Notes under the pieces: generated by a model | Database searches by the model: none | What the model saw: only the letters and a program-made list of their open reading frames with translations | What the model was told of the DNA's origin: nothing | IMG/VR virus record: IMGVR_UViG_3300016474_000918 | Span: 1-37,208 of that record | Strand: one strand, 5' to 3' | Length of the DNA: 37,208 bases | DNA from: a virus | Lineage: Duplodnaviria; Caudoviricetes | Shown: one piece after another, positions 1 through 37,208 of the stretch | How positions within the stretch are numbered: the stretch's first letter is position 1 | How the letters are laid out: each line of letters opens with the position of its first letter | Translations under genes and position numbers: made by a program

Positions 1-49
1 CATCCCGTATCTGAGCCCCGCACCGGGCAATTCGTGCTGTCACTGACAC

Positions 50-643
50 TCACGGCGCGGCCAGCACGGTGCCATCGAGCAACTTCGTGCCGTCCGCAAA
101 ATTCCGCAGGTTCGTCGTGGTGACGCGGGCGATTTCCGTGAGCGCCTCGCGGGTGAGAAACGCCTGGTGCGACGTCACGAGCACGTTCGGAAAGGTCAGC
201 AGGCGCGTCAGTTCGTCGTCCTGCAACACTTCGCCCGAGTGGTCCTCGAAGAACAGTCCTTCCTCCTCCTCGTAAACATCCAGCGCCACGCCGCCGAGCT
301 GGCCGGACTTGAGCGCCGCGAGGACCGCCGTGGTGTCAATCAGCTTGCCACGTCCGGTGTTGACGACATACGCGCCGGGCTTCATCTGGGCGATGGTCTC
401 CTCGCGCAGCAGGTGGCGCGTCTCCGGCAGCAGCGGCAGGTGCAGCGAGACCACGTCGCTCGCGGCCAGCAGCGCAGGCAGCGTGGTGTAACTCACCTCA
501 AACCGCCGCGCCCAGTCGGCATCCGGCTGCACGTCGTAGGCCAGCACGTTCATGCCGAAGCCCCGGAGAATCTGCGCGGTCAGCCGGCCAATCTTGCCCG
601 TGCCGACAATGCCCACGGTCTTGCCGAAGAGGTCGAAGCCCAC
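50..643 (-). pseudogene. ldhA: Host 2-hydroxyacid (D-lactate) dehydrogenase, C-terminal ~197 aa only; 5' part cut off at the prophage left end
   Basis: VGFDLFGKTVGIVGTGKIG (Rossmann GxGxxG), NTGRG, LDVYEEE and TSHQAFLT motifs. Similarity stops abruptly at 643, upstream of which the frame reads RRADS instead of the expected NFSLxGL. Confidence 0.88.
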
Positions 644-654
644 TGAGTCCGCGC

Positions 655-795
655 GCCGAAACTTGGATAAATCGGAAATTGCCGCAACGGGCCGCAATTG
701 GCCGCAAAATCTAGCAGTTTTACCCCATCAGACACTCCGCCCAAACTTTGGACAGATCGCAAATGAGTCTGGCAATTCAGCGGGACTTTTAGACA
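655..795 (+). repeat. Left-end putative transposase-binding sites L1 (655-669), L2 (739-754), L3 (780-795)
   Basis: GCCGAAACTTGGATA, GCCCAAACTTTGGACA and GCGGGACTTTTAGACA. These match the inverted right-end sites, and the L1-gap-L2-L3 spacing resembles Mu attL. Confidence 0.75.
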
Positions 796-831
796 GATTG
801 GAGCGGTGCTCGACCCATCTGCAAAACCCCT

Positions 832-1368
832 TCAGAAGCCCGGCAGCAGGACTTCAGGCAAAGCCTTTTTGAGTCGGGCGCGGGGCTTGGACAGCACGGA
901 TCGGGCGGCCGCCAAGGTCTTGACCAACTCCTCGCCGCGGCGGGCCTCGGCGGACTTTTCGGGCTTTGCCAGACCGAGGGCCACGCGCTCCACCACCGCG
1001 CGGGCCCCCTTGCCCTCCTCCAGAAACTCCTCGGCCCGGATCTGGAACCGGCTCTGCACGCACTTCGCCAGATACCTCGGCCAGCTCTGCACCCCCTCCG
1101 TGTTCCCGCGCTGCCGCACCTCGGTGAGGATGTCCAGCAGCGCTTGGCGATATCGCTCCGGCGGCAGCCAAACGCCGCGCTCGTGCAGCCAGCCAGCCGG
1201 CCACAGGACCACCCAAGCCTTAATGAGGTGCTGCTCCTGGAACCAGCGCTTCTGCGCGCGCTCATCGTCGGTCAAGCTGTCCGGGTAGAACTGCCGCCGG
1301 ATCACCCCCATCAACTCGGCCACCAGCTCGGCCGGCGTCTGCTCTGGCTGGTCGGCGCGCGGCCTCAT
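832..1368 (-). CDS. Hypothetical phage protein (178 aa), last gene of the early operon
   Basis: Start MRPRADQ overlaps the polX stop (ATGA); protein-like composition. The longer upstream ORF extension overlaps polX and was trimmed. Confidence 0.7.
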   Translation of the reverse strand: MRPRADQPEQTPAELVAELMGVIRRQFYPDSLTDDERAQKRWFQEQHLIKAWVVLWPAGWLHERGVWLPPERYRQALLDILTEVRQRGNTEGVQSWPRYLAKCVQSRFQIRAEEFLEEGKGARAVVERVALGLAKPEKSAEARRGEELVKTLAAARSVLSKPRARLKKALPEVLLPGF

Positions 1369-1928
1369 CGCTCCCACGGCTCCTTGAACGGCAGGCCGAC
1401 GAACTCGAACACCTCGCGCTCGCTGGCCACCGCGCGCTCCTCGGTCCCCAGGCCCACCGGCCGGCTGAACCCGGTGCCATACGGATGCCACTGCCAGCCC
1501 ATCGCCTTGGCCGCGCTGGCGATCGCAATGTTCGACTCCCCCGGCCCCGTGCGACACACCAGGTAGTTGAACCAGTTCGCCTCCGTCGCCGCGAACAGAT
1601 CCACCGGCACGCGGCTGGCCACATGGACCGCCAGCTTGTTCTTGTCGCCCCACATGACCGACCCGTTGGCGTTGAGGCGCTTGGCCAGCACACCGGCGGC
1701 CAGCAGCCGATCCAGCACGGCATCCACCCGGCTGACCTGCTTCACGTCGAACAGCCCATCCCGCACCGTTTCCAGCTTGGGCACGAACAGGATCTCCACG
1801 TCGCCCACCTCATCCTTTCGCCGCCGCAACGAGCCGGCCACAATCAACCGGTCGGTCACCGGCTTGAGCGCATCGCACAACTCCTTGGCGACGGCCAACG
1901 CGGCCGCGCGGGGAAACCTGGTCTTCAT
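1365..1928 (-). CDS. Minimal DNA polymerase X family protein (palm + thumb only)
   Basis: VAGSLRRRKDEVGDVEIL nucleotidyltransferase motif, VPVDLF, RTGP and C-terminal SEREVFEFVGLPFKEPWER typical of the PolX thumb; coupled to neighbours by ATGA overlaps. Confidence 0.85.
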   Translation of the reverse strand: MKTRFPRAAALAVAKELCDALKPVTDRLIVAGSLRRRKDEVGDVEILFVPKLETVRDGLFDVKQVSRVDAVLDRLLAAGVLAKRLNANGSVMWGDKNKLAVHVASRVPVDLFAATEANWFNYLVCRTGPGESNIAIASAAKAMGWQWHPYGTGFSRPVGLGTEERAVASEREVFEFVGLPFKEPWER

Positions 1929-2224
1929 CGCGGGTCCAACTCAATTTTGATGCAGGCAGCGGGCAGGCCGGCCTTGTCGGGGTAGCATTCGGCCCAACCG
2001 GGGATGTTGCGCAGCGGCAGATTGTCGTAGTGGAACCCCACTACCTTGCCCGCCAGGCGCTCGGCCTTCCCGTAGCCCTTCGACAACACCCCCGCGCGGC
2101 CGATCCAGCACGTCTCCGCATTCCAACGCGGCCCGCGCAGCCGATACTCCGTGTCCTTGGTGCCCGCCTTGAACCGGTCGAAAAACTTCGCCTTGAGCGG
2201 GATGAAGAGCGGCTTGTCGCTCAC
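1925..2224 (-). CDS. ASCH/PUA-like domain protein (99 aa)
   Basis: GTG start overlapping the integrase stop; LFIPLKAKFFDRFKAGTKDTEYR matches the ASCH GxKxxExR motif, followed by LSKGYG. Confidence 0.7.
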   Translation of the reverse strand: MSDKPLFIPLKAKFFDRFKAGTKDTEYRLRGPRWNAETCWIGRAGVLSKGYGKAERLAGKVVGFHYDNLPLRNIPGWAECYPDKAGLPAACIKIELDPR

Positions 2225-3177
2225 ACCATTGCCTCCAGTGGACTCAACACATTCAACGCCTGCGGGGTCAAGTAACCGGCCGTCGTCTCCATGTTCGCGT
2301 GGCCCATCGCGGCCTGCACGTCGCGAATGTTTGCGCCGCGCTGCATCACATGGGTTGCGTAGGCGTGGCGGAGATGATGCGGCGTCACGCACAAGCCCAG
2401 CGCCCGCGCCGAATCCTTCACCGCCCGCTGCACATTCGCCTCGTGGCACCGCCAGCGCACCGTCTGGCCGGTGCGCGGATGCTGGCACGGACGAGCCGCC
2501 GGGAATACCCATGCCCATTGCCACGAGTGCGCCCAAGCCGGAAACTTCTTGGCCAGCAAACCGGGCAACGCCACCGGCAGCCCTTTGGCCTTGTCCATTT
2601 CCCACACAGCCCGCGCGTGCTTGAGTTGCGCCTTGAGTTCCGGCACCAGCGAACACGGCAGGGCCACCACGCGATCCTTGCCTCCCTTCGCGCCCCGGAT
2701 GATGAGCCGCGACTCTGCCAGCAGCACGTCCTTGACGCGCAGGTTGAGCGGCTCCGTCACGCGCAACCCCATGCCGTAAAGCATCCGCACCAAGAGCGCG
2801 GTAGGATAGCCACCCACGTCCGGCACGGCGGCGAGCAACGCGCGCACCTCGTCCACGCTCGGCGCAGTGCGGACCATAACCGGCTTCTTGGCGCGGAGCG
2901 AATCCACCTTGCCCATCTCGACTTTGAGCACCTCGCGGTAAAAGAACAGCAGCGCGCAGAAGGCTTGGTTTTGCGTGGATGCGGAAACCTCCTGCCGGGC
3001 CAACTGCGTGAGAAAGGCTTCCATCTTTTGCTCAGGCTTGGCGAGCGGATCGCATTCCTCCGACACAAAGCGAGCAAAGCGGCGAAGCCACATCGTGTAA
3101 CTCTCCTCCGTAGCCAGCGACAAGTGCCTGAGCCGCACCACGTCCCGAACCTTTTGAACCGCTTCCTCGGTTGTCAT
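2221..3177 (-). CDS. intI: Integron integrase (IntI-type tyrosine recombinase)
   Basis: N-terminal RLRHLSLATEESY and SASTQNQAFCALLFFYREVL; catalytic motifs LYGMGLRVTE, KGGKDR, HHLRH, MGH and TTAGY; integron-specific insertion LPGLLAKKFPAWAHSWQWAWVFP. Confidence 0.95.
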   Translation of the reverse strand: MTTEEAVQKVRDVVRLRHLSLATEESYTMWLRRFARFVSEECDPLAKPEQKMEAFLTQLARQEVSASTQNQAFCALLFFYREVLKVEMGKVDSLRAKKPVMVRTAPSVDEVRALLAAVPDVGGYPTALLVRMLYGMGLRVTEPLNLRVKDVLLAESRLIIRGAKGGKDRVVALPCSLVPELKAQLKHARAVWEMDKAKGLPVALPGLLAKKFPAWAHSWQWAWVFPAARPCQHPRTGQTVRWRCHEANVQRAVKDSARALGLCVTPHHLRHAYATHVMQRGANIRDVQAAMGHANMETTAGYLTPQALNVLSPLEAMV

Positions 3178-3188
3178 ATTATGCGAAC

Positions 3189-3202
3189 TGTTAAGGTGAA
3201 CT
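3189..3202. promoter_or_regulatory. Possible LexA box upstream of intI
   Basis: TGTTA-AGGT-GAACT matches 8 of 10 positions of the Verrucomicrobia-type TGTTC-N4-GAACA motif and lies 11 bp from the intI start codon. Confidence 0.4.
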
Positions 3203-3224
3203 TGTTGCCGAACCCTTGTTCGGC
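3203..3224 (+). other. attI-like site / first cassette junction (crossover G|TT at 3218/3219)
   Basis: GCCGAAC-CCTT-GTTCGGC next to the 5' end of intI. GTTCGGC is the exact complement of the R'' box of the first attC. Confidence 0.65.
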
Positions 3225-3228
3225 GGAC

Positions 3229-3483
3229 TTATCTTTGTGCCCATGCGTCCGCCGCTTCTTCGAGGTTGTTTGAAAATGCCATCGCCATGTCGTAGTCACC
3301 GCTGGCGGTGGAGTCCTGCCACAGTGCATAGGCACACGCGGCATTGTAGAGCTGGACGCCCAGCTTGTGTTGACGGTCGCCCGCCGAACCACGCGCTCCA
3401 GCCAACAGCGCTTCGCGTCTGTCGGCTTCGGAGCGCTGTTTCAGGGCGAGCGCTGTTTGCAGGTTTTCAGCTTGTTTTGTCAT
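3229..3483 (-). CDS. Cassette 1 ORF, hypothetical protein (84 aa), inverted
   Basis: Fills cassette 3219-3510; the ATG lies inside the attC1 loop. Confidence 0.65.
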   Translation of the reverse strand: MTKQAENLQTALALKQRSEADRREALLAGARGSAGDRQHKLGVQLYNAACAYALWQDSTASGDYDMAMAFSNNLEEAADAWAQR

Positions 3484-3516
3484 AGTCGCGCTGTGGCTGA
3501 GCTTGGGTCGTTAGGC
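3383..3516 (+). other. attC recombination site 1 (134 bp)
   Basis: R'' GCCGAAC, L'' GCTCCAGC, L' GCTGAGC, R' GTTAGGC. The arms GCTCCAGCCAACAGCGC / GCGCTGTGGCTGAGC pair leaving two extrahelical bases. Confidence 0.92.
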
Positions 3517-4038
3517 GGCGAAGCTCCACCGCGTTTCGTGTGTCCATCCCTTTCGGAAGTGGATTGCGCCGCACACAAAGCCGACCGGGAAGCCGACGCG
3601 ATTCCCCGGACCGTATATTCTGATTTCCTTCATCCATCCCCAGTCTTTGAGCGCGTTGAGTCTTGCCGCGCTGTTCATCGCCTTTGCTATTGGCATCAGC
3701 CATACGATGTCCGTTGCCAGCGTCATCGCGTGCGCCATGATTGCATCATACGTGCTATATGGCGGATTGCTTACAATCCAGTCCACCGGCTTTTGCCAGT
3801 CGAGGAAGTTTCGGCCTTCGCAGATTTCGCACCAGTCAGCGCCAGGCATCTCACGCCAGAACGCCCCACCACCCCGGCACGGGTCGAGGATTCGTCCAGT
3901 TGGCTTGAAGTGTTTCACGATTTCATGCGCCGTGGCGGTTGATGTCATCCACACGTCATTCGGGTTCGCGCCGCCTAACAAGGCGCTGGAGCGAATGAGA
4001 GGGAGCGAGGGCACGTCCACGTTGCAATCGAACATCAT
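3511..4038 (-). CDS. Cassette 2 ORF: small DNA amino-methyltransferase (probably N6-adenine), inverted
   Basis: Motif I ILDPCRGGGAF and motif IV IVSNPPYS. Starts in the attC2 loop (alternative start 4056); its TAA stop is part of the GTTAGGC core. Confidence 0.82.
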   Translation of the reverse strand: MMFDCNVDVPSLPLIRSSALLGGANPNDVWMTSTATAHEIVKHFKPTGRILDPCRGGGAFWREMPGADWCEICEGRNFLDWQKPVDWIVSNPPYSTYDAIMAHAMTLATDIVWLMPIAKAMNSAARLNALKDWGWMKEIRIYGPGNRVGFPVGFVCGAIHFRKGWTHETRWSFAA

Positions 4039-4077
4039 TTGCGTGCTCCCTCTCATCGCTCAGCTTGGTTGTTACCC
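3973..4077 (+). other. attC recombination site 2 (105 bp)
   Basis: R'' GCCTAAC, L'' GCTGGAGC, stem GAATGAGAGGGAGC / GCTCCCTCTCATC, L' GCTCAGC, R' GTTACCC (non-canonical, running into the phage backbone). Confidence 0.9.
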
Positions 4078-4419
4078 CACCGTCCCGTGGAATTCCCGGC
4101 GGATGCGTGCCACGCGCTCCGCCAATTCCTTGACCTGATGCTCCAGCGCGGCGCAGCAGTGGCGCACCTCGTCAGCGCTGGCGTGGCGCAGGTGGCGGTA
4201 GCCGCGCTGGCCGCTGATCACGCGCGCCGTGCGGTTGGCCCACGCGCGCACGCGCCGCTTGTTCGTCTCCGTGGCCACGATGCCCAAGGTGCCCAGCACC
4301 TCTTCCGCCGTGCGCCAGCCGCGCGCCTCCAGCAGCAACGCCTCAAACCGCCCCACCTCGTCATCCGCCGCCACAGGCGCGGCAAACAGAGGCAACTCGC
4401 TCAGGCTCGGGTTCATCAA
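4072..4419 (-). CDS. Hypothetical early protein, possibly winged-helix
   Basis: Overlaps the upstream gene (ATGA); its stop TAA lies in the GTTA core that ends the cassette array. Confidence 0.7.
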   Translation of the reverse strand: MMNPSLSELPLFAAPVAADDEVGRFEALLLEARGWRTAEEVLGTLGIVATETNKRRVRAWANRTARVISGQRGYRHLRHASADEVRHCCAALEHQVKELAERVARIRREFHGTVG

Positions 4420-5351
4420 AACGGCGCTCCTTCCTCGGCAGTTGCTTCCGCCTCAGGCCCGGCCGGCGGCTGCGGCGACGTCAGGCCCGCGCGCCGTTTC
4501 AGCTCGGCCATGGTGAAGTTGGGGTCGCGCTTTTGCTCGGCGCGCTGCTTGGTCGTGATTGCGCGCCAGACGGTCTTGAGCAGATCGTCCACCTGCGCGT
4601 CGGTGAGTTCGCGCCAGACAAACTCGGTCGGGCGCGGGCAGGCGTCGCGGAACTCCGCCACGAGCCAATCCGCCGCATCGGCCATCCGCACGTTGCCCAG
4701 CTCGCGGTGGTTCGCCTTGAGCCACTTCGGCCAGGTGAACTTGTCGGCGATGATGCTCGCCACGTAACGCCGCGCGCCGCCCAACCGGCTCCAGTGCGTC
4801 GAGTCCTGCATGAACACCGCCAGCATCGGGATCAGCTCGCGCTCGATCTTCTGCTCGCGGTTGGTCCGGCTCATGCGGCTCTGGCGCATCTGCGCGTGCA
4901 AATCGCCCGGCTTCGTGACCTTCCAGAACTCGGCGAGCAGGTTGGAAAACTGGTGGTTCCCCACGTCATCGCGCGTGATGCCGCCGCGTTGCAGGAGGGC
5001 TGCACAGGCCCGGCAAGGCCCGTCCTCGCACCCGGCCACGGCGGCGTGCAGGAACGCCGCCTCGTCGGCGTCCGGCTGCTCGGCGCGCACCGTGGCCCAC
5101 TCGCGCTGCCACATCGCCCACTGCGCCGGGCTCAGCTTGGCCGGTTGCGCCGCGCCCGCGAGCTTGGCCAGATGCGGCCGCACCTGCTGGCTGAACTCGT
5201 CATCGGTCAGCTCGCGCGTGCTGTGGATCTCGTGTCCCACCGCGACCGCGCAAACCGCGTGCAACTGCGCCCGGTCCTTGGGATCAAACCCGCGCACGTG
5301 GCAGACCTGATGCCACGCGGCGTGCAACTGGCGGTTGTGGGTGGGGGTCAT
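4416..5351 (-). CDS. GemA/gp16-like protein
   Basis: Start MTPTHNRQLH; HSTRELTDDEF resembles the GemA SxxxLTxxE motif; position in the Mu-like semi-essential region. Confidence 0.55.
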   Translation of the reverse strand: MTPTHNRQLHAAWHQVCHVRGFDPKDRAQLHAVCAVAVGHEIHSTRELTDDEFSQQVRPHLAKLAGAAQPAKLSPAQWAMWQREWATVRAEQPDADEAAFLHAAVAGCEDGPCRACAALLQRGGITRDDVGNHQFSNLLAEFWKVTKPGDLHAQMRQSRMSRTNREQKIERELIPMLAVFMQDSTHWSRLGGARRYVASIIADKFTWPKWLKANHRELGNVRMADAADWLVAEFRDACPRPTEFVWRELTDAQVDDLLKTVWRAITTKQRAEQKRDPNFTMAELKRRAGLTSPQPPAGPEAEATAEEGAPF

Positions 5352-5364
5352 GGGGAAAGGCGTT

Positions 5365-5544
5365 TCAACGGTTAAGCGCTTCGAGTTGCGCGATCCGAGC
5401 AAGTTGCCGGGGTGTTGCGAGGTTTCTGCGCGCCTCATACTTGAGGCGCAGGAGTCGACTCTCGCGCCACCTGACAATGTTCCGGCGTTTTCCGGGCCGC
5501 TCCATTTGAACGTCGCCCCGCACTTCTTTTAAGCTGTTTTCCAT
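5365..5544 (-). CDS. Small basic hypothetical protein (59 aa)
   Basis: Fills the gap between co-oriented genes; start MENSLK is 1 bp from the upstream stop. Confidence 0.5.
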   Translation of the reverse strand: MENSLKEVRGDVQMERPGKRRNIVRWRESRLLRLKYEARRNLATPRQLARIAQLEALNR

Positions 5545-5545
5545 A

Positions 5546-6103
5546 TTACGTGTGTTTTTCGGGTAATCCCTCACCTGGAGCGTTCAACGCCTCTCTCCCC
5601 GCCGCCTCCAGCTCGCGCACCAGCGCGGCAAAGGCCGCGTCCGTGTCGCACCGGTTGGCCACCACGTGCACCGAGTGCAGCACCGTGCCGTGGTCGCGGT
5701 TGAACACCTCGCCGATGTCTGCCAGCGTGAGTTCGGTCAGCTCGCGGGCGAGGTGGCAGACAATGTGCCGCGCATCCGCCACGGCCTGCGGCCGTTTGCG
5801 GCCCATGATCTGCGCGCCACTTACGCCCGTGCGGCTGGCCACCAGTTCCACCAGCACCGCGAGGCTGACCTGCGGATCGTTCGACACCTGCGCGAACGCC
5901 CGCGCGGCCCGCACGCGCAGCTTGGCCACCTCGTCGCGCAGGGCCAGCACGCGCAGCAGCTGGGCCTTCTCGGCTTCCAGCGCGCGCAGCTCGGCCCCCA
6001 CGTCCAGCCCGCGCGCGGGCGGCAACGTCCCGCCCAGCACGGCCGTGCGCAGCGCCTGCACCTCAGGCGACAACCGGCGAACACAGGTAAGGCCTTCGCT
6101 CAT
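5546..6103 (-). CDS. DnaA C-terminal (domain IV) HTH protein with N-terminal coiled coil
   Basis: IMGRKRPQAVADARHIVCHLARELTELTLADIGEVFNRDHGTVLHS matches the DnaA domain IV signature (RDHxTV). Confidence 0.85.
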   Translation of the reverse strand: MSEGLTCVRRLSPEVQALRTAVLGGTLPPARGLDVGAELRALEAEKAQLLRVLALRDEVAKLRVRAARAFAQVSNDPQVSLAVLVELVASRTGVSGAQIMGRKRPQAVADARHIVCHLARELTELTLADIGEVFNRDHGTVLHSVHVVANRCDTDAAFAALVRELEAAGREALNAPGEGLPEKHT

Positions 6104-6105
6104 GG

Positions 6106-6324
6106 TCAGCTCCAGGAAGGCGGGGTGATGCCGGCCAGCCAGCCCTCCAGCTCCGCCTGGCTGGCAAACATGCGCGTGCCCCAATGCCACTCGACCACGA
6201 CGCCGCCCGTGGGCAGCAGCCGCAGGCCGAGCAGCCCGGTGACGCGCAACGGGTCCGGCTCACCCGAGGGCCGGGCGGAATCCGGGTGCGCGCGGAGGCG
6301 GAGAAGCAGTTCGGGGTTGCTCAT
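6106..6324 (-). CDS. Hypothetical protein (72 aa)
   Basis: Tightly packed in the early operon. Confidence 0.55.
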   Translation of the reverse strand: MSNPELLLRLRAHPDSARPSGEPDPLRVTGLLGLRLLPTGGVVVEWHWGTRMFASQAELEGWLAGITPPSWS

Positions 6325-6325
6325 A

Positions 6326-6889
6326 TCAGGCGGCCATTGACAGATTCTTGTCGGCGGCGATGGGCTTGGCCTTCAGCTTCAGCTTCTTGGGCTTGAAGGT
6401 GAACGTGTCCTTCTCCTCGATCCGCAGGCCGAGCCGCGCCAGCAGCTCGGGCGGCAGCAGGGCGAGCTGCTCGCGGCGCAGTTCGCGCGTGGTCTTGACC
6501 AGGTCATCAAACCGAAACGGCGTGGCGGCCTCGGCCGGGGACACGGCTTCGATCTCTTTCACGATGCGCCGCATCACCTCGTCCTCGCTGACCTCCAGCA
6601 CCACCGACTTGGAGGCGCGCGCCTGCGCGGCCCCGTGCGGGGTTTCCTTCGTGCGGCGGTTGGCTGGGAACCATTCGGGATGCATGGCCACGAGCGCGTG
6701 CAGCTCGCGCTCCACTGCCGCGTTGGCCTCTTCCAAGGCCAGCAGGTTGGCCCCGAACTTGTCGGTGATCTTTTGAAGCCGGCCGTTGGCCTTGGCGTTG
6801 AGCTTCTCCAGCGCGTTGTCGGTGCGTTGCAGCTCGGCCAGCAGCCGGGCCAGTTTCTTCAGGTCGGGGTCAATGTTGCGTTTGCTCAT
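6326..6889 (-). CDS. gam: Mu Gam-like host-nuclease inhibitor
   Basis: N-terminal coiled coil, WF...KETPHG...R and C-terminal LARLGLRIEEKDTFTFKP; size and position fit Gam. Confidence 0.8.
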   Translation of the reverse strand: MSKRNIDPDLKKLARLLAELQRTDNALEKLNAKANGRLQKITDKFGANLLALEEANAAVERELHALVAMHPEWFPANRRTKETPHGAAQARASKSVVLEVSEDEVMRRIVKEIEAVSPAEAATPFRFDDLVKTTRELRREQLALLPPELLARLGLRIEEKDTFTFKPKKLKLKAKPIAADKNLSMAA

Positions 6890-6907
6890 AAGTGTGTCTC
6901 TCCTGGG

Positions 6908-7303
6908 TTAAAGTGTCCCCGCGCCGGGCAATGCCGGGCGGGGGTTGGCCGGCTGTGTTCCAGCGGCATGGCCGCCCCCGTTATGGGCAGCCGGCACAGG
7001 CTTTTCAAAGCGAGGCAGGCAGGTCTGGCAAATGCCGTGGCTGACTTTCAGGCCGTCGCCCGAGAGGATGGGGCCGCCCTCGGCAATGCGCGCGCTCAGC
7101 ACCGTGTTGCACCAAGCGCACACGGTGAAACTGTGCTCGGGCCGCTCGCGCGGTGGGGCCGCGTCGGCCGGGGCCGGGTTGAAATCCACGCCCGCCGCCG
7201 CGTCATCGGCATGGCGGCGCTTGGTGCCAAAGCCAATCCACAGCGACAGCGGGACGGCGCAGGCGGCGAACACGGCGGAAGCGATCAGGGTATCGGGTTG
7301 CAT
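6908..7303 (-). CDS. Hypothetical protein with N-terminal TM helix and a CxxC...HGICxxC putative zinc site
   Basis: VCAWC and SHGICQTC motifs; hydrophobic N-terminus. Confidence 0.65.
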   Translation of the reverse strand: MQPDTLIASAVFAACAVPLSLWIGFGTKRRHADDAAAGVDFNPAPADAAPPRERPEHSFTVCAWCNTVLSARIAEGGPILSGDGLKVSHGICQTCLPRFEKPVPAAHNGGGHAAGTQPANPRPALPGAGTL

Positions 7304-7309
7304 GGCAAA

Positions 7310-7588
7310 TCAGGGTTGGCCCACGTGGGGCGGGTTGTAGCGAACGAGCGGTTGGATGAGGAACAGCAGGGTGCGCTGCTGGCGAAACTGCGCGAACTGC
7401 TCCACGTGCTGCTCATCCAGCACCACGAGGCAGCCGTGCAGGTGCCAGCCCTCGGCGAGGGCGGCGTTGACCTGCTTTTCGAGTTCGGCCACCGCGCCCG
7501 CGCGGGCGAGGCGATACTCCGCGCGCGGCTGCCGCGCGGCGGAACGGTTGAGCTGGTCCAAGAGAAAATCGCCGGAGGGTTCGCCCAT
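7310..7588 (-). CDS. Hypothetical protein (DUF1737-like)
   Basis: LEKQVNAALAEGWHLHG motif; operon packing. Confidence 0.6.
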   Translation of the reverse strand: MGEPSGDFLLDQLNRSAARQPRAEYRLARAGAVAELEKQVNAALAEGWHLHGCLVVLDEQHVEQFAQFRQQRTLLFLIQPLVRYNPPHVGQP

Positions 7589-7596
7589 GGTGTGAG

Positions 7597-7860
7597 TCAG
7601 TTAAGGCCGAAGGTGGCCAGTTGTTTCAGGGGACAGCCGGCAAAACTGGAGGCAAACACCAGCACGCGCTGGCGGCCCAGCTCCGGTTTCATGGGCGCGG
7701 CATAGGTCATGCACTGGCTCTGCGCGCTGCCTTCCAAGTGCAGGTGCTCGAACTTCGGCGCGATGACCGGCCAGCCCTTCACCTCGGTGGCCAGCGCATC
7801 CGCGAAGCGCCCGAGCAGGCAGGCCATGTCGATCGCGGCTTTGGGAGCGAAGGCGCTCAC
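7597..7860 (-). CDS. Hypothetical protein (87 aa)
   Basis: GTG start overlapping the upstream stop. Confidence 0.55.
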   Translation of the reverse strand: MSAFAPKAAIDMACLLGRFADALATEVKGWPVIAPKFEHLHLEGSAQSQCMTYAAPMKPELGRQRVLVFASSFAGCPLKQLATFGLN

Positions 7861-8039
7861 GATTCCCCCCGTTGCTTGGCGTCCAGCTCGGCCACCACCA
7901 GCGCCAGCGCAATCTGCCCTTCCGTGCCCATGCTTTTGACCAGATAGGCCAGCGCCCTGGCGTAGCTCTTAACTTTAACCTGCGTCGGCTCGTCCAGGCC
8001 AGCGATGACCCCGCGCACGTGAATGAGTTCGGCAGTCAT
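7857..8039 (-). CDS. Hypothetical protein (60 aa)
   Basis: MTAELIHV start overlaps the MuB-like stop (ATGA). Confidence 0.6.
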   Translation of the reverse strand: MTAELIHVRGVIAGLDEPTQVKVKSYARALAYLVKSMGTEGQIALALVVAELDAKQRGES

Positions 8040-9151
8040 TGCCACTCCCCTTCCTGCTGGCTCTGCTTCTCGATGCGAAGGTGCGCGTCGATGAAGTGTT
8101 CCCAGCTCAGTTTTTTCTCGGTGCGGCCGGCGAGCTTGCGCGCGTAGCGGATGCGCTCGGTGATGGCCTTGAGGCCGTCGCGCTTGCCGACCTGCCGCAG
8201 CACCTCGTAGGGCTGCTCGGTGACGTTCTTGACCGTGACCTCCAGCTTGGGCTCGGGAAACTCCAGCCCCGCGTGCTTGAGGATCGCGGCGAGGTCGCCC
8301 TTGGTCGGCATGGCGGGCAGGGCGACCTTGTGGACACCGCGCCGCCAGACCTGTTGCAGCTCGCCCTGGCTCGCGGCCTTGAGGTTGTCCAGGATGGTCC
8401 AGCTCAGGACCATGCCGCACTGCGTGAAGTCGTGGATGCGCCGCAGCACCTCAATGCATTTGAAGAAGCTCTTCACCTGATACGTGTGATGCAGCAGGTG
8501 AACCTCATCGAGGATCAGCAGCGTGCTCGGCGTCAGCGCCGTGCGGATGCGCCGGATCAAATCGGGCATGTTCGAGTTGGCCGAAATGCCGCAGGCCTGG
8601 GCGATGACCTTGACCATTCCGAACACGCCGCTGGCAGCTTCGAGTTCCACAAAGTAGGTGCGGCCGTGATTGTTCTGCTGCGCGTAGCGCTTGAGCGCCC
8701 ACGTTTTGCCGATGTGCGAAGGACCCCAAAGAATGACTGGCGTCTGGCTCTCGCGGCCGAGGTCGCACGCAAGGAAGATCTTGCGCGCCGTGGGCGTCTC
8801 GATGAACTCGGTGCGGCCACCGAGAAAGCGCTCCTGCTCCAGCCGCAGGAATTCGCGCGTGGCCTTGAGCAGGTCCGCCGGCACGTCGTATTTCTCGCCC
8901 GTGTCCGGGTTGGTGTGCCGGCCGGTGTAGATCTTGTAGAGCGTGTTGCGGGCATAGCCCACGCGCGCGGCAAAATCGTCCAGCGCGAGCGGGTGCGCCG
9001 GGTCAATGCACCAGCGGAACGCTGCCACCAGCGTGTCGCGCGCGGCGGGCGTGCAATGCGCCAGCCCGCCTTGGATCACGTCGCCGCTGAACTGCCACGT
9101 CGAGCGGATGCCGCCCAGCGCCTTCTCCTTCTCCTCATGTTCCTCACTCAT
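8036..9151 (-). CDS. MuB-like AAA+ transposition ATPase
   Basis: Walker A GPSHIGKT, Walker B LLILDEVH, N-terminal HTH; downstream of the transposase. Confidence 0.9.
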   Translation of the reverse strand: MSEEHEEKEKALGGIRSTWQFSGDVIQGGLAHCTPAARDTLVAAFRWCIDPAHPLALDDFAARVGYARNTLYKIYTGRHTNPDTGEKYDVPADLLKATREFLRLEQERFLGGRTEFIETPTARKIFLACDLGRESQTPVILWGPSHIGKTWALKRYAQQNNHGRTYFVELEAASGVFGMVKVIAQACGISANSNMPDLIRRIRTALTPSTLLILDEVHLLHHTYQVKSFFKCIEVLRRIHDFTQCGMVLSWTILDNLKAASQGELQQVWRRGVHKVALPAMPTKGDLAAILKHAGLEFPEPKLEVTVKNVTEQPYEVLRQVGKRDGLKAITERIRYARKLAGRTEKKLSWEHFIDAHLRIEKQSQQEGEWQ

Positions 9152-9171
9152 GGGTCATCACTCCTTTGGAA

Positions 9172-9360
9172 TTATCGAGCCGGAACCCAGTGGATGTTGT
9201 GGTCTCCGGGAACCGTGCCTTCACAAAGCCCGGCCTCAAACGCGGCCTTGGCGCGCGCGGTGTAGAAGTGCTGCTGAATCGCAAACGCGAGCAGCGCGAC
9301 GGTCAATACGGTGGCCACTATGGCCACCAGGGCTTTGTCCTGCGATCTCATGGTCATCAT
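9172..9360 (-). CDS. Small membrane protein between transposase and ATPase
   Basis: One TM helix (ALVAIVATVLTVALLAFAI); AAGGA ribosome-binding-like sequence upstream. Confidence 0.55.
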   Translation of the reverse strand: MMTMRSQDKALVAIVATVLTVALLAFAIQQHFYTARAKAAFEAGLCEGTVPGDHNIHWVPAR

Positions 9361-9374
9361 TCCTTTTTTTTGGG

Positions 9375-11606
9375 TTACAGCAGGTCTTCCGGTGCAAAGT
9401 CGTCTGCGTCCTGCACCGCGACAGCGGGCTGCTCCGCCGTCACAAAGTCGTCCGTGCCGCCCTCAAACCGCGCGACCTTGCGCGCGGTGCGGCGTTCCGC
9501 TTCCGGCATGCGGCCGGCCTGCACCGCGGCGTTGTGCTCGCGGAGGAAGGCGATGCGCTGCGCGTCCTCGCCGTGGCGCTGGCGCATGGGCGCGAGCTTC
9601 TCGTCGCGCCAGCGCTTGACCTGGCCAACCTGCTCAATGACCGCGTGCTGGTCCGCGCGGCAGGCCGCCACCCGGCGCGTGCACACGCTCACGAAGCGGC
9701 CGTCCGCGTCGTAGATGGCCATGCGGTCGGGGGCCATGGGATTGACCACGCAGAGATACCGCGCGCCCTCGCGCAACGGCTGGCCGCTGCGGTCGATGGC
9801 CGCGTAAGCGAGGCCGTCCGGGTCGATGTTCGCGTCGTCAAAACAGATCTCGCCGCCGCGCACGGTCTTGAGTTCGCCGCCGGCGACCGCGAGGTCACGG
9901 CCCACGATCTCCAGCAGCGCCGAGAGCGGCAGCTTCACCAAACCCTCGCGGCCCGTGGCCAGCGCCTCGGCGCGCGTCATGCGGCGCGCGCGGATGTGTT
10001 CCGGGTTGGCTTGGAGCGACAGCGCCAGCGTGCGCGCGGCGTCGGGCGTGAGCGTGGCGAGGTAGGCTTCCAGCTCGGTCACGGCCACCCATTGGCCGGC
10101 GACGGCGTCGAAGACTTCCTTCACGATGAACCCGCACTTCTCCCACTCCTTGCACGCGTGGTCAGGATCGTTGTTCAGGTCGGCAATGGCCTGATGCACC
10201 TGTGCAGCCACTTCGCTGAAGGTCAGCAGCGGCAGGCGGAATTCGGCCGCGCGATCGCCGGGCAGCAGGCCGATGGACTTCAGCAGCTGCACCGCCTGGC
10301 TGGCCTCGGTCTGGCTGTGCTCGGGCGAGTGCAGGCGGTCCTTGCCCACCTGACCGGGCAGGGCATCCACGCGGTTGCGCAGCCGGTTCCAAGCGCCTTC
10401 AATGGGCTTGAAACGCGGATTGCCGCCGCGCGGCGCGGCGCTCTGGCCACCGTGGGCCGGCTTGGAAAACCCTTCGCTCTTGGCGAACGTCACCTTGCCG
10501 CCCGTCGCGCGCCAGATGCGGGCTTGCAGGTCGTGGCGGTCGGGATGGTCGAGCGGGCGCTCGGGATCGCAGGTGTCACCGCGAATGGCGAAGGTGCCGC
10601 CCTCGACCAGGAACTGCGTGCCGGTGTCGCCGCGGAAGCCGGTCTCGGTCAGGAACGCGAGGACAAACCACATCGTGTCGCGCTCGTTGATCACGCGCAG
10701 CTTGTCCGCGTCCTGATCCCAGATCGTGGACTTCATGGTGTAGCTCACCATCGCGTCGCTGGCGTAGTCGTGCAGGCCGAGGCCGCGCGGGCGCACGGGC
10801 TTGGACTGGCCGGGCATCAGGCACTGGATGTCCTGCACCTCGTCGTCGCCGCTGATGATTTGGTAGGGCTTCACTCCGACGCGCGAGAACCGCGCCTTGA
10901 GCCCGATGCTCGCGGCCGCCTTCAGGCCTACGCGTGCGGCCTTGCGCTCGAAGCGATCCGGCGCGTGCCGCGTGAGGTTGCCGAGCGTCCAGCCCTCGGG
11001 CAGGCCGGTGGTGGGCAGGGCCTTGGGCCACTCCGCGTAGCCGGGAAACTCGCGGCCCCACGTGACGCCCTTGACGCGCTGGCCGTCGGTGGTGAATCCC
11101 ACCGTGTAGAGGCTGGCCAGATCACGGAACGCCGACGCCATCACGCGCTGATGCCGGTCCACGAGGAAGGCCCAGAGCCGGATGAAGTCCTTGCGGCCCT
11201 CGATGCCGCTGGCCTTCTGCCGTTGCCACCGCGCGAGCATGCGCCAGTCGCCGGCCTCGAAGAGCTGCGTGCCGCCGACGCGCCGGCCGCTGCGGGTGAA
11301 CTGATAGTAGAGGTTGCGGATGCTGCTCTCGCCCCACCCGAGGACGCCGTCCACGGCGAGCTGCCGCGCGTGGTAGGCAAAGCCGTCGCGAACATCCGGC
11401 CAGTGGTGATGGATGTCCTCGAAGACCCGCAGCATGCGGCGGATGCGCCCGCACTCTTCCACGCCCAGCGCCGCGAACTCGTCGGCATCCTCGAACGGGA
11501 TGCTGAACTCCACCGCCGGCCGCGCCGCCAAGCGCGCCGCCACGCGCGACTGCTGGCGGGCAAGGGCGGCCGGGCTGGCGGTGCGGTCGGTGAGGAGGAG
11601 GTTCAT
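9375..11606 (-). CDS. MuA-like DDE transposase (743 aa)
   Basis: ISGDDEVQD, FLVEGGT and GNPRFKPIEGAWNRL catalytic-region motifs; size; adjacent ATPase. Start trimmed to MNLLLT. Confidence 0.87.
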   Translation of the reverse strand: MNLLLTDRTASPAALARQQSRVAARLAARPAVEFSIPFEDADEFAALGVEECGRIRRMLRVFEDIHHHWPDVRDGFAYHARQLAVDGVLGWGESSIRNLYYQFTRSGRRVGGTQLFEAGDWRMLARWQRQKASGIEGRKDFIRLWAFLVDRHQRVMASAFRDLASLYTVGFTTDGQRVKGVTWGREFPGYAEWPKALPTTGLPEGWTLGNLTRHAPDRFERKAARVGLKAAASIGLKARFSRVGVKPYQIISGDDEVQDIQCLMPGQSKPVRPRGLGLHDYASDAMVSYTMKSTIWDQDADKLRVINERDTMWFVLAFLTETGFRGDTGTQFLVEGGTFAIRGDTCDPERPLDHPDRHDLQARIWRATGGKVTFAKSEGFSKPAHGGQSAAPRGGNPRFKPIEGAWNRLRNRVDALPGQVGKDRLHSPEHSQTEASQAVQLLKSIGLLPGDRAAEFRLPLLTFSEVAAQVHQAIADLNNDPDHACKEWEKCGFIVKEVFDAVAGQWVAVTELEAYLATLTPDAARTLALSLQANPEHIRARRMTRAEALATGREGLVKLPLSALLEIVGRDLAVAGGELKTVRGGEICFDDANIDPDGLAYAAIDRSGQPLREGARYLCVVNPMAPDRMAIYDADGRFVSVCTRRVAACRADQHAVIEQVGQVKRWRDEKLAPMRQRHGEDAQRIAFLREHNAAVQAGRMPEAERRTARKVARFEGGTDDFVTAEQPAVAVQDADDFAPEDLL

Positions 11607-11614
11607 GGTGGGGT

Positions 11615-11643
11615 GGCGATTGCCGATTGCCGATTTGCGATGG
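11615..11643 (-). repeat. Heptamer tandem repeat, family A (CAATCG[G/C])n; other copies at 16111-16131, 20313-20357 and 30598-30625
   Basis: CATCGC AAATCGG CAATCGG CAATCGCC, directly upstream of the transposase start. Confidence 0.8.
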
Positions 11644-11644
11644 C

Positions 11645-12379
11645 TCAGTGACGGGCCTTGAGCTTCACCGCCTTGAGGTTGGCCACGAAGCCGGCCCACT
11701 GCGCTTCAAGGTCATGGCGCAGCGCGGCGAACTGCGCCGGGTTCTCCTCGGCCAGCTCGTGGATCATGGCCTTGATCTTGGGCGTGCTCAGGACGTGCAG
11801 CGTCTGCTTGAGTTCGCCCAGGTGCTGCGCCAGCTCGGCCAGCTCGCGCTTGCGCTTCTGCTCGGGCGTGGGCACCTGCGGCGGGCGCACGCGCTTGGGC
11901 TTCTCCGGGTTGCGCACGCGCGCGGCCCACTTGTAGAGCGCGGTCAGGCTGCTGGCCCCGCTGGCCTCGATGACTTCGCGCCCGAGTTCTTCGAGCTGCG
12001 CCTCATCGGGCTGGGCGTCGCCGTTGCCCAGCAGCGCCACCACGCGGCCCGCCAGCTCCGGCGCGCGCTGCGCCGTGGCATCGCCCACGGCCACCCAGCG
12101 CTTCATGGTCTTCAGCTTGTCCTCGCCAAAGTGCGTGACGAACCAGTCGTTCACCTGCCCGTGCGCGAGCTGCTGCCGCTGCACTTGCAGGATCTGGCCG
12201 ACCATCGCCACGCGCGCGGCGTTGATGCGGAAGCCGGCTTCCATCTGCGCTTCGGTCTTGCTGATCGCGTCGATCAGCGCGCGGATGGCGGCGATGCGGT
12301 CGTGTTCCTCGCGGAACGCGGCCACCGCGCCGGTGGGCAGGTGTTGGAGGGCGTGGGGGTTGCTCATCTCGTGGCTCAT
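11645..12379 (-). CDS. Hypothetical helical protein (244 aa) upstream of the transposase
   Basis: Coherent ORF with GC3-rich codons; operon position. Confidence 0.7.
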   Translation of the reverse strand: MSHEMSNPHALQHLPTGAVAAFREEHDRIAAIRALIDAISKTEAQMEAGFRINAARVAMVGQILQVQRQQLAHGQVNDWFVTHFGEDKLKTMKRWVAVGDATAQRAPELAGRVVALLGNGDAQPDEAQLEELGREVIEASGASSLTALYKWAARVRNPEKPKRVRPPQVPTPEQKRKRELAELAQHLGELKQTLHVLSTPKIKAMIHELAEENPAQFAALRHDLEAQWAGFVANLKAVKLKARH

Positions 12380-12395
12380 CGTGTCTTTGGTTTGG

Positions 12396-12428
12396 CTTTG
12401 AACTTTCAACTCTCAGCTTTCAACTTCA
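12396..12428 (+). repeat. Heptamer tandem repeat, family B (CTTTCAA)n; other copies at 15787-15814, 16172-16199, 23080-23100 and 26918-26945
   Basis: CTTTGAA CTTTCAA CTCTCAG CTTTCAA CTTCA. Confidence 0.8.
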
Positions 12429-12869
12429 CAAAACGCGGCGCTTTTTCAGGAACGCGATCGCCGACTCGCGGGAAATCAAAGGGCTGTCCGTGGCGTTTTC
12501 CGGGCGACTGCACGCGCGCAGCTCGCGGGTTTCCAGCAGCCGGGAAAAGAGTTGCTGGCTGCACCAGAACCGCCGGTAAAGCAGCGCTACGCGCGGCTGC
12601 GCCCAGCGCACGGGCAACACCTCGGCATACACGGTCTCGTCGGTCAGGGTCTGCGCGCCGGTGGCGTTGCGGGCCGCGATCAGCGAGCGCCAGAAGAACC
12701 GCAGCTCGCGCCGGCCCTCGCCCGTGCCGAGATCCCACGCATGCGAGATCACGCCGTCCTCCATGCGCCCGATCACGCCGTCGCGGTCGGTGTCGAGATA
12801 CAGCGCGGCCACGTCGATGGGCAGCAGCGGCCGGGCCGAGGAAAGGAGTTGCAAGGGCTCGGCGTTCAT
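12426..12869 (-). CDS. Hypothetical protein, possible HTH DNA-binding
   Basis: MNAEPLQ start overlaps the upstream stop; LPIDVAALYLDTDRDGVIGRMEDG is excisionase-HTH-like. Confidence 0.65.
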   Translation of the reverse strand: MNAEPLQLLSSARPLLPIDVAALYLDTDRDGVIGRMEDGVISHAWDLGTGEGRRELRFFWRSLIAARNATGAQTLTDETVYAEVLPVRWAQPRVALLYRRFWCSQQLFSRLLETRELRACSRPENATDSPLISRESAIAFLKKRRVL

Positions 12870-13156
12870 GCGGCGGGGACCTTGGCTTGCGCGCGGGCAA
12901 ACTGCGCGAAGTGGCGGGCGTAGCGGCGCTTCACATCCTCGACCACGGCCGGGTTCAGCTCGCCGCGCTGGAGCATGAGCCAGAGCTTTTTCGCCTTGCG
13001 CGCCGCGTAGCCGGGGTGGGCCGGTGTGGCGTTGGTGAGTTCGAGGTGCTTGCCTTGCAGCGCCGAGGTGCCGAAGGCGCGCGTGGCAAAGGCGGCGCTC
13101 ACTTCCGTTCCGGTGTCGATGCCGCCGTAGGCGATGTGCCGGCCTTGGGGATTCAT
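12866..13156 (-). CDS. Hypothetical protein (96 aa)
   Basis: ATGA overlaps at both ends. Confidence 0.6.
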   Translation of the reverse strand: MNPQGRHIAYGGIDTGTEVSAAFATRAFGTSALQGKHLELTNATPAHPGYAARKAKKLWLMLQRGELNPAVVEDVKRRYARHFAQFARAQAKVPAA

Positions 13157-13386
13157 CGTGCGCCTCCGTGACACGCCGCGAGCCAGCGGCGTTGGTTGGC
13201 GATGTAGAAGCGCAACTGCTGGGCCAGCCAGGGGCGGTTGCGCTTGGGCCATTCGGCCAGCGACCGCTGGATGCTGCGGCCAGCGCTGCGGCTGCGCTCA
13301 TTCACCGCGCGCTCGGCCAGCGCCAGGATGCCGTGCAACACAAGCGACCCGGCCGGATCAAGCGCAACTTTGTGCAGTGCTGTCAT
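13153..13386 (-). CDS. Hypothetical protein (77 aa)
   Basis: Operon packing. Confidence 0.6.
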   Translation of the reverse strand: MTALHKVALDPAGSLVLHGILALAERAVNERSRSAGRSIQRSLAEWPKRNRPWLAQQLRFYIANQRRWLAACHGGAR

Positions 13387-13400
13387 GAGGCGACCTTGGG

Positions 13401-13709
13401 TTAGGATTGGAGCGCGCGTTCAATGCGGCGCGCGATGCGGCTGGAAAGGCTTTGAGACTGCCTCTCAAAGGAGATGACTGATGCCCGCGAAACGCCCGCC
13501 GCCGCCGCAAGCGCGTTCCGTGAACGGTAGCCGGCAGCAAGCAGCCGGCGGCGAAATGCGTCGCGAGGAGACGGGATTAGCGCGGAAGCTGGGAGCTTTA
13601 CGAAAACGCGCCGCTTAACTTGACCATGCTGCCGCATGACCATGCCCAACAAGTCGAACTGGCACGGCTGCTTTAGGGCGCGGCGGATGGCGGGAATAAA
13701 GTCAGTCAT
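13401..13709 (-). CDS. Cro/Ner-like HTH regulator
   Basis: SRNALAAAAGVSRASVISFER helix-turn-helix; second gene of the early operon. Confidence 0.7.
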   Translation of the reverse strand: MTDFIPAIRRALKQPCQFDLLGMVMRQHGQVKRRVFVKLPASALIPSPRDAFRRRLLAAGYRSRNALAAAAGVSRASVISFERQSQSLSSRIARRIERALQS

Positions 13710-13888
13710 GCTACCTCCTCAATCACAATGCCTGCCCGCGTGAGCCGCTCGCGAACCGCCTGCCGAATCAATTTAGAGCGGTCTGTGTCAGAGCGGCGGA
13801 CCTCAAAATCCAGCGCGCGAACCAGCGGTTTAGGCAGCCATAACGCCACGAGCTCAGACTTTTTTGTTTTCACTGCGCCGCGTTGCAT
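13706..13888 (-). CDS. Ribbon-helix-helix (CopG/Arc-like) regulator, first early gene
   Basis: LVALWLPKPLVRALDFEVRRSDTDRSKLIRQAVRERL RHH pattern. Confidence 0.8.
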   Translation of the reverse strand: MQRGAVKTKKSELVALWLPKPLVRALDFEVRRSDTDRSKLIRQAVRERLTRAGIVIEEVA

Positions 13889-13966
13889 GACTGGGTGTAT
13901 AATTGAGTTATGCACCCGTGTCAAGGGGCCTCTTGTAGTTTTTCGTCAGGGGTGTATAAACCGGGT
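13889..13966. promoter_or_regulatory. Divergent promoters and operators of the lysis/lysogeny switch
   Basis: Leftward TTGACA-17-TATACA ends 7 nt before the ATG; rightward TTGTAG-16-TATAAA ends 6 nt before the GTG. GGGTG(T/C)ATAA boxes at 13893-13902, 13908-13917 (inverted) and 13950-13959. Confidence 0.7.
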
Positions 13967-14347
13967 GTGCCGAATCAGCGCCACCAAGACCAGCAACTCA
14001 TTGCTTTCGCAGCCGACAAAAAGCTTCTTGCGGCTCTGGACACGGTTGCGAGAAGCGAAGGGCGAGATAGATCCAGTTTTATCAGGCTGGCGCTGGTGGA
14101 TGAGCTGAATAAGCGCGGTCAAAATCTTGACCCGGAGCTGGCGCTTGCGCCACAGCGCGCAAAAGCGGTCTATCCCACGCCGCGGTCGCAGGCTTACGAG
14201 CTGAACGAAATCAGTTCCGCCCCAGCACGGCCACGGACAGCCGACGAAGCCGCAGCGGCCGAGGAGGCGCAGGCCGCAGCGCAACTGCGGAAACCCGCAA
14301 CTGCCGCGCCCACCGCAGCAGCCGCGCGCCGCGCTCGGCGAAAATGA
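13967..14347 (+). CDS. Putative prophage repressor with N-terminal RHH domain
   Basis: LIAFAADKKLLAALDTVARSEGRDRSSFIRLALVDEL RHH pattern; divergent from the early operon; GTG start. Confidence 0.72.
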   Translation: MPNQRHQDQQLIAFAADKKLLAALDTVARSEGRDRSSFIRLALVDELNKRGQNLDPELALAPQRAKAVYPTPRSQAYELNEISSAPARPRTADEAAAAEEAQAAAQLRKPATAAPTAAAARRARRK

Positions 14348-14435
14348 CCGCCAACCGCATGCGCTCCCTCGGGTCCAGTTCGCCGGCGATCGCTTCCAGC
14401 TCGGGCTCCAGCTCGATTCGCTTGTGGGTGTTCAT
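14211..14435 (-). CDS. Possible small protein (74 aa), convergent with and overlapping the repressor 3' end
   Basis: MNTHKRIELEPELEAIAGELDPRERMRLAVIF reads as an amphipathic helical protein. Confidence 0.4.
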   Translation of the reverse strand: MNTHKRIELEPELEAIAGELDPRERMRLAVIFAERGARLLRWARQLRVSAVALRPAPPRPLRLRRLSVAVLGRN

Positions 14436-14596
14436 GCTGGCAGAGTATGGCGGCCGGCTGGGACACTGCCTGTCCGTGTGAATAACTCGCCGCCACTGCC
14501 TCCTTGGCTGCTCTGGCCCGCGCTCGGCGTGGGCGTGGTGCTGGGCTGGGCTTTGATCGGCTGGCTGCTGTCCACCTTCTTTCCCCAAGACCATCC

Positions 14597-15043
14597 ATGA
14601 AACTGCTCTGCACGCTCATTGCCGCCGCGCTGCTGGCGGGCTGCTCAGCGCCACCGAAAGACACGCGCTCCCCCAGCCCTTCGTCGTCCATTCGGCTGCC
14701 TACCCTGGCTGAGTCGATTGCGGAGCAAGAGGCGAGCTTTGCCCGCCGTGCCGAGCGCGCGCAAAAGGCGCAGCGCGAAGCGGACGCCGAAAACGCGGCC
14801 CGGCGAACTGCGTTTGTCGCAGCAAACCCCGATCTGCCAGAAGCTGACCGCACTGTGCTCCTGCGCGGCGGTTATGCTTTGGGCTGGCCAGCTGACTGGG
14901 TGCGCGCCAGCCGCGGCGAACCGCAGCGAACCTCGACCAGTGTCAGCGCGTTGGGCACCTTTGAGTCGTGGACCTACCGAAGCGGCCACGAGATCGTCTA
15001 CTTCCTCAACGGCCGCGTCTCCCGCTGGCATCATTCGGACTGA
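14597..15043 (+). CDS. Lipoprotein, candidate superinfection-exclusion or lysogenic conversion factor
   Basis: Signal peptide MKLLCTLIAAALLAG-C (lipobox); C-terminal VRASRGEP...ESWTY...VYFLNGRV resembles SmpA/BamE-like domains. Confidence 0.75.
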   Translation: MKLLCTLIAAALLAGCSAPPKDTRSPSPSSSIRLPTLAESIAEQEASFARRAERAQKAQREADAENAARRTAFVAANPDLPEADRTVLLRGGYALGWPADWVRASRGEPQRTSTSVSALGTFESWTYRSGHEIVYFLNGRVSRWHHSD

Positions 15044-15075
15044 GCGCACCCGCGCTTTCCCGGCTCAAAATCACC

Positions 15076-15333
15076 GATTTGGGACACGCGTGTCCTCAGC
15101 CACTAAGCCAAGTGGCTTTTTCTACTTTACTGCCAAGCTACGTGTGTGGACTGTTGCCATGGCAACAAATCAGCCGCCCAATCAAAAGCCGCTCCAGCAA
15201 AGGCCGGATAGTATTTGGCCTGCGCTGTCAACTACGTTACCAAGCCGTAACGTTAGAAAAAGGACACCGTGTCCCAAGTCCGTGGTAAAGCCGGTTTTAC
15301 CCCGGCAAAAACCTGATTTGGGACACGCGTGTC
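15076..15333. repeat. Three copies of a 19-bp motif GATTTGGGACACGCGTGTC (15076-15094 +, 15262-15280 -, 15315-15333 +)
   Basis: Two identical direct copies and one degenerate inverted copy (GACTTGGGACACGGTGTCC) in a 510-bp intergenic region. Confidence 0.85.
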
Positions 15334-15350
15334 TCCAGCTCGTCGGCGGC

Positions 15351-15379
15351 TGAAAATGCTTCCCCCGGCGGGAAGGACG
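15351..15379 (+). promoter_or_regulatory. 29-bp motif before the first late operon (second copy at 20960-20988)
   Basis: TGAAAATGCTTCCCCCGGCGGGAAGGACG vs TGAAAACACTTCCCCCGGCGGGAAGGACG, 27/29 identical, with a CTTCCC/GGGAAG dyad. Confidence 0.6.
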
Positions 15380-15555
15380 GGCGCGGGGCGGGCGGGCATC
15401 CTGCGGGCCGTGATGAGCGCCCACAACCCTGTCCGCCGGCCTTCCGCTTGGAACTGGCCGGCCTGCCGCTTGCGCACGGCGGGCGATGCGGCGTTTGCCG
15501 CTCCGGTTCTCCTCCCGGCTCATCAATCCCCGCCGTGCGCGCTTCCCTCTCTGGC

Positions 15556-16170
15556 ATGAAGAACCCGATCCTCAGCAAAACCATCCAGGGCATCCTGCTC
15601 GCGGTGCTCCCGCACTTCCTCGCCAAGGTTGGCCTCAAGTTCGACGACGCTTCCGTCCAGGGCTGGGCCGAGGACCTCCTCATGCTGATCGGCGGGGCGT
15701 GGGGCATCTACGGCCGCGTCAAGGCCGAGGTGCCGCTGAAGAATCCGCTCGCCAGCATGAAGCTGCCCGGCGCTGGCCTGATCCTCCTTTCAACCCTCGT
15801 CCTTCAACTTTCAACGGGCTGCGCGTCGCTCTCTCCCAACCAGCAGGCCGTCCTGAAGGCCGTGGCCAAGGCCGCCGTGATCTTCGGTGTCAACCAGCTC
15901 GGCGACTCGGTCAAGGAGGTGCGGCCGTTTCAGCCCGCGCTGCTCGGCGTGATCAACGCCACCTTTACCGCCACGGATAACGCGGCCTCGCTGGGCGATG
16001 CGTTGACCGAAGGCGTCAAGACCGTCGTGGCCGACGAGGCGCTGCGCGCACAGGTGCTGGCCGCGATCAAGGCGCAGCTCAAGGGCGCGACGGCGTCTGT
16101 TGCCGATGGGCAATCGCCAATCGCCAATCGCCAAGCGCAATTCAACGCCGCGCTCGCGGCCCGGCTCTGA
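15556..16170 (+). CDS. Membrane protein, holin-like N-terminus
   Basis: MKNPILSKTIQGILLAV...IGGAWGIYGRVKA two-TM holin-like segment, a third hydrophobic stretch ending LSTGC; first late gene. Confidence 0.6.
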   Translation: MKNPILSKTIQGILLAVLPHFLAKVGLKFDDASVQGWAEDLLMLIGGAWGIYGRVKAEVPLKNPLASMKLPGAGLILLSTLVLQLSTGCASLSPNQQAVLKAVAKAAVIFGVNQLGDSVKEVRPFQPALLGVINATFTATDNAASLGDALTEGVKTVVADEALRAQVLAAIKAQLKGATASVADGQSPIANRQAQFNAALAARL

Positions 16171-16204
16171 GCGTTCAACTTTCAACCTTCAACCTTCACC
16201 CGCC

Positions 16205-16582
16205 TTGCTGCTCGCCGCCGACGCACCCACCGCCGACTTCACCTTGCAGGCCCTCTTGCTGGCCGGGCTGCTCGGCAACGCCATCGTGGCGTGGCTGGCC
16301 ATCAGCGGGCGCAAGGACGCCCAGCGCCGCCAGATCAGCTTCGAGACCGAGTTCGCCACCAAGGAAGAGGTGCGCGAGACGCGCAACGCGCTGCGCGAAA
16401 TGGAGACCGACCTTGCCAACCTCAAGGACAGCATCGTGGCCAACGGCGAGCAGCGGCGCATCGCGATCGAGGCCAAGCTCGACACGCGCGCCGGCAGCAT
16501 CGAGCGCAAGCTGGAGGCGTTGCAGGAAACCGTCGGCAAAATCGCCGTGGAACTCGCGCGCCAAGGAAAGGACCGGCCGTGA
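16205..16582 (+). CDS. TM + coiled-coil protein (Mu gp25-position protein); start uncertain
   Basis: One TM helix, then FATKEEV and a coiled coil; TTG start assumed. Confidence 0.6.
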   Translation: MLLAADAPTADFTLQALLLAGLLGNAIVAWLAISGRKDAQRRQISFETEFATKEEVRETRNALREMETDLANLKDSIVANGEQRRIAIEAKLDTRAGSIERKLEALQETVGKIAVELARQGKDRP

Positions 16583-16833
16583 GCGACACCCAACTCATCC
16601 GCACCCAGACCATGCTGGACGTGCTCGGCACCGCCGCCGGGCTCATGTCCGACCCCGTGCTGCACGCCATGATGTGCGCCCGGCTCGGCGAGAAGATCAC
16701 CCTCAGCGAGTTTGAAGCCCTGCGTGCCCACGCCGAGCGCGAGCGCTGGATCACCGGAGTGCGCAGCCAGTTCACCGATCAGATGCGCTGGAAGATCACC
16801 GACGCGGGCCGCGTGGCCCGTTCTGAAATGTGA
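16579..16833 (+). CDS. Mu gp26-like small winged-helix protein
   Basis: GTG overlapping the upstream stop; ERWI...WKITDAGR; precedes the small terminase. Confidence 0.65.
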   Translation: MSDTQLIRTQTMLDVLGTAAGLMSDPVLHAMMCARLGEKITLSEFEALRAHAERERWITGVRSQFTDQMRWKITDAGRVARSEM

Positions 16834-17409
16834 ATGAGCAAGACCCGCAAGCCCAGCATCCCCAAGGACGGCCGGCCCGTGCCGCCGCTCACGCGGCTGA
16901 AGCTCGCCGTCGCGGCCATGCCCATCGAGCAGGCCGAGCAGCTTTACTCGCTCTTGGACTCCATGTCGGGCTCGGAGTGGCGGGCGCATGTGGCGCGCAC
17001 CTTGGGCATCAACCTGAGCAGCGACGCGAAGGTCACGAACTTTCGGGCCTGGTTTCAGGACTACCAGGACTTGCAGGACTTCAACGCGGCGATGGAGCGC
17101 GACGAGGCCGAGCTGGCAAACTCGGGCAAGAGCGCCGAGGAGATTCGCGAGCTGGTCATCCGCAAGGCCTACGCCCGCGCCGAAGCGAAGCGCGACAGCG
17201 AGCTTTCCATGAAGGTCATGGACCGCGACCTCTCGTTGTCGGACGCCCGCCGCAAGGACAAGGAACTGGCCCTGAAGACCGAAGCCCTCGCGCAGGCCGA
17301 GCGCAAGCTGAAGCTGCTGGAGGCCAAGGCCGCCGAGATCAAGGACGTGGTCAACTCGACACTCTCGCCCGAGGAGCAACGCGCGCGGCTCAAGGAAATT
17401 CTCGCGTGA
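16834..17409 (+). CDS. Putative terminase small subunit (Mu gp27-like)
   Basis: Helical 191-aa protein directly upstream of TerL; C-terminal LSPEEQRARLKEIL. Confidence 0.65.
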   Translation: MSKTRKPSIPKDGRPVPPLTRLKLAVAAMPIEQAEQLYSLLDSMSGSEWRAHVARTLGINLSSDAKVTNFRAWFQDYQDLQDFNAAMERDEAELANSGKSAEEIRELVIRKAYARAEAKRDSELSMKVMDRDLSLSDARRKDKELALKTEALAQAERKLKLLEAKAAEIKDVVNSTLSPEEQRARLKEILA

Positions 17410-18830
17410 AAACGGCGGCGGCCAAACCCAAGCGCGCCACCCGCGACAGCACGGTGCCCGCCAACCTCTCGCCCAAGGAGCTGCTCTATCCGTTGCAGCG
17501 GCGCTTTCTCGACGACGCGGCGCAATACAAGATCGGCGTGACCACGCGCCAGTGGGGGAAGTCCACCGTCACCAGCGGCGAGGCGGTTCACAACTGCCTC
17601 GTTGATCCCGGCACCAAGTGGGTCTGCATGAGCGCGGGCGAGCGGCAGTCGGTGGAATGGCTCAACAAGGCCAAGGAATGGCAGGCCGCCTACAAGCTCG
17701 CGATTGCCGACGTGGCCGAAGATCGCGGCGGGCTGGCGGAAGGGCTGCTGCGCAGCTCGGAGATCACGTTCGCCAACGGCTCGCGTATCATCGCCATTCC
17801 TGCCAACCCCAGCACGGCGCGCGGCTACTCGGCCAACATCATCCTCGACGAGTTCGCCTACCACGAAGACCCGGACGCGATCTGGGCCGCGATGTTTCCC
17901 AGCACGACGAACCGGCTGGCCGGCACGTTCCTCGACCGCTGGCGCGCGATGCTCAAGGGCGAGGACACCAACATCCGCCGCGATCTCAAGCTGCGCGTGG
18001 TGTCCACCTTCAACGGGCGCAACAACAAGTTCTTTTCGCTCTGGGAACGGGCCAAGGAAAACGGCTACTCGGCGCACCGTGTCACCATTCACGACGCGAT
18101 TGCCGACGGCATGCCGCTCGATGCCGAGAAGCTGCGGGCCGCGCTGGATGACCCCGAGGCGTGGGCTCAGGAATACGAGTGCGAGCCCATGGACAGCAGC
18201 ACGGTGTTGCTGCCCTACGACCTGATCGCCACATGCGAAAGCGCCGAGGCCACGGTCACGGTGCCGCCCGAGTTCTTTGTCGGCAGCGCCGCGCGCGCGC
18301 TGTTCATCGGCTGGGACTTTGCCCGCAAGCGTGATCTCTGCGTGCCGTGGATCGGCGAGCTGATGGGCGACGTGCTCACCTCGCGCGAGATGATCGAGCT
18401 GCGCGGTGTTTCCACGCCGGACCAGATCGACCTGATGCGGCCCCGGCTCAAGGCCGCGCGCCGCGTGTGCGTGGACTACACCGGCCCCGGCGTCGGCTTG
18501 GGCGACTACCTGGTCAAGGAGTTCGGCGAGTGGAATCCGGCCCGGCACGAGTTCGGCAAGATTGAACTCTGCACGTTCACCAACACGCTCAAGGTGGACC
18601 TGTTCAGCAAGCTGCGCATGGCCTTTGAGCAGCGGCGCATTCGCATCCCCATCCACCGCGCGATTCGCGAGGACCTGCACTCGGTGCAGCGCGTGACGAC
18701 CGCGTCCGGCAACGTGACCTACCGCGCGCCCCACACCGACGACGGCCACGCTGACCGCTGCACGGCGCTGGCGTTGCTGGTGCGCGCCGCCCAGCAAGAC
18801 CGCGCCAAATTCGAGGCCATCCTGATCTGA
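17406..18830 (+). CDS. Terminase large subunit (Mu gp28-like)
   Basis: TTRQWGKST (Walker A), PANPSTARG, IILDEFAY (Walker B), STFNG; nuclease motifs GWDFARKRD, VDYTGPG and DGHADRCTALAL. Confidence 0.93.
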   Translation: MKTAAAKPKRATRDSTVPANLSPKELLYPLQRRFLDDAAQYKIGVTTRQWGKSTVTSGEAVHNCLVDPGTKWVCMSAGERQSVEWLNKAKEWQAAYKLAIADVAEDRGGLAEGLLRSSEITFANGSRIIAIPANPSTARGYSANIILDEFAYHEDPDAIWAAMFPSTTNRLAGTFLDRWRAMLKGEDTNIRRDLKLRVVSTFNGRNNKFFSLWERAKENGYSAHRVTIHDAIADGMPLDAEKLRAALDDPEAWAQEYECEPMDSSTVLLPYDLIATCESAEATVTVPPEFFVGSAARALFIGWDFARKRDLCVPWIGELMGDVLTSREMIELRGVSTPDQIDLMRPRLKAARRVCVDYTGPGVGLGDYLVKEFGEWNPARHEFGKIELCTFTNTLKVDLFSKLRMAFEQRRIRIPIHRAIREDLHSVQRVTTASGNVTYRAPHTDDGHADRCTALALLVRAAQQDRAKFEAILI

Positions 18831-18831
18831 T

Positions 18832-21042
18832 ATGACCCTGCTGCCCCGACTCCGTGCCGCCCTGCACGCCTTGACCGCCGCGCCTGCGGCGTCGGGCGTC
18901 GTGCAGCGAGGCAGCATCGCGCCGTTTGACAAGCTGTTCTTCACCGACGGCGTCGTGGGCGATCAGCTCAAGGAGAGCTACGCCAACTCGGTCTGGGTGC
19001 AGCGTGCGATCAAGTTCGTGGCCGGCCCCATCAGCGCCGTGCCGTTGTGCTTTTACGAGGGCGACACCGAGGTCGAGTCACCCGAGCTGCACGCGTTCTG
19101 GCAGCGGCCGGCAGTGGGCCTGACCTTCTCCGAGTTTGTCACGGCATCAGTGGGCTGGCTGAAGCTCAAGGGCGAGGTGTTCTACCTGCTGGGCGATGAC
19201 GCGCTCGTGCCGTTCCCTGAGCAGCAGCGCCAGTGGTCGCCGCTCATCGTGGCCCGGCCGGACGCGATGGATCACGTCGTGCAGAACGGCGAGCTGGTGG
19301 GCTGGCGGTATCGCGACGCGCAAGGCAAGCAGCACCCGCTGCTGCCCGACCAGGTCATTCACGTGCGCGCGTGGAATCCCTACGATGCGTGGCGCGGCCT
19401 GGGTGAGCTGGAGGCCGCCTACATCGCGGCCGATGCCGACTACCTGGCCGGCAAATTCGAGCGCAACCTGATGCGGAACAATGGCGACCGCGGGCCGATT
19501 GTCTCGGCCACCAACGGCGTCACCGACGAGCAGCGCGACGCGATCGTGGCCGCGCTGCGCCAGAAGGCCTACAGCACCGCCGCCGGCAACTTCCGTCCGC
19601 TGTTTCTCACCAACGACGTGAAGGTGCAGGACCCGCAGGTGCTCGCGCCCGACGCCAACTTCGTGGCCTCGCGGCTGCACAAGCGGCACGAGATCATGCT
19701 GGCCTTTGGCGTGCCGCCCTCGATGGCCGACGTGGTGGCCAGCTACAGCGTGGGATCGGCGAGCGACCGCTTCCGCCTCATTGAGGACACCTGCATGCCG
19801 GCGAGCGCGCAGCTCGCCGATGCCATCGGGCGCGTGGCGTCGCGGCAGACCGGCCGGTCGCTGGTAGCGGAGTTCGACTGGGACGAGCACACCGTGATGC
19901 AGCAGGTGCGCGCCGAGCGGCTCGCGAGCGCCAAGGATCTGTTTGATCGCGGCTGGGCGTGGCAGGAGATCAACGACTACCTGCGGCTCGGCGCGAAGCC
20001 GTTCCGCGGCTGGGAGCGGCGCTACCTGCCGTTCAGCTTGCAGGAGGTCGGCAGCGCTCCTGCCGCGCCCGTGCAACCGCCCGGCACGCCGGCCGCGATG
20101 GACACCAGCGACGGCGAGGACAGCCCGGTGGTGGACGAGTTGGCCAAGCTCTTCGCATCGCGCAATGCCCATGGCGGTTTGCAACCGCCGCCCCACGTCT
20201 GCGCGGCGGCTGACGAATATGCGGCCAGCATCGAGGGCGCGGTGCGCACGATGAAGGCGCGGGCGCGGAAGTTCTTCTTCGAGCAACGGGCGCGGGTGTT
20301 GCGTGAGCTGGACAAGCGCAAGTCGGCGATTGGCAATGGGCAATCGACCATCGCCAAGGCCCTCGGCGACGACATCTTCAACCAGGAGTTCGAGAACCAA
20401 GCCATTCGCTCCAGCTTTCAGCCGGTGCTGCTGAAGCAGTTTGAGTTCGGCGGCGTGCAGCTCTGGCAGGAATACGGGCTCGGCGACTTCGTGCTGCCAC
20501 CCAAGGCCGCCACCGATTACCTCGCCAAGGCCGGCACGCGATGGGAAGAGATCAACGGCCTCACCCACACGAACCTGCGCGAGACGCTCATCGACGGCCT
20601 CAACAACGGCGAGAGCTTCGACCAGCTCGCCGACCGCGTGCGCGCCGTGTTCGATGCCGGGCAGGACATCCGCGCCGACACCATCGCATTGACCGAGACC
20701 AACACCGCGATCAACGCGGGCCGGCACGAGAGCCTGATGGAATCGCCGCTGGAGCTGAAGGTCTGGATGTCCGCCAACTTGGAAAACTCGCGGCCCGAGC
20801 ATCAGGACGCCGGCGAGCGCTACGCCCAAGGCATTCCCAAGGACCAGCCCTTTGTGCTGGCCAACGGTGCAAAGCTCATGTTCCCCGGTGACTCCTCCCT
20901 CGGCGCTGGCCCCGGCGACACGATCAACTGCAAGTGCCACATGGGCGCGGTGAGCGCCTTGAAAACACTTCCCCCGGCGGGAAGGACGAAAAGCCCAACG
21001 CGGCGCACCCTGCTGACGTGGCCCCAGTGGGCCAAGCATTAA
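18832..21042 (+). CDS. HK97-type portal protein fused to a MuF/SPP1-gp7-like minor head domain
   Basis: Portal motifs LKGEVF, DQVIHVR...PYDAWRGLG and IMLAFGVPP; C-terminal RADTIALTE, KVW, RPEH, LMFPGD and INCKC. Confidence 0.88.
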   Translation: MTLLPRLRAALHALTAAPAASGVVQRGSIAPFDKLFFTDGVVGDQLKESYANSVWVQRAIKFVAGPISAVPLCFYEGDTEVESPELHAFWQRPAVGLTFSEFVTASVGWLKLKGEVFYLLGDDALVPFPEQQRQWSPLIVARPDAMDHVVQNGELVGWRYRDAQGKQHPLLPDQVIHVRAWNPYDAWRGLGELEAAYIAADADYLAGKFERNLMRNNGDRGPIVSATNGVTDEQRDAIVAALRQKAYSTAAGNFRPLFLTNDVKVQDPQVLAPDANFVASRLHKRHEIMLAFGVPPSMADVVASYSVGSASDRFRLIEDTCMPASAQLADAIGRVASRQTGRSLVAEFDWDEHTVMQQVRAERLASAKDLFDRGWAWQEINDYLRLGAKPFRGWERRYLPFSLQEVGSAPAAPVQPPGTPAAMDTSDGEDSPVVDELAKLFASRNAHGGLQPPPHVCAAADEYAASIEGAVRTMKARARKFFFEQRARVLRELDKRKSAIGNGQSTIAKALGDDIFNQEFENQAIRSSFQPVLLKQFEFGGVQLWQEYGLGDFVLPPKAATDYLAKAGTRWEEINGLTHTNLRETLIDGLNNGESFDQLADRVRAVFDAGQDIRADTIALTETNTAINAGRHESLMESPLELKVWMSANLENSRPEHQDAGERYAQGIPKDQPFVLANGAKLMFPGDSSLGAGPGDTINCKCHMGAVSALKTLPPAGRTKSPTRRTLLTWPQWAKH
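20960..20988 (+). promoter_or_regulatory. Second copy of the 29-bp late motif, upstream of the protease/capsid genes
   Basis: Lies inside the portal 3' end, 56 bp before the protease ATG. Confidence 0.55.
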
Positions 21043-21044
21043 AG

Positions 21045-21722
21045 ATGAACCCGATCCGCCGCCAACTGAACCCCGTCGCCCGCGTCCTCGATGAGGCGCG
21101 CGGCCTCGTCGAATACGTGGCCAGCGACGAGACGGTGGACAGCTACCGCGAGATCATCCGCGCGAGCGGCTGGCGGTTTGACCTCTTCAAGAAGAACGCG
21201 CCCTTCGTGGACAGCCACGACTACAGCAGCATCGAGAAGAGCCTGGGCAAGGTCGTGGACTTCGCGGTCAAGGGCGGCAAGCTCATCGAGACCGTGCAGT
21301 GGGCCAAGGACGTGGCCGAGAACAAGCTTGCGCAATATGGCTGGGCCATGGTGCGCGCCGGCTTCCTGCCCGCCGTGTCGGTCGGCTTCTTCCCCACCAA
21401 GGCCGTCAGCCGCGGCGACGCCGCCTTCAACCAGCAGCTCACCGAGCTGGGCCTGCCGGGCGATGCCGCCGTCCGCACCATTTACACCGAGCAGCAGCAG
21501 ATCGAGCTGAGCGCCGTCATCATCGGCGCGAACCCCAACGCCCTGGCCAAAGCCTACAAGGCCGGCGCGCTCGATGACGCGGCGCTTGATTTCCTTTCCG
21601 GCGAACACGCGAAACGCGAAACCGCCCGCACGGCTGTCGGCCCTGATGCCGCCGTGCTGGCCCGGCATCAGGCGCGCGAGCGATTCCTGGAGCAGTTACA
21701 CACCACCATCAAATCCCAGTAA
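21045..21722 (+). CDS. Prohead maturation protease (HK97 family)
   Basis: ASDETVDSYREII, FVDSHDY, SVGF and ELSAVIIGANPNAL motifs. Confidence 0.9.
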   Translation: MNPIRRQLNPVARVLDEARGLVEYVASDETVDSYREIIRASGWRFDLFKKNAPFVDSHDYSSIEKSLGKVVDFAVKGGKLIETVQWAKDVAENKLAQYGWAMVRAGFLPAVSVGFFPTKAVSRGDAAFNQQLTELGLPGDAAVRTIYTEQQQIELSAVIIGANPNALAKAYKAGALDDAALDFLSGEHAKRETARTAVGPDAAVLARHQARERFLEQLHTTIKSQ

Positions 21723-21724
21723 GC

Positions 21725-23038
21725 ATGAAACGCATCCACACCCTTCTCCTCTCGCCCGCCGCCGCTGAAGGCGTGCTGCCCGAGGCGGAATTCCAGTCCA
21801 AGGTCCTCGGTTCGGTCAAGACCGTGACCGAGCAGAACGCCGAGCTGACCAAGAGCTTTGACCGGCTCGACGCCGACACCAAAAAGGCGTTCGACGAGCT
21901 GACCAAGATCAAGAACCACGCCAACGAGAGCGCGGCCGAGTTTGCCAAGCTCCAGCGCGCCTTGCAGACCGTGCAGAGCCGCATCGAGCTGGAGCGCCGC
22001 GCCGCGTTCGGGTGCCCGATCGAGCGCCTCGTCGCCGATGAGGACAAGCGCATGCGCCTCAGCGCCGCGTTTCTGTCGGCCGTGGACAAGAACAACGACG
22101 TGATGCGCGCCCTGCGCAAAGGCATGCCGTCCGACTTCGTGAAGCGCGCCCTCGGCGAGGACTCTTCGCCCGGCTCCACGCTGATCGACGACCAGTTGGC
22201 CATCGAGGTCTTCGACGTGCTCGCCAGCTACGGTAAGTGGAACACCCTGGGCGTCCGCCGCCTTGGCACCAAACAGACCAAGTATCCGATCAAGACCGCC
22301 CGCCCTGTGGCCAAGTTCATTCTGACCGAAGGCGACACCATCAGCGACGACACCAACAAGGCCGGCACCAGCGTGACGCTTGAAGCCGAGCTCATCGCCG
22401 TGCTTCTCAACGTCAGCGTCCAGCTTCTGGAAGACGCCGAAAGCTTTGATGTCGCGCAGGACGTGTTGAACGACTTCGCCGAGGCGCTCAACTATCGCTT
22501 GGACTGGGCGGCTTTCGCGGCCGACGGCACCAGCGACGACACCGACGGTGCCATGACGGGCATCTTTGAGTTTGGCACCGCCGCCACCGCCAGCGCCGGC
22601 AACGTCACCGTGCAGCAGACGCAGCTCGAAGACTGGGTCAACTGTTTGACTGTTGTGTCCAGCGGCGTGCTGAACCGGCCGCTGCGCTGGTGGATGCACC
22701 CGCAGCTGCTCGCGCGCGCCATCCTCGTGCGCGACGGCAACGGCCGCTCGATGTTCATGACCGCGCAGGAAGCGCCCATGGGCAGCATCGGCAGCATCCT
22801 CGGCTACCCGGTCGTCCCGGTGGATGCCGCGCCCAGCACGAACGCCGCCAGCGCCAAGGTCGCCGTGCTCGGCGATCCCAACGCGATGGTTGTGGCCCTG
22901 CGCCGCAGCTTCACCTACGAGACGTCGGACCACCACAAGTGGAACACCTTCCAGCGTTCGTTCCGCGCGATCACGCGCGGCGGCGTCAAGGGCCGGGCTG
23001 CCACCGGCTTCGCCGTGCTCACCCTGCCGGCTGCCTGA
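21725..23038 (+). CDS. Major capsid protein (HK97 fold with N-terminal coiled-coil delta domain)
   Basis: Follows the protease; VSVQLLED, WWMHP, RDGNGR and ILGYPVV motifs. Confidence 0.92.
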   Translation: MKRIHTLLLSPAAAEGVLPEAEFQSKVLGSVKTVTEQNAELTKSFDRLDADTKKAFDELTKIKNHANESAAEFAKLQRALQTVQSRIELERRAAFGCPIERLVADEDKRMRLSAAFLSAVDKNNDVMRALRKGMPSDFVKRALGEDSSPGSTLIDDQLAIEVFDVLASYGKWNTLGVRRLGTKQTKYPIKTARPVAKFILTEGDTISDDTNKAGTSVTLEAELIAVLLNVSVQLLEDAESFDVAQDVLNDFAEALNYRLDWAAFAADGTSDDTDGAMTGIFEFGTAATASAGNVTVQQTQLEDWVNCLTVVSSGVLNRPLRWWMHPQLLARAILVRDGNGRSMFMTAQEAPMGSIGSILGYPVVPVDAAPSTNAASAKVAVLGDPNAMVVALRRSFTYETSDHHKWNTFQRSFRAITRGGVKGRAATGFAVLTLPAA

Positions 23039-23044
23039 CCCATT

Positions 23045-23073
23045 GGCCCGCGCCGGCGATCCCGGCGCGGGCC
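23045..23073 (+). terminator. Strong hairpin after the capsid gene (terminator or stabiliser)
   Basis: 12-bp perfect stem GGCCCGCGCCGG / CCGGCGCGGGCC followed by a pyrimidine-rich tract. Confidence 0.65.
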
Positions 23074-23110
23074 GCTTCACTTTCAACTTTCATCCTTTAA
23101 CACAGACACC

Positions 23111-23587
23111 ATGAAACACCCGTTCCTCAAATTCCTCGCCGCCTGCTGGACGCTTTGTGCGCTGCTGCTCCTTGTCGCGTTCGCGCCGTCCGCTTCGGCG
23201 CAAACCTACACGCCGCAGCCGCTGACGCTGGCCACCAACACGATCGCCGCCTCGACCACCGAGTCGGGCGACTCCTCGGCGTTCACGCTCACGCGCTGGG
23301 ACACCATCGGCCTCCAGATCACCTTCCAGGGCAGTGGGGCCGGCACCGGCACGCAGACCCTGATCTTCAAGCACAGCGTGGACGGCACGACCTACTCGAC
23401 CGTCTCGCCCATCAGCATTGGCGTGGCTGCCAACGGCACCACGGCCGTGTGCGTGACCACCAACCTGTCCGGCTTGGGCGTGGGCTACCTCAAACTCGAC
23501 AGCTGGCAGAACGGCGCAACCAACAGCGTGACCAACTGCGTGATCAAGATCGTGGGCAAGCCCCGCGCTCCTGCGTTCCCGAACTAG
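23111..23587 (+). CDS. Beta-rich protein with a Sec-type signal peptide; possible capsid decoration protein
   Basis: MKHPFLKFLAACWTLCALLLLVAFAPSASA|Q; Thr/Ser/Gly-rich mature part. Confidence 0.75.
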   Translation: MKHPFLKFLAACWTLCALLLLVAFAPSASAQTYTPQPLTLATNTIAASTTESGDSSAFTLTRWDTIGLQITFQGSGAGTGTQTLIFKHSVDGTTYSTVSPISIGVAANGTTAVCVTTNLSGLGVGYLKLDSWQNGATNSVTNCVIKIVGKPRAPAFPN

Positions 23588-23602
23588 TTGTGAAGTGACA
23601 CT

Positions 23603-23632
23603 GCGGTGGCGGGTGTTGTTTCCCGCCGCCGC
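23603..23632 (+). terminator. Intergenic hairpin
   Basis: GCGGTGGCGGG-8nt-CCCGCCGCCGC; no U-tract. Confidence 0.4.
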
Positions 23633-23654
23633 CCCTCAAGGCACAACACGCAAC

Positions 23655-24053
23655 ATGAAAAAACTCGCCGCCCTCCTCGCCGTCGTCGCTGCCGTGGCGC
23701 TCACCGTGCTGGTGCTGCACCTAGAAGCCGCGCCCAGCAACCTCACCTTCACGCCCTCGCAGTCTGGCGTGCATCCCTACGCGCGCAGCAAGCCCCAGCA
23801 CGTGAACGCGCACGTGCTGGCCGCCGACACCGTCGAGACCAACGCCGTGCCCAGCGGCGCGCGGTTCGTGTTCTTCGCCGGCACTGCCGACTTCTATGCC
23901 CGGCCCGACGGCACCCTCAGCGTGCCCTCCTCTGACATCACCGACGGCACCGCCGGCGAGCTGAACCCGACCGTGTGGTCCACGGTGGGCATCACCAACA
24001 TCATGCTCATCGCGCCGGCCGCGACCAAGGTCACCCTGAGCTACTACAAGTGA
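23655..24053 (+). CDS. Beta-rich protein with signal peptide
   Basis: MKKLAALLAVVAAVALTVLVLHLEA|A. Confidence 0.75.
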   Translation: MKKLAALLAVVAAVALTVLVLHLEAAPSNLTFTPSQSGVHPYARSKPQHVNAHVLAADTVETNAVPSGARFVFFAGTADFYARPDGTLSVPSSDITDGTAGELNPTVWSTVGITNIMLIAPAATKVTLSYYK

Positions 24054-24889
24054 GCCGCCGCTTAAAAAACCTGTCGCTGCTGCTCGGCCCGCTGGCTGTG
24101 GCGTTGGTGCCGCTGCTGCTGCTCGCGCAGCCGCCGCTGTTCAACTACGCCCCCGGCGCGCGCCAGGCCACGCGGCAGGTCTCCGGCGTGCAGGCTCCCA
24201 CCAGCGTGCGGGGCAGTGCGGCGTGGACTCCCGCCAGCATCCCCGGCCTCCTGCTCTGGCTGGATGCCAACCAGATCACTGGCCTCAACGACGGCGACGC
24301 GGTCGCGACGTGGAGCGACCTTTCGGGCCTTGCAAACAACGCCACGCAAGGCACTGCTGCGGCGAGGCCAACTTACCAAACCGGGGAGATCAACAGTCTG
24401 GCGGCGGTTCAGTTCGACGGCGTGGATGACGTTTTGCAGCTCGCCAGCAGCATTGCCGCCACAAATTTCACTGTGTTTGTGGTGGGACGCAAAGCGGCAG
24501 GGGCAGCCATAACTTTCGTTGGCTTGGCGGGGACAGCCGGAGCCAGCGCGCCTTTGTATTATGGCCCGGATGCAAATTTCTACACACAAACGCAGACGGG
24601 AGCCTTTCGCACAACGGCGGCGCAAAATGCCACCGTGGAAGCGAATTTCCTGTATGCCGGCTACTCGAACGCGGGCACCCCGCAGCACCGGCTAAATCGT
24701 GTTTTGCTTGGCGGCAGCAACGGCAGCACCGGCTCGCCGACGGCATTTCAACAGGTTGGGGCATCAAGTGGACTGCCAAGCTATTGCACCGGATTTATTG
24801 CCGAGGTGATCGCTTACGACAGCAGCCTTTCGGCGGCAGACATTGGTCGCGTCGAAACGTATCTGCGCGCGAAATGGGGGACACCATGA
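24050..24889 (+). CDS. LamG/concanavalin-like lectin-domain protein with hydrophobic N-terminus
   Basis: WTP...LLLWLDA, WSDLSG, FDGVDDVL and IAEVIAYDSSLS...VETYLRAKWG; GTG start overlapping the upstream stop. Confidence 0.82.
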   Translation: MSRRLKNLSLLLGPLAVALVPLLLLAQPPLFNYAPGARQATRQVSGVQAPTSVRGSAAWTPASIPGLLLWLDANQITGLNDGDAVATWSDLSGLANNATQGTAAARPTYQTGEINSLAAVQFDGVDDVLQLASSIAATNFTVFVVGRKAAGAAITFVGLAGTAGASAPLYYGPDANFYTQTQTGAFRTTAAQNATVEANFLYAGYSNAGTPQHRLNRVLLGGSNGSTGSPTAFQQVGASSGLPSYCTGFIAEVIAYDSSLSAADIGRVETYLRAKWGTP

Positions 24890-25197
24890 GCCAGCACTCC
24901 CTGTTCATCGTTCCGGCCGAGCACAAGGCTTGGTTTGAGGCCCGAGCGCGGGAACTGGGCAATGATGGCCCGGCTTTGGTAATGGCGCTGTCGGGGACTG
25001 GCCAGGCCCCGGCCACGCATGGCTGGTGCGGTGTGGCGTTGAGTGCGGCTAAGGAAGCCCAAGTTCAAGCCCTGATCGACGCCAATCCAGAGCGCCAAGT
25101 GGACTGGACCCGCTACGACCTCGGCACCAATTCCGGCCGGCCCGACCAACGCGCGGCCGAGCTAGGCCTGCAGCGAATCGCCGCCGCCTTTTCCTGA
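24886..25197 (+). CDS. Hypothetical protein (103 aa)
   Basis: ATGA overlap; LSGTGQAPATH motif. Confidence 0.7.
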   Translation: MSQHSLFIVPAEHKAWFEARARELGNDGPALVMALSGTGQAPATHGWCGVALSAAKEAQVQALIDANPERQVDWTRYDLGTNSGRPDQRAAELGLQRIAAAFS

Positions 25198-25200
25198 CCC

Positions 25201-25800
25201 ATGCTCGCGCAACTCGCCACTGTCAAGACGCGCCTCGGCATCAGCACCGATACCGAGAACACCGTCCTGACCAACTACATCGAGCTGGCCTCGGGCCTGT
25301 TCGACAAGCACTGCAACCGCAAGTTCGCCCGCAGCGCGTCGGCCACGGACGAATTCCACGCGGACCACTGCGAGCTGAACCTGTCCCGCCCGCCGTTGGA
25401 GTCGGTCACAAGCTTTGAGCTGAAGTCAAACGAGACCGACGGCTGGGAGGCGCAGACCGGCGTGGACTACATTGCCAACCGCACACCCGGCGGTTGCATC
25501 CTGTCGCTGTCCGCTCCGCTCGGCACCTACCGCCAGCGCGTGCGGGTGACCTACGCCGGCGGCTACGTCCTGCCCGGCGGCACGCCCAGCGGCAGCCAAG
25601 TGGCGTTGCCCGACGAGATCGAGCACGCCTGCGTGGAGCAGGTGGTCTTCTGGTATCAGAACCGCACAAAGCTCGGCCTGTCGTCCGCGTCCGGCGGCGG
25701 GGCCAGCGTCGGCTTCGAGGCCAAGTCCGTCGTTGAACCACTCGCGCTGCTGCCCCAAGTCCGCGCGGCCCTCGCGGCGCATGTGAGGTGGAACCCGTGA
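25201..25800 (+). CDS. Head-tail connector/adaptor (gp6-like)
   Basis: LATVKTRLGI, HCNRKF, VRVTYAGGY and PDEIEHAC motifs. Confidence 0.85.
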   Translation: MLAQLATVKTRLGISTDTENTVLTNYIELASGLFDKHCNRKFARSASATDEFHADHCELNLSRPPLESVTSFELKSNETDGWEAQTGVDYIANRTPGGCILSLSAPLGTYRQRVRVTYAGGYVLPGGTPSGSQVALPDEIEHACVEQVVFWYQNRTKLGLSSASGGGASVGFEAKSVVEPLALLPQVRAALAAHVRWNP

Positions 25801-26444
25801 ACGCCACGATTCAACACGACGGCAGCACGCGGCTCGCGATCCGGGGCCTTGTCCTGCTTGATGCACGCGCCGTCCAAGCGGCCGGCAGAGGCCTTGCCGC
25901 CGGCCTGAATCACGCGCGCACCGTGGCGCAGCAGAAGTTTCTCAGCGGCCCCCGGCCCTCGCGGCTGGACGTGGTCACCACCCGGCTGCGCGGCAGCATC
26001 ACTTCCAAGGTCGAGGTCAGCGGCGACCGCGTGCTGGGCCGGATCGGCAGCAACGTGCCGTATGCTTTGACGCATGAGTTCGGGCTGGTGGGCCGCGCGC
26101 CCATCAAAGTGCGCGCGCACGAGCGCAGCCGCGAGCAGATTGGCGCGGTGGGCGTCGAACGCTTGCGCACCGTCCAGAGCGGCAAGAACGCGGGCAAGCT
26201 CATCAGCGACCTGTTCCGCCTCGATGCCCAGGGCAACCGCATCGGCTACAAGCGCACGCTGAAACAGGTGGCCGCCAAGCAGAACCGGCTCGACGACATC
26301 GTGACCGGCCAGGTGCGCGCCCACGAGCGCAAGGACTTCAAGTATCGCGGCCGCCCCTTCCTGCGCCCGGCGCTCGAAGAGTCCAAGCCCGTCATCCTTG
26401 CCGAGATCAAGCGCCAGCTCGACACGTTGACCGCCACCGCCTAG
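25788..26444 (+). CDS. Virion morphogenesis / tail completion protein (Mu G or HK97 gp10-like)
   Basis: TTRLRGSI, IGSNVPYALTHEFG and RPFLRPAL motifs. Confidence 0.8.
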   Translation: MEPVNATIQHDGSTRLAIRGLVLLDARAVQAAGRGLAAGLNHARTVAQQKFLSGPRPSRLDVVTTRLRGSITSKVEVSGDRVLGRIGSNVPYALTHEFGLVGRAPIKVRAHERSREQIGAVGVERLRTVQSGKNAGKLISDLFRLDAQGNRIGYKRTLKQVAAKQNRLDDIVTGQVRAHERKDFKYRGRPFLRPALEESKPVILAEIKRQLDTLTATA

Positions 26445-26447
26445 CCC

Positions 26448-26915
26448 ATGCCCAGCATCCGCCAACAGATCGCCGACTTCGTGAGCACCACGCTCACGGC
26501 GGCGGTGTTGCAGACCTCGGGCAGCACTCTGACGGCGGGCAAGGTCATCGAGATGAAGCACAAGGCCAGCATCCTTGCCGTGGCCGCGCAGAAGCCCGCG
26601 CTGCACTTTGCCCTGGGCGACGAGACGGCGCTCGACGCGATCGACAACCAAGGTTGCACACTCACGTGCCCGCTGGACCTGAAGATTGTCACGGCCGACT
26701 ACCTTGACCTCCCGGCTACGGTCGAGGTCATCGCCGCCGCCGTGCAGGACGCCATCGAGGCCGACCGCACGTTCGGCGGGCTGCTCTGCGACGTGCTGCG
26801 CTACGACGGCCGGCAGGAGTTTCTGGAGACCGCCAGCGCGCCCGACGGCGGCACGGTCCTCAGCTACCGCATCCAATACCGCCGAAAACACGGCGACACC
26901 GACGGCGCTTACTGA
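26448..26915 (+). CDS. Putative tail terminator
   Basis: Position before the tail tube; DRTFGGL motif. Confidence 0.65.
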   Translation: MPSIRQQIADFVSTTLTAAVLQTSGSTLTAGKVIEMKHKASILAVAAQKPALHFALGDETALDAIDNQGCTLTCPLDLKIVTADYLDLPATVEVIAAAVQDAIEADRTFGGLLCDVLRYDGRQEFLETASAPDGGTVLSYRIQYRRKHGDTDGAY

Positions 26916-26952
26916 CCCCTTCAGCTTTCAACCCTCAACCCTCCACTAAATC

Positions 26953-27942
26953 ATGGCTGTCGAAATCAACGCAATCGGTGCCCTGCTCGGCAAGATCGAG
27001 TCCAGCTACGGCACGGACCCCACGCCCACCGGCGGCAGCAATGCCATCCCGGCCGTGCGCAACACCGTGACGCTCACGCCGCAGAACGAACGGGCCGAGC
27101 GCATCCTGCTTGATGGCGGCTACTCGCGCCTGATCGGCGACACCTCCATGCCGCGCATGAAGATTGCCTTCAGCGTCGAGCTGCTGGGCAACGGCACCAT
27201 CCAGAACGGCAGCACGGTCCACGCGTATCTCTCGCCGCTGCTCAAGGCCTGCGATCTCACCGAGACCGCCACCGCCGAGACCAGCGGCGGCGCGGCGGAC
27301 GGCTACATCACCTACACGCTCGGCGTGCCCAGTGACGCCGGCAGCAGCGTGACCTTCTATTTCCACAGCCAGCTCAAGAAGCACATCCTCACCGGCTGCA
27401 AGGGCACGGTGAAGTTTCGGCTGGAGGCGGGCAAGTATGCCTACGCTGATTTTGAGTTCACCGGGCTTTACAACGCGATCGCCGACTCGTCCTTCCCGTC
27501 GCTGACCAACAGCTACACGAACAAGCCGCCGCTGTTCGTCAGCGCCGGCACGCTCACGTGGGGCAGCTACACGCCGCTCATCAGCCGCCTCGATCTCGAT
27601 GTGGCCAACGCCATTGGCATGCGGCCCGATCCCACGCAGGCCACCGGCATCAAGGGCTTTGTCATCACCGACCGCGCGCCCAACGGCAGCTTCGACCCCG
27701 AGCAGGTGGCCGAAGCCACGCAGCCGTGGTGGGCGGACTGGCGCACGCCCACGCTCCGCACGCTTACCGCGCTGCTGGGCAGCACGGCGGGCAACAAGTT
27801 CCAGTTCACCGTCACCAGCCAGCTCACCGATGTCTCGCCCGGCGAACGCAACGGGGTGCGGATTCACAATGCGAAGTTCGACATCGTGAAGACCAACATC
27901 GGCACGACCAACGGCAACGAGTTTCAGCTCAAAATGTTCTGA
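26953..27942 (+). CDS. Major tail tube protein
   Basis: KIESSYGTDP, LLKAC, SVTFYF and GCKG motifs; no sheath gene is present. Confidence 0.8.
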   Translation: MAVEINAIGALLGKIESSYGTDPTPTGGSNAIPAVRNTVTLTPQNERAERILLDGGYSRLIGDTSMPRMKIAFSVELLGNGTIQNGSTVHAYLSPLLKACDLTETATAETSGGAADGYITYTLGVPSDAGSSVTFYFHSQLKKHILTGCKGTVKFRLEAGKYAYADFEFTGLYNAIADSSFPSLTNSYTNKPPLFVSAGTLTWGSYTPLISRLDLDVANAIGMRPDPTQATGIKGFVITDRAPNGSFDPEQVAEATQPWWADWRTPTLRTLTALLGSTAGNKFQFTVTSQLTDVSPGERNGVRIHNAKFDIVKTNIGTTNGNEFQLKMF

Positions 27943-27945
27943 CCT

Positions 27946-28161
27946 ATGGCCGTCCCCAAACACCGCGCCATCCTCGCCGCCGAGCGCACCACCGTCGTGG
28001 GCGCGCGCGCCACGCACCGCCATGCGCCCGAGCGCGTCGGCGAGATCATCGCCGAGGTCAACGGCGTTTGCACCGTGCGTTACGAGCACGAGACCGAAGC
28101 CGGCGGCAACCTTCACACCTTCGGCACCTTTCCCCTGTCCGAACTCACCCTCACGCCATGA
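27946..28161 (+). CDS. Hypothetical protein (71 aa)
   Basis: Operon packing, ATGA overlap. Confidence 0.6.
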   Translation: MAVPKHRAILAAERTTVVGARATHRHAPERVGEIIAEVNGVCTVRYEHETEAGGNLHTFGTFPLSELTLTP

Positions 28162-28634
28162 GCCAACCCGAGGAGACCAACGGCCTGTTTGTCACGGTCG
28201 AAGACCACTGCAACGGCTTTAAGAAGGTGCTGGTGGAAACCCGCGCCGGCGCGACCGAGGAGATCATCCTGCACGCGCCCAGCCGCCGCGTGACCCGCAC
28301 GCAGCTGAACCGCGACGTGCCCGCCGAGCAGTTCCCGTGGCAGGTCATTAGCCTGTGCCTGGACCGCCACTTGGTGGAAGCGCAGGGCGAGCGCTGGCTG
28401 GACCAGCTCACGCCCGACAGCGCCGCGCTGGTGGAGGTCACGTCCTTCTGCCTGACCTTCGGCAGCGGCTGGCAAAAAAAAATGGAAGCGCTGGCCATGG
28501 CGCGCCTGACCCCCTTGCCGAACTCCGCGCCGAGCAACGGCTCGTCGCCAGCGGATGGCCCCGCGCCGATCTCGATCGTTGGAGCTGGCCCGTCTTCTGG
28601 CTCCGCTTTGCCCTCGCCGAGCAGCAAGTCCTGA
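28158..28634 (+). CDS. Tail assembly chaperone (G-like); a -1 frameshift product would extend to 28801
   Basis: Lies between tube and tape measure; A9 slippery run at 28474-28482; the -1 frame is open to 28801. Confidence 0.75.
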   Translation: MSQPEETNGLFVTVEDHCNGFKKVLVETRAGATEEIILHAPSRRVTRTQLNRDVPAEQFPWQVISLCLDRHLVEAQGERWLDQLTPDSAALVEVTSFCLTFGSGWQKKMEALAMARLTPLPNSAPSNGSSPADGPAPISIVGAGPSSGSALPSPSSKS

Positions 28635-28793
28635 CGGACGCGCTCTTGCAGGCCGGCGCAGTCTGGAATGGTGACAAGATGCAACCGCAACTCTCAGCCC
28701 TCACGCAGCAGGTCAACGACCTGATGGGCCTCAGCGCCCAAGCGCCCGACCGCGGCGAGCTGAGCTGGGAAGAACTGAAGAAGGCGGCCGGCT

Positions 28794-30773
28794 ATGGCTG
28801 ACGAGCAGAAACTCAGATACACGGTCGAGATCAACAAGGCCGGCACCGGCGCGGCGCAGGCGGCGCGCGAGCTGCAGGAGGTTAGCAAGGCCGCGGAAAC
28901 GTCCGTGAAATCGCTGGCCGCAGCGGGCCGCGAGCTGAAGTCCGCGCTGGCCGCCGTGGCGGGGGCCGCAATCATCCGCGAGTCGATCCAAGCCTTCACC
29001 GAGCAGGACGCCGCCGTGCGCCGGCTCAACGGCACGCTCATTGCCCTCGGCCGCAACGGGGCCGACACCAGCCGCCAGCTCCAGCAGCTCGCGCAGTCCG
29101 TCACGCTGCCGCCCGGCGCGTCGCGCAATTCGGTGCTGGATGCCATCGCCGAACTGACCCGCAACGGCGCAGCCACCAGCGACCTGCCCCGCCTCACGCA
29201 GATGGTCATGGACCTCGCGGCCGCCGGCTACGGCGTCGAGCGCGCGGCGGATGCCATGGGCAATGCGGTGGCGGGCGACTTCGGCAAGCTGGCCAAGATT
29301 CTCAACGTGGACTTCCCGGCGGCGGCTGGGCGCGCAAACAACCTGGCCGAGGCGCTCAGCCTCGTGCAGCAGCGTTTCGGCGGGCTGGCCGCGCAGACGG
29401 CCGGCGGCCTCGGCGGCGGGCTGGCCGAGTTCAACGAGAACCTCACCAAGATCAAGGAGAGCCTCGGGCAGATCGTGCTGACCGGGCTGGAGCCCATCGT
29501 CAAGGAGCTGTCCAGCGCGGCGGCGTTCTGGGCCAAGCTAGTCTCCGGCGAGGCTCCCACCCCCTACGAGCGGCCACCGGGATCCCCAGGCGGCCCGCTG
29601 CGCGGCAGCCCGACGCCGAAAGCAGACCCCCGAGCATTAGTCGATGCCGCCATGGCAGAGCAGCTGATGCGGCAGCGGGAATTTGAAAGCCTGCTCAGGG
29701 CTGCTCGTGACCCGCGCGCGCGTCTTGGCATGGCGGCCGGCGATTCGGATTCAACTCAAGTTGAGCAGCGCCAACTGGCGGCCCTGCAAGAGACCCTTGA
29801 GAAAGGCTTCGTCCTAGAGGAGTTTTATGTTCGGCAGCGTGATGAGTTGGTCAGGGCGTCAGAGCTAAGGAGGGCCAGCCTGGCGACCGAAGGGGCACGC
29901 GAGTCAATGCGCCTCAGCTCCGAGGCGCTCGGCGCTGAAGCGCAGCGGCTGCTGGAGGTCAACCTGCAATACGAGCAGCGCGCCGCCTTGCTGCGCGCCT
30001 ACGCGTTCGACCTCGCGTCCGTGGCGCAGAGCGAAGAGGAAGCCATCAACCGGCTGGTGGCCATGGAGTCGGCCATGCAGCAGCTCAGGAGCGCCACTGA
30101 AATTGCTCGATTTCAAGCGTCTGACTACGGTCGCACCTTAATCGACATTGGCCGGCAAGGGACGCAGGCTTTTGCCGGCGGCTTGTCCAACGCAATGGTC
30201 ACCGCGGCCCGCACCGGCAAGGCGGCGTTTGGTGAGTTTTTCTCCAGCTTCTTTGCCCAGATGGCGCAGGCTATCGCCCAGGCCTTAATGCTGCGCGCGA
30301 TCAGCGGCATATTGGGCGGAATGGGTGTCAGTCCGGGCACCATTCAGGCAATGGGTCTTCCGGCCATGAACGCGGCCGGCGGCTTCAACCCGCGCATGAT
30401 GGCCATGGGCGGCGTGCAGACCGTGAGCAGCGCCACCTACTTCCCGCGCTTCAACGCCGTGGCGGGCGAGGCGGGCAGCGAGGTGCTGGCCGTCCTGAGC
30501 AAGCCGCGGTTCATGGCCATCGGCGGGCTGCAAAGCTACGTGGGCAGCGTGCAGGGCTCCGAATTGGCCATGACCAACGCGCGGGACTTGAGAGCGGCAA
30601 TCGGCAATCGGCAATCGCCAATCGGCGGCGAGATCGTGGTGGTGGTGCGCGGCACGAAGGACTTCGAGGCGCGGGTGGTGGACAGCAGCATCGAGGGCGC
30701 GCTGGTGCGCGTCCACAACGAGGTGCTCCAAGACACCGGCCTGCGCAGCGCGATCAAGGAGGTGGGCGCATGA
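28794..30773 (+). CDS. Tape measure protein (659 aa)
   Basis: Ala-rich helical protein; C-terminal AMGG...AGEAGSE motif. Confidence 0.87.
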   Translation: MADEQKLRYTVEINKAGTGAAQAARELQEVSKAAETSVKSLAAAGRELKSALAAVAGAAIIRESIQAFTEQDAAVRRLNGTLIALGRNGADTSRQLQQLAQSVTLPPGASRNSVLDAIAELTRNGAATSDLPRLTQMVMDLAAAGYGVERAADAMGNAVAGDFGKLAKILNVDFPAAAGRANNLAEALSLVQQRFGGLAAQTAGGLGGGLAEFNENLTKIKESLGQIVLTGLEPIVKELSSAAAFWAKLVSGEAPTPYERPPGSPGGPLRGSPTPKADPRALVDAAMAEQLMRQREFESLLRAARDPRARLGMAAGDSDSTQVEQRQLAALQETLEKGFVLEEFYVRQRDELVRASELRRASLATEGARESMRLSSEALGAEAQRLLEVNLQYEQRAALLRAYAFDLASVAQSEEEAINRLVAMESAMQQLRSATEIARFQASDYGRTLIDIGRQGTQAFAGGLSNAMVTAARTGKAAFGEFFSSFFAQMAQAIAQALMLRAISGILGGMGVSPGTIQAMGLPAMNAAGGFNPRMMAMGGVQTVSSATYFPRFNAVAGEAGSEVLAVLSKPRFMAIGGLQSYVGSVQGSELAMTNARDLRAAIGNRQSPIGGEIVVVVRGTKDFEARVVDSSIEGALVRVHNEVLQDTGLRSAIKEVGA

Positions 30774-31876
30774 GCGATGTTCTTTACCCGTTGCCCTCGA
30801 TCGGCAACTTGCAGGTGCGACGCATCAGCCGGACCATCAAGGACGAGTTTGAGGACGGCAGCCAGCAGAGCCGGCGGCTGTGGACGGCCAACTACTTCAA
30901 GCGCCAGTTCACGGTGCAGCACGAGAACCTGACGCAGCGGGAGTTCGACATTCTGGCGTCCTTTCTGGCGGCCCGCGACGGCGGCTACGATTCGTTCTGG
31001 TATCGGGACAACCACAACTTCGGCGGCAACGCCAAGGTGCGGCTGGCCGGTGATTTGCCGATGGATCGCGGCGGGGCCAAGAAGTGGTCGCCGCAAATTG
31101 TGCTGGAGGAGGTTGCCCCGCTGCGCGTGCTGCCGAGCCCGGAGGAAATCGTCGCGGCCGGCTACGGCTACCCGGTGGCCTGGTATGACGCGAACCGGCA
31201 GGTGCTTTACCGGCTGGGCGTGGACTACTACGGAGGCACCACCATGCCCAACCAGGTGCGCTTCCGCACCTCGGGCGAGGCGCAGGACTTGGTGGAGCAG
31301 TCCGGCGCGGCCTACGTGCCGGTCAACAACTACCTCGCCCAATACCAATGGCTGCGGGGCGACGGCGCAACCTGGCTCAAGACCTCGGCGAACCAGTCCT
31401 ATGGGGCGACGCCGGCCTTCAGCATCTTCCTTGTGGCCCGATGCAGCACGGTCAGCACCAAGCAAATCCTGTTCGCCACGGGCACCATCGGCGCGGGCCA
31501 GTGCCTTGGCATTCAGGTGGACGCCAGCAACTACTTCAAGCCGTGGGTGGGCGCGAGCGAGACATGGAGCACGGCGCGCTACTTGAACTCGGCCGCCGAG
31601 ACGTGGCGCTCCATAGCGGTAACGTGGGCCAGCGCCAGCACCACGGCCAAGCTCTACGTCAACGGCTCGCTGATCGGCAGCGAGGCCAATGCGCGGTCCT
31701 ACGTGGCCGGGCCGCACTCGCTGATGGCGGCGAGCGATGGGTCCTCAGTCATGGGCGGCCTGACCTACAACGACGTGAACCACGCGATGTGCGAAAACGC
31801 GGAGTGGTCACTGGCCCAGATCAAAGCCATTCACAATTTGGTGGCCTACCAATACGGCATGGCCACGGTTTCCTGA
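30770..31876 (+). CDS. Distal tail protein with C-terminal LamG-like domain
   Basis: FEDGSQQSR and FLAARDGGYDSFWY (Dit-like); WRSIAVTW...KLYVNG (LamG). Confidence 0.72.
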   Translation: MSDVLYPLPSIGNLQVRRISRTIKDEFEDGSQQSRRLWTANYFKRQFTVQHENLTQREFDILASFLAARDGGYDSFWYRDNHNFGGNAKVRLAGDLPMDRGGAKKWSPQIVLEEVAPLRVLPSPEEIVAAGYGYPVAWYDANRQVLYRLGVDYYGGTTMPNQVRFRTSGEAQDLVEQSGAAYVPVNNYLAQYQWLRGDGATWLKTSANQSYGATPAFSIFLVARCSTVSTKQILFATGTIGAGQCLGIQVDASNYFKPWVGASETWSTARYLNSAAETWRSIAVTWASASTTAKLYVNGSLIGSEANARSYVAGPHSLMAASDGSSVMGGLTYNDVNHAMCENAEWSLAQIKAIHNLVAYQYGMATVS

Positions 31877-31877
31877 T

Positions 31878-32366
31878 ATGCACACCGCCAGCACCAGCGA
31901 CTTCAATGCGGCCATCCGGGAACTGTTTCCCGGCTGCGGCTTTCCACCCATCGAGCGCTCGGCAGGCGTCATGGTTCCGTCGCGGGCATGGTTTGAGTCC
32001 AACTGGAACCAGCAATGGTGGGACTACTGCGCGGCGCGCGAGTTCCGCTACCTGCCGGGCTCGGGCATGTGCGAGCAGTTTAGCCGGGCCGCGCTCACCG
32101 AGCTGAACTTCAACTGCATCGAGACCGTGCGCCAGGCCGAGCCCGATCGGCGCGACGTCCATGTGGCGGCCCGCGAGGTCTTCGTGATGATCGCGCCTGG
32201 CGCGGAACTGAACGGCGTGCGCGACGGCATGCACAGCACGATTCTCGTGTGGCTGCACGAGGCGGACGGCACGCGCCAGCTCTGGTTTTGGGAACCGCAG
32301 AACCGCCGGCTCACACTGGCGTCGCGCGCGGCCGCCCAATCAATCCTGTGTTTCTTCGCCCAATGA
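31878..32366 (+). CDS. Putative papain/transglutaminase-like cysteine hydrolase
   Basis: MCEQFSR...MHSTIL...WFWEPQ resembles the CDDF/H/EPQ pattern of the agglutinin-C (MOA-like) protease domain. Confidence 0.55.
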   Translation: MHTASTSDFNAAIRELFPGCGFPPIERSAGVMVPSRAWFESNWNQQWWDYCAAREFRYLPGSGMCEQFSRAALTELNFNCIETVRQAEPDRRDVHVAAREVFVMIAPGAELNGVRDGMHSTILVWLHEADGTRQLWFWEPQNRRLTLASRAAAQSILCFFAQ

Positions 32367-32470
32367 AAGCCCTATTCAGCCTTCTTGCTGTCGTCCTGCT
32401 GGCCGGTTGCAGCACGGCTGGCCGCCGTCATTCCATCCCCGCGCCGCAGCCCATTGCCTTGGCCCGCTGA
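32363..32470 (+). CDS. Very small lipoprotein (35 aa)
   Basis: MKALFSLLAVVLLAG-C lipobox; overlaps both neighbouring genes at start and stop. Confidence 0.6.
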   Translation: MKALFSLLAVVLLAGCSTAGRRHSIPAPQPIALAR

Positions 32471-34914
32471 TGCGCTCCCTTTCCACACCGCTGACCACCG
32501 AAGCCGCCGCCGAGCAAAGCGGCTGGGCGGAGATCCTCGACATCTACCTGAAGGAGTCGCTGACCCTGCCCGGCGACTTTGGCACGTCGGACAAGATTCG
32601 CATCAGCAACAACGGCGTGGACATCAGCTTCTTCACGCCGCAGGCCGCGCCCGAGCCCGTGGCCACGCAAGGCGATGCCGCGACCTACCGCGCGTGGATG
32701 TTCAAGCGGCAGGTTATTAAGGCCGGCACCAAGTTTGCCAACGACAAGCTCACGCTGGCCCTGTCCAACGTCAGCGCCGAGTTCGCCGACCTGCTGGAGG
32801 AGATTGACTGGCGCGGCTGCGCGATGGTCATCCGCAAGACGGCCACCACCATTGCCAGCCCCACGGCCGACGACTGCGTGACGCTCTTCACCGGCCGGAT
32901 TGACTCGGCCAAGGTCAGCCTCACGCAGGTGCAGTTCACCTGCTCGTCGGACTTCGCCACCTTCAACGACAAGCTCCCGCGCGAGACCATGCACGAGAGC
33001 TGCCGGTTTAAGTGGGCGGATGACCAATGCACGGCCAACCGCTTCGCCCCGGCGAACCTCAAGCCCAAGACCTGCGCGGCCAACTGCACCACCACGCGCC
33101 TGCTGGCTACCTACGCCGGTTACAGCGCGCAGGCGGTCACGGCGGACAGCACGACCGACAAGATCACGCTGGCGAGCCACACGTTGAGCAACGGCCACCG
33201 CGTGCGCTTCGCGGCGGCCACGATGCCTGGCGGGCTGACCGAGGGCCGTTGGTATTACGTGGTGAGCGCGGCCACGAATGACTTCAAGGTGTCCCTGACC
33301 TACGGCGGCGCGGCCGTGGACATCACCAGCAACGGCGCGTCGGTCACGGTCACCAGCGAGACTGGCTTCACCGAGGACACGGGCCAGAAACCGTGGGTGG
33401 CCGCGAGCGTCACGGCCGACGCCGGCACGGACAAGGTCGCGCTGAACAGCCACGGCCTGGCCAATGGCGACCGCGTGAAGTTCGGCGGCACGGCCGTGCC
33501 CGGCGGGCTTACGGCGGGCACGTGGTATTACGTGGTCAGCGCGGCCACGAACGACTTCAAGGTGGCCAGCACGGAAGGCGGCAGCGCCATCGACCTCACC
33601 AGCGCCGGCACGGCCGTAACGCTGGACAGCTCGGCCCCGTATGGCACCGACGAGGTGGACGCCCTGAGCACGGGCGCGGTCGTGGCCAGCAGCGAGCAGA
33701 CGGGCTACGAGGGCTACCGGGTGCGGGCGCAGAACGGCACCGGCTGGCGGTTCAGCAACAACCCCAGCAACCCGACGCCCACGGTGGATCTCTACAATCC
33801 GCACGTCAGCTTCGACCTCGGCGGCGTGGGCTACGACATCCGGCTTTGGGAGATCACCAGCAGCGTGGCCGTGGGCGATTGGGGCGCGCCGCGCGAGGCC
33901 ACGATTTACTGGTCCGACGACAACGCCACCTTTGTGCAGGCCGCCTTCGGCCGGCTCATCATCAACACCGGCTCGGGCGTGGGCACGGCGCGCATTGGCT
34001 GCAACGCGGGCGCGCACCGCTACTGGCGCGTGCAGTTCCGCAAGACCGACGGCGGGGCATTCTTGGAAGGCGTCATCGGCAAAATCCGGGCGTGGGACAA
34101 CGCAGCCGGCACGGGCACGGATCGCATTGATGCCCTGAGCGACACGATTCCCAGCACGGTCATCACGGCCAGCAGTGAGTTGGCCGGCAACGAGGCGGTC
34201 TACGTGCAATACAGCCTCAGCGGCATCTGGAAGGCCAACGCGGACGCGATCGCGCCCGAGGACCTGAACCGCTACGACTGGGGCAACAGCATCGAGGGCT
34301 ACTGGCAGATCCCCGACGCGCAGGCCGGCCTCGCCAACGTCGCGCTCAAGCCCTACGTCACGTTCGACTTCGGCTCGGCCAAGCAGCTCAAAGTCTGGCG
34401 CATCAAGAACCTGTCCGGCGTCGAACGGCAGGACATTGTGCGCGTGCTTCAGTTCCACAGCTCGGCGGCGTCCAACATGAGCGGCAGCACGCACGAGGGT
34501 AACATCGAGGTCCGCCCCGTGGCCGGCGGCTGGACCGATGTCCTGCTGCACGGCGCGCAGTCCGCGCGCTACTGGCGCATCTGCGTGCGCAACACGTGGG
34601 CCGAGGCGCTGAACTTCAAGATGATGGCCGAGGTTCGCGCCCACACGGCCAGCCGCCACTGGTGGCACAACGGCCGCGTCACCTTCGCCGCCGACACCAC
34701 GACCGCCGCGCTGCGGGGCGTCAGCCGGCGCGTGTTGGGCAGCTATTCCGGCGCGGTGGACATCGAGGCGTTGCCCGTGGCCCCGGCGGCGGGAGATCGG
34801 TTCATCATCGAGCGCGGCTGTGGCCGCACGTTCAACGAGTGCTGCGCCCGGCGGAATGAGGAGAACTTTGGCGGCTTCACCACGCTGCCCGGCGAAACTG
34901 TCTTGCGCGCATGA
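32470..34914 (+). CDS. Tail hub protein (DUF2163/BR0599-like) with inserted repeat and discoidin-like domains
   Basis: LFTGRID and CRFKWADDQC; C-terminal RGCGRTFNECCARRNEENFGGF; two internal beta repeats; two (H/R)RYWR discoidin-like domains. Confidence 0.82.
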   Translation: MRSLSTPLTTEAAAEQSGWAEILDIYLKESLTLPGDFGTSDKIRISNNGVDISFFTPQAAPEPVATQGDAATYRAWMFKRQVIKAGTKFANDKLTLALSNVSAEFADLLEEIDWRGCAMVIRKTATTIASPTADDCVTLFTGRIDSAKVSLTQVQFTCSSDFATFNDKLPRETMHESCRFKWADDQCTANRFAPANLKPKTCAANCTTTRLLATYAGYSAQAVTADSTTDKITLASHTLSNGHRVRFAAATMPGGLTEGRWYYVVSAATNDFKVSLTYGGAAVDITSNGASVTVTSETGFTEDTGQKPWVAASVTADAGTDKVALNSHGLANGDRVKFGGTAVPGGLTAGTWYYVVSAATNDFKVASTEGGSAIDLTSAGTAVTLDSSAPYGTDEVDALSTGAVVASSEQTGYEGYRVRAQNGTGWRFSNNPSNPTPTVDLYNPHVSFDLGGVGYDIRLWEITSSVAVGDWGAPREATIYWSDDNATFVQAAFGRLIINTGSGVGTARIGCNAGAHRYWRVQFRKTDGGAFLEGVIGKIRAWDNAAGTGTDRIDALSDTIPSTVITASSELAGNEAVYVQYSLSGIWKANADAIAPEDLNRYDWGNSIEGYWQIPDAQAGLANVALKPYVTFDFGSAKQLKVWRIKNLSGVERQDIVRVLQFHSSAASNMSGSTHEGNIEVRPVAGGWTDVLLHGAQSARYWRICVRNTWAEALNFKMMAEVRAHTASRHWWHNGRVTFAADTTTAALRGVSRRVLGSYSGAVDIEALPVAPAAGDRFIIERGCGRTFNECCARRNEENFGGFTTLPGETVLRA
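33130..33625 (+). repeat. Duplicated ~75-aa domain in the hub gene (approx. 33130-33355 and 33400-33625)
   Basis: VTADSTTDKITLASHTLSNGHRVRF...WYYVVSAATNDFKVS vs VTADAGTDKVALNSHGLANGDRVKF...WYYVVSAATNDFKVA. Confidence 0.85.
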
Positions 34915-36998
34915 CCGACGCCTTCATCAACCTGCCCTTCAAAGCCGGCGGCGACACCCGCGAGGGCTTGGACTGTCGCGGGTTGGTGCTGCTGTGGCTG
35001 CGCGAACGCGAGGGCCTGACCTTGCCGCCCGTGCCCAGCCACGCGCCCGAGGACGAGGTTGCCGAGCGCGCGCTGTCCGACGAACTCGGCGGCCAGGCCA
35101 AGCCGCCGGCCGTGGGGGATGTCTGCTTTTTCCGCGAGCGCAAGACCGGCAGGGTTCGCCACGTCGGCGTGTGGACCAACGAGGGCTTGCTGCACCAGAT
35201 CGGCCAGTGGGGCAGCCGCGTGGACCGGGGTTTTACGCTGCTGAACCGCACGGGCTTTGAGTTCGCCGGGTCGCTGCCGCCCACGCGCGCGCAGGCGCTG
35301 GCCGTGGCCTTGAGCGACCGCAAGCTGGGCGATCCGGTCAGCATCGGCCTGCTGGTGCTTAGCGTGGCCTTGAGCGCGGCGTCGGCCTTCCTGATGCCCA
35401 AGCCCAAGCTCGGGCAGTTCCGCAACGAGTCGGGGCGCTACGGCTTCGAGAATCTGGCCACGCAGAGCAACCCGCAGTTGCCGCTCCCTGACATTCTCGG
35501 CGCGGTCACGGTGGCCGGCAACAGCCCCTACCAGAGCCTAATCGACAAGACCCAGCCAGCCAGCGACGCCAGCCAGCAACGGGTCAACAAGGTGGTTATC
35601 CTCGGCAGCGGGCCATTCACCGCCATCGACTACCAGGGCAACGTCATCAAGATCAATGGCCGCGACTACCGCGACACCTTTTGGCATCCGTCCGGCATTG
35701 CCCTCGATCCCGCCCAAACCAAGGCCGAGGCCGTGGACGGCGACATCAGCGGTGAGCACGCCCGGCCCTCGATCAGCGTGTATCTGGGCACCCACGGCAT
35801 CAGCGTGCCCGTGGACGTGCGCGCCCAATACGACCGCAACTTCCCGATCTACGGCTTCAATGGGTGTGCCTACTTGGTCTTCCGGCTGATTGACTCGGCC
35901 AAATTCCCGCAGTTCAACCTGACGGTCACGCCCAAGGGCCGCAGCTTCCGCACGTTCAACGCCAGCGGCTTCATCACCGCCACCAGCACGAGCGAGGCCG
36001 TGGGCACCGGCGACGGCAGCACGGTGCGGTTCAAGCTGGACTACGAGGACATCGCCAGCGTGAGCAGCGTCACGGTCGGCGGCACGACTTACACCGAGGC
36101 CAGCGAGGATCAGCCAGCCGGCACGGTCTACCGGATCAACCGGCTGAAGGGCTACCTGGAGTTCTTCACCGCGCCCGCAGCCGCGGCCGCCGTCGTGGCC
36201 ACCTACACCTACTACGTGCGCGCATGGAGCCAGAACCCGGCCGTTCAGACCGCCTACCTGCTGACCGAGGAAGTGCGGGGCAAGGGCTTTGACGAGGACA
36301 AGCTCGACTGGGCTGCCTTCGCCGCCGAGCAGACCCACAACGACGAGCAGGTGCTGTGGGCTGGCGCGTCCGGGCAGGTCATCGAGGCCCGCAACCAGTC
36401 CGACTACGCGGTGGATTTCCGCCGGCCCGTGCAGGAACACCTGCGCGCCATCCGCGACGCGGCCTACGGCTACCTGTTCCTCAGCAACGGCAAGTTCGTG
36501 GCCAAGGCCCGGACGTCTGGCACCAGCGTCTTCAGCTTCACCTCGGCCAACATCCTGCGCGACAGTTTCAGCGCGGAATTGATGGACAGAAGCGGCCTTG
36601 CAAACCGTGTGCGCGTCAATTTCAGACCCCTTGCAACCTACAATGCCGAGGCCTCCGTGGTGCGCGAAAATGAGGAAGACCAGCGCGCGCGGGCGGACTT
36701 TGGCAGCACTGACGGCGTGACCGAGGAGGCTTTACAGATGGAAGCGGTCACCCGTGAGTCCCACGCCGAGCGCCTGGCCGAGCAGGCTCTGCGCGAGAAC
36801 GTCGGGCTGTCGTGGGTCTGCCAGTTCACCACCACCACCAAGGGCCTCGCCCTGGAACCCGGCGACATCGTGGACGTGACGCACCCGGCCAAGCCCTCCT
36901 GGTCTGCCAAGCTCATGCGCATCGAGGACATCGCGCTCGACTCAGAGGACCGGCTGAAGCTGACCCTGAGCGAGCACAGCAGCAGCTGCTACATCTAG
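34911..36998 (+). CDS. NlpC/P60 domain fused to a tail tip (J-like/Tal) protein
   Basis: GLDCRGLV and HVGVW...LLH (NlpC/P60); NPAV, NRVRVNF and LEPGDIVDVTH tail-tip motifs. Confidence 0.82.
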   Translation: MTDAFINLPFKAGGDTREGLDCRGLVLLWLREREGLTLPPVPSHAPEDEVAERALSDELGGQAKPPAVGDVCFFRERKTGRVRHVGVWTNEGLLHQIGQWGSRVDRGFTLLNRTGFEFAGSLPPTRAQALAVALSDRKLGDPVSIGLLVLSVALSAASAFLMPKPKLGQFRNESGRYGFENLATQSNPQLPLPDILGAVTVAGNSPYQSLIDKTQPASDASQQRVNKVVILGSGPFTAIDYQGNVIKINGRDYRDTFWHPSGIALDPAQTKAEAVDGDISGEHARPSISVYLGTHGISVPVDVRAQYDRNFPIYGFNGCAYLVFRLIDSAKFPQFNLTVTPKGRSFRTFNASGFITATSTSEAVGTGDGSTVRFKLDYEDIASVSSVTVGGTTYTEASEDQPAGTVYRINRLKGYLEFFTAPAAAAAVVATYTYYVRAWSQNPAVQTAYLLTEEVRGKGFDEDKLDWAAFAAEQTHNDEQVLWAGASGQVIEARNQSDYAVDFRRPVQEHLRAIRDAAYGYLFLSNGKFVAKARTSGTSVFSFTSANILRDSFSAELMDRSGLANRVRVNFRPLATYNAEASVVRENEEDQRARADFGSTDGVTEEALQMEAVTRESHAERLAEQALRENVGLSWVCQFTTTTKGLALEPGDIVDVTHPAKPSWSAKLMRIEDIALDSEDRLKLTLSEHSSSCYI

Positions 36999-37034
36999 TG
37001 TCCAAAAGTTCCGCCGACGTGTCCAAAGTCTGGC
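36999..37034 (-). repeat. Right-end putative transposase-binding sites R2 (36999-37014) and R1 (37020-37034)
   Basis: Reverse complements GCGGAACTTTTGGACA and GCCAGACTTTGGACA match the left-end sites. Confidence 0.78.
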
Positions 37035-37040
37035 GGGCTG

Positions 37041-37208
37041 TTACTCTTCCCGGCGTGCGGCGATGATTGAGGCGGCCATGGAGCCGAGTATGATGGCGAG
37101 GACGATTGTCAGGGAGACGCCGGAGCGGATGTGAATGGCCCAGAACCCCAGCAGCATCTTAACGCCGATGAAGACCAGCACGACGGAGAGTCCGACCTTC
37201 AGGTAGCG
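37041..37208 (-). CDS. terC: Host TerC/Alx-family membrane protein, C-terminal part (partial)
   Basis: Manual translation RYLKVGLSVVLVFIGVKMLL...GVSLTIVLAIILGSMAASIIAARREE*; YLKxGLxxVLxFIGxKML is the TerC signature. Confidence 0.8.
   Translation of the reverse strand, partial: RYLKVGLSVVLVFIGVKMLLGFWAIHIRSGVSLTIVLAIILGSMAASIIAARREE

Follow-up and report, generated by a model that had tools for sequence, protein, structure and literature searches.

Integrons are usually regarded as bacterial devices: promoterless cassettes lie correctly oriented under Pc, and the integrase is SOS-controlled. The locus described here, an integrase gene with two cassettes set among the early genes of a phage, raises the question of whether such a device could work for a phage, and of how its genes would then be expressed. 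An earlier note on this DNA had proposed a complete integron built into the early operon of a transposable phage, which would use the integrase as its own platform for capturing accessory genes. We favor, at a probability of about three in four, a related reading: the integron is complete, belongs to a lineage that lives in phages and occupies the end of a Mu-like early operon, and its cassettes would be exchanged by IntI and expressed from the early transcript.

The carrier phage and the parts of the integron

The window—the whole stretch analyzed, 37,208 nt, to which all coordinates refer—is IMG/VR record IMGVR_UViG_3300016474_000918 (Caudoviricetes). The carrier is a transposable (Mu-like) freshwater phage, with the following landmarks:

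9375–11699, minus strand: MuA-like transposase of the early operon (phrog_310, E 7e-16)
8036–9151, minus strand: MuB-like transposition protein of the early operon (phrog_296, E 9e-27; Pfam AAA_22)
6326–6889, minus strand: Gam, early operon (phrog_491)
4072–4419 (start may be 4395), minus strand: phage early gene 5' of the array, with homologues in the Mu-like loci L148 and L023
1925–2224, minus strand: gene 3' of intI (phrog_625); its GTG start overlaps the intI TGA by 4 bases
644–645, plus strand: TG, probably the phage's left end, interrupting a host gene for D-lactate dehydrogenase (50–643)

The TG at 644 is joined to host DNA, and the interrupted dehydrogenase is 97% identical to an intact protein of 335 aa; the host is likely a verrucomicrobium. 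The record holds the left end without the right, and no clear Mu-end repeats were found at 640–900. The MuA-like transposase is without a Pfam match, and the gene at 1925–2224 is presumably ASCH-like, by motif. Searches of IMG/VR for close phage relatives by way of MuB, the PolX-like gene and the methyltransferase found no locus, nor did a DNA-pattern search with the gene at 4072, and the attI pattern matched the contig of locus L001 only. A MuA query had no match in the records of L023, L001 and L022, so that L023 is called Mu-like solely by its homologues of MuB and of the gene at 4072.

Sites of the attC type were sought with a purpose-built covariance model, R1, which differs from that of IntegronFinder and was made from 31 attC sites of other loci, seeded by an arm-complementarity heuristic. 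Both sides had changed in 16 of 19 pairs of the training set, and slid controls were much lower, in a set selected for arm complementarity. Within the window R1 gave 22 matches, only two of which exceed 16 bits (the third-ranked reaches 15.8). The parts of the integron are as follows:

2221–3177, minus strand: intI, integron integrase of 318 aa (TIGR02249, 275.5 bits against a curated cut-off of 265)
3178–3224, plus strand: attI, a compact docking site that abuts the intI start codon; crossover G|TT between 3218 and 3219
3219–3510, plus strand: cassette 1, 292 bp, found as a unit in other contigs
3383–3516, plus strand: attC1 (R'' 3383–3389, R' 3510–3516); R1 51.5 bits, bottom-strand fold z -2.19, the weaker fold
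3511–4071, plus strand: cassette 2, 561 bp
3973–4077, plus strand: attC2 (R'' 3973–3979, R' 4071–4077); R1 52.4 bits, bottom-strand fold z -4.96
3229–3483, minus strand: inverted gene of cassette 1, 84 aa; attC1 covers its first ~34 codons
3511–4056, minus strand: cassette 2 gene, inverted, a predicted DNA methyltransferase with an NPPY motif (phrog_799, E 6e-23)

The best PDB match of IntI is 2A3V (VchIntIA; listed as IntI4), over residues 8–315 (E 1.9e-43). It spans the IntI-type insertion stretch at ~193–245, whereas two Xer matches already stop at 181–186. Across 58 IntI relatives R139, K164, R270, H293 and Y302 are invariant and H267 nearly so, residues that we take to be the catalytic set (R-K-H-R-H-Y). 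The attI crossover stands 40 bases from the intI ATG, and the site is conserved as far as GTT, with divergence directly after it, in L001, L002 and other loci. Crossover GTTs at 3218, 3510 and 4071 delimit the two units, and in each unit R'' is exactly complementary to the first 7 bases. These results bear out the anatomy that the earlier note had read from the letters, namely a complete integron with its integrase, attI, two attC sites and self-consistent cassette boundaries, as well as the transposable backbone.

The attI and both attC have normal polarity relative to intI (intI on the minus strand, attC on the plus strand). This layout nevertheless departs from the canonical bacterial one: the cassette genes are inverted, and Pc-like matches are at chance level, with two weak plus-strand promoter sites (one at 3154–3182, the place of Pc) against 0.9 expected. 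On the minus strand the promoter scan found no sigma-70-like site for intI, whose start is only 40 bases from the crossover. A hairpin across the junction of attI and cassette 1 (3205–3226) scores as terminator-like.

Inverted cassette genes, here and across the family

Gene inversion is the mechanistic core of this locus and was absent from the earlier note. Both cassette ORFs lie on the strand opposite their attC, start inside their own attC, read toward intI, and terminate at the following R box or close to it. The methyltransferase gene starts at an ATG at 4056, 4038 or 4035, all in attC2, and its stop codon falls in the R' box of attC1; the stop codon of the phage gene at 4072–4419 likewise sits in the R' box of attC2. 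For the cassette 1 protein, 18 relatives were found at E<=0.001, and the part encoded by attC includes conserved residues. Of 13 natural changes, 7 are silent in its frame, the best of two open frames; the protein is without a match in Pfam, PHROG or PADLOC and without a usable Atlas match. The cassette 2 protein has 211 relatives, some with PF02384, and shares a common core (90%) with P0121 under a different leader, but is itself without a Pfam or PADLOC match.

We compared 31 phage-type loci (131 cassettes) with 12 chromosomal-type loci (65 cassettes), under labels that were not blind, the chromosomal group having been named once orientation was seen; 10 of the 31 phage-type loci come from MAG or metagenome contigs, four of these without a hallmark match. 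Pfam matches fell on the inverted strand in 26 of 131 phage-type cassettes and on the canonical strand in none, a pattern that holds (14/87 and 0/87) in the 21 loci that are viral by the independent classing of IMG/VR. Chromosomal-type cassettes gave the opposite picture (canonical 8/65, inverted 0/65). Single-strand open frames, defined as open across at least 85% of the cassette body, were inverted in 46 and canonical in three of the phage-type cassettes (68 were open on both strands and 14 on neither), against 0 inverted and 48 canonical in the chromosomal type. Orientation calls rest on these two counts. A rule based on the longest start-to-stop ORF was rejected because it miscalled phage cassettes, whose genes start or stop beyond the interval; a codon model proved weak on the 65 chromosomal cassettes (17 canonical, 8 inverted, 40 uncalled). 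As far as these sequences go, inversion is thus a trait of the family and not of this phage alone.

The setting of intI differs in parallel. The median distance from its ATG to the crossover is 35 bases in phage-type and 167 in chromosomal-type loci (with one visible heuristic error per set), and intI shares its strand with the following gene in 28 of the 31 phage-type loci; in 8 of 10 chromosomal-type ones that gene runs the other way. A crude measure of the gap from stop codon to next ORF gave no separation of the two types.

Pfam annotates few of the phage-type cassettes (105/131 are without a match). Methyltransferases make up 12 of the 26 annotated, which also include Mom, QueC, PAPS-reductase and Lar; DNA modification and anti-restriction together account for 16/26. 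By family names, the cargo appears to lean toward anti-defence functions.

Because the cassette genes are inverted, they are likely read by the early transcript of the phage. We suggest a single leftward transcript that would run through the gene at 4072, cassette 2, cassette 1, intI and the gene at 1925, so that the cassette genes and intI would be expressed together. IntI would then be produced in lytic growth or on induction, and not from an SOS-controlled promoter of its own; phage replication would expose single strands on which attC can fold, and the integrase would probably excise and insert cassettes by standard attC/attI recombination. In bacteria, available accounts describe SOS control of intI and attC folding on single strands in replication (PMC8946536), and bottom-strand selectivity and correct cassette orientation (PMC5027507). 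An incoming cassette would land at attI, here the promoter-distal end of the array, and expression would therefore depend less on cassette order than it does in bacterial integrons. The system would be mainly a port through which small early genes, chiefly anti-restriction genes that modify DNA, are captured and exchanged.

Natural variants and the agent of exchange

Cassette 1 occurs as an exact unit (3218–3506) with other flanks in public contigs of X2, X4 and X5 (two studies); in the X4 contig it is preceded by an attC right arm and not by attI. Conversely, attI is followed by other first cassettes, by that of L001 in X4 and by others in X2, X3 and X5. In X4, attC2 stands in front of another gene body, and in X8 the GTT at 4071 adjoins the right arm of a different attC. 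The variants differ exactly at G|TT, which fits the action of an integrase. When the four variable bases of R'' are compared in phage-type arrays, all agree with the start of the same cassette in 78 of 91 cases and with the downstream R', at the next start, in 2 of 91. Cassette content at this attI thus varies in nature, a point that the earlier note had proposed to check, and the recurrence of the same cassette and attI in other arrangements points to a gene-swapping system common to phages. The evidence for mobility is all comparative, and other copies of IntI could have been the agents. No joint across either cassette appeared in the contigs of the source run X1, contigs being prone to drop rare variants; among the runs examined, the body of cassette 2 is covered in X1 only. 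Two joints in X2 (1928–4067 and 1931–4074) were rejected as clean deletions, since unknown letters (at least 255 before 4067 and 4074) lie between their ends; they are merely other content at the integron slot.

The integrase gene has its own history. In close backbone relatives (X3 record 12, X4 record 20), the gene at 1925–2224 is followed by other sequence without intI, and high-depth contigs of X2 and X5 hold only an intI remnant of 108 bases with attI; the integrase is therefore dispensable for the backbone. The intI of this phage is a chimera with a breakpoint near residue 275 (about 2357 in the window): residues 1–274 are 96% identical to IntI of L001, a non-Mu phage whose attI also matches that found here, while residues 277–315 are 100% identical to P0013 and 46% to L001. 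Members of the family are found in other Mu-like phages, at different operon positions, and in phages whose terminases are unrelated. Consequently, domestication by this phage, which the earlier note had read from the overlap of intI with the next gene, lacks support in that form, and "built into" the operon is an overstatement. What stands of the capture platform is a true integron fitted to a phage operon, with variable content and a cargo rich in modification genes; the adaptation belongs, on the comparisons made here, to an integron lineage that lives in phages and passes from one backbone to another. The intI–attI module may move between unrelated phages by homologous recombination within intI, with the present chimera as one product, and may often be lost, leaving attI and cassettes to be served in trans.

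The same observations give some weight to an improbable but serious alternative, in which the integron is real and IntI is idle or marginal, exchange being due to integrases of the host or of co-infecting phages, or to homologous recombination of attC arms, while intI is being lost. Relatives with a stub or without intI would be expected under such loss, the placement of attC2 before another gene body can be explained by homologous recombination, and the chimeric C-terminus could impair activity. Verrucomicrobial chromosomes also carry related IntI (50–56% identity) and similar attC sites. Against this, the gene is full length with every catalytic position retained, its junction with the gene at 1925–2224 is also kept in locus L150, dozens of phage loci have an intact intI with its own compact attI, and the breakpoints fall where integrase action would put them.

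A second alternative, that a fragment of a host chromosomal integron was taken up as a passenger, is largely refuted and very improbable. Such captures are on record for Vibrio and Shewanella prophages (PMC9892861). The likely host belongs to a group with chromosomal integrons of its own, and the cassettes have a lower GC content (0.57–0.58) than the phage (about 0.66). The nearest IntI relatives (79–89% identity), however, are in viral contigs; a tblastn search of 50,697 GenBank phages found nine records, every one below 40% identity. Chromosomal arrays moreover have canonical genes, mostly a long intI–attI spacer, and different cargo, whereas the two cassette genes of this phage are inverted, in keeping with its operon. 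Least credible of all is a tyrosine recombinase that serves the phage genome by integration or dimer resolution, with hairpins that are terminators or by-products: such enzymes do usually integrate phage genomes, and the hairpin at 3205–3226 resembles a terminator, but this phage carries MuA- and MuB-like genes, its TG end lies within a host gene, the family members L010, L119 and L140 carry a separate phage integrase beside IntI, and the hairpins match the attC model and vary as cassettes do.

Relation to known systems

In Mu-type phages, the far end of the early operon, beyond A, B and gam, is taken up by the accessory (semi-essential) region with its small, variable genes. This phage likewise has small, variable genes there; the difference is that the variable slot is bounded by integron sites and has its own integrase. 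With bacterial integrons (class 1; Vibrio VchIntIA; the sedentary Verrucomicrobiota integrons L034, L035, L155, L160 and L174), the phage system has in common an IntI above the TIGR02249 cut-off with the IntI-type insertion, an attI by the intI start, attC with R and L boxes, bulged bases and normal polarity, and variation at G|TT. It differs in its cassette genes, which lie on the opposite strand and start in attC; in its intI, which is 40 bases from the crossover and co-oriented and overlapping with phage genes; and in its cargo of methyltransferases and other phage early genes.

That integrons occur in phages is already published. As described in the available text of Qi et al. 2023 (PMC9892861), phage genomes contain complete integrons and CALINs (attC clusters), methyltransferase cargo is read as anti-restriction, IntI1 recombined five of six phage attC, and the three integrons that are complete represent captured elements of Vibrio, Shewanella or class 1 origin; that text describes neither a phage-specific IntI lineage nor systematic gene inversion. 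The integron phage M16-3 of that study is P2-related and not Mu-like (PMC8541194). Cury et al. 2016 reported reverse (inverted-integrase) integrons in Treponema and others (PMC4889954), in which, according to the portion available, intI is likewise co-directional with the cassette genes. There, however, intI is flipped relative to attC, whereas in this locus the intI/attI/attC geometry is normal and the cassette genes are flipped; membership in that class is ruled out, with intI on the minus and attC on the plus strand. The inverted layout of cassette genes was not found in the literature searched.

In phages, identical recombination parts would thus be put to use with a reversed coding strand and with an integrase that belongs to a lytic-phase operon. 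Were it active, the system would give phages a site-specific, exchangeable supply of anti-restriction genes of their own, mirroring the anti-phage cargo reported, in the parts available, for bacterial integrons (bioRxiv 10.1101/2024.07.02.601686, 10.1101/2024.07.02.601719). The compact IntI–attI pair with two native cassettes is amenable to the standard assay, and intI stubs with a lone attI offer a possible route to phage arrays without an integrase.

A broader proposal, which we hold tentatively and consider rather unlikely, is that phages run an integron network of their own that feeds bacteria, that cassettes are made there, and that verrucomicrobial sedentary integrons descend from phages. 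In the IntI tree, the canonical Verrucomicrobiota chromosomal clade is nested within the phage IntI radiation (99% SH-aLRT), so that sedentary integrons would descend from phage ones; monophyly of the inverted type is rejected (p-AU 0.001) in a test that omitted L165, a mostly canonical locus labelled inverted in the trees. If true, the proposal would open the origin of cassettes and integrons, an unsolved question, to direct test. The overlap of attC with genes bears on the origin of cassettes: since attC overlie the 5' ends of phage early genes, phage genomes would be one site of cassette formation. In this phage, attC1 encodes the conserved N-terminal helix of the cassette 1 protein.

Integron parts and inverted cassette genes

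2221-3177, minus strand: intI, the integrase gene
3178-3224, plus strand: attI
3219-3510: cassette 1, gene on the minus strand
3511-4071: cassette 2, gene on the minus strand
3383-3516, plus strand: attC1
3973-4077, plus strand: attC2
1925-2224, minus strand: next gene after intI
4072-4419, minus strand: phage early gene (gene 4072)

An earlier note had read the gene at 2221-3177 as an integron integrase with its catalytic residues, and this reading holds: the 318-aa IntI scores 275.5 against a curated integron-integrase cut-off of 265, aligns over its full length with 2A3V, a solved integron integrase, including the region beyond the end of Xer matches, and retains R139, K164, H267, R270, H293 and Y302. 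The two attC sites proposed there are exactly the two that a covariance model, built from 31 attC-like sites of other loci with the window left out of training, places far above the rest (52.4 bits at 3973-4077 and 51.5 bits at 3383-3516; the next best of 22 matches reaches 15.8). The proposed cassette sizes of 292 and 561 bp and the R-box pairings are correct, and the attI-like site, 3178-3224, is borne out by relatives in which this stretch is shared as far as the GTT and diverges immediately past it. Three consecutive GAAC...GTT units lie within 3178-3220. Judged by its parts and geometry, the element is a real, complete integron and a member of the integron family.

The presence of an integron thus stands; what had been overlooked is that both cassette genes are inverted. 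Each lies on the minus strand, starts within its own attC and points toward intI. Cassette 2 encodes a predicted DNA methyltransferase; many of the 20 relatives inspected have attC-type leaders, and the closest shares the core with a different leader. Cassette 1 encodes an 84-aa member of a small unnamed family; 7 of 13 natural changes in its frame are synonymous, and the conserved N-terminal part of the protein is encoded within attC1. From its sequence, the element would work as the integron family does, but its cassette layout departs from the canonical one of bacterial integrons, in which genes read away from intI.

Qi et al. (2023; PMC9892861) screened 10,705 phage genomes and report three complete integrons and 17 CALINs; most of these were captured from bacteria, and methyltransferases are among the cargo. 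Inverted-integrase integrons are described in the available portion of Cury et al. (2016; PMC4889954), although that flip differs from the flipped cassette genes seen here. The available text of PMC13366799 and PMC8541194 holds nothing further on the inverted-gene layout, and no published phage-specific integrons with inverted genes were found in the literature searched, in which subscription journals were thinly covered.

Because intI, attI and attC keep their normal arrangement, standard bottom-strand recombination (PMC5027507) would be expected. We infer that the flipped genes and then intI would be read by the early transcript of the phage, with no need for Pc, the cassette promoter near attI in bacterial integrons; IntI production would be timed to phage replication, in place of the LexA control described for many bacterial integrons (PMC8946536, available portion).

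Layout across related integrons

Loci of related integrases were fetched from viral (30), genome (80) and metagenome (80) sources; the model search covered 79, and strands were compared in a non-redundant set of 31 phage-type and 12 chromosomal-type loci. With these labels assigned non-blind, Pfam matches fell on the inverted strand in 26/131 phage-type cassettes and on the canonical strand in 0/131 (14/87 and 0/87 in the 21 IMG/VR loci alone), and in chromosomal-type loci on the canonical strand in 8/65 and the inverted strand in 0/65. Open-frame counts, inverted vs canonical, were 46 vs 3 in phage-type and 0 vs 48 in chromosomal-type loci. Cassette bodies open on both strands number 68/131 in phage-type arrays vs 5/65 in chromosomal arrays, and inverted frames extending back into attC keep no single fixed frame at R'' (34, 24 and 14 of 72).

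In phage-type loci attI adjoins the start of intI (median 35 bases vs 167 in chromosomal-type loci), and the gene after intI is co-directional in 28/31. The phages that carry these loci are diverse, with terminases of three families; in the other Mu-like carriers (L135, L148, L023 and L150), intI occupies differing operon places. Annotated cargo (26 cassettes; 105/131 are without annotation) includes Mom, QueC, PAPS-reductase and Lar alongside 12 methyltransferases, and is compatible with an anti-restriction role at the level of the family. Two cassettes, 4 and 8, of the 12-cassette array of L135 share one body (185 bp, 100% identical). In several phage loci some attC sites lie beyond intI, off the main array (L001:2265-2385, L008:4464-4875, L009:17045-17138, L010:7601-7690, L114:8978-9684, L133:5352-5458, L148:4529-4639, L115:2651-3333); these are likely cassettes inserted at secondary sites.

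In quick IQ-TREE trees of 133 and 59 rows, with sampling seeded from the phage side, every scored member of the clade that holds the window IntI is of the inverted type. Nested among the inverted-type rows is a clade (99%) of verrucomicrobial chromosomal integrons with the canonical layout; L037 and L038 also sit between inverted-type rows, at other places. The sister group, from Opitutaceae, has the canonical layout as well (canonical-only 10 and inverted-only 0 of 21 cassettes, one from L071). When 36 of the 133 rows were put to an AU test, excluding long branches, near-duplicates and the mislabelled L165, monophyly of the 23 inverted rows was rejected (p 0.0011). It follows that the layout has changed more than once, with either type possibly the original one. 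In L165, a mostly canonical, chromosomal-looking array, the first cassette (1969-2322) appears inverted, starting within its attC and stopping in the attI R box; a host integron may here have taken up a cassette of the phage type.

Signs of cassette movement in natural populations

In phage-type arrays, R'' pairs with the first bases of its own cassette in 78/91 cases and with those of the next cassette in 2/91, the signature of cassettes that move in circular form. In Logan contigs from further sequencing runs, freshwater and aquatic, cassette 1 recurs as a unit (3218-3506) between different neighbours (X2, X5 and X4; two studies), preceded in X4 by an attC arm rather than attI. In these contigs the attI of the window is also followed by different first cassettes, one being that of L001; in X8 another attC adjoins the GTT at 4071, and in X4 attC2 stands before a different gene body. 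Cassette content next to this attI differs between natural sequences. These variants look like signs of cassette movement, by the window IntI or another integrase.

History of intI and the phage backbone

Residues 1-274 of IntI are 96% identical to IntI of L001, a phage in which no Mu genes were found; residues 277-315 are identical to P0013, a related integrase of a type present in L150, which shares with the window phage the order intI, next gene, replication gene. In close backbone relatives (X3 record 12 and X4 record 20), 1500-2213 or 1500-2216 is covered and other sequence follows, 480 and about 1000 letters without intI. X2 contigs link the PolX-like gene to gene 4072 via other sequence. 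In some X2 and X5 contigs intI is cut down to its first 108 bases, with attI, or just attI is left; these contigs may belong to another phage. The 108-base stub spans a weak plus-strand promoter-like match (3154-3182). On sequence evidence, intI is a chimera and dispensable. It follows that this Mu-like lineage has had an intI here, that the greater part of the gene was traded with a different phage, and that other members of the lineage no longer have it. The integron had been described as built in and domesticated; adaptation to phage operons survives, but as a property of the integron lineage, and the intI-less relatives, the stub contigs and the L001-type residues argue against its being built into this phage.

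The record, incomplete in IMG/VR (37,208 bases), holds a transposable phage, with a transposase, MuB-like ATPase and Gam on the minus strand and head and tail genes on the plus strand (profile searches). Its early operon runs leftward, and the integron is found close to the distal end. The likely left end of the phage begins with the TG at 644, within a host gene for D-lactate dehydrogenase (97% identity to an intact protein); 4/5 of its matches with a taxon name are Verrucomicrobia. The head module (16830-23038) is HK97-type, not Mu-type: terminase phrog_2, a portal fused to a head-morphogenesis domain, and HK97 capsid TIGR01554. The stand-alone PolX-like gene (1365-1928; DNA polymerase beta palm and thumb) is optional, missing between its neighbours in L150 and one X2 contig, and occurs in five distinct other intI-bearing loci. 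A weak TIGR00362 match gives the early gene 5546-6130 a domain like the C-terminal one of DnaA.

Follow-up and report, generated by a model that had tools for sequence, protein, structure and literature searches.

A Mu-like phage with a complete integron among its early genes and with mirrored cassette genes that appear to start in their own attC sites

In the stretch of DNA analyzed here (the window, a single virus record of 37,208 bases), we found a complete integron, comprising an integron integrase (IntI), an attI site and two attC cassettes, inside the early gene cluster of a Mu-like phage. The two cassette genes lie on the attC bottom strand and start inside their own attC; they are likely transcribed with the early phage genes, and their cassettes are likely moved by IntI. 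We consider it probable that this reading is correct as a whole. The features involved are collected in Table 1.

Table 1. Features of the integron and of the adjoining phage genes (window coordinates)
Feature	Position	Strand	Remarks
Phage gene 3' of intI (phrog_625)	1925..2224	-	4-base overlap with intI stop
IntI, integron integrase, 318 aa, intact	2221..3177	-	TIGR02249, 275.5 bits
attI	3178..3224	+	Crossover G|TT at 3218/3219, 40 nt from intI start codon
Cassette 1, 292 bp	3219..3510	+	Terminal complementarity, 9 bases
Cassette 1 gene, 84 aa, predicted helical	3229..3483	-	First 33 codons in attC1
attC1, 134 nt	3383..3516	+	Extrahelical C and A on top-strand left arm; stem score 15/15
ATGA overlap, Asn-frame stop over gene 1 start	3480..3483	-	Used by upstream gene in L222
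Cassette 2, 561 bp	3511..4071	+	Terminal complementarity, 11 bases
Cassette 2 gene, predicted N6-adenine DNA methyltransferase	3511..4056	-	NPPY motif; phrog_799, E 6e-23; stop is core TAA, 3511-3513
attC2, 105 nt	3973..4077	+	Extrahelical G and A on top-strand left arm; stem score 15/15
SD-like GAGGGAG	4046..4052	-	7 nt before ATG 4038, in paired L' arm
ATGA overlap, Asn-frame stop over ATG 4056	4053..4056	-	
Upstream phage early gene, 115 aa	4072..4419	-	Its TAA makes the last G|TTA core

Family searches identified a transposase (phrog_310), a MuB-like ATPase (phrog_296) and Gam (PF07352) on the minus strand of the window; the plus strand carries genes for terminase, portal, capsid and tail. 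The first three are characteristic of Mu-like transposable phages, as is the host-type DNA present at both ends of the window: a dehydrogenase gene on the left and, on the right, a membrane-protein fragment that is presumably TerC-like. Since the left host gene is closest to Verrucomicrobiota genes (among the five genomes compared, 55 to 65% identity to genes of three Verrucomicrobiota genomes and 38 to 43% to planctomycete and Nitrospira genes), the host of the phage is likely a member of the Verrucomicrobiota. A short motif occurs in inverted copies at both phage ends (window positions ~740 to 795 and 36998 to 37030), and these copies are candidate transposase sites of the Mu-like ends. The early cluster also holds, after intI, a gene for a PolX palm-thumb fragment (1365 to 1928), and a further early gene encodes a DnaA C-terminal helix-turn-helix domain (5546 to 6190). 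No relatives of an upstream gene of 353 aa were confirmed when these were sought in viral contigs.

IntI scores above the TIGR02249 cut-off of 265 bits, and its residues 8 to 315 align with IntI4 (PDB 2a3v; E = 1.9e-43) continuously through the integron-specific insertion. Residues R139, K164, H267, R270, H293 and Y302 are invariant in all three IntIs compared and align with 2a3v; we take this R-K-H-R-H-Y set to be the catalytic residues, a role assigned from established knowledge. The closest relatives of IntI, at 57% and 51% identity, are in Verrucomicrobiota genomes. The tree does not show the phage IntIs as a single clade: ten rows group together at 88/89 support, and two are unresolved beside two genome IntIs. 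The window IntI resembles that of another locus (L001) almost throughout to residue 254, after which the C-terminal part diverges (alignment A1, columns 255 to 315; window 3080 to 3177 versus 2930 to 3050), a pattern which suggests that the window integrase is recombined. A further locus, L229, encodes a second phage integrase of the ordinary kind (2780 to 3724) immediately upstream of its cassettes.

The attI site is kept up to an invariant GTT in all 14 aligned loci, conservation ending at that GTT; in 15 related loci, 28 to 50 nt separate its core from the start of intI. Contigs of two other sequencing runs depart from the window at 3222 and 3224, just past the attI core. In every one of the 16 rows compared, attI shuts the frame in which AAC at the crossover is read as Asn (the Asn frame) ahead of the intI start. 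At the other end of the gene, a start codon overlaps the intI stop in seven of nine full-length cases among related loci. When the frames that run toward intI through attI (window 3178 to 3220) are followed, one stops 13 nt before the intI start and one ends in an ATGA overlap with it; the third is open into IntI, and therefore some cassettes could yield an N-terminal fusion to the integrase. Together with the first bases of cassette 1, attI forms a short perfect hairpin with a 4-base loop (3205 to 3226), which is a product of this particular cassette. A promoter-like match on the plus strand (3154 to 3182) is weak (9/12; two such matches were found, with 1.0 expected by chance) and antisense to the cassette genes. 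It is a candidate Pc promoter, so that expression of the cassettes with no Pc, as put forward in the preliminary description of this DNA, is a possibility and no more. Beside the nearest genome IntIs (L243, 1 to 180; L244, 1 to 237), an attI-like region carries TATAAT shortly ahead of the likely core. Phage sites show a decayed match at the same place, and this may be a lost Pc.

Both attC sites contain the R''-L''-L'-R' boxes, with the extrahelical bases on the R''-L'' arm, and because each holds two such bases on its left arm, the plus strand of the window is the attC top strand. In a scan of both strands of the whole window, attC1 and attC2 alone reached the full stem score, and one further site reached 13/15. 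The first bases of each cassette are complementary to its own R'' end, a trait expected of cassettes that have passed through circular intermediates. Folding of the attC2 bottom strand gave a z of -4.96; that of attC1 gave a z of just -1.76, its canonical stem being in competition with an internal repeat, and the canonical fold of attC1 is accordingly poor (pairing of the L arm with its partner of about 0.1). The repeat lies at window positions 3395 to 3450; even so, no other cassette was found as widely as cassette 1. Both cassette genes are on the minus strand, that is, the attC bottom strand, and are co-directional with intI and the phage genes. The preliminary description had placed both ORFs on the minus strand and had suggested expression from the phage early transcript; our reading of the sequence and its translations agrees on the strand and places the cassettes within the phage early gene cluster. 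The usual integron trait of genes on the attC top strand, pointing away from intI, is thus absent from these cassettes. The array is not a CALIN, in which no integrase is found near the attC cluster, since intI adjoins attI; nor does it belong with the inverted integron-integrase group, since intI is on the minus strand and the attC top strand is the plus strand.

This layout is shared by related phage loci. One search with an attC-arm pattern yielded 76 viral loci and 142 genome loci, the genome scan covering 6 of the 64 parts of the collection. From these, ORF strands were counted at 43 viral sites and at 49 from genomes, after removal of duplicates, of sites flanked by less than 400 nt and of sites without a closing arm within 200 nt; the long-attC arrays L025 to L027 and L071 to L075, which may be top-strand, are among those left out. 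The longer ORF was on the bottom strand at 34 and on the top strand at 8 of the 43 viral sites, compared with 7 and 37, respectively, of the 49 genome sites (p = 1e-9, for sites that are not independent). The longest-ORF rule is crude and files cassette 2 of the window itself as top-strand, and for this reason family matches were added as a second test of strand. Such matches were obtained for 21 of 40 bottom-strand and none of 25 top-strand ORFs in viral loci, and for 11 of 42 top-strand and 1 of 37 bottom-strand ORFs in genome loci. The 21 viral matches include 16 DNA methyltransferases and two Mom-like proteins. In a wider set, 34 of 134 viral sites scored as top-strand. Related integrases yielded further complete integrons, and at the 12 IntI loci that were counted (omitting the duplicate L230, L224 and L233, which were too short, and L234, the ends of which failed the rule), the longer ORF is on the bottom strand in all 30 cassettes. 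The neighbors of these related loci are phage genes of differing kinds. The bottom-strand bias of viral relative to genome loci bears out the earlier suggestion that this is a phage-adapted cassette design.

The same comparison bears on a different reading, in which these are ordinary bacterial cassettes that were taken up with a piece of a host integron or put in the wrong way round through a rare recombination of the top strand. Verrucomicrobiota genomes do contain the arm motif of these attC sites and the nearest relatives of IntI, and top-strand recombination is described, in the portions of the source available to us, as existing at low frequency and as rare in assays (PMC5027507). Backwards insertion, however, would leave the start beyond the site and the extrahelical bases in the far arm, whereas here the arm is canonical and the starts lie inside. 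Moreover, the cargo in the family-verified genes is phage-type, and bacterial arrays with this arm are mostly top-strand. We regard this reading as largely refuted and give it hardly any credence.

A few individual loci deserve mention. The single bottom-strand gene with a family match among the genome loci (L148, 2027 to 2725) is in a Shapirobacteria bin and resembles a phage-type cassette. Record Rctr41k (L248, KX853513) speaks against a design common to all phages, as it has a more distant IntI and top-strand cassettes; at 4495 to 9900 it contains an unannotated integron with the inverted-integrase layout, at least six attC sites and top-strand genes, and its integrase gene is named xerD in GenBank. 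Our site finder recovered none of the published CALIN sites in MW202573 and NC_028924.

The sequence also indicates that the cassette genes start within attC, so that an attC arm would be translated as the N terminus, as had been claimed in the preliminary description. Of the 21 family-verified viral genes, 18 lack any start codon in the interval from R'' to the family match, and an in-frame ATG is present in attC in 17 of the 18. For the gene of cassette 2, the family match starts at residue 31, and at least 90% of 121 aligned sequences retain D34; because start codons upstream of D34 exist in attC2 only, this gene must start in attC2. Its candidate starts at 4056 (in the L' arm), 4038 and 4035 are in the same frame, and all are within attC2. 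The product is predicted to be an N6-adenine DNA methyltransferase on the basis of a SAM-dependent fold and the NPPY motif, its model fitting the folds of M.TaqI and M.BseCI, a fold that RNA methyltransferases match too. The protein has 216 homologues; a methyltransferase profile search of PDB sequences gave no match, and no relatives were confirmed among viral contigs. Arm-like leader peptides are present in many of the methyltransferase homologues, some of which have a second Met just after that peptide.

The gene of cassette 1 has no in-frame ATG, GTG or TTG after R'' before its last quarter, and its ATG (3483) falls in the unpaired middle of attC1. Relative to its copies in two viral contigs, it carries 10 synonymous and 2 nonsynonymous codon changes (L222) or 9 and 3 (L223), and because these changes are mostly synonymous, the reading frame appears to have been maintained; within attC1 itself, three of the four distinct codon changes are synonymous. 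Its protein matched nothing in family searches or in the Atlas, and a single-sequence model (pTM 0.38) consists of long helices.

It might be argued that the cassettes are real but that their attC-coded N termini are artefacts of gene calling, the genes starting outside attC or being silent. The second Met of some homologues would be in keeping with this, as would the low pLDDT (about 45, compared with more than 90 for the domain) of the attC-coded residues 1 to 28 of the methyltransferase, which are predicted to be disordered; furthermore, while 22 of the 30 cassettes at the 12 IntI loci start in attC, 8 start outside it. We find this difficult to reconcile with a conserved D34 that lies upstream of the first start outside attC, or with the lack of a later start and the mostly synonymous attC1 changes in gene 1. 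In addition, in-frame ATGs within attC are enriched in the frame of the gene (60 of 88 sites, versus 46 of 176 for the other frames). We consider artefactual N termini very unlikely, and starts within attC remain our preferred reading.

As to which ATG in attC2 is used, the preliminary description had placed the two starts (3483 and 4038) in the attC loops, with GAGGGAG 8 nt before the ATG, and had regarded attC as a translation-initiation region. Both ATGs do lie within attC, ATG 4038 being in the unpaired middle of attC2, and the Shine-Dalgarno (SD)-like motif is present at a distance of 7 nt rather than 8. For cassette 2, however, ATG 4056 is better supported and fits the family: in 11 of 21 sites, the sole ATG within attC is 17 to 22 nt from the R' end, which is the position of ATG 4056. 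The pairing of an SD-like motif with a loop ATG is a minority feature, and the predicted mRNA structure at attC2 puts both the motif and ATG 4056 within a stable, fully paired stem. One possibility, which we think rather doubtful, is that a ribosome arriving from upstream unwinds the stem and the L'-arm GAGGGAG then directs fresh initiation of cassette 2 at ATG 4038; this would leave our interpretation of the array as an integron as it is. The motif would pair with the anti-SD sequence at -7.0 kcal/mol with good spacing, an arrangement that recurs in L034 and L036, and the gene that enters attC2 ends at the core and so leaves the overlap at 4056 idle. Yet an energy of -5.5 kcal/mol or better is reached at only 3 of the 21 family-verified viral sites, which rules out an SD motif in the attC arm as a general rule, and no such motif is present in the start region of cassette 1. 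ATG 4038 may serve in cases such as the window, where the core brings the incoming gene to a stop 15 nt ahead of the next ATG, with ATG 4056 being the preferred start from family comparison.

With regard to gene endings, the stops at 4072 and 3511 had been identified as the TAA of the G|TTA cores, and this is correct (4072 to 4074 and 3511 to 3513); the stop of the cassette 1 gene (3229) is 11 bases inside the cassette and outside any core. Termination in the core was rejected as a feature of all these genes, being found in 6 of 21 family-verified genes and in 6 of the 11 that have a GTTA core (p = 0.12). Eleven of the 21 have no stop in their own cassette and read through, and all 11 cross the crossover with AAC as Asn, as do 15 of 16 at IntI loci. 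The Asn frame is closed within attC in 124 of 134 viral sites, compared with 72 and 71 for the other two frames; for comparison, at 72 genome sites the frames are closed in 33, 28 and 27. In 32 of 60 viral sites, a count that does not include the window attC sites, the Asn-frame stop overlaps the ATG of the gene as ATGA (4 and 10 in the other frames). After clustering at 80%, the overlap is found in 25 of 47 for the Asn frame, in 4 and 7 for the other frames and in 3 of 30 genome sites. A fixed frame at R'' was tried and ruled out, the three frames accounting for 30, 35 and 23 of 88.

Both window attC sites fit the frame rule, with an Asn-frame TGA over ATG 3483 and another over ATG 4056. In L222, the upstream gene enters attC1 in the Asn frame and ends at the ATGA overlap. 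In the window itself the overlaps are idle, since both incoming genes stop at a core TAA, 15 and 27 nt ahead of the next ATG. The predicted mRNA hairpins are strong and could dampen downstream expression.

Several comparisons point to mobility. Cassette 1 is present with identical borders in viral contigs L222 and L223, where it occupies plain G|TT sites that precede a gene start by 15 and 7 bases, and runs X2 and X5 gave matches to it over 3218 to 3506. By itself, attC2 (3972 to 4071) is matched by one X5 contig, and two complete phages carry such cassettes without an IntI. Four sequencing runs were compared in the form of contigs, and one of them, X1, may be the origin of the window. The occurrence of one cassette at different sites is an indirect sign of excision and insertion, and the cassettes are likely moved by the phage's own IntI. 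A joint in an X2 contig (3220 to 3381) was considered as an excision and rejected, as the letters between are not known and the contig continues unlike the window. Contigs of relatives leave the window sequence again at 4074 and 4076, and because divergence occurs here as well as at 3222 and 3224, the last core may have been a stop codon used as a secondary site, rather than what was once the right half of attI. Exchange also appears to occur at R'': three pairs have a common gene body (from G|TT to AAC) with differing attCs, and protein P0004 has the cassette 2 methyltransferase body behind a different leader. The X5 match to attC2 by itself points the same way, and the route may be top-strand recombination or some other one. 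In L004 and L031, which have the same gene body, the terminal inverted repeats differ at both ends in a compensating manner, and this points to selection on an extended R''/R' stem.

How might such an array work? By analogy with integron biology, IntI would recombine the folded bottom strand at G|TT and insert cassettes at attI in the normal sense, so that the inversion would reside in the gene and not in the recombination. Each gene would have its 5' end in its own attC and its 3' end toward the crossover and intI, and would likely be read from the phage early transcript. It would end in one of two ways, either at the TAA of a G|TTA core or by reading AAC as Asn through to a stop at the landing site; in the latter case the Asn-frame stop, as an ATGA overlap, would couple translation of the incoming gene to that of the next. 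The attC-coded leader would be exchangeable. What the phage likely gains is a stock of accessory genes, DNA-modifying ones included, that can be renewed and is expressed early in infection.

A broader, tentative proposal, to which we assign somewhat less than even chances, is that Verrucomicrobiota phages maintain a cassette economy with a shared plug. Gene bodies enclosed in private 8- to 12-bp inverted repeats would swap between attC inner parts at R'' and R'; attC would supply the start and a throw-away leader, the crossover would be read as Asn, a stop would hand the ribosome on, and a minority of phages with IntI would serve integrase-free phages in trans. If this is true, new cassettes would arise by the joining of a body to an attC, which would provide a handle on cassette birth; natural body-for-attC exchanges at R'' bear on cassette genesis. 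A phage lineage with unchanged recombination geometry, mirrored genes and a frame rule means that any operon running in one direction can be supplied by this enzyme, and with such a design phages would be able to exchange accessory genes, DNA methyltransferases among them, quickly. The window array, with one integrase, one attI and two cassettes, is a small and complete system and hence a ready test case.

Integrons are taught as bacterial devices, in which strand selectivity serves to face genes away from Pc. Vibrio arrays contain isolated genes in inverted orientation, for example toxin-antitoxin cassettes. Loot and colleagues reportedly described, in 2024, cassette insertion at nonclassical attG sites. 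The location of cassette 1 in L222 and L223, at plain G|TT sites flanked by phage genes, resembles this, with the difference that here phage genomes provide the landing sites and the gene would be read along with its neighbors.

The usual integron layout and the inverted integron-integrase group were described by Cury et al. (2016; PMC4889954), in whose text, as far as accessible, cassette genes are said to lie "most frequently" on the attC top strand, away from intI. According to the available sections of Nivina et al. (2016; PMC5027507), promoter-facing cassettes, inserted whole and backwards, are unseen in mobile or chromosomal integrons. The available parts of PMC11551772, PMC11023631 and bioRxiv 10.1101/2022.02.06.479319 contain nothing on a mirrored-gene phage design, and our literature search, with most subscription journals outside its coverage, did not find the design described. 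Phage integrons and CALINs were reported by Qi et al. (2023; PMC9892861), and the portions of that paper at hand describe attC sites in phages that are IntI1 substrates and a DNA methyltransferase cargo, both of which recall the window; they describe complete phage integrons as pieces of host or class 1 integrons, and make no mention of bottom-strand genes, starts in attC or a phage-type IntI lineage. In class 1 integrons, translational coupling at attI1 and attC involves ORF-11, ORF-17 and short ORFs in attC (PMC8876359, in the part available). As in the window, stops are supplied by the core; reinitiation occurs across recombination sites there and would do so here. Unlike in the window, the helper ORFs are short top-strand peptides, whereas in the window it is the cassette gene that has its beginning in attC, on the opposite strand and under a shared frame rule. 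In the inverted integron-integrase group (Treponema and others), as presented in the accessible text of PMC4889954, intI and the cassette genes have the same direction, as they do here, but there it is intI that is turned relative to attC, whereas the window keeps the usual relation of intI to attC and has its cassette genes turned. With classical integrons (class 1, and the sedentary chromosomal ones of Vibrio cholerae and others, including Verrucomicrobia, as covered in the same text), the window has in common a true IntI, an attI by the intI start, attC hairpins with extrahelical bases, an intI divergent from the attC direction and G|TT cassette borders. It differs from them in that its genes point toward intI, on the attC bottom strand, and start in attC, that the attI core of its type is 28 to 50 nt from the intI start, and that the unit is set within a one-directional phage gene cluster. 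Judged by its sequence, the window array is thus a true integron, with normal recombination geometry, mirrored genes, a plug-in translation frame rule and signs of body exchange at R''.
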